NCBI GenBank assembly: GCA_043807135.1
Contig: JAZDGF010000001.1
Span: 68,573-132,572 of the forward strand
Direction of reading: 5' to 3'
Length of the DNA: 64,000 nt
Source of the DNA: Candidatus Levyibacteriota bacterium
Lineage (GTDB): Bacteria; Patescibacteriota; Microgenomatia; Levybacterales; UBA12049
Below the pieces are notes generated by a model. It did no database searches, was not told where the DNA came from, and saw only the letters and a program-made list of their open reading frames with translations. Position numbers and translations under genes: made by a program. Below, piece by piece: positions 1 through 64,000 of the stretch (positions within the stretch are counted from its first letter, which is position 1; every line of letters starts with the position of its first letter).

Positions 1-895
1 TTACAATCATTTCTGCAACAAGTTTTGTCCCTTTAGAATAGGCTTGATTAGGGTTTGAAGTCATACCCATTGGTCCATTCCAAACTATTGTTTCTCCTAA
101 AGAAATAATTTGTGCAAAATTTTCCGCACTTTTCTCGGTAATATCTTTTTTTTCTTCTGTTATGTCAGCAACCAGTAAAACCGGTTTTCTACCTATTACT
201 TTTTCGTGTTGCACTTTAAGAAGTACTTTATCTTGTTCTGCAATTTCTCCCCCAACTAAAATATAATCTGCAATTTTATGCATTTTTTCAACAACTGGAA
301 GTTTTGTTTCTATTTTTGCACCACCAATAATAACAACAAGTGGTCTTTTAGGATCCTCTAAAACCTTTGACAATATTTCAATTTCTCTTGCAAGTCTTAA
401 GCCGGCAAAAGAAGGCAAAAACTTAATAATTCCAGTAATAGAAGCATGATTTCTATGAGAAACTGCAAAGGCATCATTTACATAAACATTTGCTAGAAGG
501 GAAAGTTTTTTAGCAAATTCAGGCTCGTTTTTTTCCTCTTCTTCAAAAAAACGTAGATTTTCTAAAAGAGAAATTCTATCTCCTAACATCCAGCCGTTAA
601 ATTCTGAAAACTGTTTTTTTCTAAATTCAGAGTCTTTAATTTTAAGTTCTTTTTTAAACCATTCTGCAACAGGTTTTAAAGAAAAATTTTCTTCTTTTAA
701 AGAACTTGGTCTTCCTAAATGTCCTGCCAGAATTAAAGTTGCATCACTTTCTAATAAAAATTCTATTGTTGCAAGTGCCGCTTTTAGCCTTAAATCATCA
801 ATTATTTTTCCGTTTTCAACTGGAACATCAAGGTCTAATCTGAGAAACACCTTTTTATCCTTTATGTCATCTTTTTGAGGAGTTTTAATTTTCAT
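1..895 (-). CDS. pgk: phosphoglycerate kinase, partial; C-terminus lies beyond the window start
   Basis: Minus-strand translation starts at ATG 893-895 (MKIKTPQKDDIKDKKVFLRLDLDVPVENGKII...) and contains the PGK signature 'ETIVWNGPMG'. The frame stays open through position 1, so the apparent TAA at 1-3 is out of frame. Confidence 0.85.
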   Translation of the reverse strand, partial: MKIKTPQKDDIKDKKVFLRLDLDVPVENGKIIDDLRLKAALATIEFLLESDATLILAGHLGRPSSLKEENFSLKPVAEWFKKELKIKDSEFRKKQFSEFNGWMLGDRISLLENLRFFEEEEKNEPEFAKKLSLLANVYVNDAFAVSHRNHASITGIIKFLPSFAGLRLAREIEILSKVLEDPKRPLVVIIGGAKIETKLPVVEKMHKIADYILVGGEIAEQDKVLLKVQHEKVIGRKPVLLVADITEEKKDITEKSAENFAQIISLGETIVWNGPMGMTSNPNQAYSKGTKLVAEMIV

Positions 896-926
896 TTTCT
901 TAGTATACCACTAGTTTCATTTCTTT

Positions 927-1943
927 CTAATCCGTGAATTCCTGACAAAACATTTTACCATAAATGCCACCGTCCACAACTCCTACTCCTAGTTTGCCAA
1001 ATTCCGAAGAAAGGATATTTTCTCTGTGTCCTGGACTTTTCATTAACCCGTCCATAGCAATATCTGTGTTCGGCGCCAGGGCTAAATTTTCACCCGCATA
1101 AGTATAGAAAATATCTGCATGGCTCATGCGATCAAACGGTGAGATACCATCCGGAGTATAATGCGAAAAATATCCTCTTGTAAACATATCTGAACAATGC
1201 TTTCTTCCAACTTCTGTTAACTGTTCATTTGTATCAAGAGTGTTTAAATTATATTTTTCTCTTTGCTTATTTACTAAAATATGCATTTTTTCCTCTGCTT
1301 CTTTATCAAGAGAATAATCTTTTAGTTTAAAATTTAAATTAACAACTTCATTACCTGTTGGTTCAATTGTTAAAAAAGCCAAGCTTTCATTAATTGCTCC
1401 TTTAAAAACATTGTTTATATCTTTTGCAATACCACTAGTTGCAACAACTAGTTTATTTCCTATCTGAGAAGTAGATACTGACTTTTTTAAAACAACTGAG
1501 AAAGGTAAAGTAATTATTAAAATGAGTATAAAAGAAATAATTAAAAAACCTGAGAAAACAGATGGAATAATTCCTAAAAATAAATTTGCTTTTTTAAAAA
1601 AACTACTATTCAAGTCAATTTGCTTAGATAATTCTTTAATAATTATTTTTTTAAGAACGAGGCTTGCAAAAATTTCAACAATAAACCCTGCCATAAAAAA
1701 CCCTATGGCATTTGCAAATCCCTGAGGCATTGTAAAAACTAAAACAAGAAGCCCTCCAAAATAATTATAAAAGGAAATGCTTGCTGCAAAAGCCAAAATA
1801 AAACTTGCCAAATCAGATACCGCTTCTAAAAAACCCACTGCATAACCTTCAATAATATAAAAAAGGATTACAATAATTATTAAAAAATCAACCCAGTTAA
1901 GTCCAATATCTTTGATAAAAGAAAGGGGGGAGAAAATATCCAT
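927..1943 (-). CDS. CvpA-family membrane protein fused to a C-terminal CAP/SCP (PR-1-like) domain
   Basis: N-terminal ~160 aa form multi-TM helices typical of colicin V production protein CvpA (MDIF..LNWVDFLIIIVILFYIIEGY). C-terminal segment (HCSDMFTRGYFSHYTPDGISPFDRM..GHRENIL..FGKLGVGVV) matches CAP/SCP-like motifs. Confidence 0.65.
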   Translation of the reverse strand: MDIFSPLSFIKDIGLNWVDFLIIIVILFYIIEGYAVGFLEAVSDLASFILAFAASISFYNYFGGLLVLVFTMPQGFANAIGFFMAGFIVEIFASLVLKKIIIKELSKQIDLNSSFFKKANLFLGIIPSVFSGFLIISFILILIITLPFSVVLKKSVSTSQIGNKLVVATSGIAKDINNVFKGAINESLAFLTIEPTGNEVVNLNFKLKDYSLDKEAEEKMHILVNKQREKYNLNTLDTNEQLTEVGRKHCSDMFTRGYFSHYTPDGISPFDRMSHADIFYTYAGENLALAPNTDIAMDGLMKSPGHRENILSSEFGKLGVGVVDGGIYGKMFCQEFTD

Positions 1944-2010
1944 TGTGAAATTAATTATACAGCAAGTAATTAGTGTTGTCAGGTTTAAAGACGAATGGTA
2001 TTATATTACA

Positions 2011-4194
2011 ATGAAACAAATTATAAAAAAGGGGTTAAAGAAAAAAATCTCATTCTTAAAATACTGGAAAATCCCATTCATTATCATTATCATTTTAGGA
2101 TTACTCTTCTATTTTATTTCAAAAGACCTTCCTTCCCCATCTAAATTAAGTAGCTCTCACACTCCACAGTCTACCCAGATTTTTGATAGAAATGGAAATC
2201 TGCTTTTTAGTATTTATCGAGAAAGAGATCAAATCAATGTTCCACTTTCAACTATTCCAAAGCAAATGCAACAAGCAACTATCGCAATTGAAGACCGCAA
2301 TTTTTATAACCATGGGGCAATTGATTTAAGGGGAATTGCCAGAGCTTTTGTATTCACTGTTTTTCGTAAACAAATTCAAGGAGGATCTACTCTTACTCAA
2401 CAGCTTGTAAAAAATAGTCTTTTAACGCCTGAAAGGACAATTATCAGAAAAGTTAAAGAAATTATACTCGCCTATGCAACCGAGCTCCTATATTCCAAAG
2501 ATAAAATTTTAGAAATGTACTTAAATCAAACTCCATACGGAGGAACTGCTTGGGGTATTGAAGCAGCTTCTCAAACATATTTTGGAAAACATGCAAAAGA
2601 TCTGACTCTTTCGGAAAGTGCACTTCTCTCAGGTCTTCCTGAAGCACCAACTACGTTTTCTCCTTTTGGAGCCCATCCTGAACTTGCCAAGAAAAGACAA
2701 AAACAAGTCTTAGAAGCAATGACTGAAGAAGGATATATCACCAAAGAACAAGCCTCAAAAGCTTATGACGAACCTTTGAATTACAAAAGATTTGCAAGCG
2801 AAATTAAAGCTCCCCATTTTGTCTTATATGTTAAAGATCTTCTTATAAAAAAATACGGTGAAAAAACAATTGAAGAAGGAGGATTAAGAGTTATTACCAG
2901 TTTGGATTTAGATATTCAAAACTATACTCAAGACACAGTTGCATCTGAAGTTGCAAAACTCAAGAGATATAATGCTAGTAATGGATCTGCTATGGTAGCT
3001 GATCCCGCAACAGGAGAAATTTTAGCCATGGCAGGAAGTAGAGATTATTTTGATAAAAATATTGATGGAAACGTTAATGTAACAATTGCTCACAGGCAAC
3101 CAGGATCATCAATAAAGCCAATTAATTATGCAACAGGACTTATTCAGGGATACACTGCAGCAACTCCTTTTATAGATGAAAAAACCTGTTTTCCAAACCA
3201 AGGAGGAAAACTATATTGCCCTGTAAATTATGATGGGAAATTTCATGGAGTTGTGCAAATGCGTTACGCTTTAGGCAACTCTTTTAATATTCCTGCTGTA
3301 AAAATGCTTAAGGCAAATACGATTCCTTCAATGATTGCTACTGCGTCTGCTATGGGAATTACTACTTTTACTAATTCTGAGAATTACGGACTTTCCTTAA
3401 CTTTAGGAGGAGGAGAGGTTACCATGCTTGATATGGTTCAATCCTTTGGGGTGTTTGCAAACGGAGGATATAGAATTGATCTTCACCCTATTTTAAAAAT
3501 TACTAACAGAAATGGTAAAATTCTTGAAGAATATAAGCCTCCCAAAAGCCCAATTTTTGGTAAAAAAATTCTTCCCCCTGGAGTTTCTTTTATCATCTCT
3601 GATATTTTGGCTGATAACAATGCCAGACTTACCGAGTTTGGATCAAACTCTGCATTAAGAATTCCCAAAAAAACTGTTTCTGTAAAAACCGGAACCACTA
3701 ATGATTTCAGAGACAATTGGACTATTGGCTATACTCCTTCTTTTGTAGTTGCCTCTTGGGTTGGTAATAATAATAATGATCCAATGAATGGGCTTGCATC
3801 AGGCGTTACCGGAGCTGCTCCAATTTGGAATCAAATAATGTCTCATTTATTAGAAGATAGGCCTGATGAGCCAATGCAAAAACCGCCTGATGTTATTCAA
3901 AAATCTATTTGTGCTCTTACCGGTTCTCTTCCTTCCAAGAATAACGAATCTCAAGAGGAAAATCAGCAAGTATGCCAAACAAGATTTGAATATTTTATTA
4001 AAGGAACTGAAAAAAATCAATCCGGTATAAAAAACGAACAAGTATGGGTAGATAAGGATACTCAAGCAATTCCCCCAAAAGGACAAACTGATAACCTTGA
4101 GTTAAAAGATGCACAAATTATTATTGATGTAACAGGAGATCGTTATTGTTTAAATTGTGCTCATCCCGAGTCTTCTCCTACTCCAATTCTTTAA
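2011..4194 (+). CDS. class A penicillin-binding protein (PBP1A-type transglycosylase/transpeptidase), copy 1
   Basis: GT51 motifs (EDRNFYNHGAIDLRGI, GGSTLTQQLVKN) followed by transpeptidase motifs (SSIKP = SxxK; KTGT). The ORF is open from 1912, but the start is probably ATG 2011 (MKQIIKKG, TM helix follows). Confidence 0.9.
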   Translation: MKQIIKKGLKKKISFLKYWKIPFIIIIILGLLFYFISKDLPSPSKLSSSHTPQSTQIFDRNGNLLFSIYRERDQINVPLSTIPKQMQQATIAIEDRNFYNHGAIDLRGIARAFVFTVFRKQIQGGSTLTQQLVKNSLLTPERTIIRKVKEIILAYATELLYSKDKILEMYLNQTPYGGTAWGIEAASQTYFGKHAKDLTLSESALLSGLPEAPTTFSPFGAHPELAKKRQKQVLEAMTEEGYITKEQASKAYDEPLNYKRFASEIKAPHFVLYVKDLLIKKYGEKTIEEGGLRVITSLDLDIQNYTQDTVASEVAKLKRYNASNGSAMVADPATGEILAMAGSRDYFDKNIDGNVNVTIAHRQPGSSIKPINYATGLIQGYTAATPFIDEKTCFPNQGGKLYCPVNYDGKFHGVVQMRYALGNSFNIPAVKMLKANTIPSMIATASAMGITTFTNSENYGLSLTLGGGEVTMLDMVQSFGVFANGGYRIDLHPILKITNRNGKILEEYKPPKSPIFGKKILPPGVSFIISDILADNNARLTEFGSNSALRIPKKTVSVKTGTTNDFRDNWTIGYTPSFVVASWVGNNNNDPMNGLASGVTGAAPIWNQIMSHLLEDRPDEPMQKPPDVIQKSICALTGSLPSKNNESQEENQQVCQTRFEYFIKGTEKNQSGIKNEQVWVDKDTQAIPPKGQTDNLELKDAQIIIDVTGDRYCLNCAHPESSPTPIL

Positions 4195-4694
4195 TTTTAA
4201 TTTGCCTCTTTAAAAAAAGAGCTTTTAATAGTATAATTTGACCATTATCCTTATCCCATAGAACTTATCTTCTGTCCTAATTATTTATGGAACTTGTTTT
4301 AGATATTATTGTTTTCATTATAAAAACTCTAATTAAAATTGGAGATTTTATTATTCACGCTCTTTTTATTGTTAAAGAATTTATTAAGAGAATGTTTTTT
4401 TATTTTAAGAAAATGTTTTCCGTTACCGAAAATACGGAAAAAAGGATTATTATAGATAACAAAACCAGACTTACAAGAAGAAGGGTTAAGTTTCGTTTTT
4501 TTTATAAACAGAGATTATTTAAAACAGAACTATTTTTTTATAAATTACAAAAGGAGTTAAAAAAACTTCCCAGATTAATTTTTCGTAAAATTACCTCCGT
4601 TAAAAAATCAATTTTTATCTTCTTTTCTCAAGTTAAATTTATCCTAACGGAAAACACCTATAGTCTTGCAAGATCAAGTCTTAAAAGGAGGAAA

Positions 4695-6695
4695 ATGAAA
4701 AAATATAAAAAAATGGTTTCTTTCCCAACTCCTTTTACTGTTAAATTTAAATATTTCTTTATTGGAACAATTTTTTCTTTAATCTTCATTTTTGTTCCAG
4801 TTCTTCTTATTGTTTTTCTAACAAGCATTCCAAGCCCTAATGAACTAACTTCTCGAGAAATTGCACAAACAACTAAAATTTACGATCGAAATGGTATTCT
4901 TTTGTACCAAATTTATGCAAATCAAAATCGCACGTTAGTTCCTCTTTCTTCTATTCCTAGATATCTAAAAGAAGCATCTATTGCAATTGAAGATAAAGAT
5001 TTTTATAATAATCCCGGTTTTGATATTATGGCAATAACAAGAGCTGCTATTGCAGACCTTTCTGGAGAGCCTTTACAAGGAGGGTCAACTATCACCCAGC
5101 AGCTTATTAAATCAACGCTTTTAACTCCGGAGAAAAGTATCAGCAGAAAAGTAAAAGAGGTTATTTTAGCTTTTTGGTCTGAAAGAATTTATAGTAAGGA
5201 TCAAATTCTAGAAATGTATTTAAATCAAGTGCCTTACGGAGGGACTGCATGGGGAGTAGGAGCTGCATCAGAGGTTTATTTTGGAAAACATGTTAAAGAT
5301 ATTTCTTTGGCAGAATCTGCCTTTTTAGCAGGCTTGCCCCGTGCTCCGAGTATTTATACTCCTTACGGTGGCCACCCAGATCTTTGGAAGAAAAGACAGA
5401 AGGAAGTTTTAGCTCGGATGAAAGAACTTGGCTATGTTACAGAGGAGCAAAGAAAGCAAGCAGAAGAAGAGCAACTTGTTTTTCTTACTCCACAAACCCC
5501 AATCTATGCACCTCATTTTGTTATGCACGTCAAGGATTTTTTAATTAAAAAGTATGGACTTCCTATGGTTGAAAAAGGTGGTTTAGCAGTAACAACTAGC
5601 CTTGATTTAAAACTTCAGGATCAAGCTCAAAAAATTGTAACTGATGAAGTAATAAAAGAAGGAGAAATGTTTAATTTCAGTAATGCCGCAGCTTTAATAA
5701 CAAATCCTAAAAACGGCGATATCTTAGCTATGGTAGGAAGTGAAAACTATGATAACCCAAACGGTGGAAACGTTAATTTAACAACTTCTCTTCGCCAGCC
5801 TGGATCAAGTATAAAAATAGTTACTTATAGTGCTGCTCTTTCAAATGGTTTTACTTCGGCAACTATCTTAGATGACTCACCCATTACTTATACAAACCCA
5901 TGGGGATCATATTCTCCTGTAAATTATGATGGAAGATTTCATGGAAGAGTTCCTTTAAGAATTGCTTTTGCAAATTCTTTTAATATTCCTGCAGTTAAAA
6001 CTTTAAATAAAATTAGCATTCCAATAATGATTGAGACAGCGAGTAAAATGGGAATAACTACCTGGAATGATCCTGGTAAATACGGGTTATCTCTAACACT
6101 TGGTGCTGCTGAAACAAAAATGACTGATATGGCAACTGTTTACGGAACTGTTGCAAACAGTGGAAGACGAGTTGATCTTAATCCAATAATTAAGATTACG
6201 GATTATAGAGGAAATATTATCGAGGAAAAAAAGGAAGTAGTTGGCAAACAAGTCTTAGATGAAGGAATTGCTTTTATTATTTCAAATATTCTTTCTGATA
6301 ACAAAGCAAGATCTATTGAATTTGGGATAAATTCTGCATTAAACATTCCAAACCATACTGTTTCTGTAAAAACTGGAACCTCGGATAATAAAAGAGATAA
6401 CTGGACATTTGGCTTTACTCCTTCTTTTGTGGTAGGTGTTTGGGTCGGAAACAACAATAATCAACCTATGAATCAAACACTTGCTTCAGGAATTACCGGA
6501 GCTGCTCCAATCTGGAATCAAATAACAACTGCTCTTCTCTCTAATTCCCTTTCTGAAAAAATAGAAATTCCTGAAAATATTGTTACAAAACCTTGCAATG
6601 GTTATTTGGAGTATTTTGTTGCAGGAACTGAAAATTCTGCTTCTTGCAACTTTCGCTTTGCAAGTCCAAGTGCAAGACTAGTTCCTTCTTATTAA
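4695..6695 (+). CDS. class A penicillin-binding protein (PBP1A-type), copy 2 (tandem paralog)
   Basis: Same GT51 (EDKDFYNNPGFDIMAI, GGSTITQQLIKS) and transpeptidase (SSIKI, KTGTS) motifs. Likely start ATG 4695 (MKKYKKMVSF), preceded by RBS-like aaaggagg. The ORF track extends to 4287, but that N-terminal 136 aa reads like translated AT-rich spacer. Confidence 0.85.
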   Translation: MKKYKKMVSFPTPFTVKFKYFFIGTIFSLIFIFVPVLLIVFLTSIPSPNELTSREIAQTTKIYDRNGILLYQIYANQNRTLVPLSSIPRYLKEASIAIEDKDFYNNPGFDIMAITRAAIADLSGEPLQGGSTITQQLIKSTLLTPEKSISRKVKEVILAFWSERIYSKDQILEMYLNQVPYGGTAWGVGAASEVYFGKHVKDISLAESAFLAGLPRAPSIYTPYGGHPDLWKKRQKEVLARMKELGYVTEEQRKQAEEEQLVFLTPQTPIYAPHFVMHVKDFLIKKYGLPMVEKGGLAVTTSLDLKLQDQAQKIVTDEVIKEGEMFNFSNAAALITNPKNGDILAMVGSENYDNPNGGNVNLTTSLRQPGSSIKIVTYSAALSNGFTSATILDDSPITYTNPWGSYSPVNYDGRFHGRVPLRIAFANSFNIPAVKTLNKISIPIMIETASKMGITTWNDPGKYGLSLTLGAAETKMTDMATVYGTVANSGRRVDLNPIIKITDYRGNIIEEKKEVVGKQVLDEGIAFIISNILSDNKARSIEFGINSALNIPNHTVSVKTGTSDNKRDNWTFGFTPSFVVGVWVGNNNNQPMNQTLASGITGAAPIWNQITTALLSNSLSEKIEIPENIVTKPCNGYLEYFVAGTENSASCNFRFASPSARLVPSY

Positions 6696-7331
6696 ATCTT
6701 TAAGTTCTTGGTACTGATTAATTGGGTTTTCTCTAAAAATGAAACTGGTCGCGACAAATCTTTCCACGCCTATATTTTTTGAGAGGACAATTGTTTTATC
6801 ATTAATTCCCCCATCCACTTCTATAACCGGTTTTTTAAGTATTTTTTCTTCTTCAAATCTTTTTTTTAGTGCTTTTATTTTTTCAAGGTTAACAGGCATA
6901 AATTCCTGATCTGAAAAACCTGCTTTTATTGTCATAATTAAAATTGCGTCTAGATCCTCCAAGTTAACTTTCAGAGAATCTATTGAAGTAGGATTATCAA
7001 TTGCAAGACCTACTTCTCCGAGTAATTGTCCCTGAGCAACAAATTCCTCCTGACTTGACATTTTTTCAACATGCCCTAAAAAACGCTTAAACCCAGCTTT
7101 CGCAAATGGTTTTAGAAAATCTAGGGGTTCTTCAACCATCATATGAAGTTCTAAAAATAGACTATCAGAATATTTTAAAAAGGGATTAGGATCTAAAAAA
7201 GTTTTATTTGGTGCAAATTTTCCGTCAATAATATCAATATGTATTTTATTGGTAAAAGTTTTAACTGTTTCAATTTTCTTTTGAATACTCTCCCAATCTT
7301 TCTCTAAAATTCCAGGGATAATGTTACACAT
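6678..7331 (-). CDS. rpe: ribulose-phosphate 3-epimerase
   Basis: HIDIIDGKFAPN, LELHMMVEEP, DAILIMT..AGFSDQEF and VDGGIN motifs of the Rpe TIM barrel. Confidence 0.88.
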   Translation of the reverse strand: MCNIIPGILEKDWESIQKKIETVKTFTNKIHIDIIDGKFAPNKTFLDPNPFLKYSDSLFLELHMMVEEPLDFLKPFAKAGFKRFLGHVEKMSSQEEFVAQGQLLGEVGLAIDNPTSIDSLKVNLEDLDAILIMTIKAGFSDQEFMPVNLEKIKALKKRFEEEKILKKPVIEVDGGINDKTIVLSKNIGVERFVATSFIFRENPINQYQELKDLIRRN

Positions 7332-7336
7332 AATTG

Positions 7337-7783
7337 TTATGAATTTTCTATTTCACTAATCTTATTTATTCTTCTAATATGTCTTTCTTCATTTGTAAAA
7401 GGAGTGTTTACAAAAAGTTTTATTAGCTCTTTTGCATCCTCTAAGGAAACAAAATCTGAACCAAGAGAGAGAACATTGGCGTTATTATGTTCCCTTGCTA
7501 ATCTAATATTATCTCTATTAAAACCAAGGGCAGCTCTTACACCTTTTATCTTATTTGCAGCAATTTGCTCTCCTTGTCCGGATTTTCCTAAAACTACCGC
7601 AAAGCTCCCTGGATTTTGAACTACTTTTTCTGCTGCAATTTTTATAAAATCAGGGTAATCATCGTTTTTATCAAATGTAAAAGCACCACAGTCTTCAATC
7701 TCAAATCCTTCATCTTTAAGATATTCTTTAAGCTTTTCTTTTAAATCAAAAGCGCCATGATCAGTTGCTAGATAAATTTTCAT
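7337..7783 (-). CDS. rpiB: ribose-5-phosphate isomerase B (RpiB/LacAB family)
   Basis: MKIYLATDHGAF..., GSGQGEQIAANKIKGVRAAL, HNNANVLSLGSDFVS: RpiB family signature. Confidence 0.88.
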   Translation of the reverse strand: MKIYLATDHGAFDLKEKLKEYLKDEGFEIEDCGAFTFDKNDDYPDFIKIAAEKVVQNPGSFAVVLGKSGQGEQIAANKIKGVRAALGFNRDNIRLAREHNNANVLSLGSDFVSLEDAKELIKLFVNTPFTNEERHIRRINKISEIENS

Positions 7784-8685
7784 TTCTCTTTTCCTCTAAA
7801 AATATTAGTAAAATAAGTAAAGTTTTCACTTATTTTATGAATTGTTTCTTCTTTTGTAATTTTTCCCGATTTCAAATCTAAAAGTGGTTGCCAAAAAATA
7901 GTTCTCCCCACTGCAAAACCGATTATTCCTTTTACCTCTCTTGCAATTTTTATCCACCTTTCAACTTCTTCCCGCTCTTGCCCTCCTCCTAACACTATAA
8001 CTCCTACTTGATCTCTTTTCTCTCTTGTTGCAATTTTTACAATTTCTTCATAGCCCGTTCTGCTTTCTGTTCCTTCAAGCTTCCAAACATCCGGCTCAAT
8101 ACCTGAGTTTTGTAATTCTTCAATTGCTCTTGCTGCTAAAAATGGTCTTTGGGAGTTAATATATTCTTTTTTGCTTCCGTTTGCTTTTAATAATTGTTCT
8201 TTTGTAGCAATAACTAAAACTTCAAGTAAAAATTTATTGTTTTTACCCGCGCAATAGTCACTTAACTTTTTAAGCTTTTCTTGCTGTCTTTTTTTTGAAA
8301 GATTGTCATCATCTGGATTATAGCGGATCAAAACCTTTACAAAAGAAGGATTATACTTTTCAATGTGGTTTTCAAAATCATCATATTCAAAGGTGAATTC
8401 TTTTTGCCCACTTTTCTCAACTGTTAAAATAATGTTTATTCCATTTAAGCTTGCGTCTTTTAATATTTCATCTCCAAATTCTTCATCAATTAAGATTGCA
8501 GCATTTTCTTTAGGAACTTTTTCCTTAATTGCTTTTTTAAAAGCTTGATAAATAATCTTTTTTTGAGAAATGATATAATCCTTGTCTTCTGGAGTTAAAC
8601 TTCCTTCTTTGCCTAATAATTTTTTAACAAAAGATCCTCTATGATCAAAGGGGAGAATAAAAAGATTTTTTGTGTATCCTGGCAT
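7780..8685 (-). CDS. DUF2090-family protein (IolC C-terminal-like; putative class I aldolase)
   Basis: N-terminus MPGYTKNLFILPFDHRGSF resembles the DUF2090 domain that is fused to PfkB kinases (IolC) in other bacteria. Here it is a separate gene directly downstream of a PfkB kinase. Functional call is inference. Confidence 0.5.
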   Translation of the reverse strand: MPGYTKNLFILPFDHRGSFVKKLLGKEGSLTPEDKDYIISQKKIIYQAFKKAIKEKVPKENAAILIDEEFGDEILKDASLNGINIILTVEKSGQKEFTFEYDDFENHIEKYNPSFVKVLIRYNPDDDNLSKKRQQEKLKKLSDYCAGKNNKFLLEVLVIATKEQLLKANGSKKEYINSQRPFLAARAIEELQNSGIEPDVWKLEGTESRTGYEEIVKIATREKRDQVGVIVLGGGQEREEVERWIKIAREVKGIIGFAVGRTIFWQPLLDLKSGKITKEETIHKISENFTYFTNIFRGKEK

Positions 8686-8687
8686 AT

Positions 8688-9656
8688 TTAGACTTTTTCA
8701 ATTTCTTCTCTTGTTAATAAACCTACTTGTCCACCAGGCTGAAGAACTGTTGCACTTGCATTTAAAGTTCCCCAGCGCATTGCCCTTGGCAAACCAAGGT
8801 TAAGCATATATGCTGCTAGAAATCCGCTTGAATAAGCATCGCCCGCTCCGGTTCTTTCAACTGAATTATCTTCAACTTTTTTATCTTCAAAATAATTATT
8901 TGTTTCATCTAAGGAATATGATCCGTTTAATCCATTTGTTATAACAACTATTTCTGGACCTAATCTTTTTAGATCTGTTAAAAGCTCTTTAATATCTTTT
9001 CTCTCTTTATTTAATATTTTCTCTGCTTCCTCTTTATTTACAATTAAAACTTCTGTTTCTTCTAAGACATCTTTTACTTTTTCATACCCTGCATCAAGCT
9101 GTCTTGTACCGGGATTAAAAACAAGTTTTGCCTCAGAATCTTTAACAAGTTTAAGTGTGTCTTGATAAGCTTTTTCCCATTTTTTCCCAAGAGAGGTTAA
9201 GTATATCCATTTAGTTTTTAAGTTATTAAAATTAAAATTATGCTCTTTTTCAACATCTTCTGAAAAAATTGTTCTTTCTTTTCTATAGGTAAAAATGATT
9301 GAGATTGCCGAAGGAGTATTTTTTCTTTGGTTTATATGCGAGCAGTCTATGTTTTCTTTTTTTAAACCGTTTAGTATTTTTTCTCCAAATTCATCCTTAC
9401 CAATCTCTGAAAAAACTGCAATCTTAAAACCCAATTTACTAAGACCTACCCCCACGTTTGCCGCATTTCCACCTAAAGCAAATTTAACTCTGTCAACTAT
9501 TGTTTTGTCTCCCAAACGAATACAGAGTTCTTTTGTTTTTTCTTCCATTCGAAAGTGTTTGTTTGTGCTACTGATTGTAAAAAAGATATCGATTGTAGAA
9601 TTACCAATGGTTACTACATCAAAAGAGGGATTCATGAATTTATAATATACAAACAA
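8688..9656 (-). CDS. PfkB-family carbohydrate kinase (ribokinase-like)
   Basis: N-terminal GG motif region (ALGGNAANVGVGL) and C-terminal PfkB signature GAGDAYSSGFLAAYM. Confidence 0.85.
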   Translation of the reverse strand: MFVYYKFMNPSFDVVTIGNSTIDIFFTISSTNKHFRMEEKTKELCIRLGDKTIVDRVKFALGGNAANVGVGLSKLGFKIAVFSEIGKDEFGEKILNGLKKENIDCSHINQRKNTPSAISIIFTYRKERTIFSEDVEKEHNFNFNNLKTKWIYLTSLGKKWEKAYQDTLKLVKDSEAKLVFNPGTRQLDAGYEKVKDVLEETEVLIVNKEEAEKILNKERKDIKELLTDLKRLGPEIVVITNGLNGSYSLDETNNYFEDKKVEDNSVERTGAGDAYSSGFLAAYMLNLGLPRAMRWGTLNASATVLQPGGQVGLLTREEIEKV

Positions 9657-9690
9657 GGAGATTTAATCAATGGCTCTGATTCATCTAGGC

Positions 9691-10284
9691 TTATTTTCCT
9701 ATAATAATCAGAGCATCTGCTGAAGAGCTTGCGGAAAGATCAGAAAAGGTTGCTCCAATTGTATATTCTTCTCCTAAATCTTTTTTCAAAAGTTCAAGAT
9801 ATTTTGAACTACCACTTTTTACTTTAATAGTTAAATTTTCATAATCAAACTTATCTGCATTTCCTGTAGAAGTAATCTTATAGCCAAGACCTTTTAACAA
9901 GCTTGTTGCTTTTCCGGCTACCCCTGCCACTCCGCTTCCGTTTTCAACGCTAATTGAAAGTTCTGATCTATCAATCCCACTTTCTTTATCCACCGGGTTT
10001 GAAGTTGGTTTTAAAGTAGGTTCTTTTGTTGGTTCATCTGTTGGCGAAGTCTCAGGTGCTAGTGACTCCTCAGGAGGACTGGTTGGAAATTGAAATTCGG
10101 TTGGTGTTGGAGTTGGTTCTATTTTTTCTTCTGAAGAACCGCCAAAAAAAGAACGTGATATTGCAAATATGATTAAAAGAAGTATTACCACTGCAACAAT
10201 TAAGAAAATTGCTCGCGAAGGCAATCGCTTCTTAGGGCGAGGATTTATATTTAAGGAAGTTTCCCCAAGATTTAAATCTTCCAT
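9691..10284 (-). CDS. membrane-anchored LytR_C (LytR C-terminal) domain protein with Pro/Thr/Glu-rich linker
   Basis: TM helix (AIFLIVAVVILLLIIFAI), PT-rich linker, C-terminal LSISVENGSGVAGVAGKATSLLKGLGYKITSTGNA...LTIKV typical of the LytR_C domain. Probable start ATG 10284 (MEDLNLG); the ORF is open to 10392. Confidence 0.6.
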   Translation of the reverse strand: MEDLNLGETSLNINPRPKKRLPSRAIFLIVAVVILLLIIFAISRSFFGGSSEEKIEPTPTPTEFQFPTSPPEESLAPETSPTDEPTKEPTLKPTSNPVDKESGIDRSELSISVENGSGVAGVAGKATSLLKGLGYKITSTGNADKFDYENLTIKVKSGSSKYLELLKKDLGEEYTIGATFSDLSASSSADALIIIGK

Positions 10285-10397
10285 GATTACCCATAGTATA
10301 ACATATAAAGTCCAGTTTTCAAGCACATTCTCAAAAATAGAAAATAAGCAATCCTTTGAACAAAAATTGCGCTGTTTTGTTATAATTAACAAAACTT

Positions 10398-12149
10398 ATG
10401 AGAAAGATTTTTCCTTTATTATTTTTAGTTATTCTTTTGTTTTCTTTTTCTTTTGTTAACATATCTAAAAGCTCTTCTGATGAGCTTGAAAATATTACCA
10501 AGCAAATTAATGATTTAACCGATTCTCTAAATCAATCAATCAATGCAACTAAACCTCTTGAATCTCAGCTTAACGCTTTAAAAATTCAAGTTGATCAGAT
10601 AAAAACAAGGATTTCAGTTATTGAAACAGATATTCAGGTTAAGAAAAAAAATATTAACGAAGGATATAAGAACTTAGCAAAGCAACAAGAAATTTTAAAT
10701 AGAACAATTAGAGAGTATTATGTTAAAAGCTATTATAGCTCTCCTATTTTAATTTTTCTGTCTTCAAGTTCTGCATCAGACATAACTCAACTTCTTGCAT
10801 ATCACAGAGCAACAACTAATCGAGATAAAGCAATTATTACAAATATTGCTCTTTCCGTTACAAATCTTGAGGCAAAAAAGAAAAATCTTGAAAGTGAAGA
10901 AATAAGACTTACGGCTGCAAAAGCAGGACTTGATGAACAATCGGCAAAGCTTGATGAAATAGTAACTGGTGCAAAAAATTACCAATCAGACCTCTCAGGT
11001 CAAATTGCCCAGCTTTCTGCAAAACAACATGAGTTACTTGCACAAAAACTAGGCAGCTTAAATCTTCCAACCTCTGCTTATACTACCAAAGGTGGTTGCT
11101 CAAGTGACTTAACAAATGGTAAAGATCCTGGATTTAGTCCTAGGTTTGGATTTTTTAGTTATGGAGTTCCTCATCGAGTAGGCATGAGTCAATACGGTGC
11201 AAAAGGAAGAGCAGAGGCTGGACAATCATATAATGATATTTTAAGCTTTTACTATCCTAACACTCAAATTACTACTGTTGATACCTCAACAAATATTCAT
11301 GTTGTTGGAAATAATGAATACGGACAATCTTTTGATGATAATTGGAACATAGAAGAGTATGTAAAACATATTTATGAAATACCCACAAACTGGCCTTCTA
11401 ATTCTCTAAAAGCTCAGGCAATTGCTGCAAGATCTTACGGGCTTGCTTACACTAATAATGGATCAGGATCAATTTGCCCTTCTCAATCTTGCCAGGTAGT
11501 TAAAAAAGAACTTAATTCAGCTGCGTGGATTCAAGCAGTTGATGACACTGCAGGAAATGTTCTTACAAACGATGGAAATCCGATTAAGGCTTGGTTCTCT
11601 TCTACTGCAGGCGGATATACTTTTGGCTCAGGTGATGTTTGGGGAGGAGGAAATAAGCCGTGGACTAGAAATTCTCTAGATGCATCAGGATCAGTTAATA
11701 GTTTTTCAGATTTACAAAATAATGCTTATGACAAGGCTTCACCTTGGTTTTATTGCAATTGGGGTTCAAGAAGCCAGTATGCAAACACAGCTTGGTTAAA
11801 ATCAGATGAAGTAGCTGATATTGTAAATGTTTTAATGCTTGCTCAAAAAGATTCTTCAACACAAAAACATTTGCCTCAAGTAGACAAGCCAAATCCCGAT
11901 GGAGTAGAAACTTGGGATGCCGGAAGGGTAAAACAAGAATTGTCAAGCAGAGGCGGACAACCCTTTAACAATATTAGCGGAGCGTCAGTTGATTGGGATA
12001 AAGGGAGCGGAAGAACAACCTCAATTAGTTTTAACGGAGATGCAGGATCTGTTAGTTTTTCAGGGCCTGATTTTAAAAATTATTTTAACTTAAGAGCTCC
12101 AAGTAATATAAATATTGTAGGACTGTTGTATAATATCGAGCAGAGGTAG
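10398..12149 (+). CDS. secreted coiled-coil protein with C-terminal SpoIID/LytB domain
   Basis: Signal peptide (MRKIFPLLFLVILLFSFSFVNISKSS), ~200 aa coiled coil, then SpoIID/LytB motifs (GVPHRVGMSQYGAKGRAEAG; FSSTAGGYTFGSGDVWGG). Confidence 0.75.
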   Translation: MRKIFPLLFLVILLFSFSFVNISKSSSDELENITKQINDLTDSLNQSINATKPLESQLNALKIQVDQIKTRISVIETDIQVKKKNINEGYKNLAKQQEILNRTIREYYVKSYYSSPILIFLSSSSASDITQLLAYHRATTNRDKAIITNIALSVTNLEAKKKNLESEEIRLTAAKAGLDEQSAKLDEIVTGAKNYQSDLSGQIAQLSAKQHELLAQKLGSLNLPTSAYTTKGGCSSDLTNGKDPGFSPRFGFFSYGVPHRVGMSQYGAKGRAEAGQSYNDILSFYYPNTQITTVDTSTNIHVVGNNEYGQSFDDNWNIEEYVKHIYEIPTNWPSNSLKAQAIAARSYGLAYTNNGSGSICPSQSCQVVKKELNSAAWIQAVDDTAGNVLTNDGNPIKAWFSSTAGGYTFGSGDVWGGGNKPWTRNSLDASGSVNSFSDLQNNAYDKASPWFYCNWGSRSQYANTAWLKSDEVADIVNVLMLAQKDSSTQKHLPQVDKPNPDGVETWDAGRVKQELSSRGGQPFNNISGASVDWDKGSGRTTSISFNGDAGSVSFSGPDFKNYFNLRAPSNINIVGLLYNIEQR

Positions 12150-12150
12150 C

Positions 12151-12843
12151 ATGAAAGATATTTTTATTGCACCTAAGAAAGCAAAAAAGACAAATCAACC
12201 ATTAAGGACACTAAGAAGAGCTGTCGCAAGAAGCACCAGAGATATCAGAAGCGCCAGGAGTACAGAACCTGTTCTTGATGGAAAAAAAGTAGATCTTTTA
12301 ACTTCTTTTAGATTAAAACCTTCAGGTCTTACTTTTAGAGATCAAACTGAAGATGAAGAAATTTTCCTTTTTTTAAGAAGACATATTGTAACTAATGTTC
12401 CTTGGGCTCTCATAACTGCTTTTCTTATTATTTTACCTGCTTTTGGACTTTTAATATTCAATGCTTCACTTCTGCCCTTCAGGGTCCCTCTATCTTATGC
12501 TCTAGTTATCCTTGTTTTTTATTACTTAATAGTAATTACCTTTGCATTTGTTAGTTTTTTAAATTGGTTTTACAACATATCCTTAGTAACTGATAAAAGA
12601 ATTGTGGATATTGATCTCTCAGAGATTATTTATCATGACGTTGCCACAACTAACCTTGACTTAATCGAAGATGTTAGCTATGTTCAATCAGGCTTTATAA
12701 GATCGTTCTTCAACTATGGTGATATTTTTATCCAAACAGCGGGAGAAAAAATGCACTTTGATTTCCTAGCGGTTCCTCATCCTGAGAAGGTAATTGATGT
12801 TGTGCAAAATTTAATGGGAGGAGATAAGAAAAGTGTCCTTTAA
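12151..12843 (+). CDS. membrane protein with bacterial PH (bPH_2/YdbT-like) domain
   Basis: Two TM helices followed by DKRIVDIDLSEIIYHDV...YGDIFIQTAGEKMHFDFLAVPHPEKV (bPH_2-like). Confidence 0.55.
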   Translation: MKDIFIAPKKAKKTNQPLRTLRRAVARSTRDIRSARSTEPVLDGKKVDLLTSFRLKPSGLTFRDQTEDEEIFLFLRRHIVTNVPWALITAFLIILPAFGLLIFNASLLPFRVPLSYALVILVFYYLIVITFAFVSFLNWFYNISLVTDKRIVDIDLSEIIYHDVATTNLDLIEDVSYVQSGFIRSFFNYGDIFIQTAGEKMHFDFLAVPHPEKVIDVVQNLMGGDKKSVL

Positions 12844-13069
12844 CTCAGATCTCCTGCTGGAAATTTTAAAACCTTTTTTGTTAGTAAAAATAGGATTACT
12901 TTGTCTACTTGCTCTTTTTACCATCTTTCAAGTAATTATTCTTAACCAAACAATAACCATGAATAAAACCTTGACGCAGCGTCAAGGATCGGAATTATTA
13001 AAACTTTTTTGTTACATCCTTATCATCTTATCTGTTTCGCTTTTCTTGACAGCTATTGCTATACTATAA
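12833..13069 (+). CDS. small hydrophobic hypothetical protein
   Basis: 78-aa ORF with two predicted TM segments; overlaps the neighbouring genes by a few nucleotides in operon fashion. Confidence 0.3.
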   Translation: MSFNSDLLLEILKPFLLVKIGLLCLLALFTIFQVIILNQTITMNKTLTQRQGSELLKLFCYILIILSVSLFLTAIAIL

Positions 13070-14885
13070 ATTAATGCCTGACAAAAGCTTCAATTTTGCA
13101 AATATTGTTGCTACTCCAACCCTTAATTCCTGGGCTCAGGCATATAATGCCGGAAAATTGTTTGCTGTTCTATCACTTGAGAAAAAACATCATGAAAAAG
13201 TTCACGGGGAGCATGAACATCACGAACCTGTTAAAAACTTCGAACCTGAAGACGAACACTTATCTTTAAGTGGAATTGGGAAAGAAATATTAACAACACT
13301 TGAGCAAGAATATTTTTCCCTGGAAACAAAAAGTTTAGAATCTATTAAAGGTGTTGTTCAGATTGCGACCAAAAAAATACCTGATGATATTCATTATTCA
13401 TTTGTTGCCGCAACTGTTGTTGACAATATTCTTTATCTATATGCTATTGGCGGAGGAAAAATTGACATAAAAAGAGATAATGATTTTGGAACTCTTTTGG
13501 AAAGCATGCAGGAAGAACATATAAAATCGGCTTCAGGGTATCTTAAAGACAAGGATCTTATTATTATCCAGACCAAACAGTTTACAGAAGTAATTAATAG
13601 TGAAAAGTTAAACTCACTTTTAGACCATCAAGCTCCTTCTGATATTTCAGAAGCAATTGCTCCAATGCTTCACGAAGGAGAGGAGGGAGCAGCTGCTTCA
13701 GTAGTAATTCAATATTCAAAAGAGGAAGACACAGAAGATCAATCAGTTGAAGCAGAAGAAATAGACAAAAAAGAAGTTACGCTAGAGGCATCTGAAGAAA
13801 AACAAGAAACAGAAGATCATTCTCCTTTTGAAGAAAAACCCAAAAAAAATTATTTGGGTTTTGTTACTCCTTTTTTTGACAGAGTTAAAGGAAGTGGGAA
13901 AATCAAGTTTTCCCGCTCAAAAGGCGGGCTTATTGCAATAGCGATTGTTTTAATCACAGTTTTTATTATCGGTATTTTCCTAAATATTCAAAGGCAAAAT
14001 AATGTAAAAGTCGAAGCTCTTTTTAATGAAGTCTATCCTCAAGCTCAGAAAAAATACGATGAGGGGCAAAGTCTTTCTGATCTAAACCAAAATCTAGCAA
14101 GAGAAAGTTTTCAAGAAGCTAAGGAAATATTAAGTGATGCAAAAGACAAGTTTCCAAAAGATTCAAAACAAGAGGGTCAAATTGAAGAACTGACAAAAAA
14201 AGTAGAGGACGCTCTCTCTTCAGTTTCTGGCATTAACTCTATATCTGCAAAAGAAGTTGAGAATGATGCAAGCAGTCTTCTCTCTTTTGAACTTGATAAT
14301 TCAGGAATTGCATTTACAACAGATGGAAAAAGCAATTTCTACTTAACTGATAAAAGCGTATATAAAGAAGATAAAGAAATTATTGAAAACGATGATGACT
14401 GGAATAATCCAATAGGTCTTGGGGTGTATTTTGGAAATATTTATGTTTTAGATAAAACAGAGGGTGGAATTTTAAAATTTGTTGCTGCAGGATCTGGATA
14501 TTCTAAAACAAACTACTTTGCTTCAGGTGTTTCTCCTGAACTTTCAAATGCAAAAGCAATGGCTATTGATGGCTCAATTTGGATTCTTTTATCTGACGGT
14601 AATGTTCTTAAATACACCCGAGGTAAAGCAGATAATTTTAACATCTCAGGCCTTGATAAGCCGTTTTCAAACGCAACTAAGCTTTTTACTAATATTGATT
14701 TCGACAATATCTACATTTTAGATAACGGAAACAGTCGGATTGTTGTTTTAGGTAAAGACGGAAATTACAAAGAGCAATATCAGACAGGCATCTTAAAAGA
14801 TGCTAAAGATTTTGAAGTAAATGAAAGTGATAAAAAAATTCTTGTTTTATCTTCAGATAAGATTTTTCAAATTGATTTAAAATAA
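13056..14885 (+). CDS. hypothetical membrane protein with His-rich N-region, acidic linker and C-terminal repeated beta-propeller-like segments
   Basis: His-rich stretch (HHEKVHGEHEHHEP), acidic region, one TM helix (LIAIAIVLITVFIIGIFL). C-terminal repeats (GNIYVLDKTEGGILKF / DGSIWILLSDGNVLKY / DNIYILDNGNSRIVVL) suggest a beta-propeller. Confidence 0.45.
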   Translation: MLYYKLMPDKSFNFANIVATPTLNSWAQAYNAGKLFAVLSLEKKHHEKVHGEHEHHEPVKNFEPEDEHLSLSGIGKEILTTLEQEYFSLETKSLESIKGVVQIATKKIPDDIHYSFVAATVVDNILYLYAIGGGKIDIKRDNDFGTLLESMQEEHIKSASGYLKDKDLIIIQTKQFTEVINSEKLNSLLDHQAPSDISEAIAPMLHEGEEGAAASVVIQYSKEEDTEDQSVEAEEIDKKEVTLEASEEKQETEDHSPFEEKPKKNYLGFVTPFFDRVKGSGKIKFSRSKGGLIAIAIVLITVFIIGIFLNIQRQNNVKVEALFNEVYPQAQKKYDEGQSLSDLNQNLARESFQEAKEILSDAKDKFPKDSKQEGQIEELTKKVEDALSSVSGINSISAKEVENDASSLLSFELDNSGIAFTTDGKSNFYLTDKSVYKEDKEIIENDDDWNNPIGLGVYFGNIYVLDKTEGGILKFVAAGSGYSKTNYFASGVSPELSNAKAMAIDGSIWILLSDGNVLKYTRGKADNFNISGLDKPFSNATKLFTNIDFDNIYILDNGNSRIVVLGKDGNYKEQYQTGILKDAKDFEVNESDKKILVLSSDKIFQIDLK

Positions 14886-15014
14886 TCTTAAGCAGCTTCT
14901 CTTAATCTTTTCAATTTCTGTCAAAACTACCATTGATCTTTAAGCTAAAATATAGTTTGCAATACTAGAATTGTCAAATTTTACATTTTCTTTTTATTAT
15001 CGTATTATCAAGCT

Positions 15015-15461
15015 ATGAAAATTTATAATAAGCGAGCTCGTTTTGATTATGATATTAAAGAAACTTTTGAAGCAGGGATTAATCTTTACGGTGCTGAGGT
15101 AAAAGCAATAAGACTTAATCAAGTAGATATTAACGGAAGCCACGTTAGGATTATGGAGTCTGAGGCGTATTTAATCGGTGCAAAAATTTATCCTTATAAA
15201 TATGCAAGGCCTGAAGGATATACAGAGGCCAGAACCAGAAAATTACTTCTCCATAAAAAGCAAATTATTTCTCTAAAGTCAAAGATTGATGGACTTGGGC
15301 TTTCCTTAGTTGCTGTTTCGCTTTATACAAAAGGACATTTAATAAAAGTGGGAGTGGGTCTTGGGAAAGGTAAGAAAAAATATCAAAAAAAAGAAACAAT
15401 TAAGAAAAGAGATGTCCAAAGAGACATTGAACAGGAGCTTAAATTAGCTTCAAAAAGTTGA
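15015..15461 (+). CDS. smpB: SsrA-binding protein SmpB
   Basis: MKIYNKRARFDYDI..GAEVKAIR..INGSHV...LLLHKKQI full-length SmpB signature. Confidence 0.92.
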   Translation: MKIYNKRARFDYDIKETFEAGINLYGAEVKAIRLNQVDINGSHVRIMESEAYLIGAKIYPYKYARPEGYTEARTRKLLLHKKQIISLKSKIDGLGLSLVAVSLYTKGHLIKVGVGLGKGKKKYQKKETIKKRDVQRDIEQELKLASKS

Positions 15462-15497
15462 CTTTTGGGCATAAATAGCGTATAATTCCTAATTAGC

Positions 15498-15859
15498 GGG
15501 GATGAATTGACTCGACAAGATTGTACTTTAAAAAATTGCAAGCCGACACGATTAAAGTCGTTAAATCGATCAAAAATATAAATGCAGACTATTCTTATAG
15601 TCGTGGTCCAAAACTCGCTTACGCATTTGCTTAAGCAAGCTAAGACCTGTCTGTATATTTCACCCAACGGGAATATATAGGCACAAATTTAGTTGGGAAA
15701 ACAGTAAGGAAACGGTTATATCCTTACTTTGAATTTATAACCTAACCTTATTCTCTCCTGTCGATTGGATTAAGAATAAGGAGATTTAAAAAATCGACTA
15801 CGCTTGTAGAAGTTTTTTATTGTTATTCTTGGACTCCGGTTCACTGCCGGACATCTCCA
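15498..15859 (+). ncRNA. ssrA: tmRNA (SsrA)
   Basis: Immediately downstream of smpB. 5' GGGGAUGAAUUGACUCGACAAGA matches the tmRNA 5' consensus (GGGGnUGAUUnGAUUCGAC). 5' GGGGAUG pairs with 3' CAUCUCC, followed by discriminator A. T-arm-like CCGGUUCACUGCCGG. Candidate tag ORF 15583-15633 (ADYSYSRGPKLAYAFA*) ends in an AxAxA-like motif. Confidence 0.8.
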
Positions 15860-15892
15860 CAGAAAAACACGCGAAGGCGGGTTTTCTTATTA

Positions 15893-16603
15893 TTAACTTT
15901 TTGCAAGAGTAAGTCCTATTACTCTTTTTATTTTCCCTTTCTTTAACACTTTTGCCGCTTCCAACAAAGTTGAACCAGTAATAACAAAATCATCTACTAA
16001 AAATATATTTAAATTTGACGAATTAAGCTTTGCAACTGACTTATTTAAAGCAAATGCTCCGCTAATATTATCTCTTCTTCCTTTCTTCCCTTTTATTTTT
16101 GCTTGAGGCTTGGTATTTATTATTTTTTTTAGTAAACTTTCTGTTCTTATACCCATTCTTTTTCCTAATTCTTTTGCTAAAATTTCTGCCTGGTTATAAC
16201 CTCTTTTTTTAAAAACAGAGGAATGAAGAGGAATGTAAGTTATTGTCCACTTATTTTTTGGTATTTCTTTTAATTCGTAATTAAATGCTTCGTTTTGAAT
16301 TAAATCTTCGAAGAAAAAATCTGATAAAACTTTTTTAAGATCTGTTAAGTATGGTTTATTTTTAAAACTGTAAATTAATTTTTGAGTTGTTTTACTTAAA
16401 TAAAGACTTGAAAAACAACCATCAATCGTATGGTCTTTTAAACATTTTTTATGAGTAAGTCCGTTTATTGAAGGTTTTTTACAAGCAAAACAGGTGTTTT
16501 TTACATCAAACGAAAGAAAGGAAAAGCAATTATCGCAAATATAATTCCTTTCTTTTTTACAAACTACACATTTTTTAGGAAAGACAAAATCAAGAAAACC
16601 CAT
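15893..16603 (-). CDS. comFC: ComF family protein (ComFC-like phosphoribosyltransferase)
   Basis: N-terminal Cys4 zinc ribbon (CVVCKK...CDNC...C..C) plus C-terminal PRTase motif IFLVDDFVITGSTL. Confidence 0.8.
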   Translation of the reverse strand: MGFLDFVFPKKCVVCKKERNYICDNCFSFLSFDVKNTCFACKKPSINGLTHKKCLKDHTIDGCFSSLYLSKTTQKLIYSFKNKPYLTDLKKVLSDFFFEDLIQNEAFNYELKEIPKNKWTITYIPLHSSVFKKRGYNQAEILAKELGKRMGIRTESLLKKIINTKPQAKIKGKKGRRDNISGAFALNKSVAKLNSSNLNIFLVDDFVITGSTLLEAAKVLKKGKIKRVIGLTLAKS

Positions 16604-16641
16604 ATTGGATACTCTACACTAAATACTATATACTAATTTTA

Positions 16642-17202
16642 ATGGCCAAACTTTATATCTTTCGTCACGGACAAACTACTGATAATTTATCACATACTTT
16701 TTCAGGTAAAAGAGATGTTGATTTAACACCTGGGGGAGAAGAAGAAGCAAAAAGGATTGGAAAAGAACTATCAAATATTATTCCAACAATTGCTTATCAA
16801 TCAGAACAACTCAGATCGAAAAGAACACTGGATTTAGTTTTAGAAGGAAAAAAAGAAGGTCTTAAGATTATTGAGGACAAAAGAATTAGAGAGCGTGATT
16901 ATGGAGATTTAACAGGTAAAAACAAAGATGAAATTGCAAAAAAATTTCCTGATAAATATCCACTTTGGCATAGATCCTACGATACTCCACCTCCAAATGG
17001 AGAATCAATAAAAGATGTTTCAGACAGAGTGCTTTCTTTTTTAAAGGATGAGTTGCCAAAATGGGAAGAAGAAGACGTTATTTTTATCTCTGCTTCCGGA
17101 AATTCAATTCGACCAATGAGAATGTATTTTGAAAAGCTAACTCCTAAAGAAGCTTGTTTTTACGAAAATATTCGAGGGAAAGTCTATAGTTACGACATTT
17201 AA
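16642..17202 (+). CDS. histidine phosphatase family protein (phosphoglycerate mutase-like)
   Basis: LYIFRHGQTTDN catalytic RHG motif of histidine phosphatase superfamily branch 1. Confidence 0.75.
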   Translation: MAKLYIFRHGQTTDNLSHTFSGKRDVDLTPGGEEEAKRIGKELSNIIPTIAYQSEQLRSKRTLDLVLEGKKEGLKIIEDKRIRERDYGDLTGKNKDEIAKKFPDKYPLWHRSYDTPPPNGESIKDVSDRVLSFLKDELPKWEEEDVIFISASGNSIRPMRMYFEKLTPKEACFYENIRGKVYSYDI

Positions 17203-17210
17203 TTGATCTG

Positions 17211-17294
17211 CGGAGAGTATGGGAGTCGAACCCATTCAGGGCAAAGCCCTGCAGGTTTAGCAAACCTGTCTCGTAACCGTCTGAGTCACTCTCC
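17211..17294 (-). tRNA. tRNA-Ser (anticodon GCT), type II with long variable arm
   Basis: Reverse complement GGAGAGTGACTCAGACGGTTACGAGACAGGTTTGCTAAACCTG...ATGGGTTCGACTCCCATACTCTCCG. Acceptor GGAGAGT/ACTCTCC, anticodon loop TTGCTAA, 17-nt variable arm, T-loop TTCGACT. Confidence 0.85.
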
Positions 17295-17336
17295 TTTTAC
17301 CTAACTATTATATCATTTTTTTGTTATTATTAATTA

Positions 17337-19907
17337 ATGGATGAAATTTTAGAAAAAGCACAAGGTCTTTCTTCAAAAGAGGTTTTAGAAAGATTAAAAA
17401 AACACGGACTTAACGAACTCCCTTCTCAGAAAAATAAAAATGTTTTTTCCATGTTTTTTAAACTTATTAAAGAGCCAATGCTGCTTCTTCTTATGGCAGC
17501 AGGAGGAATTTATCTCCTTTTAGGAGAACCACGAGATGCCTCTATGCTTTTGGCAATGATATTTCTAGTTATTGGAACTACAGTTTATCAAGAAAGGAAA
17601 ACAGAAAAAGCACTTGAAGCTTTAAAAGGATTATCTAGTCCAAGAGCTTTAGTTGTAAGAAATGGAGAACAGATAAGAATTGCCGGAAAAGAAGTTGTTA
17701 TTGATGATTTTATAATTCTTCGGGAGGGAGATAGAGTTCCTGCTGACGCTTTGATTATCTTACAAAGAAACTTAATGCTTGATGAATCTCTTCTTACAGG
17801 AGAATCTCTTGCTGTTAACAAGTCCGATTGGGATAAAAAAACAGACCCAAGTCACTACAAAGCAGGAGGAGAAAAGATTCCTCTTGTTTTCTCTGGAACC
17901 ATGGTTACTCAAGGGCACGGACTTGCAAGAGTGCTAAAAATAGGCATTCAAACTGAAATGGGGAAAATCGGAAAATCGCTTCAGGGAATTCGTGAAGAAG
18001 ACACTTTGCTCAAAAGAGAAATAAATAAGTTAGTTAAGCTTTTTGCGATCTGGAGTGCATTTCTTTGCACGCTTGTAGTTATTTTGTATTTTCTTCTCAG
18101 AGGTAATCTTTTAGAAGGGATTCTTTCTGGAGTTTCTCTTAGTATGTCTTTAATTCCTGAGGAATTTCCAATTGTTTTTATTGTTTTTATGACTCTGGGA
18201 GCATGGAGAATTTCAAAAAGAAATGTCTTAACCAGAAACACTGCTGCAATTGAAACGCTAGGCGCTGCAAAAGTCTTGTGCGTAGATAAAACAGGCACAA
18301 TTACATTTAATAAAATGCAGCTTGAAACTTTAGTTGCAGAAGAAAGCGAAGTTAGCTTAGAAGATAAAAATGTGCTTGATGAAAAATTTCATCATCTTTT
18401 AGAATACGGCATTCTTGCTAGTCAAAAAGACCCGTTTGATCCGATTGAGAAAGAAATAAGAACTGCTGGGACAGAAATTCTTAAAAAAGATAAGCATCAA
18501 CATTTACATAAAAACTGGAATTTAATAAAAGAATATCCTTTGTCAAAGCATTTATTTGCACTTTCCCATGTTTGGGAATCACCTGACAAAAATAACTATG
18601 TAATTGCTGCTAAAGGAGCACCTGAATCTATTTTTGATCTCTGTCACCTTGAAGATGCAAAACAAAAAGAATTATTTAAAAAAGTCCAATCTTTATCAGA
18701 AAAGGGAATGAGGCTTATTGCAGTTGCCAAAGCAGAAACCAACAAAAAATCGCTTCCTAAAAGCCAACACGCTTTTAATTTTGAATTTATAGGACTATTA
18801 GCTTTCTCAGATCCAGTAAGACCAAGTATAAATCAAGCAATTAATGAATGTTACCAAGCAGGAATAAGAGTAATTATGATTACCGGTGATTACCCAGGAA
18901 CTGCTCAGTTTATAGGAAAAAAGATTGGACTTGGAAATGCTGATAAATATCTTACCGGAGAAGATATTGCAAAAATGGATGAATCCCAGTTAAGACAAGA
19001 AATAAAAGATGTGAATATTTTTGCAAGAGTAGTACCTGAGCAAAAACTTCTAATTGTAAAAGCTTTAAAAGCAAATGGAGAAATAGTTGCTATGACCGGA
19101 GACGGCGTTAATGACGCACCTGCTTTAAAAGCGGCTCACATTGGAATTGCCATGGGTGAGCGAGGAACCGATGTTGCAAGAGAAACAGCTGATCTTGTCT
19201 TATTAAAAGATGATTTTGCATCAATTGTTGAAGCAATAAAACTAGGAAGAAGAATTTTTGATAATTTAAAAAAAGCAATTGCATACATTATGGCTATTCA
19301 CGTGCCAATTGCCGGAATGACACTTCTACCAATTGTTCTAAATCTTCCTATTGTTCTTTTTCCTGCACATATTGCATTTCTTGAACTTATTGTTGACCCA
19401 TCTTCAAGTATTGTTTTTGAGGCAGAACCGGCTGAAAGAAATACTATGAATAGACCACCAAGAAGCCTTCGATCTCCAATATTTGATAAAAGAGCGTTTG
19501 CTATTAGTATGTTACAAGGAATAAGTGCTTTATCAATTGTCTTTATCGTCTATATGTTTTCTTTATATCTTGGTAAAGGAGAGGAAGAAACAAGAACTTT
19601 AACTTTTGCAACTATTGTATTTTCCAACTTAATGCTTGTTATAACAAATCTTTCTTGGTCAAAAAGTTTTATTAGCGTATTTCTTGAGAAAAATAAAGCG
19701 CTCTATGGAATACTCTCTCTTGCTTTTTTCTTCTTAGCGCTAATTATTTACTTACCTTTCTTCCAGGGCTTATTTCATTTTACAGCTCTTGGCTTAGACG
19801 ATATTATTATTGCGCTAGTCGCAGGAATTATAACCGTGCTCTGGTTTGAAGGGTTTAAAACTGTTATTCAGAAAAAAAAACTTTCTAAATTGCCTACACG
19901 AACCTAA
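17337..19907 (+). CDS. P-type cation-transporting ATPase (P2-type, Ca2+/Mg2+-like)
   Basis: DKTGTITFNKM phosphorylation motif, TGDGVNDAPALKAAHIGIAMG hinge motif, 8-10 TM helices. Confidence 0.92.
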   Translation: MDEILEKAQGLSSKEVLERLKKHGLNELPSQKNKNVFSMFFKLIKEPMLLLLMAAGGIYLLLGEPRDASMLLAMIFLVIGTTVYQERKTEKALEALKGLSSPRALVVRNGEQIRIAGKEVVIDDFIILREGDRVPADALIILQRNLMLDESLLTGESLAVNKSDWDKKTDPSHYKAGGEKIPLVFSGTMVTQGHGLARVLKIGIQTEMGKIGKSLQGIREEDTLLKREINKLVKLFAIWSAFLCTLVVILYFLLRGNLLEGILSGVSLSMSLIPEEFPIVFIVFMTLGAWRISKRNVLTRNTAAIETLGAAKVLCVDKTGTITFNKMQLETLVAEESEVSLEDKNVLDEKFHHLLEYGILASQKDPFDPIEKEIRTAGTEILKKDKHQHLHKNWNLIKEYPLSKHLFALSHVWESPDKNNYVIAAKGAPESIFDLCHLEDAKQKELFKKVQSLSEKGMRLIAVAKAETNKKSLPKSQHAFNFEFIGLLAFSDPVRPSINQAINECYQAGIRVIMITGDYPGTAQFIGKKIGLGNADKYLTGEDIAKMDESQLRQEIKDVNIFARVVPEQKLLIVKALKANGEIVAMTGDGVNDAPALKAAHIGIAMGERGTDVARETADLVLLKDDFASIVEAIKLGRRIFDNLKKAIAYIMAIHVPIAGMTLLPIVLNLPIVLFPAHIAFLELIVDPSSSIVFEAEPAERNTMNRPPRSLRSPIFDKRAFAISMLQGISALSIVFIVYMFSLYLGKGEEETRTLTFATIVFSNLMLVITNLSWSKSFISVFLEKNKALYGILSLAFFFLALIIYLPFFQGLFHFTALGLDDIIIALVAGIITVLWFEGFKTVIQKKKLSKLPTRT

Positions 19908-19927
19908 TTTGATATACTCAGGTTCGT

Positions 19928-20014
19928 GGTGAGGTGCTGGAGCGGCCGATCAGGATAGTCTTGAAAACTATTAAGAGTGCAAGCTCTTCGTGGGTTCGAA
20001 TCCCACCCTCACCG
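19928..20014 (+). tRNA. tRNA-Ser (anticodon TGA), type II
   Basis: GGTGAGGTGCTGGAGCGGCCGATCAGGATAGTCTTGAAAACTATTAAGAGTGCAAGCTCTTCGTGGGTTCGAATCCCACCCTCACCG. Acceptor GGTGAGG/CCTCACC, anticodon loop CTTGAAA, long variable arm, T-loop TTCGAAT. Confidence 0.85.
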
Positions 20015-20501
20015 CAGAAACCCTTCGGTCGCTCCAAGTCCCACCCACTATCCTCAATTAGCTTGATGGGGCTTGCTAAAAAAGCGAGGAAGAACGCAGT
20101 TGTCCCAAACATAGCCTGTAAGAGTGAAAAACGCCGAAAATACCCCTAAGGTATTTACTCTTGGTTCTAAGCTTTTGCAGAAAGCGCTATTTTTAGCCAT
20201 ATTTTTGAACTATCTTCATTCGAATCTTGTTTTCCCTAATGAAGTTTCCTGTTGGAGGATTTACTGAAGATTAAGTTGTCTGTCTCTCAAATCAAATTTT
20301 GAAGTTACTCCTTTTAAGATTTTAATTCGTTCTTCAGGAGTTCCGAACTGCAAAACATGGAGAAGATATTCTTTGAGCATCTCAGTCTGTGTTTCGGTAT
20401 ATTCTCTAGGGCTCTGGTTGCCAGTATTATGAGGAAATATTTCTTAAGATGCGCTTATTTTTAAGCGCTTTAATTTAAGGAAGCAACGTCATAACTTCTA
20501 A

Positions 20502-21236
20502 CTATAAATCGCCTTTAGGGAGAATAGAAATTTCTTTTTCTGTCGTATAGTCCAGTATAAACGCATGACGTTCTTTTGTTATCGGCTGCATAATGGCAGG
20601 AACATTATTTGCGAAAAGTATATCAATCATTTGTTCTACAGTGTTTGTATTAAACGGACCGTATTTTAATTCTATTTTAACTCCTAATTGTCTGTCCGGA
20701 GTACTTAATAAACAGATGTGTTTTATAAGGTCTTCAAATTTTGCAGACATTTTTGTTGTTAATTCTCCTTCGTTTGGGTCAAAAACCAAATTAAATTCTT
20801 TTCCAAATATATTTTCATGCAAAATAAATCCATGCTCTCCATAAACAGTTCCGGAAAAATCATTCGCGTCTATATCGAACAAATCTGTACCTTCATTAAA
20901 TGCAAGATCAATGTCTGCTATGGTGTTTCCGGCTCTATGTGTGTATTCATACATGCTGTCAGGATTTAAAAAACCTGAGGAATTATTTATGCGTACGTTT
21001 CCGTCACGCGGATTTATTACTTCTGCATATTCTTTTTGAATAGGAGTTGTATTGGGGGGAAACATGCGGCCTCCTCCTTCCAATAATACTTTTATTCCGA
21101 CCTCAGTTCCGAGAAATGAAGCGGCTATTAAGACATACGCAAAATTTCTTCTGCTGCGTCTTAATTGCTCTATGGTTTTTGGTTTTTGTGGTTTTCTAAA
21201 TCGTTCTAACATAGGGATGAATAGTAACAAAAACAT
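20502..21236 (-). CDS. hypothetical protein, weakly GDPD/PLC-like phosphodiesterase fold
   Basis: Segment EYTHRAGNTIADIDLAFNEGTDLFDIDANDFSGTVYGEHG loosely resembles the GDPD H-R-G...E-D...H-D arrangement. N-terminus is basic with one TM. Low-confidence functional call. Confidence 0.35.
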   Translation of the reverse strand: MFLLLFIPMLERFRKPQKPKTIEQLRRSRRNFAYVLIAASFLGTEVGIKVLLEGGGRMFPPNTTPIQKEYAEVINPRDGNVRINNSSGFLNPDSMYEYTHRAGNTIADIDLAFNEGTDLFDIDANDFSGTVYGEHGFILHENIFGKEFNLVFDPNEGELTTKMSAKFEDLIKHICLLSTPDRQLGVKIELKYGPFNTNTVEQMIDILFANNVPAIMQPITKERHAFILDYTTEKEISILPKGDL

Positions 21237-21657
21237 TAAATCAAAACAAGCCTGGCTAGATAATGGGAGTTAGGGGTTGAATTACTCAATCAAACTCCGG
21301 GCATTAGTGCAAATTATTCTTGGCAACGCCCTAATTGCTGCGAGCCAATTTCTTTTAGGCCAGCATTATCTATAACAAAATACAAAGACGCACCTTCAAA
21401 ATTACCCCTTTTAACCCCTAGCTTTTTTCCTACCATTCTTAAATCGCTTTATTGAATTTCCATAATTTACTTTAAGTACAAAAGCAACACATGCAACAGC
21501 ACAACTTAGAATATCTTCTTGCCTTGCGGGTTTCATTGGAAGATTGTAGAATTTATATATTTATTAACAAGAGGCAAAATAGCTTCTAACGTCGCCCATC
21601 CCACAGAGCAATTAGTAATTGTATCAAACTATATCATCTGTTGAAACACCTTTTTAT

Positions 21658-21689
21658 AGTGTCTCATTTAGCCTCTGTGATGAGACACT
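21658..21689. other. perfect 10-bp stem hairpin (AGTGTCTCAT-12 nt loop-ATGAGACACT) in an ORF-free region
   Basis: Inverted repeat read directly from the sequence; not followed by a U-tract on either strand, so not a canonical terminator. Confidence 0.5.
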
Positions 21690-21833
21690 GAAGTTGCAGT
21701 TATAAGGATCAGAATCTAGGGATTTGATACAATACTACTCACGGAGCTTATGGGATATTAAGGTTCCAGACCCAGCTGCTCCGCATTGATATTTCTTGGA
21801 AGGTTAAAAGAGGTTTTCAAGTTTTCCTACAGA

Positions 21834-23939
21834 TTACTTAAGATAAATTAGATAAGCTTTTCCATCCGTATAAAAAGCGTCTCCTGAAAAGTTTTTCCCT
21901 TTAGTTGGACTGACAAACTGGATTTTCTTATAATCCTCAATCATTTCTGTTTTTATCAAATCTGAGAATAAATATTCTCTTTCCTTGTCTATCTCAGGAT
22001 CAATTTTATGAGTTATAAACCATTTAATCCTGGTATCATAACTTGCAGTTCCTACATATAATCTCTTTTTATCAAGAGTAAAAATGTCCGTTTTCCAAAA
22101 TCTAGCATGGTGTCTTTCTTTAATCGTATCTTTTCCTGTAGGTTTTTGGAAACCAAAGTCATGAATTTTACTATTCCAAAAAGAAGGAGTTATTGGACCA
22201 GTTGAATAACTTTTATCAAGCAAGGTTGTTTCTAATAATTTTAACAGCGAATAGCGATTTACATAATCTGCCTCAAACCAACCAGCAAAAGAGAAAAATT
22301 CTTTTAATTCATCATCACTTTTTGCGAGAATTAAAAAGCTTATTGGTTCCTGAAGATTTCCTCTTAAGGTTTCAGAATATTTTGAAATGCCTTTTTCATT
22401 AAAGGGATCAAGCGGTGTGGAAGTTAAAATTTTTTCTTCTATGACAATTGCTTTGTTAATCGGTTTATTATATAAAATTCCAAAAGCTATATAAAAAATG
22501 ACTTCTGATAATAAAAGTATAATTAATATTTTTTTAACATTTAACGATAGAGACTTTTTAGAAATTTTCTTTATTGCTTGCTTATAAGTTGCCCATTCAA
22601 AAATAGAAATAGCAATTATTAACCATAAGAGGCCTAAAAGACAACCTCCAATTACATCACTTAAATAATGGAGCCCTAAATACATTCTGCTAAAACCGAT
22701 AAAAAGAATTATTATTAAAGATGTTATTAATACATTTATCTTCTTTTTTCTTCCCTCTCTTGTGCGAAGCAGAACATAAGAAATAAAGCCGTAAAAAGCA
22801 ACCGCGATTGCCGCATGCCCGCTGGGAAAGGAAGTTGAGCTTTCAATAAATATTGCACTACTCGGCCTTGGACGATTAAAAGTAATTTTCCCTAAGGTGT
22901 CAAAAAACTGTGTGCCGAAAATTGCAATCCAAAGTGCAAGAATATATACTCTTTTTCTTAGAATCCAGAAAATAACTGATAAAACAAGACCAAAACTTAT
23001 GATAATTTGCCAATTCCCAAGAAGAGTTATCCAATAAAAAAACTTAATAAATCCATCATCTCTAAAAACATAAAGCAAATTCTCAATTCTAATATCTGTT
23101 CCAAAAATTACTTCGGATAAAACAAATCTCTTTATGAATCCAAAAAATAAAAATAAACAATACAAAAAGGCAATTGTTAAAAATGTTAAGGGTAATCCAA
23201 AAAACACTTTTCTTTTAAAACGGTTTTTTAAAAATGCAAATAATTTTTCATTTTGTTTTGCAAAAGAAGATTTTTCAATTGTTTTTTTAATTAGTACTGC
23301 TAAGAGACTTATTAGCTTGAGGAAAAGCCTTCCTCTTCCTTTGATAAGAGATTGTTTAACTAAATATAAAAAGAGTAAAAATAATGCAATAGATACTATA
23401 AAGATTTGTGCCCTGGTTGCCCAATGTTCTGCCGCTTGCCATGTCTCCCCAAAGCTAAGACCAATAAATAAGTAAAAAATGGCCCAGGAAAATGCAGAAA
23501 TTACATTCCAGAATAAAAATCTTTTAAAATTCATTTTAAACGTTCCGGCAACAAACGGAGTAATTGACCTAAGCGGACCAGTAAATCTTCCCAAAAAAAT
23601 ACTTTTCCCTCCGTGTTTTTTAAAGAAAATTTTTCCTTTTTCAAATCTTGCAATTTTTAAAATTTTGTTTTCTTCTTTAAAAAATCCTGTCCCCTTTCTA
23701 CCTATTAAAAAACTTATTAAGTCTCCTATGGTAGCTCCAAGCATGGCAAGAAAAATAATTAGGGGGATATTTAAAAACTCTTCTGTAAGTAAAAATCCGA
23801 TAAAAATTAAGAAAAAAGAGCCGGGTATAAATAAACCTACTATAACCAGCGACTCAAAAAAAGAGAGCACAAAAACCAAAACATACCAAGGAAAATTGGT
23901 TTGAAAAGAAATTGAACTTAATAAGCTGTATAAATCCAT
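21834..23939 (-). CDS. DedA/SNARE-associated - PAP2 phosphatase - LssY_C-like three-domain membrane protein
   Basis: N-terminal DedA-type region (TIGDLISFLIGRKG), PAP2 acid phosphatase motifs (KITFNRPRP; SFPSGHAA; SRMYLGLHYLSDVIGG), C-terminal soluble domain resembling LssY C-terminal domain. Confidence 0.7.
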   Translation of the reverse strand: MDLYSLLSSISFQTNFPWYVLVFVLSFFESLVIVGLFIPGSFFLIFIGFLLTEEFLNIPLIIFLAMLGATIGDLISFLIGRKGTGFFKEENKILKIARFEKGKIFFKKHGGKSIFLGRFTGPLRSITPFVAGTFKMNFKRFLFWNVISAFSWAIFYLFIGLSFGETWQAAEHWATRAQIFIVSIALFLLFLYLVKQSLIKGRGRLFLKLISLLAVLIKKTIEKSSFAKQNEKLFAFLKNRFKRKVFFGLPLTFLTIAFLYCLFLFFGFIKRFVLSEVIFGTDIRIENLLYVFRDDGFIKFFYWITLLGNWQIIISFGLVLSVIFWILRKRVYILALWIAIFGTQFFDTLGKITFNRPRPSSAIFIESSTSFPSGHAAIAVAFYGFISYVLLRTREGRKKKINVLITSLIIILFIGFSRMYLGLHYLSDVIGGCLLGLLWLIIAISIFEWATYKQAIKKISKKSLSLNVKKILIILLLSEVIFYIAFGILYNKPINKAIVIEEKILTSTPLDPFNEKGISKYSETLRGNLQEPISFLILAKSDDELKEFFSFAGWFEADYVNRYSLLKLLETTLLDKSYSTGPITPSFWNSKIHDFGFQKPTGKDTIKERHHARFWKTDIFTLDKKRLYVGTASYDTRIKWFITHKIDPEIDKEREYLFSDLIKTEMIEDYKKIQFVSPTKGKNFSGDAFYTDGKAYLIYLK

Positions 23940-24025
23940 GTCTCACTATTCTATTCTTTAAGAATTAGTTTTTCAAATTATTGTAGCAAGTTGACTTAAA
24001 TTCTTAAGTGAGCTACATTTAAACT

Positions 24026-24601
24026 ATGACTACCTTTAAAAAGGAAGCTGAGGAGGAAAAGGAAGAGGAAAAGGAAAAAGATATAGCAGATAGATCTTTT
24101 GAAGGAGTAAGAACCCTTCTTTCCTGGAAAGCTCCTGGAAGACCGTTTAGGAAAAGAAGTAAACAATATTATTTAACCAGTATCTTAATTGCTTTTCTAA
24201 TTGAAACCATCTTATTCTTATTCTCTCAATATCTTTTAATGCTAGTTGTTGCATCTTTGCTTTTCCTTGCCTTTGCATTAGCTTCAGTACCTCCACGTGA
24301 TTTTCATTACCGCATAAGCACAGAGGGAATTATGGTTGAAGATCATTTTTTCCTTTGGCAAGAGCTTTATGACTTTTATTTTAAAAAAAATGATCACATA
24401 GATACCCTACATATTGGAACCCATGCTTTTTTTCCAGGAGAAATCACAATTCCTTTTCAAAATATTGACAAAGAGCATCTTAAAAACATTCTTGTTCCCT
24501 TTTTACCTTACAGAGAATTTGTAAAACCAACTTTTATGGAAAAATCCGCAGATTGGCTTACTCATAATTTTCCTCTTGAAAAAACTCATCAAGCATCTTA
24601 A
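24026..24601 (+). CDS. hypothetical membrane protein with acidic N-terminus
   Basis: EEEKEEEKEKD N-terminus, two TM helices, C-terminal soluble domain; no recognisable motif. Confidence 0.4.
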   Translation: MTTFKKEAEEEKEEEKEKDIADRSFEGVRTLLSWKAPGRPFRKRSKQYYLTSILIAFLIETILFLFSQYLLMLVVASLLFLAFALASVPPRDFHYRISTEGIMVEDHFFLWQELYDFYFKKNDHIDTLHIGTHAFFPGEITIPFQNIDKEHLKNILVPFLPYREFVKPTFMEKSADWLTHNFPLEKTHQAS

Positions 24602-24649
24602 GTTGCCCAAGCTCCTATAATACAGTAAAATACGGATGGATTTTAGTTT

Positions 24650-24722
24650 GTACCCGTAGTTCAATGGATAGAACACCTGGTTGCGGTCCAGGCGGTTGGA
24701 GGTTCGATTCCTCTCGGGTACG
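24650..24722 (+). tRNA. tRNA-Arg (anticodon read as GCG)
   Basis: GTACCCGTAGTTCAATGGATAGAACACCTGGTTGCGGTCCAGGCGGTTGGAGGTTCGATTCCTCTCGGGTACG. Acceptor GTACCCG/CGGGTAC, anticodon stem CCTGG/CCAGG, loop TTGCGGT so anticodon GCG, T-loop TTCGATT. GCG for Arg is unusual (ACG is normal), so confirm with tRNAscan-SE. Confidence 0.65.
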
Positions 24723-24727
24723 CAAAC

Positions 24728-24814
24728 GGTGGGATGCTGGAGCGGCTTAACAGGCTGGTTTCGAAAACCATGCGGGGCGAAAGTCCCACGGGGGTTCAAA
24801 TCCCTCTCCCACCG
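24728..24814 (+). tRNA. tRNA-Ser (anticodon CGA), type II
   Basis: GGTGGGATGCTGGAGCGGCTTAACAGGCTGGTTTCGAAAACCATGCGGGGCGAAAGTCCCACGGGGGTTCAAATCCCTCTCCCACCG. Acceptor GGTGGGA/TCCCACC, loop TTCGAAA, long variable arm. 5 nt downstream of the preceding tRNA. Confidence 0.8.
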
Positions 24815-24826
24815 CAATCTTTAGTT

Positions 24827-25243
24827 ATGAAATTTGAGTTTTCTGCAGGCGGAATTGTTTTTAGGAAAGATGATAATAAAACTTTTGTTCTTGTTTCAAA
24901 ACATTCCGAGCATCACGGATGGGTTTTTCCAAAAGGACTAATTGGAGATAGTATTAAAGGAGAAGATAGAAAAAGCACTGCCTTAAGAGAAGTTAAAGAA
25001 GAAACAGGTATTAATGCAAAAATTCTAAAATCTTTAAATCCTGTTTTCTACTTTTATATTTGGGAGGGAGAAAAAATTAAAAAAACCGTTTATTATTTTT
25101 TAATGGAATACTTATCAGGAGACTTTGAAGAAAGGGACTTTGAAATGGAAGAAGTTAAGTGGATTTTAAAAGAAAACGTTGAAAAAAGACTAACTTACAA
25201 ATCAGACAAAAAAGTTTGGCAAGAAGCAAAAGTTGATTTATAA
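24827..25243 (+). CDS. NUDIX hydrolase
   Basis: Nudix box GWVFPKGLIGDSIKGEDRKSTALREVKEETGI (GX5EX7REVXEEXGI). Probable start ATG 24827 (MKFEFSAGG); the ORF-track start at 24734 overlaps the tRNA. Confidence 0.85.
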   Translation: MKFEFSAGGIVFRKDDNKTFVLVSKHSEHHGWVFPKGLIGDSIKGEDRKSTALREVKEETGINAKILKSLNPVFYFYIWEGEKIKKTVYYFLMEYLSGDFEERDFEMEEVKWILKENVEKRLTYKSDKKVWQEAKVDL

Positions 25244-25254
25244 TATAAAGCCTT

Positions 25255-25341
25255 GGAGGGATCGCATAGTGGCCTAGTGCGCGCGCTTGGAAAGCGCGTA
25301 TGCCCGTAAGGGTATCGCGGGTTCAAATCCCGCTCCCTCCG
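25255..25341 (+). tRNA. tRNA-Ser (anticodon GGA), type II
   Basis: GGAGGGATCGCATAGTGGCCTAGTGCGCGCGCTTGGAAAGCGCGTATGCCCGTAAGGGTATCGCGGGTTCAAATCCCGCTCCCTCCG. Acceptor GGAGGGA/TCCCTCC, anticodon stem CGCGC/GCGCG, loop TTGGAAA, long variable arm. Confidence 0.8.
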
Positions 25342-25381
25342 CAACTTGACACGGAATATAAAATAATTCAAACTATACTTA

Positions 25382-26983
25382 ATGAAAACTGCCCGGTTTA
25401 TTAAGTTTTTTGTTGTTTGTCTATTTTTGGTTTTATTTCTCTTTTCCACTCAAAAACAAGCTTTTGCGCAAAATTATAATTATCAACCACGTTCAAGTTA
25501 TACAACTCCAGTAACAAATCCTGATGTTCCAAAAAATCTCCATACCTATAGTCAAAGTGTAATTATTGAACTTATGTCCTCTGTTTCTTGTCTTGTAGTA
25601 GGAGTTGACCCAGTTTCTGTAAATAGAAAATGCCTTGGAATAGATACTAATACGGGAAAAATCGGTTATGTAGAAAAAAATGGAGGACTTATTGGAGTCT
25701 CTGCTAATCTTATTGCAATGACTTATAAAATCCCAATCCATACCTCTGATTATGTAGATTATATGGCTAGTAATTTTGGTGTTACCAAAAGCGCTTATGC
25801 ACAGGATACCGGAGTTGGTTTTGAAGGAATAAGGCCATTGTTAAGTCTCTGGGTAGTTTTTAGAGACATCGTATATCTATTGTTTGTTATTGTATTTGTT
25901 TTAATTGGAATAGCCATTATGCTTAGGGTAAAAATTGATCCAAGGACTGTTATGTCTATTCAAAATCAGATACCAAGAATTATTGTTGCTTTAGTTTTAG
26001 TCACTCTCTCCTTTGCAATTGCTGGATTTTTAATTGACCTTATGTGGATTTTTACCTTCTTAATAATAAATCTTTTTTCTGATGCAAATATTTCTCCTAA
26101 ATTAAACGCTGCAGAGGTTGGCTCAAAGATTATGGGAAATCCCTTTGTATTTATAAATGATCTTTTAGGATGGGGCGGATTTGGTCTATTAAAAATTCCT
26201 GCATCAATTGGAGTTACTGTTTTTGAAATTTTGGCAAATTTATTAAAGTTTGACTTTGATTTGGGCGGTGGAGTGATAGCTTGGATTCTGAATGCTGTTA
26301 CAAGCCCTATACGTAATATTATAGGCGTGCTTGGCGGAATAGCTGGTTTTCTTGTTATTGCAATTGCTTTGGCAATTGCTTTGTTTAGGCTTTGGTTTAC
26401 TCTTATTCAAGCCTTTGTTATGATTATTTTAGATATTATTATTGCTCCTTTCTGGATTATGTCAGGAGTAATTCCGGGAAGATCAATTGGATTTGGTAGC
26501 TGGTTTAAAGACATTCTTGCAAATTTATCTGCATTCCCTGCTGTTGTTTTTTTGTTTATTCTCACTGAAAGACTTATGAACGCTTATGAAAGCACTACAA
26601 CCTCAGCTCCCTTTGTTCCCCCTCTTTTAGGTGGAACTATTGCCCAGGACTCAATAAAAGGAATTATTGCCTTTGGCATGATTATGGCAAGTCCAAAAAT
26701 TGTTAGCATGATAAAAGCCGCGCTAAAAGCTCCAAAATATGATACATCTTCTGTTATTGGGGGTGCTACTGCTGCAGCTGGAGTAATTGGTCAACCAAGT
26801 AGAGTTGGATGGAATAGACTTACTCGCAGAAGAGATCCGTGGGGCCATTATAGTGAAGGTAAGCTGAGAGGATTAGTTATGGGAAAACCTGGTACAGAAA
26901 ATAGAGCGCAGAAGTGGATAAGAAGGGTTGCTGAGGGAAGTTTTCAAGACGCTAAACAACTTGAGGAACAAAGAAGAAGATAA
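25382..26983 (+). CDS. polytopic membrane protein, VirB6/TrbL-like candidate (T4SS inner-membrane channel component)
   Basis: Signal peptide, ~150-aa periplasmic N-domain, then 6-8 hydrophobic helices and a basic C-tail. Architecture and position (first gene of the T4SS-like block) fit VirB6-family proteins. No sequence motif confirms it. Confidence 0.45.
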   Translation: MKTARFIKFFVVCLFLVLFLFSTQKQAFAQNYNYQPRSSYTTPVTNPDVPKNLHTYSQSVIIELMSSVSCLVVGVDPVSVNRKCLGIDTNTGKIGYVEKNGGLIGVSANLIAMTYKIPIHTSDYVDYMASNFGVTKSAYAQDTGVGFEGIRPLLSLWVVFRDIVYLLFVIVFVLIGIAIMLRVKIDPRTVMSIQNQIPRIIVALVLVTLSFAIAGFLIDLMWIFTFLIINLFSDANISPKLNAAEVGSKIMGNPFVFINDLLGWGGFGLLKIPASIGVTVFEILANLLKFDFDLGGGVIAWILNAVTSPIRNIIGVLGGIAGFLVIAIALAIALFRLWFTLIQAFVMIILDIIIAPFWIMSGVIPGRSIGFGSWFKDILANLSAFPAVVFLFILTERLMNAYESTTTSAPFVPPLLGGTIAQDSIKGIIAFGMIMASPKIVSMIKAALKAPKYDTSSVIGGATAAAGVIGQPSRVGWNRLTRRRDPWGHYSEGKLRGLVMGKPGTENRAQKWIRRVAEGSFQDAKQLEEQRRR

Positions 26984-27007
26984 GAAGGGTTGCTGAGGGA
27001 AGTTTTC
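26918..27007. repeat. 28-bp direct repeat (ATAAGAAGGGTTGCTGAGGGAAGTTTTC) x2, copies at 26918-26945 and 26980-27007
   Basis: Exact duplicate. Copy 1 encodes the C-terminal (W)IRRVAEGSFQ of the VirB6-like protein; copy 2 spans its TAA stop (26981-26983) in a different frame. Confidence 0.85.
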
Positions 27008-27050
27008 CGGCTCAAAGAGATAAAAAACCGTAAAATAAACGTGCTAATTA

Positions 27051-30000
27051 TTAATACCCTTTCATAACTGCTTGAAGAAACTTCAAAGTCCCTACAAATC
27101 CTGCGTGGGCAAATGCAGCAATGCCTTCTTTTTTAAATTCTTCTCTAAAAAGATCTTTATATCTCGACTGTGCCATTCCTTCTATTTGATCAAATTCTTT
27201 TGCAGTGAAAAAAGAAGACTTTTTCTTGGTTGTTTTATATTTTCCATCTTTATCGAGATCTTCTTCTTCTATTCCGTAAGGAAAATTCTTGAAAAGAAAC
27301 TCAATTGCTGCAATGTCCATTGAGCTATACCAAGAATATCCCTCATCTTCTTGTCTATGTGACCAAAGATCTTTTGCAATAAAGTATGCAAAAGGCAGTC
27401 TGGCAAGTCTTTTCCTTACATGTTCTGGAGCTTCACCTTCTCCTTCAAATTCTCGATCAAAAGGATCTCTATATCCATTTTTAAATAATCCACGATTAGT
27501 CCCGTCAGCTTCAGGCTTCCCATCTTTGTCTGCATATAAATTAAAGCTTAATACTTCTTCATTAAACATATGCTCCTCAAGCTTTTTTTCACCAAATTTT
27601 AGTATGGGGTCTTTTTCCTCTCCGTTTTCGTCAAGCCCCGATTCATCCTTTTCATACCACCACTCCCTTACTTCATGCCCATAAAGAAATTCCGGAAGAT
27701 CAAATGTATATCTTGTATTTTTCCAAAACTCTTTAAATACCTTGTCTCTTTCTTCTTCAATTATCTGAAGTCTTCCATAAGCACCCTTTACAACCATCTT
27801 TGAATAATCTATCCCGTGATGTGTTGTAATGAATTCATAAAACTTGAATGCATTAAAGACATGATCGTCTATAAATTTTCTTTGTGCATTTCCTTTGAAG
27901 CTAAAAGCTCGTATATCTTCATCTATAGAAACATTATTCCCCTGTCCTCCTTGTAAAATTTCAAGCAAAGTTTTCTTAAAGCTTTTTTCACCATAAGCGT
28001 CTCCTTCGCTTACGGTCGTTGCTTCAAGGAAGTTTAAACCAATTCTTTTCAGTCCAAAAACGTTTTGAATATTTCCTACAGCACTTTTTGCATCTTTATA
28101 TTGCCCTTTTCTATACTCAGCTGTATTAATTAGCTTAGACCATCCGTCAAAACCAATTGCCTTTGTGTCATTTCTTGCTTGTATTCCCATCCACCTTACC
28201 ATAGTACTTACCCATTCAACAGCATACTTTGCTTCTTCTTTTGCATGCATTATTTCTTTATCTTCTAGCTCTTTAATCGAAAATCTTAAACATAATTCTT
28301 TATATTCTTTAGGATAATCTTTTTTTAGAATCTCAAATACTATTCTTTCATCAGATATTGCTGCAACCATAGCCCCGTTTACTAGTTCTTTTATTGCCTC
28401 TGGTTTTTTTGGATGGTTAAATATATTAAGATCATTTAACTCAAGCTCCCAATTTTTTAAACATTTTTCTGCAGCGTCTCTTATTTCTTTAGTCATCTCT
28501 GTTTCCCCAGAGATTTTTTCTAACTCTTCTACTCCTCCTGTCTTGCCAATAATATATCTGTAAAAATTAAGTGTTCCTTCTTCTCCAAGAACTTCTTCAA
28601 ACATATTTTTTTCCTCACCATCTGGCTTATAAGCTATTTCTGAAAGATGATAATAAGCAAGTAGTATTTTTTGTATATCTTTTCCTACAGAACCTTGTTT
28701 TTCTTGATGCTCAATCTTGTCTTTACCTATGATCCACTCTAATTCTTCTGCATTGTTTCCTGAAAGCATCAGTATTTTAAGAAGTCTATTCCTATTCTTT
28801 GTAAAAATATTGTTATAATGTATTTCAGCTAGTGCATTTGGGAGATCTTTTTCTATCCCCTCAACCATATGGTATTTAACATTAAAGTTATGCGACATTT
28901 GAAAAAGCCATACTTCAATCAATAACAGTTCTTTTAAATTCTCCTGCTTTTTTGGAAGATGGTAATCTCCTGTTGGAAGCATCCCCATTTTGGGATCAGG
29001 TTTTTCTACCTTGGTCATAAAGTATTTAGCATAAGCCATCATTTCTCCGAAGTTAATTGATCTATAGTTAGTAGTAACGCCAATATCAGAAAAAAGATTT
29101 ACTTCAGCATCTGAATGTAGATCATGATAATAAAGAATTCTACTTCTAATCCATGCTAAAAAATTCTCTGCTTTGAATTTTCCTTCTTTATCTAAAAGCT
29201 CATGTTTTCCGCCGGTTCTCCATTCCGGATCTTGAGCACTCATAATAAGTCTTGCCAAATCTTCTGCACTATTAAGAAGAGTATCGTATCCAAACTGTCC
29301 CTCAAATCTTTTAATAAAATCTCCAAGTGTGACATCTCGTATTCCTTTCTCCTCTCTTGTTTCATGCTCTGTTTCTAGCCCAGACAGTCTTAAAAATAAA
29401 TTCCTAGCACTTCTAAAATCCTCTTCTCTCTCAAAATTCAACTCTCCTTTTCTTGCTTTTGTTATAAGTCCTCTTGCGATTTCTAAATCTTTAAGAAACT
29501 CATCTTTTTTGCTTTCATCTTCTTCAAACTTATTTACATTAAGGCTTCCATTCTTTATTCCACTTTCTATATTTGCTATCATACTAGCCCAGGCAACATC
29601 AATTGCTAAAAATTTTGTGAAATCTTCTTGAGATTCTGCTTTTATTAATTCTTGTATCATTTCTTGATAAATTTTCTCAGAAGAATTATCCCTATTTTCT
29701 TTTTCTGACTTATCTATTGCATTTGTAAGATCATTTGTAAATTCCTCTGTTTCTTTTCCTCCATCAGGAAAAAATTTTTCAGCAGTACCTTTTGCTATAT
29801 TTCTTTGATGACGCTTTCGTTGATTTTCTTGCGCAATTTCTCCTAAGCCAAGACCTTCCAGCACATTTTTTACAGATTCCTCCGATATCGACACTTCTGT
29901 TGCTGCTGACGAACTTTTAGATGAATGTTCCGTAGGACGGTCATGTTCTCCAGGGGGACCTTCTTCTGACATAAAAATATCTCCTTCTCCTCCAAGTTTA

Positions 30001-30080
30001 GAAGCATTAGGTTTGCTTGTCAACGCTTCTTGACTATCTGTTTGGCCATTTGATGAAATATTATTTTCTTTTTCTGTCAT
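27051..30080 (-). CDS. large (1009 aa) acidic hypothetical protein with disordered Ser/Glu-rich N-terminus
   Basis: Single uninterrupted ORF, no TM segments, no recognisable catalytic motifs, ~100-aa low-complexity N-terminus. Lies inside the T4SS-like block on the opposite strand. Confidence 0.6.
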   Translation of the reverse strand: MTEKENNISSNGQTDSQEALTSKPNASKLGGEGDIFMSEEGPPGEHDRPTEHSSKSSSAATEVSISEESVKNVLEGLGLGEIAQENQRKRHQRNIAKGTAEKFFPDGGKETEEFTNDLTNAIDKSEKENRDNSSEKIYQEMIQELIKAESQEDFTKFLAIDVAWASMIANIESGIKNGSLNVNKFEEDESKKDEFLKDLEIARGLITKARKGELNFEREEDFRSARNLFLRLSGLETEHETREEKGIRDVTLGDFIKRFEGQFGYDTLLNSAEDLARLIMSAQDPEWRTGGKHELLDKEGKFKAENFLAWIRSRILYYHDLHSDAEVNLFSDIGVTTNYRSINFGEMMAYAKYFMTKVEKPDPKMGMLPTGDYHLPKKQENLKELLLIEVWLFQMSHNFNVKYHMVEGIEKDLPNALAEIHYNNIFTKNRNRLLKILMLSGNNAEELEWIIGKDKIEHQEKQGSVGKDIQKILLAYYHLSEIAYKPDGEEKNMFEEVLGEEGTLNFYRYIIGKTGGVEELEKISGETEMTKEIRDAAEKCLKNWELELNDLNIFNHPKKPEAIKELVNGAMVAAISDERIVFEILKKDYPKEYKELCLRFSIKELEDKEIMHAKEEAKYAVEWVSTMVRWMGIQARNDTKAIGFDGWSKLINTAEYRKGQYKDAKSAVGNIQNVFGLKRIGLNFLEATTVSEGDAYGEKSFKKTLLEILQGGQGNNVSIDEDIRAFSFKGNAQRKFIDDHVFNAFKFYEFITTHHGIDYSKMVVKGAYGRLQIIEEERDKVFKEFWKNTRYTFDLPEFLYGHEVREWWYEKDESGLDENGEEKDPILKFGEKKLEEHMFNEEVLSFNLYADKDGKPEADGTNRGLFKNGYRDPFDREFEGEGEAPEHVRKRLARLPFAYFIAKDLWSHRQEDEGYSWYSSMDIAAIEFLFKNFPYGIEEEDLDKDGKYKTTKKKSSFFTAKEFDQIEGMAQSRYKDLFREEFKKEGIAAFAHAGFVGTLKFLQAVMKGY

Positions 30081-30154
30081 GGCAAGAGAATTTTAAAAGA
30101 ATATAATATCGATAGCTTGATATTAACCCGACAAAAAACTTACAATATATCTAC

Positions 30155-31484
30155 CATGGATCCTAAATACTTTGAATCCCTGTATCCTAATACATCGCGC
30201 TTTAAAGAAATTGAGGAAATTTTAAGCTTTGTTAAAAACGGAAACTCTTGCCAACTTATTTCCTTTCCAGGAACCGGAAGGTCTAATATCCTGCAGCTTC
30301 TTGCCTATAATAGAGGCGTTAGAGAGAAACATCTTGGTGAAAAACAAAAATATGTCCATTTTGTTTACATGAATTTTTCAGAGGTAAGAAATCGCACTCT
30401 TCATGATGTAAATAAATTTATCTTTCTTTCTCTTATTGATTCTTTAACTGAACGAGAATTTTTAGAAGAGCACAAAAAGCTTAATAGGATTTTTAAAGAA
30501 TATTCAAAAACAAATGACGAATTAATTTTTTTTCAAGGATTAAAAGAAGCTCTTAATTATTTATCTATTGAAAAAAAACTAACAATAGTTCTTCTTTTTG
30601 ATAGATTTGAAGAATATCTTCCCGTACTCACTGATGAATTTTTTGCAAATCTTAGAATTTTAAGAAATAAGGCAAAATATCGTTTTTCTGCAGTATTCAC
30701 GCTTAACCGTCCCCTTGAAGATTTATTAAAGCCAACACTTTTTAATCAATTCTATGAATTTTTAGCAGGACATCTTGTTTATGTTTCTTTGTATGACAAG
30801 CCGGGAATGGATTTTAGAATTTCTTACTTTGAAAAAAAATATCAAAGGTCATTAGATAAAAAAACTTTAACTATCATTTTTTCTCTTACCGCAGGTCACG
30901 GAAAATTAACTCGCATTGCCCTTGAAACAGTTTTTGAGCAAAATATAAAAACCTTAACAAAAGAGGAAATTTTGCAATTATTACTAGCCAAAAAAACTAT
31001 TACCAGAGCTCTTTTTGAAATTTATAGCTTTCTTTCCAAAGAGGAAATAGAAAGACTTAATAAAAAGAGTAATGATAGCTTTTTAGAAAACATTGGCTTA
31101 TTTAAAGACAATAAAATCACAATTCTTCTTTTTGAAAAATATTTAGAGTTAAAAAAAACTTTTATCTCTACTGAAGATGAAAAAGATAAAATATTTATTG
31201 ATCATGAAACAAATGAAATTAAAAAAGGAAAAGAAAATCTTTCCGATAAATTAACTTCTTCAGAGTTTAAACTTTTAAAATATCTGTTGCAAAATCCTGA
31301 AAGAGTTATTGAGAGAAATGAGATTATTGAAGCTGTTTGGCAAAATACTGCCTCTTTTGCCGGCGTTTCTGATCAAGCAGTTGATCAACTTGTTCTTAGA
31401 ATTCGTAAGAAAATTGAAGACAATCCAAACAACCCCAACTACCTTTTAACGATTAAGGGAAGAGGATTTAAATTTATTCTCTAA
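30155..31484 (+). CDS. P-loop NTPase domain fused to C-terminal OmpR/PhoB-type winged-helix DNA-binding domain (putative transcriptional regulator)
   Basis: N-terminal Walker-A-like FPGTGRSNILQLL plus hhhhD Walker-B-like IVLLFDRFEE. C-terminal trans_reg_C-like segment LTSSEFKLLKYLLQNPERVIERNEIIEAVWQ...AVDQLVLRIRKKIE...LLTIKGRGFKF. Probable start ATG 30155 (MDPKYFESL). Confidence 0.65.
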
Positions 31485-31535
31485 CACTATCTTGGGTAGT
31501 TGCATTTTGTTAAATATTTCAGCTATGCTTAGATT

Positions 31536-32150
31536 GTGAGAAAAATAATTATATCGTTGGGAATTTTTTATATATTTTCTTTCCAACTTCCTCCTTTACA
31601 TCTAATTCATGCTCTCTTACCAGACAACGCAATGTGTGACAAAGATGAAGAATGTGCTTCCGGTGCCTGTGTAAAATACACACTTCCCGGAGAAGGGAAA
31701 ATTCGCAATACAGAAAAGCGCTGCGGTCCAATAGAAGATAAGGAAGCTAAGAAAGTTATTAACCCCGATGGTACAAAAACAGATTTGGAAGATGAGAAAA
31801 AAGTAAAGCAAGAACCCCTGCGTAATTCTCCTTGTAAGCAAGTGGGGGGTAAAGACAACGCTTATTTTAATTGTGATACTGGTTTAGGAATAACAATTAG
31901 TTCAAACCCAAAAGATTTTGTTAAAACTCTGTTTGGTGTAATTTTAAGTATCTCTGGAATGATAGCTCTCCTGCTTATAATATTTTCAGGGTATAGACTA
32001 ATCACCTCTCGGGGAAATCCAGAAAAAATTACAGATGCAAAAGACAGACTTACTTCTGCAGTTATCGGGCTCTTGTTTGTTATCTTTTCACTTGTTATAT
32101 TGCAAATTATAGGAGTTGATATTTTACATATTCCCGGATTAACAGAATGA
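31536..32150 (+). CDS. pilin-like protein (VirB2/TrbC-like candidate) with Cys-rich N-terminal domain
   Basis: Signal peptide, Cys-rich ~100-aa domain, then two hydrophobic helices flanking YRLITSRGNPEKITDAKDRLTSAV. This is a hairpin-TM topology shared with the next three genes. Confidence 0.5.
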   Translation: MRKIIISLGIFYIFSFQLPPLHLIHALLPDNAMCDKDEECASGACVKYTLPGEGKIRNTEKRCGPIEDKEAKKVINPDGTKTDLEDEKKVKQEPLRNSPCKQVGGKDNAYFNCDTGLGITISSNPKDFVKTLFGVILSISGMIALLLIIFSGYRLITSRGNPEKITDAKDRLTSAVIGLLFVIFSLVILQIIGVDILHIPGLTE

Positions 32151-32458
32151 AAGAATTAGTTCTTAAAATTAATGGGCAAGAAGTTCAAGCGCCTGAAGGA
32201 GTTCCAGTAGGAGGAGCTGATACAGGAAGTCAAATAATTTCCTTGAGCGTAACAGTTCTTTTTATAGTAGCAATTTTGCTTGCTCTTATATTTTTAATTT
32301 GGGGAGGAATTGATTGGACTACGTCTCAAGGAGATAAGAATAAAGTTCATGCAGCAAGAGAAAAGATAGTATATTCTATTATCGGACTTAGTGTAGTTTT
32401 ACTATCTTTTTTTATTGTTTCTCTAGTATCTGGTATTTTAGGAGTGAAACTTTTTTAA
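32147..32458 (+). CDS. pilin-like protein paralog (VirB2/TrbC-like candidate)
   Basis: TM - LIWGGIDWTTSQGDKNKVHAAREKI - TM. Shares the motif 'GG(I/V)xW(T/I)xSQGDK(N/S)KV..AR' with the 32518 paralog. 4-nt overlap with the upstream gene. Confidence 0.5.
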   Translation: MKELVLKINGQEVQAPEGVPVGGADTGSQIISLSVTVLFIVAILLALIFLIWGGIDWTTSQGDKNKVHAAREKIVYSIIGLSVVLLSFFIVSLVSGILGVKLF

Positions 32459-32517
32459 TATTTAATAAAGGAAGGACTTGACAAGCCAAAAAAAACATCG
32501 TACGATAAAGAAAAGTT

Positions 32518-32934
32518 ATGAAAAAATTATTTGCCATCCCCACTTCAGTTGCTCTCTATCTTACTAACGCTCCTTTAGCTTTTGCACAAGGAACACCAAT
32601 TGATCCCTGCGCAGCATCAGACAGTAAATTCAATGTTCTTTGCGAGCTAAATGCTGGACAGTTTGGTAAGCTTGTTGGAACTGCTATTACTGCCGTTTTT
32701 GTAATTGCTGTTATTATCGCTCTTATTTATTTAATTTACGGCGGTGTTCGCTGGATAATGTCCCAGGGAGATAAAAGCAAAGTCCAAGAAGCAAGAAGTC
32801 ATATTATAGCTGCTGTTTTAGGATTAATAATTGTTTTCCTTGCCTACTTTATAATAAATATTATTCTCGGGGTGTTCCTAGGAATAAGTATTGATCAAAT
32901 AGAACTTCCTAACCTCAAGGACGCAATAAAATAA
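32518..32934 (+). CDS. pilin-like protein paralog (VirB2/TrbC-like candidate)
   Basis: Signal peptide (AFAQG), Cys pair, TM - LIYGGVRWIMSQGDKSKVQEARSHI - TM. Confidence 0.5.
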   Translation: MKKLFAIPTSVALYLTNAPLAFAQGTPIDPCAASDSKFNVLCELNAGQFGKLVGTAITAVFVIAVIIALIYLIYGGVRWIMSQGDKSKVQEARSHIIAAVLGLIIVFLAYFIINIILGVFLGISIDQIELPNLKDAIK

Positions 32935-32996
32935 AACAACTTCTAAAGCAGTCTTGCTATCTACATTTTTTTCTGCTAAGTTAAGTTTATGGATGA

Positions 32997-33332
32997 TATT
33001 CCAAAAGGAGACCTATAGGAGGAGATTGGGGGGATTGTGTTCAGGAGGGAGTAGCAACTCTTTCTTGCATTCCTGTTGTTTTAGCAAGTGTTGTTAACTG
33101 GGCTTTAATATTTGCAGGCGTAGTTGCTTTAGTAATTGTAATTTTGTCTGGGATTAAATTTATAACCTCTAAGGGAGACAAAAAACAAGTTGCAAGTGCT
33201 AAGAGTAGTTTATCCTATGCAATACTAGGGTTAATTTTAATCTTTCTTTCCTTTTTTATAATAAGACTTATTGGTTATATTACAGGAGTTGATTGTATAA
33301 ACACTTTTGGCTTTAATAATTGTACTAGTTAA
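32997..33332 (+). CDS. pilin-like paralog, possibly pseudogene or non-canonical start
   Basis: The frame is open from 32997 and encodes ...GDWGDCVQEGVATLSCIPVVLASVVNWALIFAGVVALVIVILSGIKFITSKGDKKQVASAKSSLSYAILGLILIFLSFFII..., the same TM-motif-TM layout. There is no in-frame ATG; the ORF track starts it at TTG 33144, which lies inside TM1. A G6 homopolymer tract at 33028-33033 sits after an AGGAGG at 33018-33023. Confidence 0.35.
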   Translation, partial: YSKRRPIGGDWGDCVQEGVATLSCIPVVLASVVNWALIFAGVVALVIVILSGIKFITSKGDKKQVASAKSSLSYAILGLILIFLSFFIIRLIGYITGVDCINTFGFNNCTS

Positions 33333-34369
33333 TTATTTGCTCCTGCTTTTGCAACTCCTTGAGTAACAACTATAGACAAAAGAAATAATCCCGCAATTAA
33401 AAAAAGTATGTTTTTCCCATATTTTTTTTCTAGATCATCCGCTTCTTTATCCCCCATCACAATACCTATCATCTCCGTTGCATCTTCCTCGCTTAGTTCT
33501 TTCCCAAGAATAGCGTCAACAACCCCTTTATATTTTTCAGGATCGTTATTCTGAAAAAAATTCTCGAAATCAAAATTGCCATCCAATATTGCTTTTTTTT
33601 GGACATCATTCAACGGAGCATCTTTTAACCCTTCGCTTATTAGCTCTTTTCCTTTATTTACCTTTTCTTGGTCAATTTCACTTAAAAATTTATCCACATC
33701 TATTCCTAACTCTTTTAATCCTTGAAGGGCTAATTGCCCATGGTATTCACCTCTTTCCCCCTCAGCCTTTTTTGCACAAAATATTTTCGACAATTGCATC
33801 CTTTCCAATGAAGTATCTTCGCTTTTATCTTCTTTCTCTTTTATTTTCTCTCTCAAAGAAACTTCCTGACTATTAAAAAGATCATTTATAGTTTCCGGAG
33901 GACTTTCTATCTCTGTTGCAGATTCTTCTGGAAACTCAAAAGCATATATCCCTTTTTCTTTAAGAATAGCCTTATCCCCAGGAGTTACTTTATCAAGTTC
34001 TTTTTTCCACTCATTTAGAGAATAACTTTTACCGTCTAATTCAACTTTAATATTTTCAGATATCTCATCTAATGTTCCCTTCGCTTCTTCATCATCATAA
34101 AGATCTTCTAATGCCTCTACGTTAGCTCGTAATGCTTTTGAATTTTCTTCTACTCCTTTGCTCGCATCATATGTAAGAGCAAGCTCTCCTTTTTCTTTAT
34201 CAAGTTCCCCTCTATCTATTTTCTTACGAATTATTACTTCTGAGGCGCCAAAAAACTGTTGAGCTCTTTCTTTCCCTTTTTCTCTTAAACCCTCTCCTTT
34301 TGGAACTACACTCTTTTCAGGAATTTTAACTTCTGGAACTGGTGGTCCTTCTGCTGCTCCTTCACTCAT
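33329..34369 (-). CDS. acidic coiled-coil protein with C-terminal transmembrane anchor (tail-anchored)
   Basis: 346 aa, E/K-rich, predicted coiled coils, single C-terminal TM (ILFLIAGLFLLSIVVTQGVA). No catalytic motifs. Confidence 0.5.
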   Translation of the reverse strand: MSEGAAEGPPVPEVKIPEKSVVPKGEGLREKGKERAQQFFGASEVIIRKKIDRGELDKEKGELALTYDASKGVEENSKALRANVEALEDLYDDEEAKGTLDEISENIKVELDGKSYSLNEWKKELDKVTPGDKAILKEKGIYAFEFPEESATEIESPPETINDLFNSQEVSLREKIKEKEDKSEDTSLERMQLSKIFCAKKAEGERGEYHGQLALQGLKELGIDVDKFLSEIDQEKVNKGKELISEGLKDAPLNDVQKKAILDGNFDFENFFQNNDPEKYKGVVDAILGKELSEEDATEMIGIVMGDKEADDLEKKYGKNILFLIAGLFLLSIVVTQGVAKAGANN

Positions 34370-34423
34370 ATTTATATATTAGTTTATATTGTAAAGGAAA
34401 ATCAACTGTGATACCTTTTAATT

Positions 34424-34759
34424 ATGTCCACTGGCAAAGCAGAAGCATTAGCAGCACAAATTAATCCTGAAGACAGGCCTATTGCAGTACGTGAATATCC
34501 AAAAGAAACCCCTGCTCCCAAGATTGAGATACCAACTCAAGCCCAGTCATCAGAACCAGTTAAGGCATCTGATATTAGAGAAGGTATGGTTAAAGGAGAT
34601 AAAGAAATAGAATTTAGCAAACATGCACAAAAGTTAGAGGCAGCAGATACTGATGCAAAAATTGAAGAAGTAAAAAGAGAACTAGAAGAACATTCTATAA
34701 GTCATAATCCTGTTTCTGGAGAAACTTCTTCTGATAATAATCCTTCTTTTTCCGAATAG
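34424..34759 (+). CDS. small acidic hypothetical protein
   Basis: 111-aa ORF, E/K/S-rich, no motifs; located within the T4SS-like block. Confidence 0.35.
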   Translation: MSTGKAEALAAQINPEDRPIAVREYPKETPAPKIEIPTQAQSSEPVKASDIREGMVKGDKEIEFSKHAQKLEAADTDAKIEEVKRELEEHSISHNPVSGETSSDNNPSFSE

Positions 34760-34856
34760 TTTTACCCACTTTTCACAGCCAGGCTCAAAAGTAACATTTT
34801 TTGAGCTATTTTGATTGTCTTGAATTGATATTTTTCACGTTATAAACTATTTTTAT

Positions 34857-36098
34857 ATGGAAAATCATCCAATTCCTCAAGATATTACCGGCTTTCAGTT
34901 TAAGCTTATAGGGAATATGACTGTTAGGCAATTTGCTTATCTTGCAGCAGGAATTATTATTGCATGGATTTTTTATATTCTTCCTCTTTATATTTTAATT
35001 AAACTCCCCTTTTCTTTAATATTTGGTTTATCCGGAGTTGCGTTTGCTTTTTTACCAATTGAGGGAAGGCCAATGGATCTTATGATTAATAATTTTGTAA
35101 AAGCTTTATTTAATCCAACTCAATTTATATATGCTAAAACAGGCGGACATTTTTATTCCCCTACTCATGTCCCAGTCCCTCACATAGCAGCCCAAAAACA
35201 AACTGCATCTTCATTATCAGGTGATAATTTAAAAAAATTCTTAGATAATCTTCCTAAAAGACCTCAAAATAAACTAGATGAGAAAGAAATGGTTTTTTTT
35301 CAATCTCTTACAAATATTTCAAACCCTACAGCTTCCCCTACAGCATCAATTATACCAACCTATACAGCTCCACATATTTTTTCAGCTGCCCCTGTTAGAG
35401 CAAGTGATCTTAAAAAGCTAGAACCTGAAAAAGAAAAAAAGCCAGAGCCTATTGATTCTCAGGAAGAAGAAAATCAAAATATTCTTCTAGGTAAAGCGTC
35501 TGTTTTAGAACAAGAGCTTCAAAAAGCAAAACAAGAAGAAATGAAAAAAACTCAAGGCTCTGCTGATTATAATGCAGCTCATCAAAAAGTACTTGAACTT
35601 GAAACTCTTTTAAATGAAACTGTAGCTCAAAAACAAGGACTTGAAAACAAAATTCTATCACTTCAAAAAAAGCTTGATATGCAGGGGAAAAAAGTTTATT
35701 CCCCTTCTTTAGCAGTCCCTGAAAAAGAACCTACTAAGAATATTCGAAGTATTCCAAAAGGCATGGGTAAAAGCATTGGTATTCCAAATGCTCCCGAATA
35801 TCCAAATCTAGTTACTGGAATTATTAAAGATCCAAGATCAAATCCTTTACCAAATATTTTAGTTGAAATAAAAGATTATGAAGGAAATCCAGTTCGGGCT
35901 TTTAAAACAAATGCCTTAGGTCAATTTGCATCGGCAACCCCTCTTGTTAACGGAACGTATACAATTGAATTTGAAGATCCTAATGGACAAAACAAGTTTG
36001 ATATTATACAGTTTAGTGTCAAAGGGGAAATAATACTTCCTGTTGAAGTTATTTCCGTTGATACAAGAGAAGAATTAAGGAGGACTCTTTTTAACTAA
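34857..36098 (+). CDS. membrane protein with PrgI/VirB3-like N-terminal two-TM module, coiled-coil region and C-terminal beta-sandwich (carboxypeptidase-regulatory-like) domain
   Basis: N-terminus ITGFQFKLIGNMTVRQFAYLAAGIIIAWIFYIL...LIFGLSGVAFAFLPIEGRPMDLMINNFVKA resembles PrgI/VirB3-family proteins that precede VirB4 in Gram-positive T4SS. C-terminus GIIKDPRSNPLPNILVEIKDYEGNPVRAFKTNALGQFAS...GTYTIEFE resembles a CarbopepD_reg/transthyretin-like fold. Confidence 0.45.
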   Translation: MENHPIPQDITGFQFKLIGNMTVRQFAYLAAGIIIAWIFYILPLYILIKLPFSLIFGLSGVAFAFLPIEGRPMDLMINNFVKALFNPTQFIYAKTGGHFYSPTHVPVPHIAAQKQTASSLSGDNLKKFLDNLPKRPQNKLDEKEMVFFQSLTNISNPTASPTASIIPTYTAPHIFSAAPVRASDLKKLEPEKEKKPEPIDSQEEENQNILLGKASVLEQELQKAKQEEMKKTQGSADYNAAHQKVLELETLLNETVAQKQGLENKILSLQKKLDMQGKKVYSPSLAVPEKEPTKNIRSIPKGMGKSIGIPNAPEYPNLVTGIIKDPRSNPLPNILVEIKDYEGNPVRAFKTNALGQFASATPLVNGTYTIEFEDPNGQNKFDIIQFSVKGEIILPVEVISVDTREELRRTLFN

Positions 36099-36100
36099 AT

Positions 36101-36766
36101 ATGAGTAAAGCTGCCCAAAGAATTCATGCAACAACTCAAAAATTTACAGAGATTGAAGAAATCTCTGAAGACATTGTCATTTTTCAAGGCGGAAATGCTA
36201 CTTTAGTAATTGAAGTAACCGCAACAAATTTTGCTCTTCTTTCAAGAGAGGAACAAGATACTAAAATCTATTCTTACGCAGCGCTTCTAAATTCACTTTC
36301 TTTTGCAATTCAAATAATTGTTAGAAGTAAAAAATTAGACATTACAGCATATTTAAAACTGCTCGATTCTCAAGCAAAGGCAACCCAGAATGAACTTCTC
36401 AAAAATCAAATAAGCTTGTATCGAGATTTTGTCCAGGAATTAGTTAAGGTAAATACCGTACTTGATAAAAAATTTTATATTTGTATTCCCTACTCTTATC
36501 TTGAAAAAGGAGTTGGTGCTACCGCAAGTTCGGTAAGCAAGGGCGGGCCAAAAGACAATTTTACAGAACAAGCAAAAGCTGCGCTTCATTCAAAAGCAGA
36601 AAGTATCTTGTCTCAAGTTGCAAGATTAAATCTTAGAGCAAAAGTTTTGGAAAAAGAAGAGCTTGTAAAGCTTTACTATGAAACTTACAACGATCAATCA
36701 ATTGAAACAAATCAAATAACAGATAATGTTAGAACACCAATTGTCAGAGGAGAGGAGAAAAAATAA
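36101..36766 (+). CDS. hypothetical soluble protein directly preceding virB4-like gene
   Basis: 221-aa ORF with no TM or motifs; its stop overlaps the VirB4-like start (ATAATG) suggesting translational coupling. Confidence 0.45.
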   Translation: MSKAAQRIHATTQKFTEIEEISEDIVIFQGGNATLVIEVTATNFALLSREEQDTKIYSYAALLNSLSFAIQIIVRSKKLDITAYLKLLDSQAKATQNELLKNQISLYRDFVQELVKVNTVLDKKFYICIPYSYLEKGVGATASSVSKGGPKDNFTEQAKAALHSKAESILSQVARLNLRAKVLEKEELVKLYYETYNDQSIETNQITDNVRTPIVRGEEKK

Positions 36767-38757
36767 TGTTTTTTGGAAAAAAGAAAAAAGATAACAAACA
36801 AACAATAGCACCTACTCAAAAAACGCCGACCTCAAAAGAGTTAGCAAAGGTGGAAAAAGGTATGGTTTCTTTATCAGATGTAATTGCACCTTCTTCTGTT
36901 GAAGTGGACTTTCATTATGTTCGAGTAGGAGAAAGGTATTACAAAACATTTTTTGTTGTTGGCTATCCACGCTATGTCTCCCCAAATTGGCTACAGCCTT
37001 TAATTGATTTTGATCATTCAATGAATGTGTCCATGTTTGCCTATCCCACCTCTTCTCCGGATGTTCTATCTGACTTAAGAAGAAAAATTGCTGAGATGGA
37101 AGCAACAATTTCTTCTCAGATTGAAGAAGGAAAAGTTGTTGATGCAAAAGTAAGAGCATCTCTTGATGATGCCCTGTCAATTCAAGAACAATTAGCAAAG
37201 GGGGTTGAGCGGTTTTTTCAATTCAGCTTATACATTACCCTTATCTCAGATCATCCAAAAGAACTTGAAGAGGCATCAAAAAGACTTTCGTCTACTCTTG
37301 GTTCAATCATGATGATTGCCAAAACTGCAACCCTACAAATGGAAGACGGATTTAAATCAAGTATTCCTATGGGTCAAGATAAATTATTTATTACCAGAAA
37401 CATGGATACAACTTCTCTTGCTTCTACATTTCCTTTTACATCAGCAACTCTTGCTCAGGAAAAAGGAGTTATGTATGGAATAAATGAGCAAAATGGATCC
37501 CTTGTTATCTTTGATCGCTTTTCCCTTGAAAATGCCAATGAGGTTGTTTTGGGAAAGTCAGGATCAGGAAAATCATACTTAATAAAGCTTGAGGTTTTAA
37601 GACAATTCATGTTTGGAACCGAAGTTATTATTATTGACCCTGAAGGAGAGTATGGACAAATTGCAAAAACTATGGGAGGAGAAGAAGTTGCCTTTACTCC
37701 TTCTAATCCAATTAAAATAAATCCGTTTGATTTATCAGGGCTTTACGAGGAAGGTGAAAATGAGCTTGGTCTTAAAATTCTTTCCTTGCATGGACTTTTA
37801 AGAATCGTTATGGGAGATTTGGATGCTGCCCATGACGCAATTTTAGATCGAGCACTGGTTGAAACCTACAGACAAAAAGGAATAACTACTGATCCGGCAA
37901 CACAGAAAAAAACTCCTCCTTTAATGGAAGATCTTTATAAAGTTTTATTGGGAATGGAAGATTCGCAAGCAGGAGAACTTGCGCTTCGCCTTGAAAAGTT
38001 TATTAAAGGAAGCTTGAACGGCATTTTTAATCAACAATCAAACTTTGATATAAAAAACGCTTTAACAATCTTTAATATTAAAGCCTTAGAGGAAGAACTA
38101 AGACCAGTTGCAATGCATATTATTCTTGATTTTGTTTGGACTAGGGTTAGAAAAACCCTTAAGAAGAGACTTTTAATACTAGATGAAGCTTGGTATATTA
38201 TGAAATATCCTGATTCAGCTTCCTTTGTATATGGGATTGCCAAAAGATCAAGAAAATACTATCTTGCCTTAACAACCGCAACCCAGGATGCTCAGGACTT
38301 CTTATCAACTGATTATGGAAGGGCAATTCTTTCCAACTCCTCTATCCAGATGCTTTTAAAACAAAGCCCAACGGAAATTGATTTGATCTCAAAAGTTTTC
38401 TATCTTTCCGAAGGAGAAAAAGAGCTACTTCTTTCAGCAGACATTGGAGAGGGGTTATTTTTTGCCGGACAAAGTCATGTTGCCATGAAGGTAATTGCAG
38501 CACCTTTTGAGCACACTTTAATTACGTCTAATCCTCAAGAAATTTTAAACATAAGGGAACAAGAGGAAACGGAAATAAAAGCTCAGGAAACAACTCAAGA
38601 TATGCCAATACAGCCAATTGCTCCTCCTATAGATCAAAAACCACAACCGCCATTGGAAGATAACATTTCAGAAACAAAACCACCTACTCCGGTAAATCTA
38701 GAGAGTGCCCCTCCAATAAATGATGCTCAAAGCACAATTCCGAATTCAAATACATAA
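36766..38757 (+). CDS. virB4: VirB4/TraE/PrgJ-family type IV secretion ATPase
   Basis: Walker A VLGKSGSGKSY, Walker B RLLILDEAWYIM, VirB4-like N-terminal membrane-associated domain, ~660 aa like Gram-positive VirB4 homologues (TcpF/PrgJ/TrsE). Confidence 0.85.
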   Translation: MFFGKKKKDNKQTIAPTQKTPTSKELAKVEKGMVSLSDVIAPSSVEVDFHYVRVGERYYKTFFVVGYPRYVSPNWLQPLIDFDHSMNVSMFAYPTSSPDVLSDLRRKIAEMEATISSQIEEGKVVDAKVRASLDDALSIQEQLAKGVERFFQFSLYITLISDHPKELEEASKRLSSTLGSIMMIAKTATLQMEDGFKSSIPMGQDKLFITRNMDTTSLASTFPFTSATLAQEKGVMYGINEQNGSLVIFDRFSLENANEVVLGKSGSGKSYLIKLEVLRQFMFGTEVIIIDPEGEYGQIAKTMGGEEVAFTPSNPIKINPFDLSGLYEEGENELGLKILSLHGLLRIVMGDLDAAHDAILDRALVETYRQKGITTDPATQKKTPPLMEDLYKVLLGMEDSQAGELALRLEKFIKGSLNGIFNQQSNFDIKNALTIFNIKALEEELRPVAMHIILDFVWTRVRKTLKKRLLILDEAWYIMKYPDSASFVYGIAKRSRKYYLALTTATQDAQDFLSTDYGRAILSNSSIQMLLKQSPTEIDLISKVFYLSEGEKELLLSADIGEGLFFAGQSHVAMKVIAAPFEHTLITSNPQEILNIREQEETEIKAQETTQDMPIQPIAPPIDQKPQPPLEDNISETKPPTPVNLESAPPINDAQSTIPNSNT

Positions 38758-38764
38758 ATAATCT

Positions 38765-41700
38765 ATGAATGGAAACAATAATCCTCTAGCAAAAATTTTA
38801 GCAATTTTAATTACCACTTATCCCGATCACGCCGAAGAGTTAGGAAGAATAACAAATCTTTTTCTAAAAGATCCTGAGAAGGCAAAGCTTGAATTATATA
38901 AATGGGAAAAATCTTCTAACATAAAACTTCCTGATCATATAACGCTTTTGATAGAACAAGAGTTACAACAGGGAAAAGAAGTCTCCTCTCGGGACAATAA
39001 TGAAAATCAAAAAAAGAAGAACAGCAAGGATTCAAAAAATCAACCATACAATGACGGTGCTTATATAGCTAAAGACCCAACCCCTGCAGAAAGATATAGA
39101 AAGGCCATAGTAAATAAATTTATTAGAAAACAATCAAATGAAAGAACAAGCAAAGATTACCTTGAAGAAAAAACGGTCTCTGAAAAAGATGTTTTTGACA
39201 AATGGTACGAGGAGAATACAAGGCTTGGAAAAACAAAATTTTCCGAAGAAGAAGTTAAGGCATATAAAGAAAGTGAAGAGTTTAAAAAAAAATTAATTTC
39301 AATAGTAGATGAAAAATATAAAAAAAAATTCGAAGGAGAAATTGCAGCATTTATCATTGCTGAAAAATCTAGGATATATGAAAATCCAAATGAAGATCCT
39401 GTAATAAAAGAGTATAAAAAAATTCTAGCAGAAGCTAATAAAAAATCTCCTGAAGAAGCAGAAAAAATAAAAAAAGAAGCCTCAAAAATCCTTCATGAAG
39501 AATTTACTCAAAAAACACTTTCCTACTCTAAGGACCTCCCAGAAATAAAAGAATACTTAATTAAAGTAAATAAAGAAATCCTAGTAGCTCCTTCGATAAT
39601 CATGCCTTCTTCTGTGTTTGAAGAAGAATCTTATTCATCAGAACCATTTGAAAATGATAACAATAATGAAGAAGTTTTCCCTTATTTTCAGGGAAATCAA
39701 TCTGAGCCCGAAAATGAACCTGATAAATCTGGGAATCAATCCTCGTCAAACAGGCCCAGCAGACCCAACAGAAGAACAATTAGAGAAATTAATCCGGAAA
39801 AAAATGTTGCTAGAAGAGCGGCTGGAAGAACGAGGGGGAAAGGTCAAAAAGCGCTTTTGCGATTTGGAAGAGTAGCTGTCCAAGTTGTTTCAAAAATCCC
39901 CCCGCATGTCTGGATTGTAATTATTGCACTTATTATTCTTGTTATTCTTATTTTTATGCTTTTTGGACTTTTCGACGATCCATTAGAAAACGGTGGTGTA
40001 TATAATATATCAAAATCTGCAGATAAAGAGGCTGTGGCCAATCCTCCTGACGATCTTAACTATCTTACGGCATTATCTACTCCTCAAGATATTACATACA
40101 CAATTACTGTTTCTTATTCTGGAAAAGCCCAATCTGTTACGGTTACAGATCCCATTCCAGAAAACGCAATCTTAGTTTCTGCTGATAACGATGCTGAGTT
40201 TTTAGATGAAAATGGCAATATAATAACTGATAAAAACCTTGCAAGAACAGTTACTTGGACTATCACTCCTGAAGCATCATCAGGAGGAAATCTGTCTAAT
40301 CCAGCTAATACGACATTGGGAGATTGGTTAAATAAAAAGCTTTCAGAAAATCCACTTCGCTTAGGGCTAAGCGGCATGGGACCAACGATTGCAAATTTAT
40401 CAGCAAAATACAATGTCCCAATTGAGCTCGCGCTGGGACAATTTGCCTTAGAAACCCAATGGTATTCAGATAAAGGAGTTACTGTTACCCAAGGATCAAA
40501 TAATCCAGGCAATATTTTATGCAATCCTGATCTTAGGCTTGGAGCAATTGGAAATGATATTGTTGACCGCCTGGGAACCCATTATTGTAGATTTTCCTCT
40601 CTTGAGAGCGGACTTGAAGCATATTTTAAACATTTAGATAGTTCTACTTATCGAAGTGCAGTTGATGAGTTTATTAAAACAAGCAATCCTAGACCCGTTA
40701 TCCATATTTACTATTCATCTTCAAATGACCCAAGTAGCGGAAACGAAAACAGCTATGTAAATACTGTAAACAATATTACAAAAGATTTAAGAGACGCTGC
40801 TGTAATAGATGGTGTAAATCTTGCTGTTTCCTCTTCTTTCAATGAGCAGTATAATAACGCTACTTCTAGTTTTACCCTAGCTTTAAGACCCAAACCTGGT
40901 GCGAAAGATACATATATTATTAACCAGGCATTTGCAAGTGGAGCTGGAATATCAATATGCACAGGAGGATCAACAGTTGTTCTTGACCCCGGACATCCAA
41001 GCGAAGTTGGTATTGGAGGGGCGGGAAATGGAGTTAATGAAGTTGAAAAAGTCTTAGAGATTGCAAATATTATAAAACCAAAGTTAGAAGCAAAAGGATA
41101 CAGTGTTATCTTAACCAGAAATAATAATACAACTAGGGTTACAAATAAAGCGAGGGCGGAAACCGCAAATAGTGCAAATGCTTCTTTAATGTTCAGAATT
41201 CATACTGACGCTGGAAGAACTGACAGGGGAGTTGCGTATTATTATCCAGCAGAACAAGGAACAGTTGATGGAGTTACAGGCCCAAGCAGTGAAGTTATTG
41301 AAAAAAGCAAACAAGCAGCGACTGCCATCCTGAACACAACCAGGGATACTCTCATTGGAAACGATATGCCACTTTTTAGAGGAGGCCTTCTAACTGATGC
41401 TGATACTGCGGTAGGAAAGAAAAATGGGGGAGCTTTAGCGGGGTCTATTTATTCATCGGTTCCAACTGTGCTTGTGGAACTGGGAAGCCTCACCAACGCT
41501 ACCGATGCCACCTGGCTTAAATCAACTGATAATTTAAATAAATATGCTGATTCATTAGCGTCTGGAATTTCCAATTTTGCAGGGACCTCTACCTGCGCCG
41601 ATTCTAATAACGATTTTCCCACTAATTATGTTGGCACTGGAGGGTATACTCCTCTTCAGGGTCAATGGGAAGGAACTACTCAAAAGCTTACTGACTATCT

Positions 41701-42145
41701 TCTTGCAAATAACCCTTCTCCCAAATTTACTGTTTCAACATTAACTCTTGCGGGATATTATATAAAATATGCTGCAGAAGTAAATCTTCGAGCAGACATT
41801 CTTTGGGCACAAATGATTCATGAAACAGGTTTTGGAAAATATGGAGGAGATGTTTTGCCAAGCCAAAATAACTTTGCTGGTGTTGGAGCAACCGGAAATG
41901 GAGAAGAAGGAATATCGTTTGTCACCGCAGAAGCTGGTGTAAAAGCACAAATTGCCCACATGGCAGCTTACGTATACACAACTGATATTACTTCATGGAC
42001 TAATTCCCAAACAGATCCCCGCTATGACTTAATAATCCCCAGAGGAATCGCAAAGTCCTTAAATAATCTTGACGGAAGATGGGCTATTCCCGGAAACGGA
42101 TATGGAACAACTATTGAAAATTATGTAAGAATTATTAATCAATAA
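38765..42145 (+). CDS. membrane-anchored multidomain peptidoglycan hydrolase (glucosaminidase-like + Amidase_3 + glucosaminidase-like); T4SS-associated lytic enzyme candidate
   Basis: K/E-rich ~370-aa N-region, single TM (VWIVIIALIILVILIFMLF). Glucosaminidase-like segment (LGQFALETQWYSDKG...NNPGNI). Amidase_3 motifs (VVLDPGHPSEVGIGGAGNG...LTRNN...ANSANASLMFRIHTDAG...PTVLVELGSLTN). Second glucosaminidase-like segment (ADILWAQMIHETGFGKYGG...NNFAGVGATG). Confidence 0.75.
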   Translation: MNGNNNPLAKILAILITTYPDHAEELGRITNLFLKDPEKAKLELYKWEKSSNIKLPDHITLLIEQELQQGKEVSSRDNNENQKKKNSKDSKNQPYNDGAYIAKDPTPAERYRKAIVNKFIRKQSNERTSKDYLEEKTVSEKDVFDKWYEENTRLGKTKFSEEEVKAYKESEEFKKKLISIVDEKYKKKFEGEIAAFIIAEKSRIYENPNEDPVIKEYKKILAEANKKSPEEAEKIKKEASKILHEEFTQKTLSYSKDLPEIKEYLIKVNKEILVAPSIIMPSSVFEEESYSSEPFENDNNNEEVFPYFQGNQSEPENEPDKSGNQSSSNRPSRPNRRTIREINPEKNVARRAAGRTRGKGQKALLRFGRVAVQVVSKIPPHVWIVIIALIILVILIFMLFGLFDDPLENGGVYNISKSADKEAVANPPDDLNYLTALSTPQDITYTITVSYSGKAQSVTVTDPIPENAILVSADNDAEFLDENGNIITDKNLARTVTWTITPEASSGGNLSNPANTTLGDWLNKKLSENPLRLGLSGMGPTIANLSAKYNVPIELALGQFALETQWYSDKGVTVTQGSNNPGNILCNPDLRLGAIGNDIVDRLGTHYCRFSSLESGLEAYFKHLDSSTYRSAVDEFIKTSNPRPVIHIYYSSSNDPSSGNENSYVNTVNNITKDLRDAAVIDGVNLAVSSSFNEQYNNATSSFTLALRPKPGAKDTYIINQAFASGAGISICTGGSTVVLDPGHPSEVGIGGAGNGVNEVEKVLEIANIIKPKLEAKGYSVILTRNNNTTRVTNKARAETANSANASLMFRIHTDAGRTDRGVAYYYPAEQGTVDGVTGPSSEVIEKSKQAATAILNTTRDTLIGNDMPLFRGGLLTDADTAVGKKNGGALAGSIYSSVPTVLVELGSLTNATDATWLKSTDNLNKYADSLASGISNFAGTSTCADSNNDFPTNYVGTGGYTPLQGQWEGTTQKLTDYLLANNPSPKFTVSTLTLAGYYIKYAAEVNLRADILWAQMIHETGFGKYGGDVLPSQNNFAGVGATGNGEEGISFVTAEAGVKAQIAHMAAYVYTTDITSWTNSQTDPRYDLIIPRGIAKSLNNLDGRWAIPGNGYGTTIENYVRIINQ

Positions 42146-42184
42146 TGTTGTCTATGTTTTTTATCTTTGTTATTCTAAATATTA

Positions 42185-42841
42185 ATGTTTAAAAAAACAC
42201 TTTTGCTATTTTTTTCACTAACAGTTATTTTTATTGTGTTTAAAAATAACGCCCTATTCTATGGAGGGGATTCTTATGCCGCAACTAACCAGGGCTCTCA
42301 AACAGCAAGTGAATGTGTAATCGTTAAGGTAGGAAATCCAACAGCAGATCCTGACACTTCAAAATGCAACACCTTTTTGGGCACTGCTTCAAGTTATGCT
42401 CTAAAAGCTATTGAGCTCGCGAGAAGCCAAAAAGGGAAAATGTATTTATGGGCTGCTTGTCATGGTGATTTATCAAAAAGCCCACCCCCCGGGGGATGTG
42501 CAAATTATGATTGTTCGGGTCTTACAAGATGGACTTGGTATTGGGCAACTGATGGAAAAGTCAACGATCTTGACCAAACGGCTACTAACTGGGATGCGGG
42601 ATATGGTAATTTTGAGAAGTTTGACAAGAGTCAGGTTGCCCTTATTCAACCAGGAGATCTTGTTTATTTTGGGCCATCAAAAGCCGACGCATCCCATACA
42701 GGAATCTACGCTGGCCTAGGTGACTGTGGCGCAAACGACTGCTTTATTCATGCTCCTGGAACAGGAAAAGCTGTTACAGAATATAGTTTATCTAAAAGAA
42801 CAAATTTTATTGGTTTTCTTAGGCCTATTGTTGTAGAATAA
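42185..42841 (+). CDS. secreted NlpC/P60-family peptidoglycan endopeptidase
   Basis: Signal peptide; catalytic Cys region KMYLWAACHG...GGCANYDCSGLTRWTW and His region HTGIYAGLG...FIHAP, consistent with NlpC/P60 (Cys-His-His). Confidence 0.75.
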   Translation: MFKKTLLLFFSLTVIFIVFKNNALFYGGDSYAATNQGSQTASECVIVKVGNPTADPDTSKCNTFLGTASSYALKAIELARSQKGKMYLWAACHGDLSKSPPPGGCANYDCSGLTRWTWYWATDGKVNDLDQTATNWDAGYGNFEKFDKSQVALIQPGDLVYFGPSKADASHTGIYAGLGDCGANDCFIHAPGTGKAVTEYSLSKRTNFIGFLRPIVVE

Positions 42842-42845
42842 AAAT

Positions 42846-43331
42846 ATGAATTTAACATCTTTCTTTCAAAACAAAAAATTTTTAATAGGTTCTCTTATTG
42901 CTCTTTTTTTTATCGTAGCTTTAATCGTTATTTTTGTCATTAGCAGTCTTTTTAAAACCGTCGATGAACAGCCCCTTATCAACACAGATGAATTCGTAAG
43001 CCCTACAACAATGCCTGTTATCACTACAAAAATTATTCAAAATATTGAAAAAGAAATTAGGGAAAATATAGAAGCTGCCATACCTAGTGAAAATATTAAT
43101 ATATATGAACCAAGGCTTTATGAAGATTGGGCAATTGTAACTATTGAACCAAAAGATCACATAACCGATGCTGCAAATCTACTTTTACATAAAGAGGAAA
43201 ATCAATGGAAAATAATCCTCGGACCGGGTACTTTTTTCGACGAAGAGTCACTGATTGAAGTAAGTGCCCCCATCTATCTTTTTGATGAGATAAACCGAAT
43301 GTCTATTCCTGCACCCGAATCGGCATTATAA
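42846..43331 (+). CDS. hypothetical membrane-anchored protein
   Basis: 161 aa, N-terminal TM (IGSLIALFFIVALIVIFVISSLF), no motifs. 3' end overlaps the dnaN 3' end (convergent) by ~29 nt. Confidence 0.45.
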   Translation: MNLTSFFQNKKFLIGSLIALFFIVALIVIFVISSLFKTVDEQPLINTDEFVSPTTMPVITTKIIQNIEKEIRENIEAAIPSENINIYEPRLYEDWAIVTIEPKDHITDAANLLLHKEENQWKIILGPGTFFDEESLIEVSAPIYLFDEINRMSIPAPESAL

Positions 43332-44412
43332 GATGTAGGAAGTTAGAATTTCCTTTAATTTTAAAAACTCCAGGGCTTAATGGGCCGCTCATTTCAAGAA
43401 TTAAATCTTCATCTTCTACGTTCCCTAAAAAATCTAGAAGGTATCTTGCATTAAAAGCTATCTCGTTTTCTTCTCCTTCTGTTTTTGCCTCAACCTCTAC
43501 CCTGTTTTCTCCAACAGAGGGGGTATTTGCTGAGACGATAATTTTATCTTCTTCAATCGAAAATTTAACAATGTTTGCAGTATCTCTTGCAAACACGGAG
43601 CAGATTTTGACAGCATTTAACATTTTTGCCTTTTCAAATAAAGATACTGTGGAAGAACTTGTTGGTAATATTTTTTCAAAAGCAGGATACTCTGCTTCTA
43701 TCAGCCTCCCCACAAGAATTGTTTCCCCTTGAGAAAAAATCACCTGGTTTGATTTATCAGAAACCAAAACAGAGACATAATCTCCCTCTTCTTTAATGGA
43801 AAAAAGTTCTCTTAAAACACGGGAGGGAATCAGCATTGAGACGGATTTCCCTTTTTTTCCTCCAGCTGAAAAAGCTCTTCTTAAAGAAAGTCTGTATCCA
43901 TCTGTTGCAACCATTGTAAAGTCTTTTGCGTCTTGGGTCATTAAAACGCCTGATAATGCCGGTCTTCCGCTATCTTGAGCTGCTGAAAAAACAATCTTTG
44001 AAAGCTCTTTCTCAACATCTGTTCTTAATATCCTTGCAACCTCTTCTCCTTTCCCCTCGTAGATGTTAGGGAAGTCTTCTGCTGGCATTGTTTGGAAAAT
44101 TGCTTCTACTTTCTCCCCTTTAAGCATTAAGTTTTGCTTTTCATAAGATAGTTCTATTTTTCCCTCCCCCATGTTTAAAAGCAGGTCTGAAAATGTCTTT
44201 GCTGGCACAGTTATGGCCCCCTCTTTTTCAATGCTTGCAGAAACGTGAGCTATTATTCCAATCTCTAGGTCTGTTGCGCTTATTTTAAGTCTCCCCTTTT
44301 TTGTTTCTATAAGAAAGTTTGAAAGAATAGGAAGCTGACTTCTTGTCGAAACAGCGTGGTTTAAAAATGATATTTTCTTTTGTAAATTTTCCGCTAAAAG
44401 TATTGCTTTCAT
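43303..44412 (-). CDS. dnaN: DNA polymerase III beta subunit (sliding clamp)
   Basis: MKAILLAENLQKKISFLNHAVSTRSQLPILSNFLIE...three-domain clamp, 369 aa, immediately downstream of dnaA. Confidence 0.9.
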   Translation of the reverse strand: MKAILLAENLQKKISFLNHAVSTRSQLPILSNFLIETKKGRLKISATDLEIGIIAHVSASIEKEGAITVPAKTFSDLLLNMGEGKIELSYEKQNLMLKGEKVEAIFQTMPAEDFPNIYEGKGEEVARILRTDVEKELSKIVFSAAQDSGRPALSGVLMTQDAKDFTMVATDGYRLSLRRAFSAGGKKGKSVSMLIPSRVLRELFSIKEEGDYVSVLVSDKSNQVIFSQGETILVGRLIEAEYPAFEKILPTSSSTVSLFEKAKMLNAVKICSVFARDTANIVKFSIEEDKIIVSANTPSVGENRVEVEAKTEGEENEIAFNARYLLDFLGNVEDEDLILEMSGPLSPGVFKIKGNSNFLHLIMPIRVQE

Positions 44413-44540
44413 AGTATGTTTATATTAATAGTTGTAGTAGTTTATATGGATAAGTGGAAAAAAGCAAGACTGTGTGGGTACAAAAATGTTGATAACATGT
44501 TGATAAAAAAGTGGAAGAAATGTTTATAAAAAAAGGGGGC
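44413..44540. promoter_or_regulatory. candidate oriC / DnaA-box cluster in dnaA-dnaN intergenic region
   Basis: AT-rich 128 bp with two TGTTGATAA (44487-44495, 44498-44506; 1 mismatch to the TGTGGATAA DnaA box), ATGGATAAG (44445-44453), and two AAGTGGAA[A/G]AAA repeats (44451-44462, 44509-44520). Confidence 0.5.
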
Positions 44541-45917
44541 CTAGTATTCCACACGTTTTTCACTATTTATTTTAGTTATTCTCATTATATCCTCACCAAT
44601 TTTAGTTTTTTTCATTAAAGCTTCTATTTTTTCCACACCATACATAATAGTTGTGTGATCCCTTCCCCCTAAAAGGTTGCCAATTTCAACAAGCGTGAGA
44701 TTTAATTCGGTTTTTAAAAGATACATTGCAACTTGCCTTGCCCTTACTAAAGAGGAATCTCTCTTTGCTCCTTTAATTTGAGTTTGTTTAATTCTATAAA
44801 AAGAGCAGACGTTTTTTATTATGTCATCTGGATGAAAAACGCTAGCATCTTCCCTTTTCTTGCTTTCTAAAATTTCGTCTAGGATATCATCAGTAAGCTC
44901 CCCGTTTGCTGTACTTGCCCTAGTGACAACTCTAAGTAAAACTCCCTCCAAGCTTCTTCCATCAAGATCTTGTTCAGCAATCCTTTTAGCTGCTTCCATA
45001 GATAGTTCAAAGTTATATTTTTTTGCTTTTATTAAAAGAATTGCAGTTTTTAACTCAAAATCAGGTGGTTCAATATCAACGGTTAGCCCCCCTGAAAATC
45101 TTGATAAAAGTCTTTTTTCAACCTTTTTCATTTCAGAAGGAGGTCTGTCTGAAGAAAGAACGATTTGAGATCCGTTATCAACAAGAATGTTAAAAGTATG
45201 GAAAAGTTCCTCCTGAATCTTTTCTTTACCAGCAATAAACTGGATATCATCGATTATTAAAAGGTCAAGCCCTCTAAATCTTTTCTTCATCAAAGAAGTT
45301 GCATTTGTTCTGATTGCTTCTACTACCTCATTTGTAAACTCCTCGCTTGTGATATAAGCAATTTTTTTTTCAGGATGTTTTGCATAAACATCATTTGCAA
45401 TCGCTTGCATTAAATGGGTTTTTCCTACTCCTACCGGTCCGTATATAAAAAGAGGGTTGTACGCTTTCCCAAGTTTTTTAGCAACTGTTGTTGCACTAAC
45501 ATAAGCAAGTTGATTACTTGAAGAAACCGCAAGATTTTCAAAAGTATATTCAGATCTTACTCTTGGCAGGTGTCCAAGCGTTTTTTTTGTCTTTTCGTTT
45601 ATTGAAAAAAGGGGGCCTGGGTCATTTGTTTTATCCTTAATAATAGTTTTTGGGACAAAAAGTAAATCAATATTTTTTTTAGTGTGTTTGTCAAGAGATT
45701 TTTTAATAATTTGATAAAACCTTCTTTGTAATAGGTCAATAATCATACTTGAAGGAGCAGCAACGGTTGCCGTAGTGTTATCCATTGTAAAAAGAATAGT
45801 TGGCTTAAAAAGTGTTAAAAAATTTGCACGAGAAACTTCAGTTTCAACTTCTCCCAAAACTATTTTCCACAACTGATCAAGATCTTTTTTTTCCATAAGC
45901 AGAATTAGCCACCCCAT
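44541..45917 (-). CDS. dnaA: chromosomal replication initiator DnaA
   Basis: AAA+ Walker A GPVGVGKTHL, Walker B LLIIDDIQF, C-terminal DNA-binding helix-turn-helix (RQVAMYLLK...TLVEIG...GGRDHTTIMYGVEKI). Confidence 0.93.
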   Translation of the reverse strand: MGWLILLMEKKDLDQLWKIVLGEVETEVSRANFLTLFKPTILFTMDNTTATVAAPSSMIIDLLQRRFYQIIKKSLDKHTKKNIDLLFVPKTIIKDKTNDPGPLFSINEKTKKTLGHLPRVRSEYTFENLAVSSSNQLAYVSATTVAKKLGKAYNPLFIYGPVGVGKTHLMQAIANDVYAKHPEKKIAYITSEEFTNEVVEAIRTNATSLMKKRFRGLDLLIIDDIQFIAGKEKIQEELFHTFNILVDNGSQIVLSSDRPPSEMKKVEKRLLSRFSGGLTVDIEPPDFELKTAILLIKAKKYNFELSMEAAKRIAEQDLDGRSLEGVLLRVVTRASTANGELTDDILDEILESKKREDASVFHPDDIIKNVCSFYRIKQTQIKGAKRDSSLVRARQVAMYLLKTELNLTLVEIGNLLGGRDHTTIMYGVEKIEALMKKTKIGEDIMRITKINSEKRVEY

Positions 45918-45957
45918 TTTATATGAGCAGAAGAATATGTATGGGTTTAAATTAAAT

Positions 45958-45966
45958 AATGTGGAT
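45958..45966. promoter_or_regulatory. perfect DnaA box (TGTGGATAA) upstream of dnaA
   Basis: Exact reverse complement of consensus TTATCCACA, 41 bp upstream of the dnaA start; a second degenerate box (TGTGGAAAA) lies at ~46043. Confidence 0.6.
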
Positions 45967-46043
45967 AACTTTTTGTCAAGATACCGAAAGTAGATAAAAC
46001 TACATCTTTTAAAAGAAACAGCTTTCTGATATACTTTAATTCT

Positions 46044-46178
46044 GTGGAAAAGCTTACAAAATTAAAAAAGAAAAAAAGAAAAAGAAAGCATGGATTTTTA
46101 TCTAAAATGTCCAGCCACTCAGGAAAGAAGCAAATTAAAAGAAGACGAGCCAAGGGTAAAAAACAGTTAACAGTTTAA
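46044..46178 (+). CDS. rpmH: 50S ribosomal protein L34 (bL34), GTG start; not in supplied ORF track
   Basis: Translation VEKLTKLKKKKRKRKHGFLSKMSSHSGKKQIKRRRAKGKKQLTV* matches the bL34 pattern (KRTxQPSxxKRKRxHGFRxRMxTxxGRxVLxRRRxKGRKxLTV). Ends 1 nt before rnpA, the conserved rpmH-rnpA arrangement. Start codon assignment (GTG 46044) is inferred. Confidence 0.7.
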   Translation: MEKLTKLKKKKRKRKHGFLSKMSSHSGKKQIKRRRAKGKKQLTV

Positions 46179-46179
46179 A

Positions 46180-46509
46180 ATGCTCAAAAAAGAGTATCGA
46201 CTTAAAGTACGAACAAAGTTTAAAAATTTTAAAACTGTTTCAACTCTCCTTTTCACACTCAAATATGAAAAAAATGAAAAGGAGGTTAGCAATTTTGGGG
46301 TAATTGTCTCAAAAAAGGTTGATTTAAAAGCAACTGTCAGAAACAGAATTAGAAGACAAATTACAAGTTGTCTTGAAAAAAACCTTGGGAAAATAAAACC
46401 AGGTTTTAATTTTTTGTTTATTGCAAAAAAAGAAGCAATTGATAAAAAAACAGAGGAAATTAACAAGATGATAATAGCTATAATAAAGGAAGAAGAATTA
46501 ATTAAATGA
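46180..46509 (+). CDS. rnpA: RNase P protein component
   Basis: RLKVRTKFKNF...GVIVSKKV.LKATVRNRIRRQI matches the RnpA signature; conserved position after rpmH. Confidence 0.85.
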   Translation: MLKKEYRLKVRTKFKNFKTVSTLLFTLKYEKNEKEVSNFGVIVSKKVDLKATVRNRIRRQITSCLEKNLGKIKPGFNFLFIAKKEAIDKKTEEINKMIIAIIKEEELIK

Positions 46510-46718
46510 AAATATCAATTTTATTTTTAATTACTGCTTATCAGGAAATATTTTCAGCAAGCTTAAAATCTCTACTTGGTGTTGGCTCGTTTTGTAGGTA
46601 TTCCACAACCTGCTCCACGTATTCAAAACAAGCAGTACAAACTCATGGAGTTATTAAAGGGCTTGGATTATCCATTAAAAGAATAATGAAATGTCAACCA
46701 TTTAACAAAAATATATGA
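46506..46718 (+). CDS. yidD: membrane protein insertion efficiency factor YidD
   Basis: CRYSTTCSTYSKQAV..HG..KGL.L...RIMKCQPF matches the YidD motif (C.F.PSCS.Y...RC.P). Confidence 0.85.
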   Translation: MKISILFLITAYQEIFSASLKSLLGVGSFCRYSTTCSTYSKQAVQTHGVIKGLGLSIKRIMKCQPFNKNI

Positions 46719-47545
46719 CTGATCCCGGATTATATAATCAAATATTAATTTGGCCAATTACAAATATCATGCTGATTCTATATCAGATGTTTTATTTCCT
46801 TCATCTTCCTTACGCATTAGGATTTGCAATTATTGCAATGACTGTAATAATTAGAATTATTCTTTATCCTTTAACTAATGCGCAACTTAAAACTTCAAAA
46901 AGAATGCAAGACCTAGCGCCGCACATTGCAAAACTAAAGGAAGCCCATAAAAATGACTCTAAAAGATTACAAACAGAAACTATGCGGCTTTATAAAGAAC
47001 ATGGAGTTAATCCTGCTGCTGGATGTTTGCCTGTGCTAGTTCAATTCCCCTTTATAATTGCTCTTTATCAATCTATTTTTACCTTGTTTAATCAAGATTT
47101 TGGGTTAACAAGCATTAATAAAATTCTTTATTCTTTTGTGCCTCCTCTTGACAAAATGCCGGATCTTAATTTTTTTGGTTATAACTTAGCACATAAACCG
47201 AATGAATTTAGTCAATACGGACCACTGTTGTTTTTAATTCCGATAATTACGGTTATTCTTTCATTTATTCAATCAAAAATGATGCCATTCCCAGTTAAAA
47301 AGTATAGTTCTGATTCTTCTAAAGAAAAAAAAGAAAAACAAAAATCTTCGGATTTTGCAAGCACGATGCAAACCCAAATGATCTACATGATGCCTTTAAT
47401 GATTGGATTTTTTTCATGGCAATTTCCAGTAGGGGTATCTTTATACTGGAATACTTTTACAGTTTTTGGTATCATACAGCAATATAAAATTTCTGGGCTA
47501 GGAAGTTTGGAAGGAATTGTAAATAAGATATATGTCAAAAAATAA
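46715..47545 (+). CDS. yidC: membrane protein insertase YidC (short Gram-positive/CPR-type)
   Basis: IIRIILYPLTNAQLKTSKRMQDLAPHIAKLKEAH...GVNPAAGCLPVLVQFPFIIALYQ; 5 TM core of the YidC/Oxa1 family. Confidence 0.88.
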   Translation: MTDPGLYNQILIWPITNIMLILYQMFYFLHLPYALGFAIIAMTVIIRIILYPLTNAQLKTSKRMQDLAPHIAKLKEAHKNDSKRLQTETMRLYKEHGVNPAAGCLPVLVQFPFIIALYQSIFTLFNQDFGLTSINKILYSFVPPLDKMPDLNFFGYNLAHKPNEFSQYGPLLFLIPIITVILSFIQSKMMPFPVKKYSSDSSKEKKEKQKSSDFASTMQTQMIYMMPLMIGFFSWQFPVGVSLYWNTFTVFGIIQQYKISGLGSLEGIVNKIYVKK

Positions 47546-47981
47546 AAAGCTTGAAAAAGAAGTTAAAGATTTTTTCAAAAATATTGGGGTTGACGGAAAG
47601 CTTAAAATTTCTGAAGATGATGATATCATTGAAATAGATTTAGAAACAGAAGATAGTGGAATTGTTATCGGGCATCATGGCGACACACTTGAATCGTTGC
47701 AGCTTATCTTAGCATTAGTTCTTCAAAAAAAACTCGGAGAATTTAAAAGAGTTTCTATAGAGATTGGAGATTACAAAAAGAATAGATCTGATTGGTTGAC
47801 AAATTTGGCAAATGAAACAAAGGAAAGAGTGCTTTCAGAAGACAGAGAAGTTCATCTTTACGATTTAAAATCATGGGAAAGAAGAGTTGTTCACTTAATT
47901 TTACAAAATGATAAGGAAGTTGTTTCCGAATCAACAGGTGAAGGTAAAGATAGGGTCTTGGTTGTCAAGCCAAAAGAATAA
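47532..47981 (+). CDS. jag: Jag/KhpB RNA-binding protein (KH + R3H)
   Basis: KH-like IVIGHHGDTLESLQLIL and R3H-like ERRVVHLILQNDKEVVSESTGEG.RVLVVKP; conserved position after yidC. Confidence 0.8.
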   Translation: MSKNKKLEKEVKDFFKNIGVDGKLKISEDDDIIEIDLETEDSGIVIGHHGDTLESLQLILALVLQKKLGEFKRVSIEIGDYKKNRSDWLTNLANETKERVLSEDREVHLYDLKSWERRVVHLILQNDKEVVSESTGEGKDRVLVVKPKE

Positions 47982-49212
47982 CCCTTCCCTTCTTTTCTTT
48001 TATCTTCTTATTCTATTTTTACCAATACAGTTTGGAAAACATTTTTGGCCAAGCTCCTCTTTTGTTTATGGGATTAGAGTAGATTACCTCTCCCCCACAC
48101 TTTATCTGACAGATATTTTAATTTTGCTTATATTAGGAACATATTTTTTTAAAAAAATAAATTTAAAAAAACTTATAACCAAGAAAGTAATTTTAGTAAT
48201 TGCAATATTTATTTTACTTACTACATCAGCCCTTTTTGCAAAAAATCAATTATCAGCTTTTTACGGAATTATTAAATTCTTAGAGTTTTTGCTTCTTGCA
48301 ATATTTATTTCAAGAAAATTAAAAAACCTAGCCCCAATTTACTTATTAATGTCTTTTTCCGTAATTTATGAAAGCGTAATTGCGACTGCTCAATTTATAA
48401 ATCAGGGATCTTTGGGTGGATTGTTTTACTTTCTTGGGGAAAGAACTTTTAACGGACAAACTCCTGGAATTGCAAACGCGTCCCTGGGAGGGGAATTAGT
48501 GCTTAGGGCATATGGTACTTTTCCTCACCCAAATGTGCTTGCGGGATTTTTAGTTGTTTTTATGGCAGTAATTTTAACAAGCATGACTAAAGAGAAAGGG
48601 GCAAGACTATTTTATTATTGGACTGCCTTAGTTGTTGGAACTCTTGCTCTTTTTTTAACCTTAAGTAGAACTTCAATTATAGTCTGGGTATTTGCAATGA
48701 TTTTTATATTACTGTTAAAAAAAGGATTTGGCAAAAAAACTAATTTAGCGTTGATATTAACAATTATATTAATTCTTTCGTTTTTTCTTCTGTCTCCTCT
48801 TTTATTAAGATTTACACACATCACCTTTGAAGATCCGTCTATTTATGACCGAAGAATTCTATTTGACGCGGGAGTTGCAATGTTTTTTAAAAATCCTGTT
48901 TTAGGAGTTGGGTTCAATAATTTCTTGGTTAATTTGCCAGTATTTATTAAAAACATAAGTCTTCATTTTCTCCAGCCGGTACATAATATATATTTGCTAA
49001 TTCTTGTTGAAACGGGAATCTTTGGATTTTTAGCATTTCTATCATTACTTTTTTTGACCTTTAGAAAAATCGGTAAAAAATCTGTATTTTTTCCAGCTTT
49101 TTTAATAATCATTTTCATAGGATTATTTGATCATTATTTCCTAACGCTTCAGCAAGGTCAGATTCTTTTTGCTATTACGTTTGGTTTCTGCTGGGCAAAG
49201 AGTTTTAAGTAG
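47908..49212 (+). CDS. O-antigen ligase / Wzy_C-family membrane protein
   Basis: ~10 TM helices with Wzy_C-like loop motif (LSRTSIIVWVFA...; PVHNIYLLILVETGIFGF). ATG 47908 overlaps jag by 74 nt; the true start may be an in-frame GTG 47938 or TTG 47962. Confidence 0.65.
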   Translation: MIRKLFPNQQVKVKIGSWLSSQKNNPSLLFFYLLILFLPIQFGKHFWPSSSFVYGIRVDYLSPTLYLTDILILLILGTYFFKKINLKKLITKKVILVIAIFILLTTSALFAKNQLSAFYGIIKFLEFLLLAIFISRKLKNLAPIYLLMSFSVIYESVIATAQFINQGSLGGLFYFLGERTFNGQTPGIANASLGGELVLRAYGTFPHPNVLAGFLVVFMAVILTSMTKEKGARLFYYWTALVVGTLALFLTLSRTSIIVWVFAMIFILLLKKGFGKKTNLALILTIILILSFFLLSPLLLRFTHITFEDPSIYDRRILFDAGVAMFFKNPVLGVGFNNFLVNLPVFIKNISLHFLQPVHNIYLLILVETGIFGFLAFLSLLFLTFRKIGKKSVFFPAFLIIIFIGLFDHYFLTLQQGQILFAITFGFCWAKSFK

Positions 49213-49226
49213 TATAAAATAAAAAA

Positions 49227-50465
49227 ATGCATAAACTTATTGCTGCAAATACCTTTTTTCAAGTTTTAGGAAAGATAGCAACCTCTGGAACTGGTTTTTT
49301 AATAACAATACTTCTGGCAAGAGAATATGGCGTTTTAGGATACGGTGATTTTGTAAAAATTACAACCTTTGTTGGATTTTTCTACTTACTTTTAGATCTT
49401 GGATTAAATGCAATATTCTTGCAAGAAAAAGACACAAAAAACTATAAATATCTTTTTACCTTAAGGATTATTATTGCCTTTTTAGTATTAGTTCTTTCAA
49501 ATCTTATTGCACTTTTTCTTCCATTTAATAAAGAGCTTGATATAGGATTTTCAAATATTGCAAAACTAGGAATCTTTATTTTCTCTTTTAGTTATTTTAA
49601 TCAGGCAGTAATTTTATCAACAAGCGCAATTTTTCAAAAAAAATTAAATTATTATTCATATTTAAAAGCAATAGCCATTGGTTCTTTCGTAAACCTATTT
49701 TTAGTTTACCTTTTTGTCTTAAATAAAGCTCCACTTCTCTATGTTTTATTTGCATTTCTAATTAGTGGAGCATTTGCGTCATTTATCTCAGTAATTTTAG
49801 CGCGTCAAAAAAGCTTATTTGCTTTTAATTATAAATATACGAGAAAAATAATTATTGCAGCTTTCCCTCTTTCCGTAATGCTTATTTTTAACTTGCTTTA
49901 TTTTAGAGCAGATACATTTTTACTCTCAATATTAAAATCTACAAAAGACGTTGGGGTATATGGGTTGTCTTATCGTTTTTTTGAGTTTTTAATTGCTCTC
50001 CCTTTATTTTTATCAAACGCATTATACCCATTTCTTTTGAGAGACAAAAAAAATTCACGAAAATTCTTTATTGTTATAAAACAATACCTTTTCATATTTA
50101 CAATTGCGGGGATATTATTAGTTATACCCTTTTGGTTTATATCTCCTCTTTTTACCTTAATAAAAAATGATTTTGTTTTAGCTATTCTTCCTTTTAGGAT
50201 CTTGCTTTTTTCCCTCCCTTTATTTTTTGTGACAAGTCTTTTGCAATGGGCTCTTATTGCACTTGGAAAACAAAAGTTCTTAATGAAAGCATATCTTTTT
50301 GCTGCGATAATAAACATTGTGCTTAATTTAATATTTATTCCAAAAGCCTCCTACATAGCATCTGCTATAATAACTGGGGTTTCAGAATTTGCAGTAATGT
50401 CGATTTTGTTTATTAAGCTGTTTAATCTTAAAATTTTATCAGAAAGGGATTGTGAAAGTAAGTAA
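49227..50465 (+). CDS. polysaccharide biosynthesis flippase (MOP/Wzx-like)
   Basis: 412 aa, 12-14 TM helices, Wzx/MurJ-like topology; adjacent to Wzy_C gene. Confidence 0.6.
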   Translation: MHKLIAANTFFQVLGKIATSGTGFLITILLAREYGVLGYGDFVKITTFVGFFYLLLDLGLNAIFLQEKDTKNYKYLFTLRIIIAFLVLVLSNLIALFLPFNKELDIGFSNIAKLGIFIFSFSYFNQAVILSTSAIFQKKLNYYSYLKAIAIGSFVNLFLVYLFVLNKAPLLYVLFAFLISGAFASFISVILARQKSLFAFNYKYTRKIIIAAFPLSVMLIFNLLYFRADTFLLSILKSTKDVGVYGLSYRFFEFLIALPLFLSNALYPFLLRDKKNSRKFFIVIKQYLFIFTIAGILLVIPFWFISPLFTLIKNDFVLAILPFRILLFSLPLFFVTSLLQWALIALGKQKFLMKAYLFAAIINIVLNLIFIPKASYIASAIITGVSEFAVMSILFIKLFNLKILSERDCESK

Positions 50466-50880
50466 GATAAGTATTTTTGCAGACGGAGGAGCTAGGGGAA
50501 ATCCAGGACCTAGCGCAATTGGTTTTTACATAGAGGGGAGTAGTGGAGAGGAAATAATATCTATTGGAAAAAAAATTGGAATTGCAACAAACAATGTTGC
50601 AGAGTACACGGCGATTTTAGAAGCGTTAGATTGGATTTGTCAAAATAAAGAAAAAATAGAAAATAATGCAAAACTTGATTTTTATCTTGATTCTCAACTT
50701 GCGTCTTCTCAGCTTTCAGGTCTATACAAAGTAAAGAATTCAAAACTTCGGGAATTGATATTTTCCATAAGACAAAAAGAAGCAGAACTTGGAATAGATG
50801 TTTCATACAATCATATTCCTCGGGAAAAAAATGAAAAAGCAGACAAACTGGTAAACCTTGCTCTGGACAACCTGCTCTAA
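50452..50880 (+). CDS. rnhA: RNase H (type 1-like)
   Basis: IFADGGARGNPGPSAIGF (DGG/S..NPG motif), EYTAILEALDW, D..YLDSQL, NHIPREKNEKADKLVNLA: catalytic DEDD arrangement of the RNase HI family. Confidence 0.8.
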   Translation: MKVSKISIFADGGARGNPGPSAIGFYIEGSSGEEIISIGKKIGIATNNVAEYTAILEALDWICQNKEKIENNAKLDFYLDSQLASSQLSGLYKVKNSKLRELIFSIRQKEAELGIDVSYNHIPREKNEKADKLVNLALDNLL

Positions 50881-50901
50881 TCTCGTTTAAAATAGGCTTA
50901 C

Positions 50902-53571
50902 ATGAAACCTGCCCTTGTAACAGAAGAAAAAGAAGAATCTCCAATCTTAATAGTTGATAAAGTTGGTTTAATTGGGAAAAAACTTTCTGAGCACTTAGAA
51001 AAAGGAACATTAGTAGTTTTTGTAAGCAAAGAAGAGCCAACTCTTTCCAAAAATACTGTACATGTCCCTTTTGCTGAAAAGTTCCCCAAGATCCCGGATA
51101 ATAATTATTCTCACATTATCGTAATTGATGATAATGATAAAGCGACCAGAGAAGCACTTCCTTCGTTTATAAAAAAAGCAGAAGCTGATAAGTCGATATT
51201 TTTATTTGCAGTATCTCTTTCGGATATGGATGAAAAAACAATAAGTTACATTCTTGACTCTTATTCACAAGCAAGAGTTGTAATATACGGTGAAATTTTT
51301 TGCAAAGAACCTTTTTTCAATACGGCTATAAGCAAATTAATTTATCAAGCAGAACACATGGGCAGGATAGAGGTTCCGGGAGACGGAATGAAAAATATTT
51401 ACCCTGTTTTATATGAAGATGTTATTTTAGGAATATTAGAAGCACTTTTTGGAACAGATAAAGAAAGTAAAACTTATTACCTTCTTTCTAAAAAACCACT
51501 TACACTCTTAACTTTTGCACATCTTGTTCAAAGAGTAGTCCCAGGCGTAGGAATAGATTTTGTGAAAAAAGAAAAAGAAACAACTGAAATAAAACCTAAA
51601 AAAGGCAAGTACATTTTTGGCGAGAATTATGATATTGAGCAAAGAATAAAAAATCTTGAACTGGAAGAGTGGCCTGAAAGTAACTTAAAAGAAAATAAAG
51701 CTAAACCTGAAGTATTTAAAGCAAAGAATAAAAAATCTCGCATTTTATTTTCTCTTTTATTTTCTCTTTTATTCCTCTTATTACTTCCACTCTTGTCAAC
51801 TCTTATGTTTTCATTGCTAGGGGCACAATCTTTAGATATTGCAAAGAAAAACATAGAAAAAGGAGACTCAAAAAATGCCATAGTTGCAGCTGAGTCAGCC
51901 AGTATGCTTTTTAAGTATGCATCTAAAACAATGGTTCCATTAACAATGGAGTTAAAACTAATAGGTCAACAAGTACATGCCGAAAACTTTTTACTACAGA
52001 TAAAAAAAGGGGAAGGAGTGTCGCAAACTGCAGCCTCTCTTGCAAAAGCAGCAAGTTCATTCAAAGACGTGTATTACGGAAGCTCAAAAGAACAGGGTAA
52101 GGATTTTAATGAAGCAATAAGCAATTTACGAGAATCAATTATTTTTGTACAAAAAGAAAAAGCTAAAGGCGATGATTTTCTCGGTGTCTTAAAAAATAGT
52201 AGTTCGATGATTAGCTTTGCTTCAGCAACAATTGACATATGGCCTGAAATTATGGGAATTAATGGAAAAAAAGTTTATCTTATGCTTTTTCAAAATAATA
52301 TGGAATTAAGACCAGGAGGGGGATTTATAGGATCATACGGACTTGTTACAATAGACAAAGGAAGAGTTGTTGATTTTGTAATACATGATGTATACGATGC
52401 AGATGGACAACTAAAAGCTAAAATTGAGCCCCCTCTGGCTATAAGAAGATATCTTAAAAACAATAGCTTGTTTTTAAGAGACAGTAATTTTAGTCCAGAC
52501 TTTACTGAGAATGCTGCTAGGGCTGCATATTTCTTAAATCTTGAAACTGATCAAAAAGTAAACGGAGTTATAGGGGTTGATTTGTTTTTTGTTAAGAGCC
52601 TACTTGAAAACATAGGCCCTGTGGAAGTACCTGAATATAATGAAAAAGTTGATGCAAAGAATTTTTTCTATTTAACAGAATCACACGTAGAAAAAGATTT
52701 CTTCCCTGGATCTACTCAGAAAAAAGACTTTTTAAGATCTTTATTTAATGCAATTGAAAAATCAATTAGCAATAAGAAACAAATTTCATATTTAAATTTA
52801 AGTAAGTCAATTTTTGAATCTCTTGATCAAAAACACTTACTTTTGGTATTTGATCAACCAGAAGTTCAAAACATTTTTACAATTAATAACTGGTCTTCAT
52901 CTTTATGGGACGGGAGAAATGAAGGACCATCTATGATAAACGATTTCCTCGGTATAAGTGAAGCAAATATTGGAGGAAATAAGGCAAACTATTTTGTTAA
53001 AAAAAATGTTTCCTACAATGTTTCAATAAAAAAAGATGGAGAGATTGTTTCAGAACTTGAGATAATATATAAGAATACAAGCGACGGATCATGGCCGGGA
53101 GGGGATTACAAGAATTATCTAACTATTATTGTTCCAAAAGATTCTAAACTAGACAGTATTCAAATTGACGATAAAGAGCAAACTTTAGTAGATGCAGTAA
53201 CAGAGCCTTTACTTTATGAAGCAACTCATTTTATTCCACCAAAAGGGTTAGAAATCGAAGAGACTGAGGAAAAAGGAAAAACAAAATACGGTTTTTTTGT
53301 AAATATTCCCAAAGGAGAACTTAAAAAAATAAAAATAAGCTATATAAATCCAAAACAGATGTCTTTTGTTTGGCCTGACTTTATTTATAGTCTCAGGCTT
53401 TACAAACAGCCTGGAGAAGATAATAATCCGTACACATTTTCACTTAAATACCCGGAAGAGTTTGAAGTGGTCGATGAGTCTAGTGAATTTTCCAAAGGAA
53501 GTACAGGGATAAGCAGCTCATTTAAATTAGAAAAAGATTTAGACTATTTTGTAAAGCTTGGAAAAAAATAG
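50902..53571 (+). CDS. DUF4012-domain protein (cell-envelope associated), 889 aa
   Basis: N-terminal Rossmann-like region, TM (ILFSLLFSLLFLLLLPLLSTLMF), then a large extracytoplasmic domain with the DUF4012-like conserved core LMLFQNNMELRPGGGFIGSYGLVTIDKGRVVDFVIHDVYDADGQL. Confidence 0.55.
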   Translation: MKPALVTEEKEESPILIVDKVGLIGKKLSEHLEKGTLVVFVSKEEPTLSKNTVHVPFAEKFPKIPDNNYSHIIVIDDNDKATREALPSFIKKAEADKSIFLFAVSLSDMDEKTISYILDSYSQARVVIYGEIFCKEPFFNTAISKLIYQAEHMGRIEVPGDGMKNIYPVLYEDVILGILEALFGTDKESKTYYLLSKKPLTLLTFAHLVQRVVPGVGIDFVKKEKETTEIKPKKGKYIFGENYDIEQRIKNLELEEWPESNLKENKAKPEVFKAKNKKSRILFSLLFSLLFLLLLPLLSTLMFSLLGAQSLDIAKKNIEKGDSKNAIVAAESASMLFKYASKTMVPLTMELKLIGQQVHAENFLLQIKKGEGVSQTAASLAKAASSFKDVYYGSSKEQGKDFNEAISNLRESIIFVQKEKAKGDDFLGVLKNSSSMISFASATIDIWPEIMGINGKKVYLMLFQNNMELRPGGGFIGSYGLVTIDKGRVVDFVIHDVYDADGQLKAKIEPPLAIRRYLKNNSLFLRDSNFSPDFTENAARAAYFLNLETDQKVNGVIGVDLFFVKSLLENIGPVEVPEYNEKVDAKNFFYLTESHVEKDFFPGSTQKKDFLRSLFNAIEKSISNKKQISYLNLSKSIFESLDQKHLLLVFDQPEVQNIFTINNWSSSLWDGRNEGPSMINDFLGISEANIGGNKANYFVKKNVSYNVSIKKDGEIVSELEIIYKNTSDGSWPGGDYKNYLTIIVPKDSKLDSIQIDDKEQTLVDAVTEPLLYEATHFIPPKGLEIEETEEKGKTKYGFFVNIPKGELKKIKISYINPKQMSFVWPDFIYSLRLYKQPGEDNNPYTFSLKYPEEFEVVDESSEFSKGSTGISSSFKLEKDLDYFVKLGKK

Positions 53572-53604
53572 CTCTGCATTTAAAATATGCTAGAATAGCA
53601 ATCT

Positions 53605-55725
53605 ATGGATAAGATTTATAACAACAAACAAGTTGAAGAAAAAATATATAAAGAATGGGAAAAGGAAGGATTTTTTAAACCTGAAATAAATCCAAAAGGA
53701 GAGCCATACTGCATTATTCTTCCCCCTCCAAACGCAAATGGAAATCTTCATTTTGGCCATGCAATGATGTCTCTTGAAGATATCTTAATTAGATATCAGC
53801 GCATGAAGGGAAAATCTGCATTATTCTTGCCCGGAGCAGATCATGCTGGGTTTGAAACGCAATTTGTTTTTGAAAAAAAGCTTCAATCAGAGGGAAAAAC
53901 TCGCTTTGATTTGAAAAGAGACGAGCTGTACCAGATGATTTGGGATTATGTTGCAGAAAATAAGAAAAACATGGAAAACCAGCTTAAAAAATTAGGGTTT
54001 TCTTTGGATTGGACTAGAGAAAAATTCTCACTAGATAAAGATGTTATTAATTTAGTTAATAAAACATTCAAGAGACTAGCAGATGATGGGTTAATCTATA
54101 GAGGTGATCGTTTGGTTAATTATTGTACTTTTGATGGAACAAGTTTTTCAGACCTAGAGGTTATATATGAAGAAAGAAAAAATCCTCTTTACTACATTAA
54201 GTATGGACCTTTAATTTTAGCAACAACCAGGCCAGAGACAAAATTTGGAGATACAGCAGTAGCAGTTAATCCAAATGACAAGAGATATAAAAAGTATATC
54301 GGCAAAGAGGTTGATATACAAACTGTAATAGGAAAAGCAAAAATTAAAGTTGTTGCAGACAAAATGGTCGATCAAGAATTTGGAACAGGTGTTGTAAAAA
54401 TTACCCCAGCTCATGATTTTGATGATTTTGAAGTTGCCAAAAAACATAAACTCCCCATGGTTCAGGTCATAAATCATGATGGAAAAATGAATGAAAAAGC
54501 AGGTAAATTTAAAGGATTATATGTAAAACAAGCTAGAAAAGCAGTTGTTGAAGAAATGCAAAAGAAAGGCTTAATAGAAAAAATAGATGAAAACTATGTT
54601 CACAGAATTGGCCTTTGTTATAAATGTAAGCATCCAATAGAGCCGCTTCCTCTTAAGCAGTGGTATATAAAAGTAGAAGATTTAGCAAAAAATGCAATAA
54701 AAGTTGTTAAAGAGGAAAAAATTAAGTTTTATCCAAAAGGTTTTGAAAAACGTTATTTCCAATGGCTTGAGAACTTAAATGATTGGAATATATCACGTCA
54801 AGTTGTATGGGGGATTAGAATTCCTGCATGGCAATGCAAGAAATGCAGCGAGTGGATAATAACAAGCGGGGAAGAACCTAAAAAATGTAAATGTGGAGGG
54901 GATAAGCTTGTTCAAGACAAAGACACTTTTGATACTTGGTTTTCTTCAGGACAGTGGCCGATTATAACACTAAAGACAGGTAAAAGTGAAGATTTTAATA
55001 AATTTTATCCAACATCTGTTATGGAAACAGGTTATGATATCTTGTCTGCTTGGGTATCAAGGATGGTTATGCTAGGAGTTTATCTTGAAAAAGAAGCCCC
55101 TTTTAAAAATGTTGTTTTACACGGTTTAGTAAAAGATCCGTATGGTAAGAAAATGAGCAAAAGTAAAGGTAACGTTGTTAACCCCTTGGAAATTGTTGAT
55201 CAATACGGAGCTGATGCAGTTCGTTTTGCCTTAGTATATGGTACAGCTTTAGGAAATGATCAGTCTCTTTCATATCCAAAACTTCAGGCAATGCGTAATT
55301 TTACAAATAAGCTTTGGAATATGGCACGTTTCATTGAAATGAGTGAGCCTAAAAATATAAGTAAAAAAGTAAAAGAGCAAGGCTTTAAAGACTTAGAAAA
55401 AATAACTATTAATAAAAAAGATAGAGAAATGATTTTAAATACTAAAAAACTGGCAAAAGATATCACAAGATTATTAGATAAATACGATTTTAACCATGCA
55501 GCACAAAATTTGTATGATTTCACTTGGCACGAATTTGCAGATAAATACATAGAAGACGTTAAAGATAGAATAGGTGAAAAGTCATATTTAGTGTTAAGGT
55601 CATCATTCTTAATCCTACTTAAACTGCTTCATCCATTTATGCCTTTTATTACAGAGGAAATTAATAAAAGACTATACGGTAAAGATAATTACTTAATTAT
55701 TTCTACGTGGCCAATTTATGAGTAA
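53605..55725 (+). CDS. valS: valyl-tRNA synthetase (short form)
   Basis: HIGH region PPPNANGNLHFGHA, ..GADHAGFETQ (ValRS-like), KMSKS at KMSKSKGNVV. 706 aa, so it lacks the long C-terminal coiled-coil extension. Confidence 0.8.
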   Translation: MDKIYNNKQVEEKIYKEWEKEGFFKPEINPKGEPYCIILPPPNANGNLHFGHAMMSLEDILIRYQRMKGKSALFLPGADHAGFETQFVFEKKLQSEGKTRFDLKRDELYQMIWDYVAENKKNMENQLKKLGFSLDWTREKFSLDKDVINLVNKTFKRLADDGLIYRGDRLVNYCTFDGTSFSDLEVIYEERKNPLYYIKYGPLILATTRPETKFGDTAVAVNPNDKRYKKYIGKEVDIQTVIGKAKIKVVADKMVDQEFGTGVVKITPAHDFDDFEVAKKHKLPMVQVINHDGKMNEKAGKFKGLYVKQARKAVVEEMQKKGLIEKIDENYVHRIGLCYKCKHPIEPLPLKQWYIKVEDLAKNAIKVVKEEKIKFYPKGFEKRYFQWLENLNDWNISRQVVWGIRIPAWQCKKCSEWIITSGEEPKKCKCGGDKLVQDKDTFDTWFSSGQWPIITLKTGKSEDFNKFYPTSVMETGYDILSAWVSRMVMLGVYLEKEAPFKNVVLHGLVKDPYGKKMSKSKGNVVNPLEIVDQYGADAVRFALVYGTALGNDQSLSYPKLQAMRNFTNKLWNMARFIEMSEPKNISKKVKEQGFKDLEKITINKKDREMILNTKKLAKDITRLLDKYDFNHAAQNLYDFTWHEFADKYIEDVKDRIGEKSYLVLRSSFLILLKLLHPFMPFITEEINKRLYGKDNYLIISTWPIYE

Positions 55726-56131
55726 GCAAAGTTTGAAAAAACGTAAGCCTAGATTCCCGAGGATTTCCCGATTTATTACCGAAAAGTCAGGTTTTTTACT
55801 AAATAACAAATACTCAAGAGTTGTAATCTATAGCCTTATCTATATTTCATTAATTTCAATAACAGTTTATCTTGGCCTTAATTTTTACAATAATTATAAT
55901 ACCCAAAAAGAATTGAGCTTAGAAAGAGAAAAAGTATCAGTTCAGATAAAAGTCTGGCAAGGGGTAATTGATAAGTATCCAAATTTCAAAGACGCTTACC
56001 TTCAGCTTGCAGTACTTGAATATAGAGTGGGAAATATTAATAAATCTAGAGTTTATGTTAAAAAGGCTTTGGTTTTAGATCCTGAATACTCTGATGCAAT
56101 TGAACTTGATAAAAAATTAAGAGGAAATTAG
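55718..56131 (+). CDS. TPR-like membrane-anchored hypothetical protein
   Basis: N-terminal TM (VVIYSLIYISLISITVYLGL) followed by a TPR-like helical region (AYLQLAVLEYRVGNINKSRVYVKKALVLDPEY). Confidence 0.45.
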   Translation: MSKQSLKKRKPRFPRISRFITEKSGFLLNNKYSRVVIYSLIYISLISITVYLGLNFYNNYNTQKELSLEREKVSVQIKVWQGVIDKYPNFKDAYLQLAVLEYRVGNINKSRVYVKKALVLDPEYSDAIELDKKLRGN

Positions 56132-56132
56132 T

Positions 56133-56840
56133 TTATTCTTTTTTCTGTTCATACTCTTCCTTTATAGGTCCTTCTTTTTTAACTTCTCCTTCTGCGCCTT
56201 CCTCGCCTTCGGCTGGTTCTTCACCTTCGGCAACTTCTCCTTCTGCGCCTTCCTCGCCTTCGGCTGGTTCTTCAGGTTCAGGCTCTTCAACAATTAGTTC
56301 TGCAATCTTTGCAACCACTTGTCCTGGATCTGTAAGAATAGTGACCCCAGAAGGTGACTTAAGATCAGCAACTGTAATCTGATCATTAACTGCAGCTAAA
56401 TTTTCTACATTTACCTCGATATTTTCAGGAAGCTCTTCAGGTAATGCCTCAACCTCAATTTCATGTAAAATTTCCATTAAAAGTCCAAGCTTTTCAGAAA
56501 CAGCAATAGGTTCTCCAATAAATGAAAGAGGAACCATTGTTTTTATTTTCTCTTTAAGATTTACTTTAAAAAAATCTGCGTGAAGGGGAGTTCTATGATA
56601 ATTAGTTTGAACACTATGGATAAGAGAAGGTATGGTTTTTCCATCAAACTCCACATCAACAATTCCCGTTGCACCAACTTGTTTGTAAATTTTATCAAAA
56701 TCATTAAAAGAAACCTGAACTGAAGCAGATTTAATGTCTTTGCCGTAGATATTGGCAGGAAGTATTCCTTCGCGTCTTAAATTCTTTACTTTTTTTCCTA
56801 AAATCTTTCTTTTTTCAACGCTAAGTTGAGGGTGTTTCAT
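56133..56840 (-). CDS. rplY: ribosomal protein bL25 / general stress protein Ctc with acidic repetitive C-terminal tail
   Basis: N-terminus LSVEKRKILGKKVKNLRREGILPANIYGK matches bL25. C-terminal (EGEEGAEGEV)x tail is encoded by a 43-bp tandem repeat. Confidence 0.82.
   Translation of the reverse strand: MKHPQLSVEKRKILGKKVKNLRREGILPANIYGKDIKSASVQVSFNDFDKIYKQVGATGIVDVEFDGKTIPSLIHSVQTNYHRTPLHADFFKVNLKEKIKTMVPLSFIGEPIAVSEKLGLLMEILHEIEVEALPEELPENIEVNVENLAAVNDQITVADLKSPSGVTILTDPGQVVAKIAELIVEEPEPEEPAEGEEGAEGEVAEGEEPAEGEEGAEGEVKKEGPIKEEYEQKKE
56182..56275. repeat. tandem direct repeat (~43 bp x2, period 51) inside rplY 3' end
   Basis: ACTTCTCCTTCTGCGCCTTCCTCGCCTTCGGCTGGTTCTTCA occurs at 56182-56224 and 56233-56275; it encodes the acidic AEGEEGAEGEV repeats. 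Confidence 0.85.
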
Positions 56841-56899
56841 AACTTGATATTTTACAGGAAAGAAATATGGATTACAAGAGTGCTATAATTTAAAAGAAA

Positions 56900-57385
56900 A
56901 TGCGCATTTTAGGAATTGACCCAGGAATAGGAAGAACAGGATGGGGGATTATTGAGGTACAAAGTTCAAAAATAAAAGTTCACAATTTTGGATGCATTGA
57001 AACACCTGCAGATGAGAGTGTTTCAAAAAGACTTGAAAGTATTTATGATAAAGTCTTAAAGCTTATAAAGATTCACAAACCCGAAGAAATGGCAGTAGAA
57101 GAACTTTTTTTTAATACAAACAGCAAAACTGCATTTATTGTAGGGCAGGCAAGAGGAGTAATTGTCTTAGCAGGAGAAAAAGCAAAGATTCCCAGCTTCT
57201 CCTATACTCCTCTCCAGGTAAAAATTGCCGTAACCGGTTACGGGAGGGCGGAGAAAGAACAGGTAGGAATAATGATTAAGAACCTGCTTGCTCTAAAAGT
57301 TATTCCTAAACCAGATGACGTAACAGATGCGCTTGCTGTTGCAATTACTCATAGCTCTTCAAGATCAAGTCAATTTAAAAAATAG
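56900..57385 (+). CDS. ruvC: Holliday junction resolvase RuvC
   Basis: MRILGIDPGIGRTGWGIIE (catalytic D7), EELFF, ITGYGRAEKEQV, DALAVAITH. Confidence 0.9.
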   Translation: MRILGIDPGIGRTGWGIIEVQSSKIKVHNFGCIETPADESVSKRLESIYDKVLKLIKIHKPEEMAVEELFFNTNSKTAFIVGQARGVIVLAGEKAKIPSFSYTPLQVKIAVTGYGRAEKEQVGIMIKNLLALKVIPKPDDVTDALAVAITHSSSRSSQFKK

Positions 57386-57408
57386 CTATGTTATAATCAG
57401 AAAGCTTT

Positions 57409-57984
57409 ATGATAGGTTCTTTAAAAGGAGTAATTGAAATATTAGACCATCCGTATGCGCTAATCAATGTTAATGGAATAGGATATAAGGTTTTACTTCA
57501 TGGGACACTTCTTTCAGGTCTTAAGCTAAATGATTCAATAAAGATATTTACATACACACATGTAAAAGAAGATGCCTTAGAGTTGTTTGGTTTTTCAAGA
57601 TTTGAAGATCTTAAGCTTTTTGAAAATTTAATATCAGTATCGGGAGTAGGTCCTAAAACAGCAATTTCTATTTTTTCCTGTGGAACAAGAGAGGAAATAA
57701 TAGAGGCAATAGTGAAAGGGGACGTAAGTTTTTTTACAGATGTTCCTAGACTTGGGCGAAAAAATGCTCAAAAGATTATTATCGAGCTTAAAAATAAAAT
57801 GGGGAGCATTGAGGATCTTGATTTGTCAAAAGAAGGAAAAAGTGAAAATAATGAAGTAGTAATGGCGCTTAAAGGATTTGGGTTTTCGGTAAAAGAAGCA
57901 CAAACTGCTTTAAGAGCTGTAAGAAATGAAGCAAAAACAGTAGAGGAAAAAATCAAATTGGCTCTTAAGCATTTAGGAAAATAG
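57409..57984 (+). CDS. ruvA: Holliday junction branch-migration protein RuvA
   Basis: MIGSLKG...; HhH motifs LISVSGVGPKTAISI; C-terminal domain III. Confidence 0.9.
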   Translation: MIGSLKGVIEILDHPYALINVNGIGYKVLLHGTLLSGLKLNDSIKIFTYTHVKEDALELFGFSRFEDLKLFENLISVSGVGPKTAISIFSCGTREEIIEAIVKGDVSFFTDVPRLGRKNAQKIIIELKNKMGSIEDLDLSKEGKSENNEVVMALKGFGFSVKEAQTALRAVRNEAKTVEEKIKLALKHLGK

Positions 57985-57999
57985 TCTTTATTACTTGTT

Positions 58000-59046
58000 A
58001 TGGATAAATCAAAAATAAAATCAAAAAAAGATATTGAAGAAAATAACCCTGAAGAAGAAGTTTTATTTATTTCTCTTCGTGCCAAAGAGTGGAATGATTT
58101 TGCAGGGCAAAAAAATATCAAGGAATCTTTGAAAATTGCAATTACTGCCGCAAAAAAGCGAAAAGAAGCAATAGAGCATATTCTTCTTTATGGTCCTCCA
58201 GGGCTAGGTAAAACAACACTATCTCACTTAATTGCTAAAGAAATGGAAAGTAATATTAGGGTGACTTCAGGACCTGCTATAGAAAGAGCAGGAGATCTTG
58301 CTTCAATCTTAACAAATCTAGAAGAGGGAGATATTCTCTTTATTGATGAAATTCATAGACTGAATAAGGTTGTTGAAGAAACCCTTTATCCGGCAATGGA
58401 AGATTATGCATTAGACATTATTATAGGAAAGGGTCCTTCTGCACGAACTTTAAGACTTGATCTTCCGCATTTCACAATTATTGGAGCAACAACCAGAATT
58501 GGTCTTTTGTCTTCTCCAATGAGAGATCGCTTTGGTGTTGTGCATCGTTTAAATTTCTACTTTCCAAATGAGCTTGAAGAAATTATTTTAAAAGCAGCAA
58601 AAAAATTGTCGGTTCCAATTGATAAAGAGTCTGTTAGGGAAATTTCAAAAAGAGGAAGGGGAACACCAAGAATTGCTTTAAAGCTTTTAAAAAGAATAAG
58701 AGATTTTGCCCAGGTAAGAGGAGAAGGTAAGATTAATAAAACTTTAATAAAAGATGCCTTAAAAATGCTTGAGGTAGATGAAATAGGATTGGATAACTCA
58801 GACATAAGATACATAAAAGCAATTATTGAAAAACACGCTGGTGGTCCAGTTGGGATAGAAACAATAGCAGCAACAATTGCAGAAGACATTGGCACAATAG
58901 AGGATGTAATTGAACCATTTTTAATGCAAACAGGTCTTTTAAAAAAAACTAATAGAGGTAGAATGGTGACAAAAGCAGCATATCATCATTTTTCTCTAAA
59001 TTTTCCTAAGGAAAATTTAGAGAAAAAACAACAGAAGTTATTATAG
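58000..59046 (+). CDS. ruvB: Holliday junction branch-migration ATPase RuvB
   Basis: Walker [14 protein letters not shown], Walker [11 protein letters not shown], sensor motifs, winged-helix C-terminus. Confidence 0.93.
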
Positions 59047-60795
59047 CTATTTACAATTCCCCTGGTACTTGAACAAATAAATATTTGAAAGCTTCTTGTT
59101 TGATGTTGAATAAAAAGATGCAAGGTTATGTAAAGCAGGACAGAAAAAAGGATCAAGTTTTAATATATTTTCGTAAATTTTAATTTCCTGATCTTTTAGT
59201 CCTGTTTTATTTAAAAACACTGATAGTTTTATTAATGACACTTTATTATCAAAATCAATATTAGAAAACTTTAGATCATTAACATCCATTTTATATTTTT
59301 CAATAACATCTTTATTTTCTAAATTATCCTTAACAAGAATTATTACATAATCATCGATGTAAATAATTTTCCAGTTATTATTTCTTACAATTTTAAAAAG
59401 AAAAGAATTTGCCCAAGGTGTTTGGTCAAGATACGAAAAAAAGATAACATTAAATTTATATTTACTATCTACTCTGTTAAAAACACTTTCTTCATATTGC
59501 ATAGGAATATACACATCTTTAAAGAATTCTGCGGGGTATTCTCCCGGTCTCCCGTCAATAAAAACCTTAGTTTTTGGGTAAAAACGGTAATCAAGGTAAC
59601 TTCCGATGTCAAAGTTGTTAAAAATTGGATTTTTCAAATTATTTTCAATAAAAAAGTTAGCTGCCTTTTCAGCACCCATATCAACTCCGAATCCAAATCC
59701 CTTTGACCCAGAAACCTGAAATATCTGTAAAATTAAAACTAGCAAAAGAATATAGTAGATATATTTATGTATTGTTTTTGGAATATTTTTTGCAATAATT
59801 GTGTAATTATACGTAAAGGCAATAAATGTCCCAAATACAAAAAGAGGAAAGTTTCTGATTGCTATTACACAGAGATAAATAAAAAGAACTGAAAGAAAGA
59901 AGTCAATTAACCTTGCCTTTTTTAAAAGAACAATAAAACTAAGAAGAAGAAGAGTAGCTGAAATTACAAAATAGATAATTGTTTGTTTTTGAAAATAATT
60001 CCATAATAATAAAATGTTTTGATTTTCTTCTATAGTATATCCATAATTTTGCTGAAAGATAAAAGGATAGATTGCGCCTTTTAGATAATTAGGGTTTAGA
60101 AATGTTGAAAAAAGAGAAAGGGTAAAAACTAAGAAAAAAACCTTTGTTTTAGTTGAGAGTAAATCTTTTTTATTTATTATTAAGTTTTCTACTAAGAATA
60201 AAAATAAAACAGCAAGGCCAACAATAAAATAGATATGCATGTTTACCCATAAAAGTTCTATAAAGGGGAGTATTAAAATCCAGTAAGTAAATTTTTTACG
60301 GTATTTATAAAGAATAAAAATAAAAATAGATAAAAATAAATAACTAAAGATTTCTGGCCTTATATCAGTTCTTTCAAAAAGAATACGTAAATAAAGTATG
60401 GAACCTATAGTAATAACAATAGGAGAGTTTTTGTTTTTTAATGCTTTTAAAAATATTAATAAAAATGCAACTATTACAATAATTGTAGAAAAAATTAAAA
60501 GACCGTTAAAATTTATTAATTTAAAGACTAGATAAAAAATTACCTCAGATAGCCAATGCAAATTTATAAATGGAAAGTCTGGGTATGTGTAAGAGAAAAG
60601 ATTTGTTTTTGGAATACTAAAATTTTTTAAAATTATTTCTCCCAGTAGCAAATGACGTCCCAGGTCTTGGGTTATCGCTCTTATTGGATGGAAAAAACCA
60701 ACAAATAAAAGTAAAAAAATACCAAAGAATGCAATATACTTTTCAATTTTCATAGAAACATAATTTATCTTGCATTGTAAGCTATATAATACCAT
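59047..60795 (-). CDS. large polytopic membrane protein, putative glycosyltransferase (GT-C-like) with C-terminal TPR segment
   Basis: 582 aa, >10 TM helices, periplasmic loop region; C-terminal IYENILKLDPFFCPALHNLASFY is TPR-like. Family assignment is inference. Confidence 0.45.
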   Translation of the reverse strand: MVLYSLQCKINYVSMKIEKYIAFFGIFLLLFVGFFHPIRAITQDLGRHLLLGEIILKNFSIPKTNLFSYTYPDFPFINLHWLSEVIFYLVFKLINFNGLLIFSTIIVIVAFLLIFLKALKNKNSPIVITIGSILYLRILFERTDIRPEIFSYLFLSIFIFILYKYRKKFTYWILILPFIELLWVNMHIYFIVGLAVLFLFLVENLIINKKDLLSTKTKVFFLVFTLSLFSTFLNPNYLKGAIYPFIFQQNYGYTIEENQNILLLWNYFQKQTIIYFVISATLLLLSFIVLLKKARLIDFFLSVLFIYLCVIAIRNFPLFVFGTFIAFTYNYTIIAKNIPKTIHKYIYYILLLVLILQIFQVSGSKGFGFGVDMGAEKAANFFIENNLKNPIFNNFDIGSYLDYRFYPKTKVFIDGRPGEYPAEFFKDVYIPMQYEESVFNRVDSKYKFNVIFFSYLDQTPWANSFLFKIVRNNNWKIIYIDDYVIILVKDNLENKDVIEKYKMDVNDLKFSNIDFDNKVSLIKLSVFLNKTGLKDQEIKIYENILKLDPFFCPALHNLASFYSTSNKKLSNIYLFKYQGNCK

Positions 60796-60850
60796 TTTAA
60801 AAAAAAGATAACTTACAAAGCGTTGACAATAAAAATATAAAACGGTAAAC

Positions 60851-62005
60851 TTGGTTATGGAGTCTGGTAAAATTAATTCCTCACCTGGCTTAACCTTCGA
60901 TGACGTTCTACTTCTCCCAAATTATACTGAATTTTTAAGATCAGAAATAAATCTTTCTACAAAGCTTACCAAAAAAATAAAACTTACAATTCCTTTTGTT
61001 TCTGCCCCAATGGATACTGTTACGGAAAGTAAGCTGGCAATTGAACTTGCAAGATTGGGAGGAATTGGAATAATTCATAGAAATTTAACAATAGAGAATC
61101 AAGCAAATGAAGTTAAAAAAACAAAAAAACAAAAACTTTTAGTAGGCGCTGCAATTGGAGCAAGCAATGGAGTTGAAGAAAGAATAAAAGTCTTACAAAA
61201 AGCAGGAGTAGATGTGCTAGTTGTTGATTCGGCGCATGGCTATTCAAAAGGAGTAATAGCCACAGTTAAGTATATTAGAAAAAGCTATCCTAAGATGGAT
61301 ATAATTGCCGGAAATATTGCAACCTATGATGGAGCAGTTGCTTTAATAAAAGCAGGCGTTGATGGTCTTCGTGTTGGTATGGGTCCTGGAGCAATTTGTA
61401 CAACCAGAATAATTTCCGGCATGGGGGTTCCTCAAATTACTGCAATACTAGAGACTGTAAGAGCTGTAAAAAAAACAGGAATACCGATTATTGCAGATGG
61501 TGGAATTAAATATTCAGGAGATATAACAAAAGCTTTAGCAGCAGGTGCGTCTACAATTATGATGGGAAGTTTTTTTGCGGCAGCAAAAGAATCTCCTGGG
61601 AAAACATTCCTTCTTAAAAAAGAAGAGGTACCGGATAGATTTAAGAGTATCTTTAATCATAAACATACGAGTTTCCTTTTCAAGCAATACCGAGGTATGG
61701 GATCAATTTCTGCAATGAAAAAAGGTGCAAAAATAAAATCAGAAGATGAATTCCATGGTAAAAATTATAAAGACAGAACATTGGTTGCAGAAGGAGTAGA
61801 AGGAATGGTACTTGTTAAAGGAACAGTAAGGGAATTACTTGATCAGGCAATTGGAGGAGTTAAATCAGGAATGTATTATGTGGGAGCCAAAAACATTGAA
61901 GAGCTCTGGAAAAATGCAAAGTTTATTCAAATAACTCAAGCGTCTCTTGGAGAAAGTCATCCTCATAGTATTTTGGTAACAAATCCTGGAAAAAACTACT
62001 CATAA
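60851..62005 (+). CDS. guaB: IMP dehydrogenase family protein lacking CBS subdomain
   Basis: GLTFDDVLLLP..., GGIGIIHRN, catalytic Cys loop GMGPGAICTTR, IADGGI, GASTIMMGS. No CBS pair between IIHRN and LLVGAAIG. 384 aa. Confidence 0.82.
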   Translation: MVMESGKINSSPGLTFDDVLLLPNYTEFLRSEINLSTKLTKKIKLTIPFVSAPMDTVTESKLAIELARLGGIGIIHRNLTIENQANEVKKTKKQKLLVGAAIGASNGVEERIKVLQKAGVDVLVVDSAHGYSKGVIATVKYIRKSYPKMDIIAGNIATYDGAVALIKAGVDGLRVGMGPGAICTTRIISGMGVPQITAILETVRAVKKTGIPIIADGGIKYSGDITKALAAGASTIMMGSFFAAAKESPGKTFLLKKEEVPDRFKSIFNHKHTSFLFKQYRGMGSISAMKKGAKIKSEDEFHGKNYKDRTLVAEGVEGMVLVKGTVRELLDQAIGGVKSGMYYVGAKNIEELWKNAKFIQITQASLGESHPHSILVTNPGKNYS

Positions 62006-62088
62006 TTATGATTTATATTATTGATTTTGGATCACACTAACTCATCTTGTTTAAAGAATATTTAAAGAAGTAAATATTGAAACAAGAA

Positions 62089-63501
62089 TTATAGTTTTTT
62101 TAAAAATCTTTCAGTTCTTTCTCTTGCATTTCCTGTATGTTTTTCTGGAGTAAAATATTTTAAAATTTCTTCTCCCTTTATATATTTATTAATCCTTTTA
62201 TCTTTTATTAAGAGTTCAATTAAATTATTTTCTTTTCCGCTTGAAACATTTTTCCAGGCAAGCATAGAGTTTTCTCTAATTGCTTCATGCACTCCTTGTC
62301 TGTCTGCGCCCCTTTTTACAAGTCCCATCATTAAGCTTTCTGTGGAAGAAAAAATTCCATACTTTTTAAGATTTACTTTAATAACGTTTTCAAAAATAAC
62401 AAGGTCTTTTATAATTGAATTAGTTGTTTTTAAGCATTCATCTATTGCCAAAAAAGCTTCTGGCATGAAAACTCTTTTCGCAGCAGAATCATCAAGAGTT
62501 CTTTCCAAAAGACTCATTGCCGGATTTGACCAAGCTACCTGAAAAAGAGAAGAAGCAAATCTACACAGTGAACAAATCTTTTCTGCCTTGTCCGGATTTT
62601 TTTTAAAAGGCATTGCAGAGGAACCAACCCTTTTTTTGCTTATTGGCTCACTCCACTCTCCGAAATTTGGAGACTGCATAATTCTTAAATCAAAACTAAA
62701 TTTATGTAAAGAAGAGGCAATATTTGCTAAAGCTTCAATTATTAATAAGTCAATTTTTCTTGGATATGTTTGTCCTGAAACATCAACAGCATCAATTTTA
62801 AGATTCTTCATTACTTCTTTTTCTAAATCAAAAGAATTCATTTTAGTATCTTTTAATAAATGTTCATAGCTTGCAGAAGTTCCGACAGCTCCTTTTATAC
62901 CTTTCCCTTTAATAAAGCTTTCAATTTTTTCAATAAATTCAAAATCCCATAAAAGATCCTGAGCATAAAGACTTAATCTATATCCAATTGTTGTTGGTTC
63001 CGCTGGTTGGAGATGCGTATATCCCATGCAGGGAGTATTTTTATATTTTCTAATTTGTTTTTCAAAATTTTTTATTACTTCTTTTAATTTACTTTTAATT
63101 AAATCAAGAGATTTTTTAGTAAGTAAGAGATCGGCATTATCAACGATATCCATAGAGGTTGCTCCCAAATGAATTTTCCCTCCTCCTATTTTGCATTGTT
63201 CGGCATAAGTTTTTATTTCAGCCATTAAGTCATGATAAATTTCTTTTTCGATTTCATGAGCTCTTTTTATATCAATATTGTCTTTATGATTTTCAATATC
63301 TTTTAATTCTTCTCTAGTGATAATTCCTGCTTTGTGTTGTGCTTTTGCAAGCTCTACCCAAATTGTTCTCCAAACTTTTCTTTTATTTTCCTCAGACCAT
63401 ATTTTTCGCATTTCATGAGATCCGTAACGCCAAGAAAAAGGCGAGAGATATGTATCAAAATTTAATTTATCCATAGGGAAATTATAGTATAAACTTTTCA
63501 A
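62089..63501 (-). CDS. purB: adenylosuccinate lyase
   Basis: Fumarate-lyase signature GSSAMPFKKNP, GATSMDIVDNA, purB-like length and C-terminal domain. Confidence 0.88.
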   Translation of the reverse strand: MKSLYYNFPMDKLNFDTYLSPFSWRYGSHEMRKIWSEENKRKVWRTIWVELAKAQHKAGIITREELKDIENHKDNIDIKRAHEIEKEIYHDLMAEIKTYAEQCKIGGGKIHLGATSMDIVDNADLLLTKKSLDLIKSKLKEVIKNFEKQIRKYKNTPCMGYTHLQPAEPTTIGYRLSLYAQDLLWDFEFIEKIESFIKGKGIKGAVGTSASYEHLLKDTKMNSFDLEKEVMKNLKIDAVDVSGQTYPRKIDLLIIEALANIASSLHKFSFDLRIMQSPNFGEWSEPISKKRVGSSAMPFKKNPDKAEKICSLCRFASSLFQVAWSNPAMSLLERTLDDSAAKRVFMPEAFLAIDECLKTTNSIIKDLVIFENVIKVNLKKYGIFSSTESLMMGLVKRGADRQGVHEAIRENSMLAWKNVSSGKENNLIELLIKDKRINKYIKGEEILKYFTPEKHTGNARERTERFLKKL

Positions 63502-63502
63502 T

Positions 63503-64000
63503 TACATAAGCAAGTCCATCTTCTTCAACCGTTGGCGCAACAAAATCAGCAATATCTTTTAATTCTTCAACAGCATTTCCCATGGCAACTCTAAACCCTG
63601 CTGCCATAAAAAGCGGAAAATCGTTATGTCCATCACCAACAACAATAATTTCATGAGTATTAATTTTTAAATGTCTTGCTAGTTTTAAAACAGCGTATTG
63701 TTTTGTAGCTTTAACATGGGAAACAAGAATTGCCCTTGTTCCTGTTCTCCAGCCGGAAATTTCATGAATAGAGATTGTTGGTACATGCGAAATTGAAGCA
63801 ATTGTTTTACCTGCCTCTTCAGGAGTTAATCCAGGAACGTAAATATTAAAAGGCTTTTCAGGATTATACTTATTAGTAAATTCAATGTCTCTTTCGTTAT
63901 CTTGAATAAATATAGGTACGGGAAGTTTTAGTTTTTTTAAAAGTTTACAAGTTTTAACAACATCTTCTTTATTAATTGTTTGCTCAAAAACTATTTTTTT
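63503..64000 (-). CDS. HAD-superfamily Cof-type hydrolase (partial; N-terminus beyond window end)
   Basis: C-terminal region ...THEIIVVGDGHNDFPLFMAAGFRVAMGNAVEELKDIADFVAPTVEEDGLAYV* matches the HAD-IIB Cof family (GDG.ND..M). Confidence 0.7.

Follow-up and report, generated by a model that had tools for sequence, protein, structure and literature searches.

The T4SS of Patescibacteria, set out by Quinonero-Coronel et al. (2025, Microb Genom; PMC12102498), lie near dnaA and usually lack a relaxase, relaxases having been found in just 103 Patescibacteria genomes (PMC12102498). The most common T4SS component in Patescibacteria is TrsD, a remote homolog of the VirB4 N-terminus that adjoins virB4 and is essential in S. 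epibionticum ML1 (PMC12102498; for the T4SS of this strain, see Wang et al., 2023, as cited in PMC12102498), and the Patescibacteria T4SS is described as the first on which its own carrier bacterium was shown to depend for survival (PMC12857230). A VirB4 encoded by two genes is also present in the staphylococcal plasmids pSK41/pGO1 (MPF_FATA, pGO1 subclass), in which TrsD (227 aa) precedes a short TrsE (672 aa), with TrsC (VirB3) and the pilin-like TrsB encoded upstream of TrsD and a hydrolase encoded downstream of TrsE. Two Firmicute megaplasmids, Pontibacillus NZ_CP062975 and Geobacillus pGspE55-1, encode PrgI, then a 'hypothetical protein' (274 and 318 aa, respectively) and then a VirB4 (621 and 636 aa, respectively). 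In Pontibacillus, pilin-like genes lie upstream and a peptidoglycan DD-metalloendopeptidase gene directly follows VirB4; in Geobacillus pGspE55-1, a hypothetical gene intervenes between VirB4 and an M23 peptidase. The VirB4s of the CD1110 family, of T. pseudethanolicus (4ag5) and of R388 (TrwK; 7o41-7o43, 8rtb and 8rtd), in contrast, are single chains.

The locus described here lies in a 64-kb window, the whole stretch of Candidatus Levyibacteriota (Patescibacteria) chromosomal DNA that was analyzed, and comprises a pilin array, a PrgI gene, a TrsD-like gene, a VirB4 gene and cell wall hydrolase genes, all on the + strand, followed by dnaN (43303-44412) and dnaA (44541-45917). The genes at 36101-36766 and 36766-38757 very probably encode, jointly, one T4SS VirB4 in two polypeptides, as part of a Patescibacteria T4SS of the host-interaction type. 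With the system of PMC12102498 the locus shares an MPF_FATA-related VirB4 of the Patescibacteria clade, a TrsD homolog beside virB4, PrgI/VirB3, arrayed VirB2-like pilins (a typical feature in Microgenomatia), downstream peptidoglycan hydrolases, the dnaA/dnaN neighborhood and the lack of a nearby relaxase. PrgI adjoins the VirB4 genes here, whereas the Microgenomatia VirB3 hits of that study were only 22.6% associated. No essential difference separates this locus from the Patescibacteria-clade T4SS of PMC12102498, and its predicted products and position combine what marks a chromosomal T4SS of this clade, namely VirB4, a TrsD-like protein, PrgI, VirB2-like pilins, proximity to dnaA and the absence of a relaxase from the window. 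The best homologs of the locus proteins belong to Levybacteria/Patescibacteria and, among the matches listed, many Patescibacteria MAG proteins are 59-88% identical to them.

Judging from its sequence, the 663-aa product of the downstream gene (36766-38757, +, ATG start) is a VirB4-family T4SS ATPase and not a HerA/FtsK outlier; its place among VirB4 relatives such as TcpF, PrgJ, TraE and TrsE was gauged from relative bit scores and from a pairwise comparison with TrsE. It scores 391.9 bits with the NCBIfam model NF045971 (VirB4-like, CD1110 family, conju_CD1110; curated cut-off 325), 256 bits with the Mycoplasma ICE VirB4 model and 168 bits with the TraC model; the Pfam matches are P-loop_TraG, DUF87 and AAA_10, and the sole PDB match is 4ag5, the VirB4 C-terminal domain (E 1e-45, residues 233-588). 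Neither this protein nor the 221-aa product of the upstream gene matched PF03135 (CagE_TrbE_VirB) at E <= 0.01 in the Pfam search, which is uninformative because other VirB4 models match strongly. The second half of the N-terminal domain (~40-230) is followed by the RecA-like C-terminal domain (233-588) and by a P/Q-rich disordered tail that makes up the final ~75 residues (~590-663). In an alignment of 22 homologs, K264, G266, G268, K269 and S270 of the Walker A motif (GKSGSGKS; 37552-37575, +) and L469, L470, D473, E474, A475 and W476 of the Walker B motif (LLILDEAW; 38170-38193, +) are invariant, and the fold and motifs of the ATPase are shared with the single-chain VirB4s. More than 100 Patescibacteria proteins of 578-773 aa, among the matches listed, are 70-88% identical to the 663-aa ATPase. 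The earlier note on this DNA, which had recognized a VirB4-family ATPase and both Walker motifs, was right on these points, and of the two Pfam families that it proposed to search for, AAA_10 was matched and PF03135 was not. Its description of the protein as VirB4-sized agrees with the VirB4 model match but not with the length, which falls ~100-200 aa below the full-length VirB4 family models matched (752-894 positions; 813 in the TcpF model): the NF045971 alignment spans model positions 172-734 of 752, and the first ~170 are absent.

Given that the model match begins at position 172 and given the collinearity with a fused homolog, the missing VirB4 N-terminus sits in the upstream 221-aa ORF (36101-36766, +). 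This homolog, P0284, is a single-chain VirB4 of 787 aa from another Patescibacteria contig (locus L004) that aligns with positions 3-735 of the CD1110 VirB4 model (388.5 bits); its residues 6-205 are collinear with the 221-aa protein (44% identity, E 1e-54) and its residues 213-787 match the 663-aa ATPase at 59% identity. P0284 was among the targets, drawn from 1.84 billion representatives, of a profile built from 29 homologs of the 221-aa protein, and the target alignments invariably lay at residues 1-225. A complete VirB4 N-terminal domain in one polypeptide is lacking in the 663-aa ATPase and is provided only by the two genes jointly, the 221-aa protein corresponding to the first ~170-200 residues of the single-chain VirB4s.

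The 221-aa protein is predicted to be soluble, with no TM segment. Among NCBIfam models, it aligns with positions 102-233 of 894 in VirB4_plasma (E 2e-10) and with positions 10-200 of 201 in NF041427 TrsD/TraD, the latter at E 8e-4 and 19 bits, far under the cut-off of 200; the hhalign comparison with pSK41 TrsD gave E 3.7e-5 at a probability of just 71%. No Pfam family was matched in the library searched, a copy without PF26593, and an identical protein (P0001) carries PF26593 'TraC-like' as its precomputed Pfam family. Only chance-level matches (E >= 0.6) were obtained when the family profile was compared with PDB sequences, so that the link to VirB4 required a fold search and the fused homolog. 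In the Foldseek PDB search with the AF2 model, which is of moderate quality (mean pLDDT 64), the top 11 matches were R388 TrwK/VirB4 chains (prob 0.94-0.99), with weak E values of 5e-3 to 6e-2 and TMq of 0.37-0.46. VirB8/NTF2 structures, with which the earlier note had suggested a comparison, were absent from these matches, and the protein matched none of the VirB8/PrgL family models in Pfam and NCBIfam. A literature search on 'PF26593' and on TrsD, TrsE and VirB4 together found nothing. The 221-aa gene is not an orphan but the separately encoded N-terminal subdomain of VirB4, of a TrsD-like kind.

This arrangement is common to most Patescibacteria, in which a gene of its own encodes the first subdomain, and the fused form represented by P0284 is rare. 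All 120 listed of the 968 matches to the 221-aa protein are stand-alone proteins of 208-224 aa with 59-86% identity, and PF26593 occurs in none of the 120 closest listed homologs of the 663-aa ATPase. The split gene order recurs in three further loci (L001-L003), in the Firmicute megaplasmids and in the trsC-trsD-trsE genes of pSK41. The split point is identical to that in pSK41, residue 38 of the ATPase aligning with residue 36 of TrsE, although the two systems resemble each other only remotely (26% between the ATPase and TrsE, profile-level only for TrsD). In tblastn, the 221-aa protein matches its homologs of 274 and 318 aa in the Firmicute megaplasmids at E 4e-24 and 7e-11, respectively, and the ATPases encoded there are 30-35% identical to the 663-aa ATPase.

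The junction of the two genes (36753-36768, +) consists of AGGAG (36753-36757), 8 nt 5' of the ATPase ATG, a run of six A (36758-36763) and a TAATG stop/start overlap, in which the TAA of the 221-aa ORF (36764-36766) and the ATG that begins at 36766 share 1 nt, reading ATAATG as described earlier. In relatives, the junction is tight yet variable (-4 to +5 nt; gaps of +5, -4 and +1 in L001-L003) and neither the TAATG overlap nor AGGAG is kept, so that re-initiation can be regarded only as a plausible route of coupling. Of the translational coupling that had been claimed for these genes, the tight joining stands and the mechanism is at this level of plausibility.

Directly upstream of the two-gene VirB4 lies the gene for an extended VirB3/PrgI-like membrane protein of 413 aa (34857-36098, +), which matches Pfam PrgI (PF12666) at residues 5-91 (38.4 bits, cut-off 27) and is identical to a protein named 'PrgI family protein' at NCBI. 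A TM hairpin (helices 23-41 and 46-65) is followed by a linker and, in the AF2 model, by long helices (202-275) and a C-terminal CnaB/transthyretin-like beta-sandwich (320-399), for which Foldseek finds CnaB2/transthyretin-like folds (E 1e-5); the CarboxypepD_reg match at residues 319-376 (28.3 bits) falls short of its cut-off of 32.3. More than 100 clusters preserve this architecture, in contrast to the short PrgI of the Firmicute megaplasmids (102-116 aa), which has no helical and beta-sandwich extension. The extension of the VirB3-like protein had been correctly perceived in the earlier note but its conclusion that the VirB3 module had moved one gene upstream is incorrect. The VirB3 gene has not moved: because VirB4 reads as two genes (221-aa and 663-aa), the VirB3-then-VirB4 order is canonical. 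In the fused locus L004, the PrgI gene lies directly upstream of virB4 and overlaps it.

Three VirB2-like pilin genes (31536-32150, 32147-32458 and 32518-32934; array 31536-32934, +), each with two TM-like segments, score 43.7, 34.9 and 34.2 bits with Pfam T4SS_pilin (cut-off 26.6), and L001-L003 contain orthologous arrays. Between the array and the PrgI gene there is a lineage-specific 346-aa plus 111-aa insertion. Downstream of VirB4, a bitopic cell wall hydrolase of 1126 aa (38765-42145, +), with a charged N-terminal region, one TM segment (370-409), and DUF11, Amidase_3 and Glucosaminidase domains, is the functional counterpart of VirB1/PrgK/TrsG; the next gene (42185-42841, +) encodes a peptidoglycan endopeptidase of the NlpC/P60 type that has a signal/TM segment at the N-terminus (Pfam NLPC_P60, 38.4 bits). 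A protein of 455 aa (30117-31484, +), which is a candidate for regulating the locus, contains an OmpR/PhoB-type winged helix at 378-453 (Trans_reg_C, 74.7 bits) and no receiver domain, and has orthologs with 54% identity in the equivalent position of L001 and L003. No confident VirB6 or VirB8 was found among the ORFs of the window and, likewise, PMC12102498 reports no recognizable VirB6 in Microgenomatia. A polytopic membrane protein of 533 aa (25382-26983, +; ~7 TM-like segments), without a family match in profile searches, is a tentative candidate for a divergent VirB6; it is homologous to the product of a 575-aa gene in the equivalent place of L004 (E 3e-21). A divergently transcribed gene of ~1000 aa was compared with its positional counterparts; no similarity was detected, and there is thus no ground for counting this gene among the conserved components.

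Several other readings of the two genes have to be weighed against a two-polypeptide VirB4. The earlier note had taken the 221-aa gene for an unrelated orphan in the VirB3 slot, possibly a VirB8/PrgL-like NTF2 protein, with the VirB3 module displaced upstream. The failure to match the Pfam library searched and the place of the gene immediately before that of the ATPase are compatible with this view; given the collinearity with P0284, the NCBIfam matches to the VirB4 N-terminus and TrsD, the PF26593 assignment of the identical protein and a fold search that returns TrwK/VirB4, it appears extremely improbable. That the ATPase is a non-T4SS translocase of the HerA/FtsK family, as its 44-bit match to DUF87 (the HerA central domain) could suggest, is barely conceivable: the VirB4-specific models score far higher, the only PDB structure matched is a VirB4, and PrgI and T4SS pilins are neighbors, so the best match, on which the earlier note had made its identification depend, is to VirB4. 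Alternatively, the split could reflect damage or artifact, a single virB4 having been broken by a frameshift or by erroneous sequencing of the A6 run, with a pseudogene or mis-assembly as the result, or it could be bridged if ribosomes underwent a programmed -1 frameshift on the A-run with AGGAG as the stimulator, which would yield a fused full-length VirB4 besides the two pieces. The junction indeed lies within AAAAAA, where one base gained or lost fuses the frames, and a -1 slip gives an in-frame ...EEKK-IMFFGKKKK... (worked out by hand); the text GAG AAA AAA TAA with AGGAG immediately 5' resembles dnaX-type signals, although the heptamer is not the canonical X XXY YYZ. However, the 59-88% identity of the stand-alone relatives and short-form ATPases, among the matches listed, indicates strong purifying selection on both, and the split recurs with other junction sequences in L001-L003, in the Firmicute plasmids and in pSK41, where 14 nt separate trsD and trsE; the A-run, AGGAG and the frame relation are all unconserved in L001-L003. 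Because the split is conserved and the junctions are not, both readings are rejected, damage or artifact as exceedingly unlikely and the programmed frameshift as highly unlikely.

With respect to function, the locus could belong to an integrated conjugative element, as its mating-pair-formation module, and serve DNA transfer, given that the closest curated family is that of a conjugation ATPase (CD1110), that pSK41 trsB-trsG shows a collinear order of genes, and that, among the 5000 top-scoring plasmid records containing a relative, 3847 are classed as conjugative. However, of the ORFs scanned across the 64-kb window, none belongs to a relaxase, T4CP (coupling protein) or integrase family, and the relaxase, T4CP (TrsK) and TrsF/TrsL membrane proteins encoded in the pSK41 conjugative plasmid have no counterparts beside the present locus. 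Furthermore, the nearest tRNAs give no sign of an element boundary, GC content is uniform, housekeeping genes flank the locus, the synteny beside dnaN/dnaA is kept in other genomes, and relaxases are, as mentioned above, found in few Patescibacteria genomes, so a role in conjugation appears unlikely. Given that dnaN/dnaA adjoin the locus and that a relaxase and a coupling protein are missing from the window, the locus is most likely a Patescibacteria-type T4SS for host-cell interaction, not conjugation. The two-gene VirB4 is real, probably functional, and already known; there is no new kind of system in the window.

Under the two-polypeptide reading, the 221-aa product would be the first subdomain of the VirB4 N-terminal domain and the 663-aa product would comprise the remainder together with the RecA-like ATPase domain. 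Tight coupling on one mRNA would lead to near-equal amounts of the two products, which would re-associate in trans, with the TrsD-like piece probably docking on the PrgI/VirB3-like protein at its cytoplasmic face, in the manner seen for VirB4 N-terminal domains in the R388 structure, and the ATPase piece forming a hexameric motor. This motor would power the extraction and polymerization of the VirB2-like pilins, the passage of substrates, or both; opening of the wall would fall to the amidase/glucosaminidase and the NlpC/P60 enzyme encoded downstream. A speculative and improbable extension is that the fission is not neutral and that the TrsD-like subdomain, as a free protein, might serve as an adaptor with a dosage of its own that links PrgI/VirB3 to the motor. 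Many homologs bear Q/P/N-rich disordered tails of 100-500 aa, and where no coupling protein lies nearby, the subdomain might recruit substrates or gate assembly of the ATPase ring; if so, the Patescibacteria machine would gain a control step that is missing from single-chain VirB4 systems.

At the level of annotation, the present analysis corrects a misreading: the 'hypothetical protein' upstream of the ATPase constitutes the first domain of VirB4, which makes the motor an enzyme of two genes, and modeling of the complex must include both chains. The two-gene VirB4 also bears on the counts of T4SS components in Patescibacteria genomes. The Patescibacteria T4SS is important in its own right, as the survival of its carrier depends on the system (PMC12857230).

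The open reading frame at 36766-38757 (+) is a real gene for a VirB4-family ATPase of 663 aa, with the Walker A motif GKSGSGKS at 37552-37575 (+) and the Walker B motif LLILDEAW at 38170-38193 (+). In an alignment of 22 homologues, K264, G266, G268, K269 and S270 are invariant, as are L469, L470, D473, E474, A475 and W476. The NCBIfam search assigned the protein to the VirB4-like CD1110 family (391.9 bits; cut-off 325 bits), with weaker matches to Mycoplasma ICE VirB4, F-type TraC and TIGR00929 VirB4_CagE; Pfam matches were P-loop_TraG, DUF87 and AAA_10, and the sole solved structure matched by sequence was 4ag5, the VirB4 C-terminal domain (E 1e-45, residues 233-588). Given the CD1110, Pfam and 4ag5 matches, the best match is not to a HerA/FtsK ATPase from outside T4SS, and the VirB4 assignment made in the earlier note stands. 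Because the CD1110 match covers the 752-position model only from position 172 onwards, this polypeptide lacks the first ~170 VirB4 positions.

The directly upstream gene (36101-36766), which the earlier note took for an orphan, encodes a 221-aa protein that matches positions 102-233 of the Mycoplasma VirB4 model (894 positions; E 2e-10) and is spanned end to end by a weak match to the TrsD/TraD model (both NCBIfam). An identical hypothetical protein is encoded in a Candidatus Levyibacteriota MAG. Among 968 word-index relatives (E <= 0.001), the best 120 are all stand-alone proteins of 208-224 aa with 59-86% identity, most of them carrying a precomputed PF26593 ('TraC-like') match. A 29-member family profile, searched against 1.84 billion representative proteins, yielded 2480 matches (E <= 0.001), always within target residues 1-225. 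One target, P0284, is by its sequence a complete single-chain VirB4 from Patescibacteria (787 aa; CD1110 positions 3-735, 388.5 bits). The 221-aa protein, which is accordingly the first part of VirB4, shares 44% identity with P0284 residues 6-205, and the 663-aa protein shares 59% with residues 213-787; therefore, the two genes are collinear halves of one VirB4. The possibility that the 221-aa protein adopts a VirB8 or NTF2-like fold was checked with an AlphaFold2 model (mean pLDDT 64): no such fold was found among its PDB matches, and the 11 best were chains of TrwK, the R388 VirB4 (probability 0.94-0.99, E 5e-3 to 5e-2, TMq 0.37-0.46). On its own, this predicted fold is modest support, but it points the same way as the sequences.

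The split is, judging from the sequences compared, a conserved state. Three loci of relatives (L001-L003) show the order PrgI (357-414 aa), TraC-like (218-223 aa) and VirB4 ATPase (671-710 aa), and PF26593 is absent from all 120 closest ATPase homologues (578-773 aa). The same trio is present in Firmicute megaplasmids and in the staphylococcal plasmid pSK41, as trsC, trsD (227 aa) and trsE (672 aa). The split point is common to the window and pSK41, with ATPase residue 38 aligned to TrsE residue 36, and TrsD matches the 221-aa profile (hhalign E 3.7e-5).

At the junction, the upstream stop codon (TAA, 36764-36766) overlaps the ATPase ATG by 1 nt (TAATG), as had been noted, and AGGAG lies 8 nt upstream of this ATG (+). 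The stretch 36753-36768 comprises AGGAG, an A6 run and TAATG, and slippage by one nucleotide (-1) within the A-run would fuse both pieces in frame; this signal is not conserved in L001-L003. There, the two genes lie +5, -4 and +1 nt apart, with differing junction sequences; damage to a once intact gene is rejected because relatives share the split with differing junctions. ATPase residues 1-38 (36766-36880) open with a conserved MxFFGKKKK motif and continue as a variable linker; P0284 lacks this segment, which may serve the split form alone as a docking or membrane-proximal peptide. Among TrsD-like homologues, many proteins of 300-715 aa (including P0347, P0320 and P0257) continue after a ~210-aa domain into very long, apparently disordered Q/P/N-rich tails; in the window, a shorter tail of this kind, P/Q-rich, instead ends the ATPase piece (residues ~590-663).

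The suggestion that the VirB3 module has moved one gene upstream fails, because the split is conserved and in L004, the P0284 locus, the PrgI gene overlaps the fused virB4 start directly. By sequence, the VirB3-VirB4 order is canonical, with VirB4 beginning at the 221-aa gene. The 413-aa VirB3-like protein (34857-36098) contains a PrgI module above the Pfam cut-off (residues 5-91) and a CarboxypepD_reg-like match slightly under it (319-376); an identical protein is named 'PrgI family protein' at NCBI, and the architecture recurs in >100 clusters. In its AlphaFold2 model (pLDDT 63), a TM hairpin (23-41, 46-65) is followed by disordered linkers, two long helices (202-230, 236-275) and a beta-sandwich (320-399) resembling CnaB2/transthyretin-like folds (E 1e-5), so the extension was described correctly. 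By analogy with VirB3, the N-terminus would be cytoplasmic, and the two-helix hairpin should put the beta-sandwich on the same side. CnaB/transthyretin-like domains are usually extracellular, which makes this topology puzzling.

Three VirB2-like pilin genes precede the PrgI gene. The array is separated from that gene by a 346-aa ORF with a C-terminal TM segment (33329-34369, -) and a 111-aa ORF (34424-34759, +); neither has a family match or a counterpart in loci L001-L008, and the pair resembles a lineage-specific insertion. Ahead of the PrgI gene are sites resembling a terminator (34782-34807) and a promoter (34825-34853), and the next terminator-like site on the + strand comes at ~39.6 kb; these consensus matches are consistent with a PrgI-VirB4N-VirB4C-hydrolase operon. 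Downstream of VirB4 are a 1126-aa bitopic Amidase_3/Glucosaminidase protein (38765-42145, +), an NlpC/P60 enzyme and a small membrane protein, then dnaN, dnaA, rnpA, yidD and yidC. Ahead of its single TM segment, the 1126-aa hydrolase carries a strongly charged N-terminal region of ~370 aa that is probably cytoplasmic, and only this region is weakly similar to the post-virB4 genes of L003 and L002; catalytic domains vary by lineage (M23 in L004 and Firmicute loci).

The only domain recognised in a 455-aa protein farther upstream (30117-31484, +; TTG start) is a C-terminal OmpR/PhoB winged helix (378-453), and a receiver domain is absent. The protein is a candidate for a regulator dedicated to the T4SS locus; orthologues (54% identity) precede the pilin array in both L001 and L003. 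A 533-aa protein (25382-26983, +) with ~7 TM-like segments and no Pfam or NCBIfam match may be the strongly diverged VirB6 that is 'missing' in Microgenomatia; a homologous 575-aa gene occupies the same relative position in L004 (E 3e-21). A 1009-aa soluble protein (27051-30080, -), whose gene is transcribed divergently from the T4SS locus, has no family match, and ~990-1090-aa genes without detectable sequence similarity to it fill this slot in L001-L004; it may be fast-evolving or replaceable cargo. A tRNA-Arg gene and two tRNA-Ser genes cluster at 24650-25342, ahead of the candidate VirB6 gene. The remainder is housekeeping (PBPs, smpB/tmRNA, aminoacyl-tRNA synthetase, ruvABC, IMPDH), with the tmRNA gene after smpB (15498-15860; site 15015-15860) encoding the tag ADYSYSRGPKLAYAFA. 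GC content is even, and no relaxase, coupling-protein or integrase families were found among the ORFs scanned in the window.

The same system has been described across Patescibacteria, with a VirB4 clade that is monophyletic and related to MPF_FATA, PrgI/VirB3 among the components, divergent VirB2-like pilins in arrays of 2-11 (above all in Microgenomatia), hydrolase genes after virB4, a frequent position next to dnaA/dnaN and near absence of relaxases (PMC12102498; Quinonero-Coronel et al., 2025). The locus in the window is typical of Levybacteria (Microgenomatia). In VirB4 proteins, the N-terminal domains make contact with VirB3 and VirB8 and hold the motor in place, and the T4SS of S. epibionticum is essential for epibiotic growth (PMC12857230, a 2025 FEMS review). 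On sequence grounds, the feature is real and appears functional, and it has already been described; the only additions here are the collinearity with the fused Patescibacteria VirB4, the structural support and the split point that pSK41 TrsD/TrsE share with the window.

The comparisons above show the homology of the two pieces, their collinearity with VirB4, the conserved split and the gene context; how the pieces assemble in trans, what they contact, their activity and the substrate are inferred. One tightly packed mRNA would yield both polypeptides, and these would come together again as a VirB4 protomer. The TrsD-like piece would bind the PrgI-like membrane protein on its cytoplasmic face, and the ATPase piece would form a ring that powers the extraction of pilins and the growth of the pilus and/or the transfer of substrate through a wall that the neighbouring hydrolases open. 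The system most likely serves host-cell interaction rather than conjugation.

Follow-up and report, generated by a model that had tools for sequence, protein, structure and literature searches.

A predicted membrane-anchored multidomain peptidoglycan hydrolase encoded beside virB4 in an origin-proximal type IV secretion locus of Levybacteria

Results

A chromosomal T4SS operon next to dnaN and dnaA

The window analyzed here comprises 64,000 nucleotides from a Candidatus Levyibacteriota bacterium. It contains a compact operon in the order prgI-trsD-virB4-hydrolase-nlpC-orf161, with intergenic distances of 2, -1, 7, 39 and 4 nt (Table 1). An earlier note had proposed a large membrane-anchored peptidoglycan hydrolase followed by an NlpC/P60 protein in the vicinity of a VirB4 ATPase. 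Both open reading frames are indeed present, and the gene immediately upstream encodes VirB4 according to model NF045971 (CD1110 family, 391.9 bits, cut-off 325), with additional Pfam matches to P-loop_TraG, DUF87 and AAA_10. The PrgI-family protein (38.4 bits, cut-off 27) is 56-82% identical across related loci. The TrsD-like protein matches positions 102-233 of VirB4_plasma as well as TrsD (NCBIfam), and its homologues carry the TraC-like domain PF26593. Further upstream, three genes encode VirB2-like pilins (43.7, 34.9 and 34.2 bits, cut-off 26.6). Such an array is also located upstream in loci L002, L005 and L009 and in that of family member P0010, and almost every related locus likewise lies next to dnaN and dnaA. 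In its make-up, the cluster corresponds to the chromosomal MPF-FATA-like T4SS described for Patescibacteria, which features TrsD, PrgI, a VirB2 pilin array and proximity to dnaA, and lacks a relaxase (PMC12102498).

Table 1 Features of the T4SS locus and of the large hydrolase (positions in the window).
Feature	Position	Strand	Basis or remark
Three VirB2-like T4SS pilin genes	31536-32150, 32147-32458, 32518-32934 (array 31536-32934)	+	Pfam T4SS_pilin PF18895
PrgI-family (VirB3-like) membrane protein with CarboxypepD_reg-like ectodomain, 413 aa	34857-36098	+	Pfam PrgI
TrsD/TraC-like protein, 221 aa, like N-terminal part of VirB4	36101-36766	+	NCBIfam
VirB4-like T4SS ATPase, 663 aa	36766-38757	+	NF045971 conju_CD1110, Pfam
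Large hydrolase, 1126 aa	38765-42145	+	ATG start
All-helical cytoplasmic domain (predicted), K/E-rich, aa 1-270	38765-39574	+	AF2 helices 6-72, 102-270
Disordered acidic/Ser-rich linker ending in basic juxtamembrane stretch, aa 271-373	39575-39883	+	pLDDT ~30
Single TM helix, predicted N-in/C-out, aa 380-402	39902-39970	+	Hydropathy and AF2
DUF11-type beta-sandwich, aa 413-505	40001-40279	+	Pfam DUF11; AF2 strands
GH73-like glycosidase module 1, aa 513-682, catalytic E563	40301-40810	+	Pfam, E563 conservation, Foldseek
Junction beta-strands, motif L.LRPKP..KDTYI.NQA, aa 698-734	40856-40966	+	AF2 strands 698-709, 722-734
Amidase_3 (N-acetylmuramoyl-L-alanine amidase), aa 738-937	40976-41575	+	Pfam, 92-97 bits, cut-off 27
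Second GH73-like/TftA-C-terminal-like glycosidase domain, aa 973-1122, E1020	41681-42130	+	Pfam, NCBIfam TftA
Accessory enzyme, 218 aa, NlpC/P60 domain aa 84-204	42185-42841	+	Hydrophobic N-terminus
Small bitopic protein (orf161), 161 aa, encoded at the 3' end of the operon	42846-43331	+	TM helix 9-41
dnaN and dnaA of the origin region, transcribed toward the operon	43303-45917	-	Pfam DNA_pol3_beta x3, Bac_DnaA

Architecture and topology of the large hydrolase

From the N- to the C-terminus, the 1126-aa protein consists of a helical K/E-rich region, a transmembrane helix, a DUF11 domain, a GH73-like module, an Amidase_3 domain and a second GH73-like domain. The richness in lysine and glutamate formerly ascribed to the first 370 residues proved correct (27.6% K+E), but the region is not merely of low complexity, as it contains a conserved predicted helical domain (AlphaFold2 block-mean pLDDT mostly 71-94 over aa 102-270) and about 100 disordered residues. 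Y132, W147 and Y254 are invariant in the helical domain of 15 homologues, and D211-P212 is nearly so (at least 90%). Searches with aa 1-270 revealed no similarity in Pfam or the PDB, and none to PrgK. The adjoining linker is poorly conserved, and its RRAAGRTRGKGQK stretch precedes the membrane segment. As claimed before, there is only one such segment (hydropathy peak of 3.57 at 370-409, sole hydrophobic segment 374-408). It is flanked by the basic stretch on its N-terminal side and by acidic residues on the other, which is consistent with a bitopic protein in N-in/C-out orientation. All 45 scaffold-family members examined have a single transmembrane helix within aa 330-750.

The DUF11-type beta-sandwich had been overlooked in the earlier note. 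Scanned alone, the region scores 29.3 bits (cut-off 24.6), and it is the best-conserved part of the scaffold family. Among 15 homologues, K417, D462, P463, D481 and W498 never vary, and I464/P465 hardly do. No family member lacks the junction motif, not even P0014, which has no module 1, and the cassettes vary beyond it. The junction strands probably complete the beta-sandwich, and enzyme module 1 apparently sits inside the latter as an insertion.

Catalytic domains and the accessory enzyme

The two glucosaminidase-like domains and the Amidase_3 domain postulated for the large hydrolase, along with the NLPC_P60 domain of its neighbor, all clear their Pfam cut-offs, the internal Glucosaminidase copy just barely. 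The complete protein reaches 57.6 bits for Glucosaminidase in two stretches (cut-off 30.2). When scanned separately, module 1 (aa ~541-674) exceeds the cut-off by a bare margin (30.3 bits). Its assignment to GH73 is further supported because E563 is invariant in eight homologues and because the best PDB matches of its AlphaFold model (pTM 0.73) are all GH73 enzymes, i.e., Auto (3fi7), FlgJ (5dn4), Tge2 (4kt3), AtlA, LytB and AtlE; Foldseek gave a probability of 0.99 for the top three, but an E-value of only 0.04. Alignment of the Amidase_3 domain with 5emi places H744, E759, H813 and E905 at the DPGH, E, H and E positions, and they also align to 7agm, with H744, E759 and H813 as zinc ligands and E905 as the catalytic residue. 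The C-terminal Glucosaminidase copy (aa ~998-1087) scores 37.7 bits on its own. E1020 aligns with the IHETG motif of 8yxk, and phage endolysins and autolysins from Bacillales plasmids share 34-44% identity with the domain. The last ~150 residues also match positions 299-441 of the hormogonium tapered-terminus morphoprotein TftA (NF050040, E 1.3e-26). However, the whole-protein score of 93 bits lies far below the cut-off of 500, and the similarity is confined to the C-terminal glycosidase-like domain.

The accessory enzyme proved to be a genuine NlpC/P60 protein (38.4 bits, cut-off 23) with an intact Cys-His-His triad (C110/H171/H189), which aligns to LytE (8i2d). That it is secreted, as previously stated, is predicted from its N-terminal hydrophobic segment. 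The conserved N-terminal Cys motif (S42, C44, V49, G50, C61) is common to accessory enzymes with other catalytic domains. Catalytic residues are thus present in Amidase_3, both GH73-like domains and NlpC/P60, and we infer enzymatic activity for these modules. The three to four activities assigned to the protein pair should nevertheless be read as an upper bound, because only one of the three predicted domains of PrgK was active in vitro (PMC11323569).

A scaffold family tied to virB4

Scaffold homologues, down to ~20% identity, are encoded directly 3' of virB4 in all 12 non-redundant loci for which upstream DNA was available, with gaps of 7-60 nt or overlaps. The family is small (267 matches in 1.84 billion representatives), was seen only in a T4SS/virB4 context, and its named members are Levybacteria without exception. 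These observations bear on the idea that the large hydrolase and its NlpC/P60 partner serve growth and daughter-cell separation, their place next to virB4 resulting only from proximity to the origin. Cell separation is indeed the classic task of Amidase_3, GH73 and NlpC/P60 enzymes, autolysins and endolysins of Firmicutes are similar to the cassettes, and NCBI annotates the large protein simply as N-acetylmuramoyl-L-alanine amidase. Nevertheless, we regard such a housekeeping role as very improbable: Adjacency to virB4 is strict in 12 of 12 loci, the tiny family was seen nowhere else, plasmid pCF10 has the same gene order, and swaps of catalytic type between close relatives would be unexpected for a division enzyme.

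Among relatives, the hydrolase cassettes comprise GH73, Amidase_2/3, M23, M15/VanY, SLT, M74 and deacetylase types, and the accessory enzyme is exchanged likewise (NlpC/P60, VanY, C39_2, Amidase_2 or M74-like). A small scaffold family of Levybacteria with swappable hydrolase cassettes and an equally modular partner enzyme is new. Several members are devoid of any hydrolase recognizable by Pfam, and P0008 stops right past the junction motif with module 1 only. It is therefore conceivable that cytoplasmic domain, transmembrane helix and beta-sandwich form a structural or stalk part of the T4SS, filling the role of VirB8/VirB10-type components undetectable in Microgenomatia, and that the cassettes are dispensable decorations. 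The conservation of helix and sandwich next to variable enzymes and the scarcity or absence of VirB6 and VirB8 homologues in Microgenomatia (PMC12102498) would fit. On the other hand, one or more wall hydrolases are recognizable in the majority of the members examined, catalytic residues are conserved, and a fold search with the scaffold gave no T4SS component, which renders a primarily structural function improbable.

No part of the T4SS cluster evolves faster than the scaffold region, which is 37-48% identical between relatives in which VirB4 shares 80-88% and DnaA 65-81%. In the closest genome (L012), the hydrolase gene is a mosaic, with a cassette of 79% and a scaffold of 45% identity and a replaced module 1. 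Neither fast divergence nor cassette swapping is an obvious requirement for a housekeeping task directed solely at the producer's own wall, and both count against the reading favored below, as do the members with no recognizable hydrolase.

Discussion

The large hydrolase is probably the cell-wall-remodeling subunit of the origin-proximal chromosomal T4SS of Gram-positive (MPF-FATA-like) type and a functional counterpart of PrgK from Enterococcus faecalis pCF10, a member of the 'DELTA' class to which TraG of pIP501 also belongs. On pCF10, prgK directly follows the gene for the CD1110-family VirB4 protein (PrgJ), which in turn follows prgI. The order prgI-prgJ-prgK-prgL is that found here, with a small bitopic protein encoded downstream of the hydrolase in both cases. 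PrgK has a K-rich cytoplasmic N-terminus of 245 aa, a transmembrane helix (246-277) and three hydrolase-type ectodomains (PMC11323569), a layout shared by the large hydrolase. Neither sequence nor profile similarity between the two proteins was found; their resemblance thus concerns position and architecture rather than established common descent. The enzymes differ as well (LytM, SLT and CHAP in PrgK versus GH73, Amidase_3 and GH73), the DUF11 beta-sandwich with its apparently inserted module is an addition, and pCF10 is a conjugative plasmid, whereas the system described here is chromosomal and relaxase-less.

A similar setting is offered by the T4SS of the saccharibacterium Southlakia epibionticum ML1 (Wang et al. 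2023), which likewise adjoins dnaN/dnaA and encodes, in the order seen here, PrgI, a TrsD-like protein, VirB4, a ~1100-aa protein, a second multi-hydrolase and small exported proteins. Both SEML1_0007 (1113 aa, C-terminal DD-peptidase fold) and SEML1_0006 (GH73, phage-tail lysozyme and Cys protease) are encoded after virB4 and were scored as essential for epibiotic growth in Tn-seq (PMC12102498; PMC10633639 supplement). Their enzyme types are unlike those reported here, and they are likened by gene order and description, not by scaffold sequence. TcpG (pCW3) and CwlT (ICEBs1) are two-domain conjugation hydrolases combining a glycan-cleaving domain, in TcpG a GH73/FlgJ-type glucosaminidase, with an NlpC/P60 endopeptidase. 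Named as T4SS hydrolases (PMC11323569, PMC12102498), they resemble our protein pair by description only, in uniting both functions within a T4SS locus; here, NlpC/P60 is separate and the large hydrolase is far longer, with an amidase and a cytoplasmic domain. VirB1 of Gram-negative MPF-T systems opens the wall locally, the role proposed here for the large hydrolase, but is a small soluble periplasmic lytic transglycosylase, whose SLT domain is absent from the large hydrolase. In Microgenomatia, VirB1 HMMs are not associated with virB4 (PMC12102498). Taken together, the operon, the synteny in all 12 loci, the pCF10 gene order and the essentiality of the equivalent genes in S. epibionticum support, at the level of sequence analysis, the proposal that these hydrolases open the wall locally after the manner of VirB1, PrgK and TcpG.

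According to this model, the large hydrolase would be co-transcribed with prgI, trsD and virB4 and inserted N-in/C-out. Its helical domain, on a long flexible linker, would dock the protein to the base of the machine, either in the cytoplasm or at the membrane; docking is conjectural because the domain matches nothing known. The beta-sandwich could serve as a stalk on the exterior side of the membrane, from which two GH73-type glycosidases and one MurNAc-L-Ala amidase would locally cut the producer's own peptidoglycan. The co-encoded NlpC/P60 endopeptidase, once secreted, would cleave stem peptides or cross-links, and all enzymes together would open a hole for the channel and the VirB2-like pilus.

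Alternatively, and compatible with this model, the tethered hydrolases and their secreted partner may breach the wall of a host or partner where the two cells touch, such that the T4SS pilus or conduit reaches the host membrane, with swappable cassettes tuning the enzyme set to host wall chemistry. Exchange of cassettes and accessory enzyme between close relatives, rapid divergence of the scaffold and the mosaic gene in L012 are compatible with offensive use, as is the requirement for T4SS and hydrolases during epibiotic growth of Saccharibacteria (PMC10633639). However, modular diversity is normal for hydrolases of Gram-positive conjugative elements, no known host is on record for Levybacteria, and an immunity gene was not identified. 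Furthermore, two class A PBPs and SpoIID are encoded in the window, so the bacterium builds its own peptidoglycan and has a wall to open. The transmembrane helix and cytoplasmic domain anchor the large hydrolase in the producer's membrane, and PrgK, built alike, acts in the donor envelope (PMC11323569). Anchor and PrgK parallel thus appear to favor action at the producer's own envelope, and we consider offensive use rather unlikely.

The product of orf161 is a positional counterpart of pCF10 PrgL only, sequence similarity between the two being absent. Its homologues (31-36% identity) occur exclusively in loci that carry NlpC/P60 as the accessory enzyme (L008, L010/L013 and L012).

Genomic context and conservation of the locus

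The gene for the large hydrolase is part of a chromosomal T4SS of the kind described for Patescibacteria by Quinonero-Coronel et al. 2025 (PMC12102498). Those systems have a VirB4 from an MPF-FATA-related clade, TrsD and PrgI encoded beside VirB4, pilin arrays and a location near dnaA, and they are relaxase-less. The cluster studied here has the same make-up. The VirB4 encoded directly upstream of the hydrolase belongs to the CD1110 family (NF045971, 391.9 bits versus a curated cut-off of 325) and is itself preceded by a TrsD/TraC-like protein, a PrgI-family protein and three VirB2-like pilin genes. From prgI over trsD, virB4, the hydrolase gene and nlpC to orf161, the gene for a small protein, the intergenic gaps amount to 2, -1, 7, 39 and 4 nt, and the end of the operon is convergent with dnaN-dnaA. 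The window ORFs scanned include no relaxase, coupling protein (T4CP) or integrase. A mobile element (ICE) was ruled out on these grounds and because other genomes likewise keep the cluster next to dnaA/dnaN. The large hydrolase is identical to a protein from a 'Candidatus Levyibacteriota' MAG, which places the window in the chromosome of a CPR (Patescibacteria) member. The window has a G+C content of about 33% and contains yidC and leuS in addition to dnaA, dnaN, a tmRNA and tRNAs. As it also encodes two class A penicillin-binding proteins and a SpoIID-like protein, the organism builds its own peptidoglycan.

The earlier note had drawn attention to a hydrolase lying beside the T4SS ATPase and had raised the question of whether the two occur together elsewhere. 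A scan based on a 7-sequence alignment yielded three genome and ten metagenome loci. When all non-redundant loci with upstream DNA are considered (the window, the L002 group, L005, L006, L009/L019, L010/L013, the locus of homologue P0010, L011, L014/L018, L016/L017, L020 and L021), the scaffold gene, i.e., the gene for the hydrolase or its relatives, follows immediately after virB4 in 12 of 12 cases, including members that are only about 20% identical. On the other side, dnaN is found within a few genes at the loci with downstream sequence, in most cases together with dnaA. Most related loci encode VirB4, TrsD and PrgI that are 80-88%, 68-86% and 56-82% identical to the window proteins, respectively; DnaA is conserved at 65-81% and the scaffold part of the hydrolase at 37-48%. 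At the most distant locus, L021, the values for VirB4, TrsD and PrgI are 69%, 53% and 44%. In the closest genome, L012, DnaA and DnaN are both 81% identical to their window counterparts, and the hydrolase gene is a mosaic when compared with that of the window: identity is 79% in the C-terminal cassette of Amidase_3 and GH73 and 45% in the scaffold (aa 238-501), and the internal enzyme module is replaced. This pattern suggests within-gene recombination.

Two of the contigs, L008 (CAYWVK010000002.1) and L009 (CAZKJM010000001.1), are titled 'uncultured Gammaproteobacteria' and carry a Levybacteria-type cluster. VirB4 of L009 is 80% identical to that of the window, L008 starts inside the hydrolase gene, and DnaA is 65-70% identical in both. 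The labels are probably wrong.

Coordinates of features in the window, within the large hydrolase and at related loci
Feature	Position	Strand	Remarks
Two tandem class A penicillin-binding proteins	1912-4194, 4287-6695		
SpoIID-like protein	10398-12149		
tmRNA (tag ADYSYSRGPKLAYAFA) and four tRNA genes	15498-15860, 19928-20015, 24650-24815, 25255-25342		three tRNA-Ser (anticodons UGA, CGA, GGA), one tRNA-Arg (GCG)
ORFs flanking the pilin array	25382-26983, 34424-34759		no Pfam match
ORFs flanking the pilin array	27051-30080, 33329-34369	-	no Pfam match
Trans_reg_C protein	30117-31484		455 aa
Large hydrolase	38765-42145	+	1126 aa
Helical sub-domains	aa 6-72 and 102-270		AlphaFold; block-mean pLDDT mostly 71-94 over 102-270
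Disordered linker	aa 270-373		AlphaFold; pLDDT about 30
TM helix	aa 380-402		AlphaFold
DUF11-type beta-sandwich	aa 413-500 (AlphaFold), 440-518 (Pfam)		29.3 bits alone versus 24.6
Helical GH73-like module 1	aa 513-682		AlphaFold
Two further beta elements	aa 698-734		AlphaFold; bear motif L.LRPKP..KDTYI.NQA
Amidase_3 (PF01520)	aa 738-937		Pfam
NlpC/P60 protein	42185-42841	+	218 aa
N-terminal module of NlpC/P60 protein	42185-42370		aa 1-61
orf161	42846-43331	+	161 aa, bitopic, TM helix 9-41; last gene of operon
Hydrolase gene of L012	L012:4-2868		
Accessory enzymes with the same N-terminal module	L014:10100-10768, L016:9792-10544, L019:8724-9386, L002:13625-14389		
orf161 homologues	L010:7828-8331, L008:2398-2952, L012:3540-4034		31-36% identity

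Enzyme domains and catalytic residues

The domains proposed in the earlier note, an Amidase_3 and two glucosaminidase-like domains in the large protein and an NlpC/P60 enzyme encoded by the next gene, all withstood comparison with Pfam. Amidase_3 scores 92.2 bits in the full protein and 96.8 bits when the domain is scanned alone (cut-off 27), and its zinc ligands and catalytic glutamate (H744, E759, H813 and E905) are present in alignments with 5emi (AmiC2-type) and 7agm. For Glucosaminidase (PF01832, cut-off 30.2), 57.6 bits are summed over two stretches. The C-terminal copy (module 2) obtains 37.7 bits on its own, and E1020 in its IHETGFG motif occupies the position of IHETGNG in 8yxk; membership was judged on the score and this glutamate, the second catalytic residue of GH73 being variable within the family. 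The NlpC/P60 protein (PF00877) reaches 38.4 bits versus a cut-off of 23, and its triad C110/H171/H189 matches that of the LytE catalytic domain (8i2d).

The internal copy (module 1) passes the Glucosaminidase cut-off marginally when scanned alone (30.3 bits). Its glutamate E563 is invariant in eight homologues. The AlphaFold model of the module has a pTM of 0.73, and its best structural matches in the PDB are almost exclusively GH73 enzymes, among them Auto, FlgJ, the T6SS effector Tge2, AtlA, LytB and AtlE (Foldseek, probability 0.99, E 0.04). A search of the module profile against PDB sequences returned no match, and hhalign places modules 1 and 2 in register, with a weak E value of 0.049. 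We accept module 1, marginally, as a divergent GH73 domain.

Neither the full protein nor its separately scanned domains contain an SLT/GH23 domain according to Pfam, so the protein does not qualify as a VirB1. Membership in the TftA family (NF050040) was rejected at 93.4 bits versus a cut-off of 500, with the C-terminal domain as the sole match.

Topology and scaffold

Hydropathy analysis revealed a single TM segment in the large hydrolase. Its flanks are basic on the N-terminal and acidic on the C-terminal side and therefore argue for an N-in/C-out orientation. Taken together with an AlphaFold (AF2) model of aa 1-735, computed from an 18-sequence alignment, this predicts a membrane-anchored protein whose N-terminus lies in the cytoplasm and whose hydrolase domains lie outside the cell. 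In the N-terminal region, 15 homologues share Y132, W147 and Y254 without exception and D211-P212 almost without exception, and the region is more than low-complexity sequence; comparisons with Pfam families, PDB folds and PrgK, a T4SS protein of Enterococcus faecalis plasmid pCF10, yielded no likeness. The motif in the two beta elements behind module 1 is kept by every family member, even by homologue P0014, which has no internal module. Since the motif persists where module 1 is missing, the module may be an insertion in the beta-sandwich.

The G+C content of the region encoding the C-terminal cassettes and NlpC (40976-42841) is 0.40-0.42, versus 0.32 for the N-terminal domain (38765-39874). 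Much of this difference is explained by the abundance of K and E in the N-terminal domain, so we do not accept it as a sign of transfer. The excess of the cassettes over the window average (about 0.33) may likewise merely mirror amino-acid composition.

A scaffold family with exchangeable enzyme cassettes

A word-indexed search with the whole protein gave four matches, with K/E-rich words dominating candidate selection. An exhaustive search of 1.84 billion representatives with a scaffold profile (aa 1-735 plus three homologues) retrieved 267 proteins at E <= 1e-3, about 45 of which are built alike, with a long N-terminus, a DUF11-like domain and just one TM helix, located at aa 330-750. The named members are proteins from Levybacteria MAGs annotated as 'hypothetical'. 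That the large protein is purely a housekeeping autolysin is unlikely, since the linkage to virB4 is strict and the family rare.

The Pfam scan of 44 family members detected Glucosaminidase in nine, Peptidase_M23 in six, Amidase_3 and Amidase_2 in five each, Peptidase_M15_4 in three, VanY and SLT in two each, and polysaccharide deacetylase and M74 in one each. The C-terminal cassettes of the homologues P0003 and P0004 bear the SLT-like motif AIQES...GYTQIMP. Alignments show that the cassettes start past the conserved junction motif L.LRPKP..KDTYI.NQA and that two alternative types of internal module occur. As judged from sequence, the enzyme content of the scaffold family is exchangeable. Matches to plasmids were limited to single enzyme cassettes. 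That the protein as a whole stems from a plasmid or phage was ruled out, as only single cassettes resemble generic autolysins and endolysins (27-44% identity).

Accessory enzyme and orf161

The protein encoded after the hydrolase has a hydrophobic N-terminus and a cysteine-containing motif (S42, C44, V49, G50, C61; SNC.V.KVG.P....C) that is kept across loci. The catalytic half behind it differs: NlpC/P60 is found in the window, L008, L010/L013 and L012, VanY in L014, an M74-like domain in L016 and C39_2 in L019. An Amidase_2 protein in L011 corresponds by position, its N-terminus lying outside the alignment. The accessory enzymes are a second modular family in the T4SS locus.

Homologues of NlpC/P60 and orf161 were seen only at loci whose large protein bears the Amidase_3 cassette, and those of orf161 only where the NlpC/P60 gene is also present; elsewhere, this position is taken by small bitopic proteins unrelated to orf161. 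Database searches with orf161 retrieved no protein besides itself. The gene sits where prgL, encoding a VirB8-like protein, sits in pCF10, and a comparison of the orf161 profile with PrgL gave no similarity. Orf161 may be analogous to VirB8, or it may regulate or inhibit the hydrolases.

Likeness to PrgK and probable function

The gene order prgI, prgJ (virB4), prgK, prgL of pCF10 matches that in the window, and PrgJ carries the same family name (CD1110) as the window VirB4. PrgK is laid out like the large hydrolase, with a 245-aa K-rich cytoplasmic N-terminus, a TM helix (246-277) and three hydrolase-type ectodomains (PMC11323569). Sequence homology to PrgK was not detected by BLASTP (best E 0.42) or by hhalign with the 18-sequence profile (probability 2.5%). 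A comparable arrangement exists in Southlakia epibionticum ML1, where PrgI (SEML1_0010), 0009, VirB4 (0008), 0007 and 0006 adjoin dnaN/dnaA; 0007 comprises 1113 aa with a C-terminal DD-peptidase fold, and 0006 combines GH73, phage-tail-lysozyme and Cys-protease domains. These genes scored essential in Tn-seq. The SLT domain of VirB1 (MPF-T), in contrast, is without counterpart in the large hydrolase. VirB1 homologues are poorly associated with virB4 outside Paceibacteria, and other glycosidases may take over their role (PMC12102498).

With domains, residues, predicted topology and synteny established, we consider it likely that the large hydrolase is a PrgK-type wall-remodelling subunit dedicated to the T4SS. 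The cytoplasmic domain and TM helix would tether it at the secretion system, its ectodomains would cleave glycan strands and MurNAc-peptide bonds, and NlpC/P60 would add stem-peptide cleavage. These cuts would let channel and pilus through the producer's own wall. Of the three hydrolase domains predicted in PrgK, only one shows activity in vitro, under regulation by the other two (PMC11323569), so the four intact-looking active sites in the two proteins studied here need not equal four activities. It is possible that the scaffold serves mainly as a structural component.

The main rival reading, which is compatible with a PrgK-type subunit, is that the wall of the host may be the target of the enzymes. 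Fast, mosaic evolution and the double modularity of the locus fit such a target; neither the membrane anchor nor the PrgK precedent requires it. Going further, scaffold cassettes and the exchangeable secreted partner might act as a host-range determinant, the enzyme set being matched to host wall chemistry and drilling the host wall for the T4SS pilus at the contact site. We regard this as rather improbable; if true, it would explain both the essentiality for epibiotic growth and why these hydrolases are mosaic and evolve faster than the other, conserved parts of the machine.

Multi-domain hydrolases associated with T4SS are well known, as are the T4SS of Patescibacteria, including the hydrolases encoded after virB4 that are essential in Saccharibacteria. 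For the Levybacteria scaffold family with its helical cytoplasmic domain, TM helix and DUF11 sandwich with inserted module, for cassette exchange within it and for the matching modularity of the secreted partner, we found no earlier description in the literature, with the reservation that the supplement of PMC12102498 may list them in part. In the only lineage of Patescibacteria amenable to genetics, the T4SS is indispensable for growth as an epibiont. Levybacteria would fill the VirB1 slot with a PrgK-like, membrane-tethered multi-enzyme protein overlooked by generic VirB1 profiles. E563, E1020, H744/E905 and C110 offer mutable targets, and cassette type can be compared with the chemistry of the bacterium's own wall and of the host wall. 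Both approaches can address whose wall the T4SS opens, that of the symbiont, that of the host, or both.

Further genes around the pilin array

The sole domain match of the Trans_reg_C protein encoded just upstream of the pilin array is a C-terminal winged helix of that family; a receiver domain was not matched. Proteins in the same place are 71% (L005) and 56% (L009) identical, and the P0010 locus has a Trans_reg_C Pfam match in the corresponding place. This protein is possibly a dedicated regulator of the T4SS cluster. Among the Pfam-less ORFs flanking the array, one on the opposite strand encodes a protein of 1009 aa, and another encodes a polytopic 533-aa membrane protein that may be the 'missing' VirB6 of Microgenomatia.
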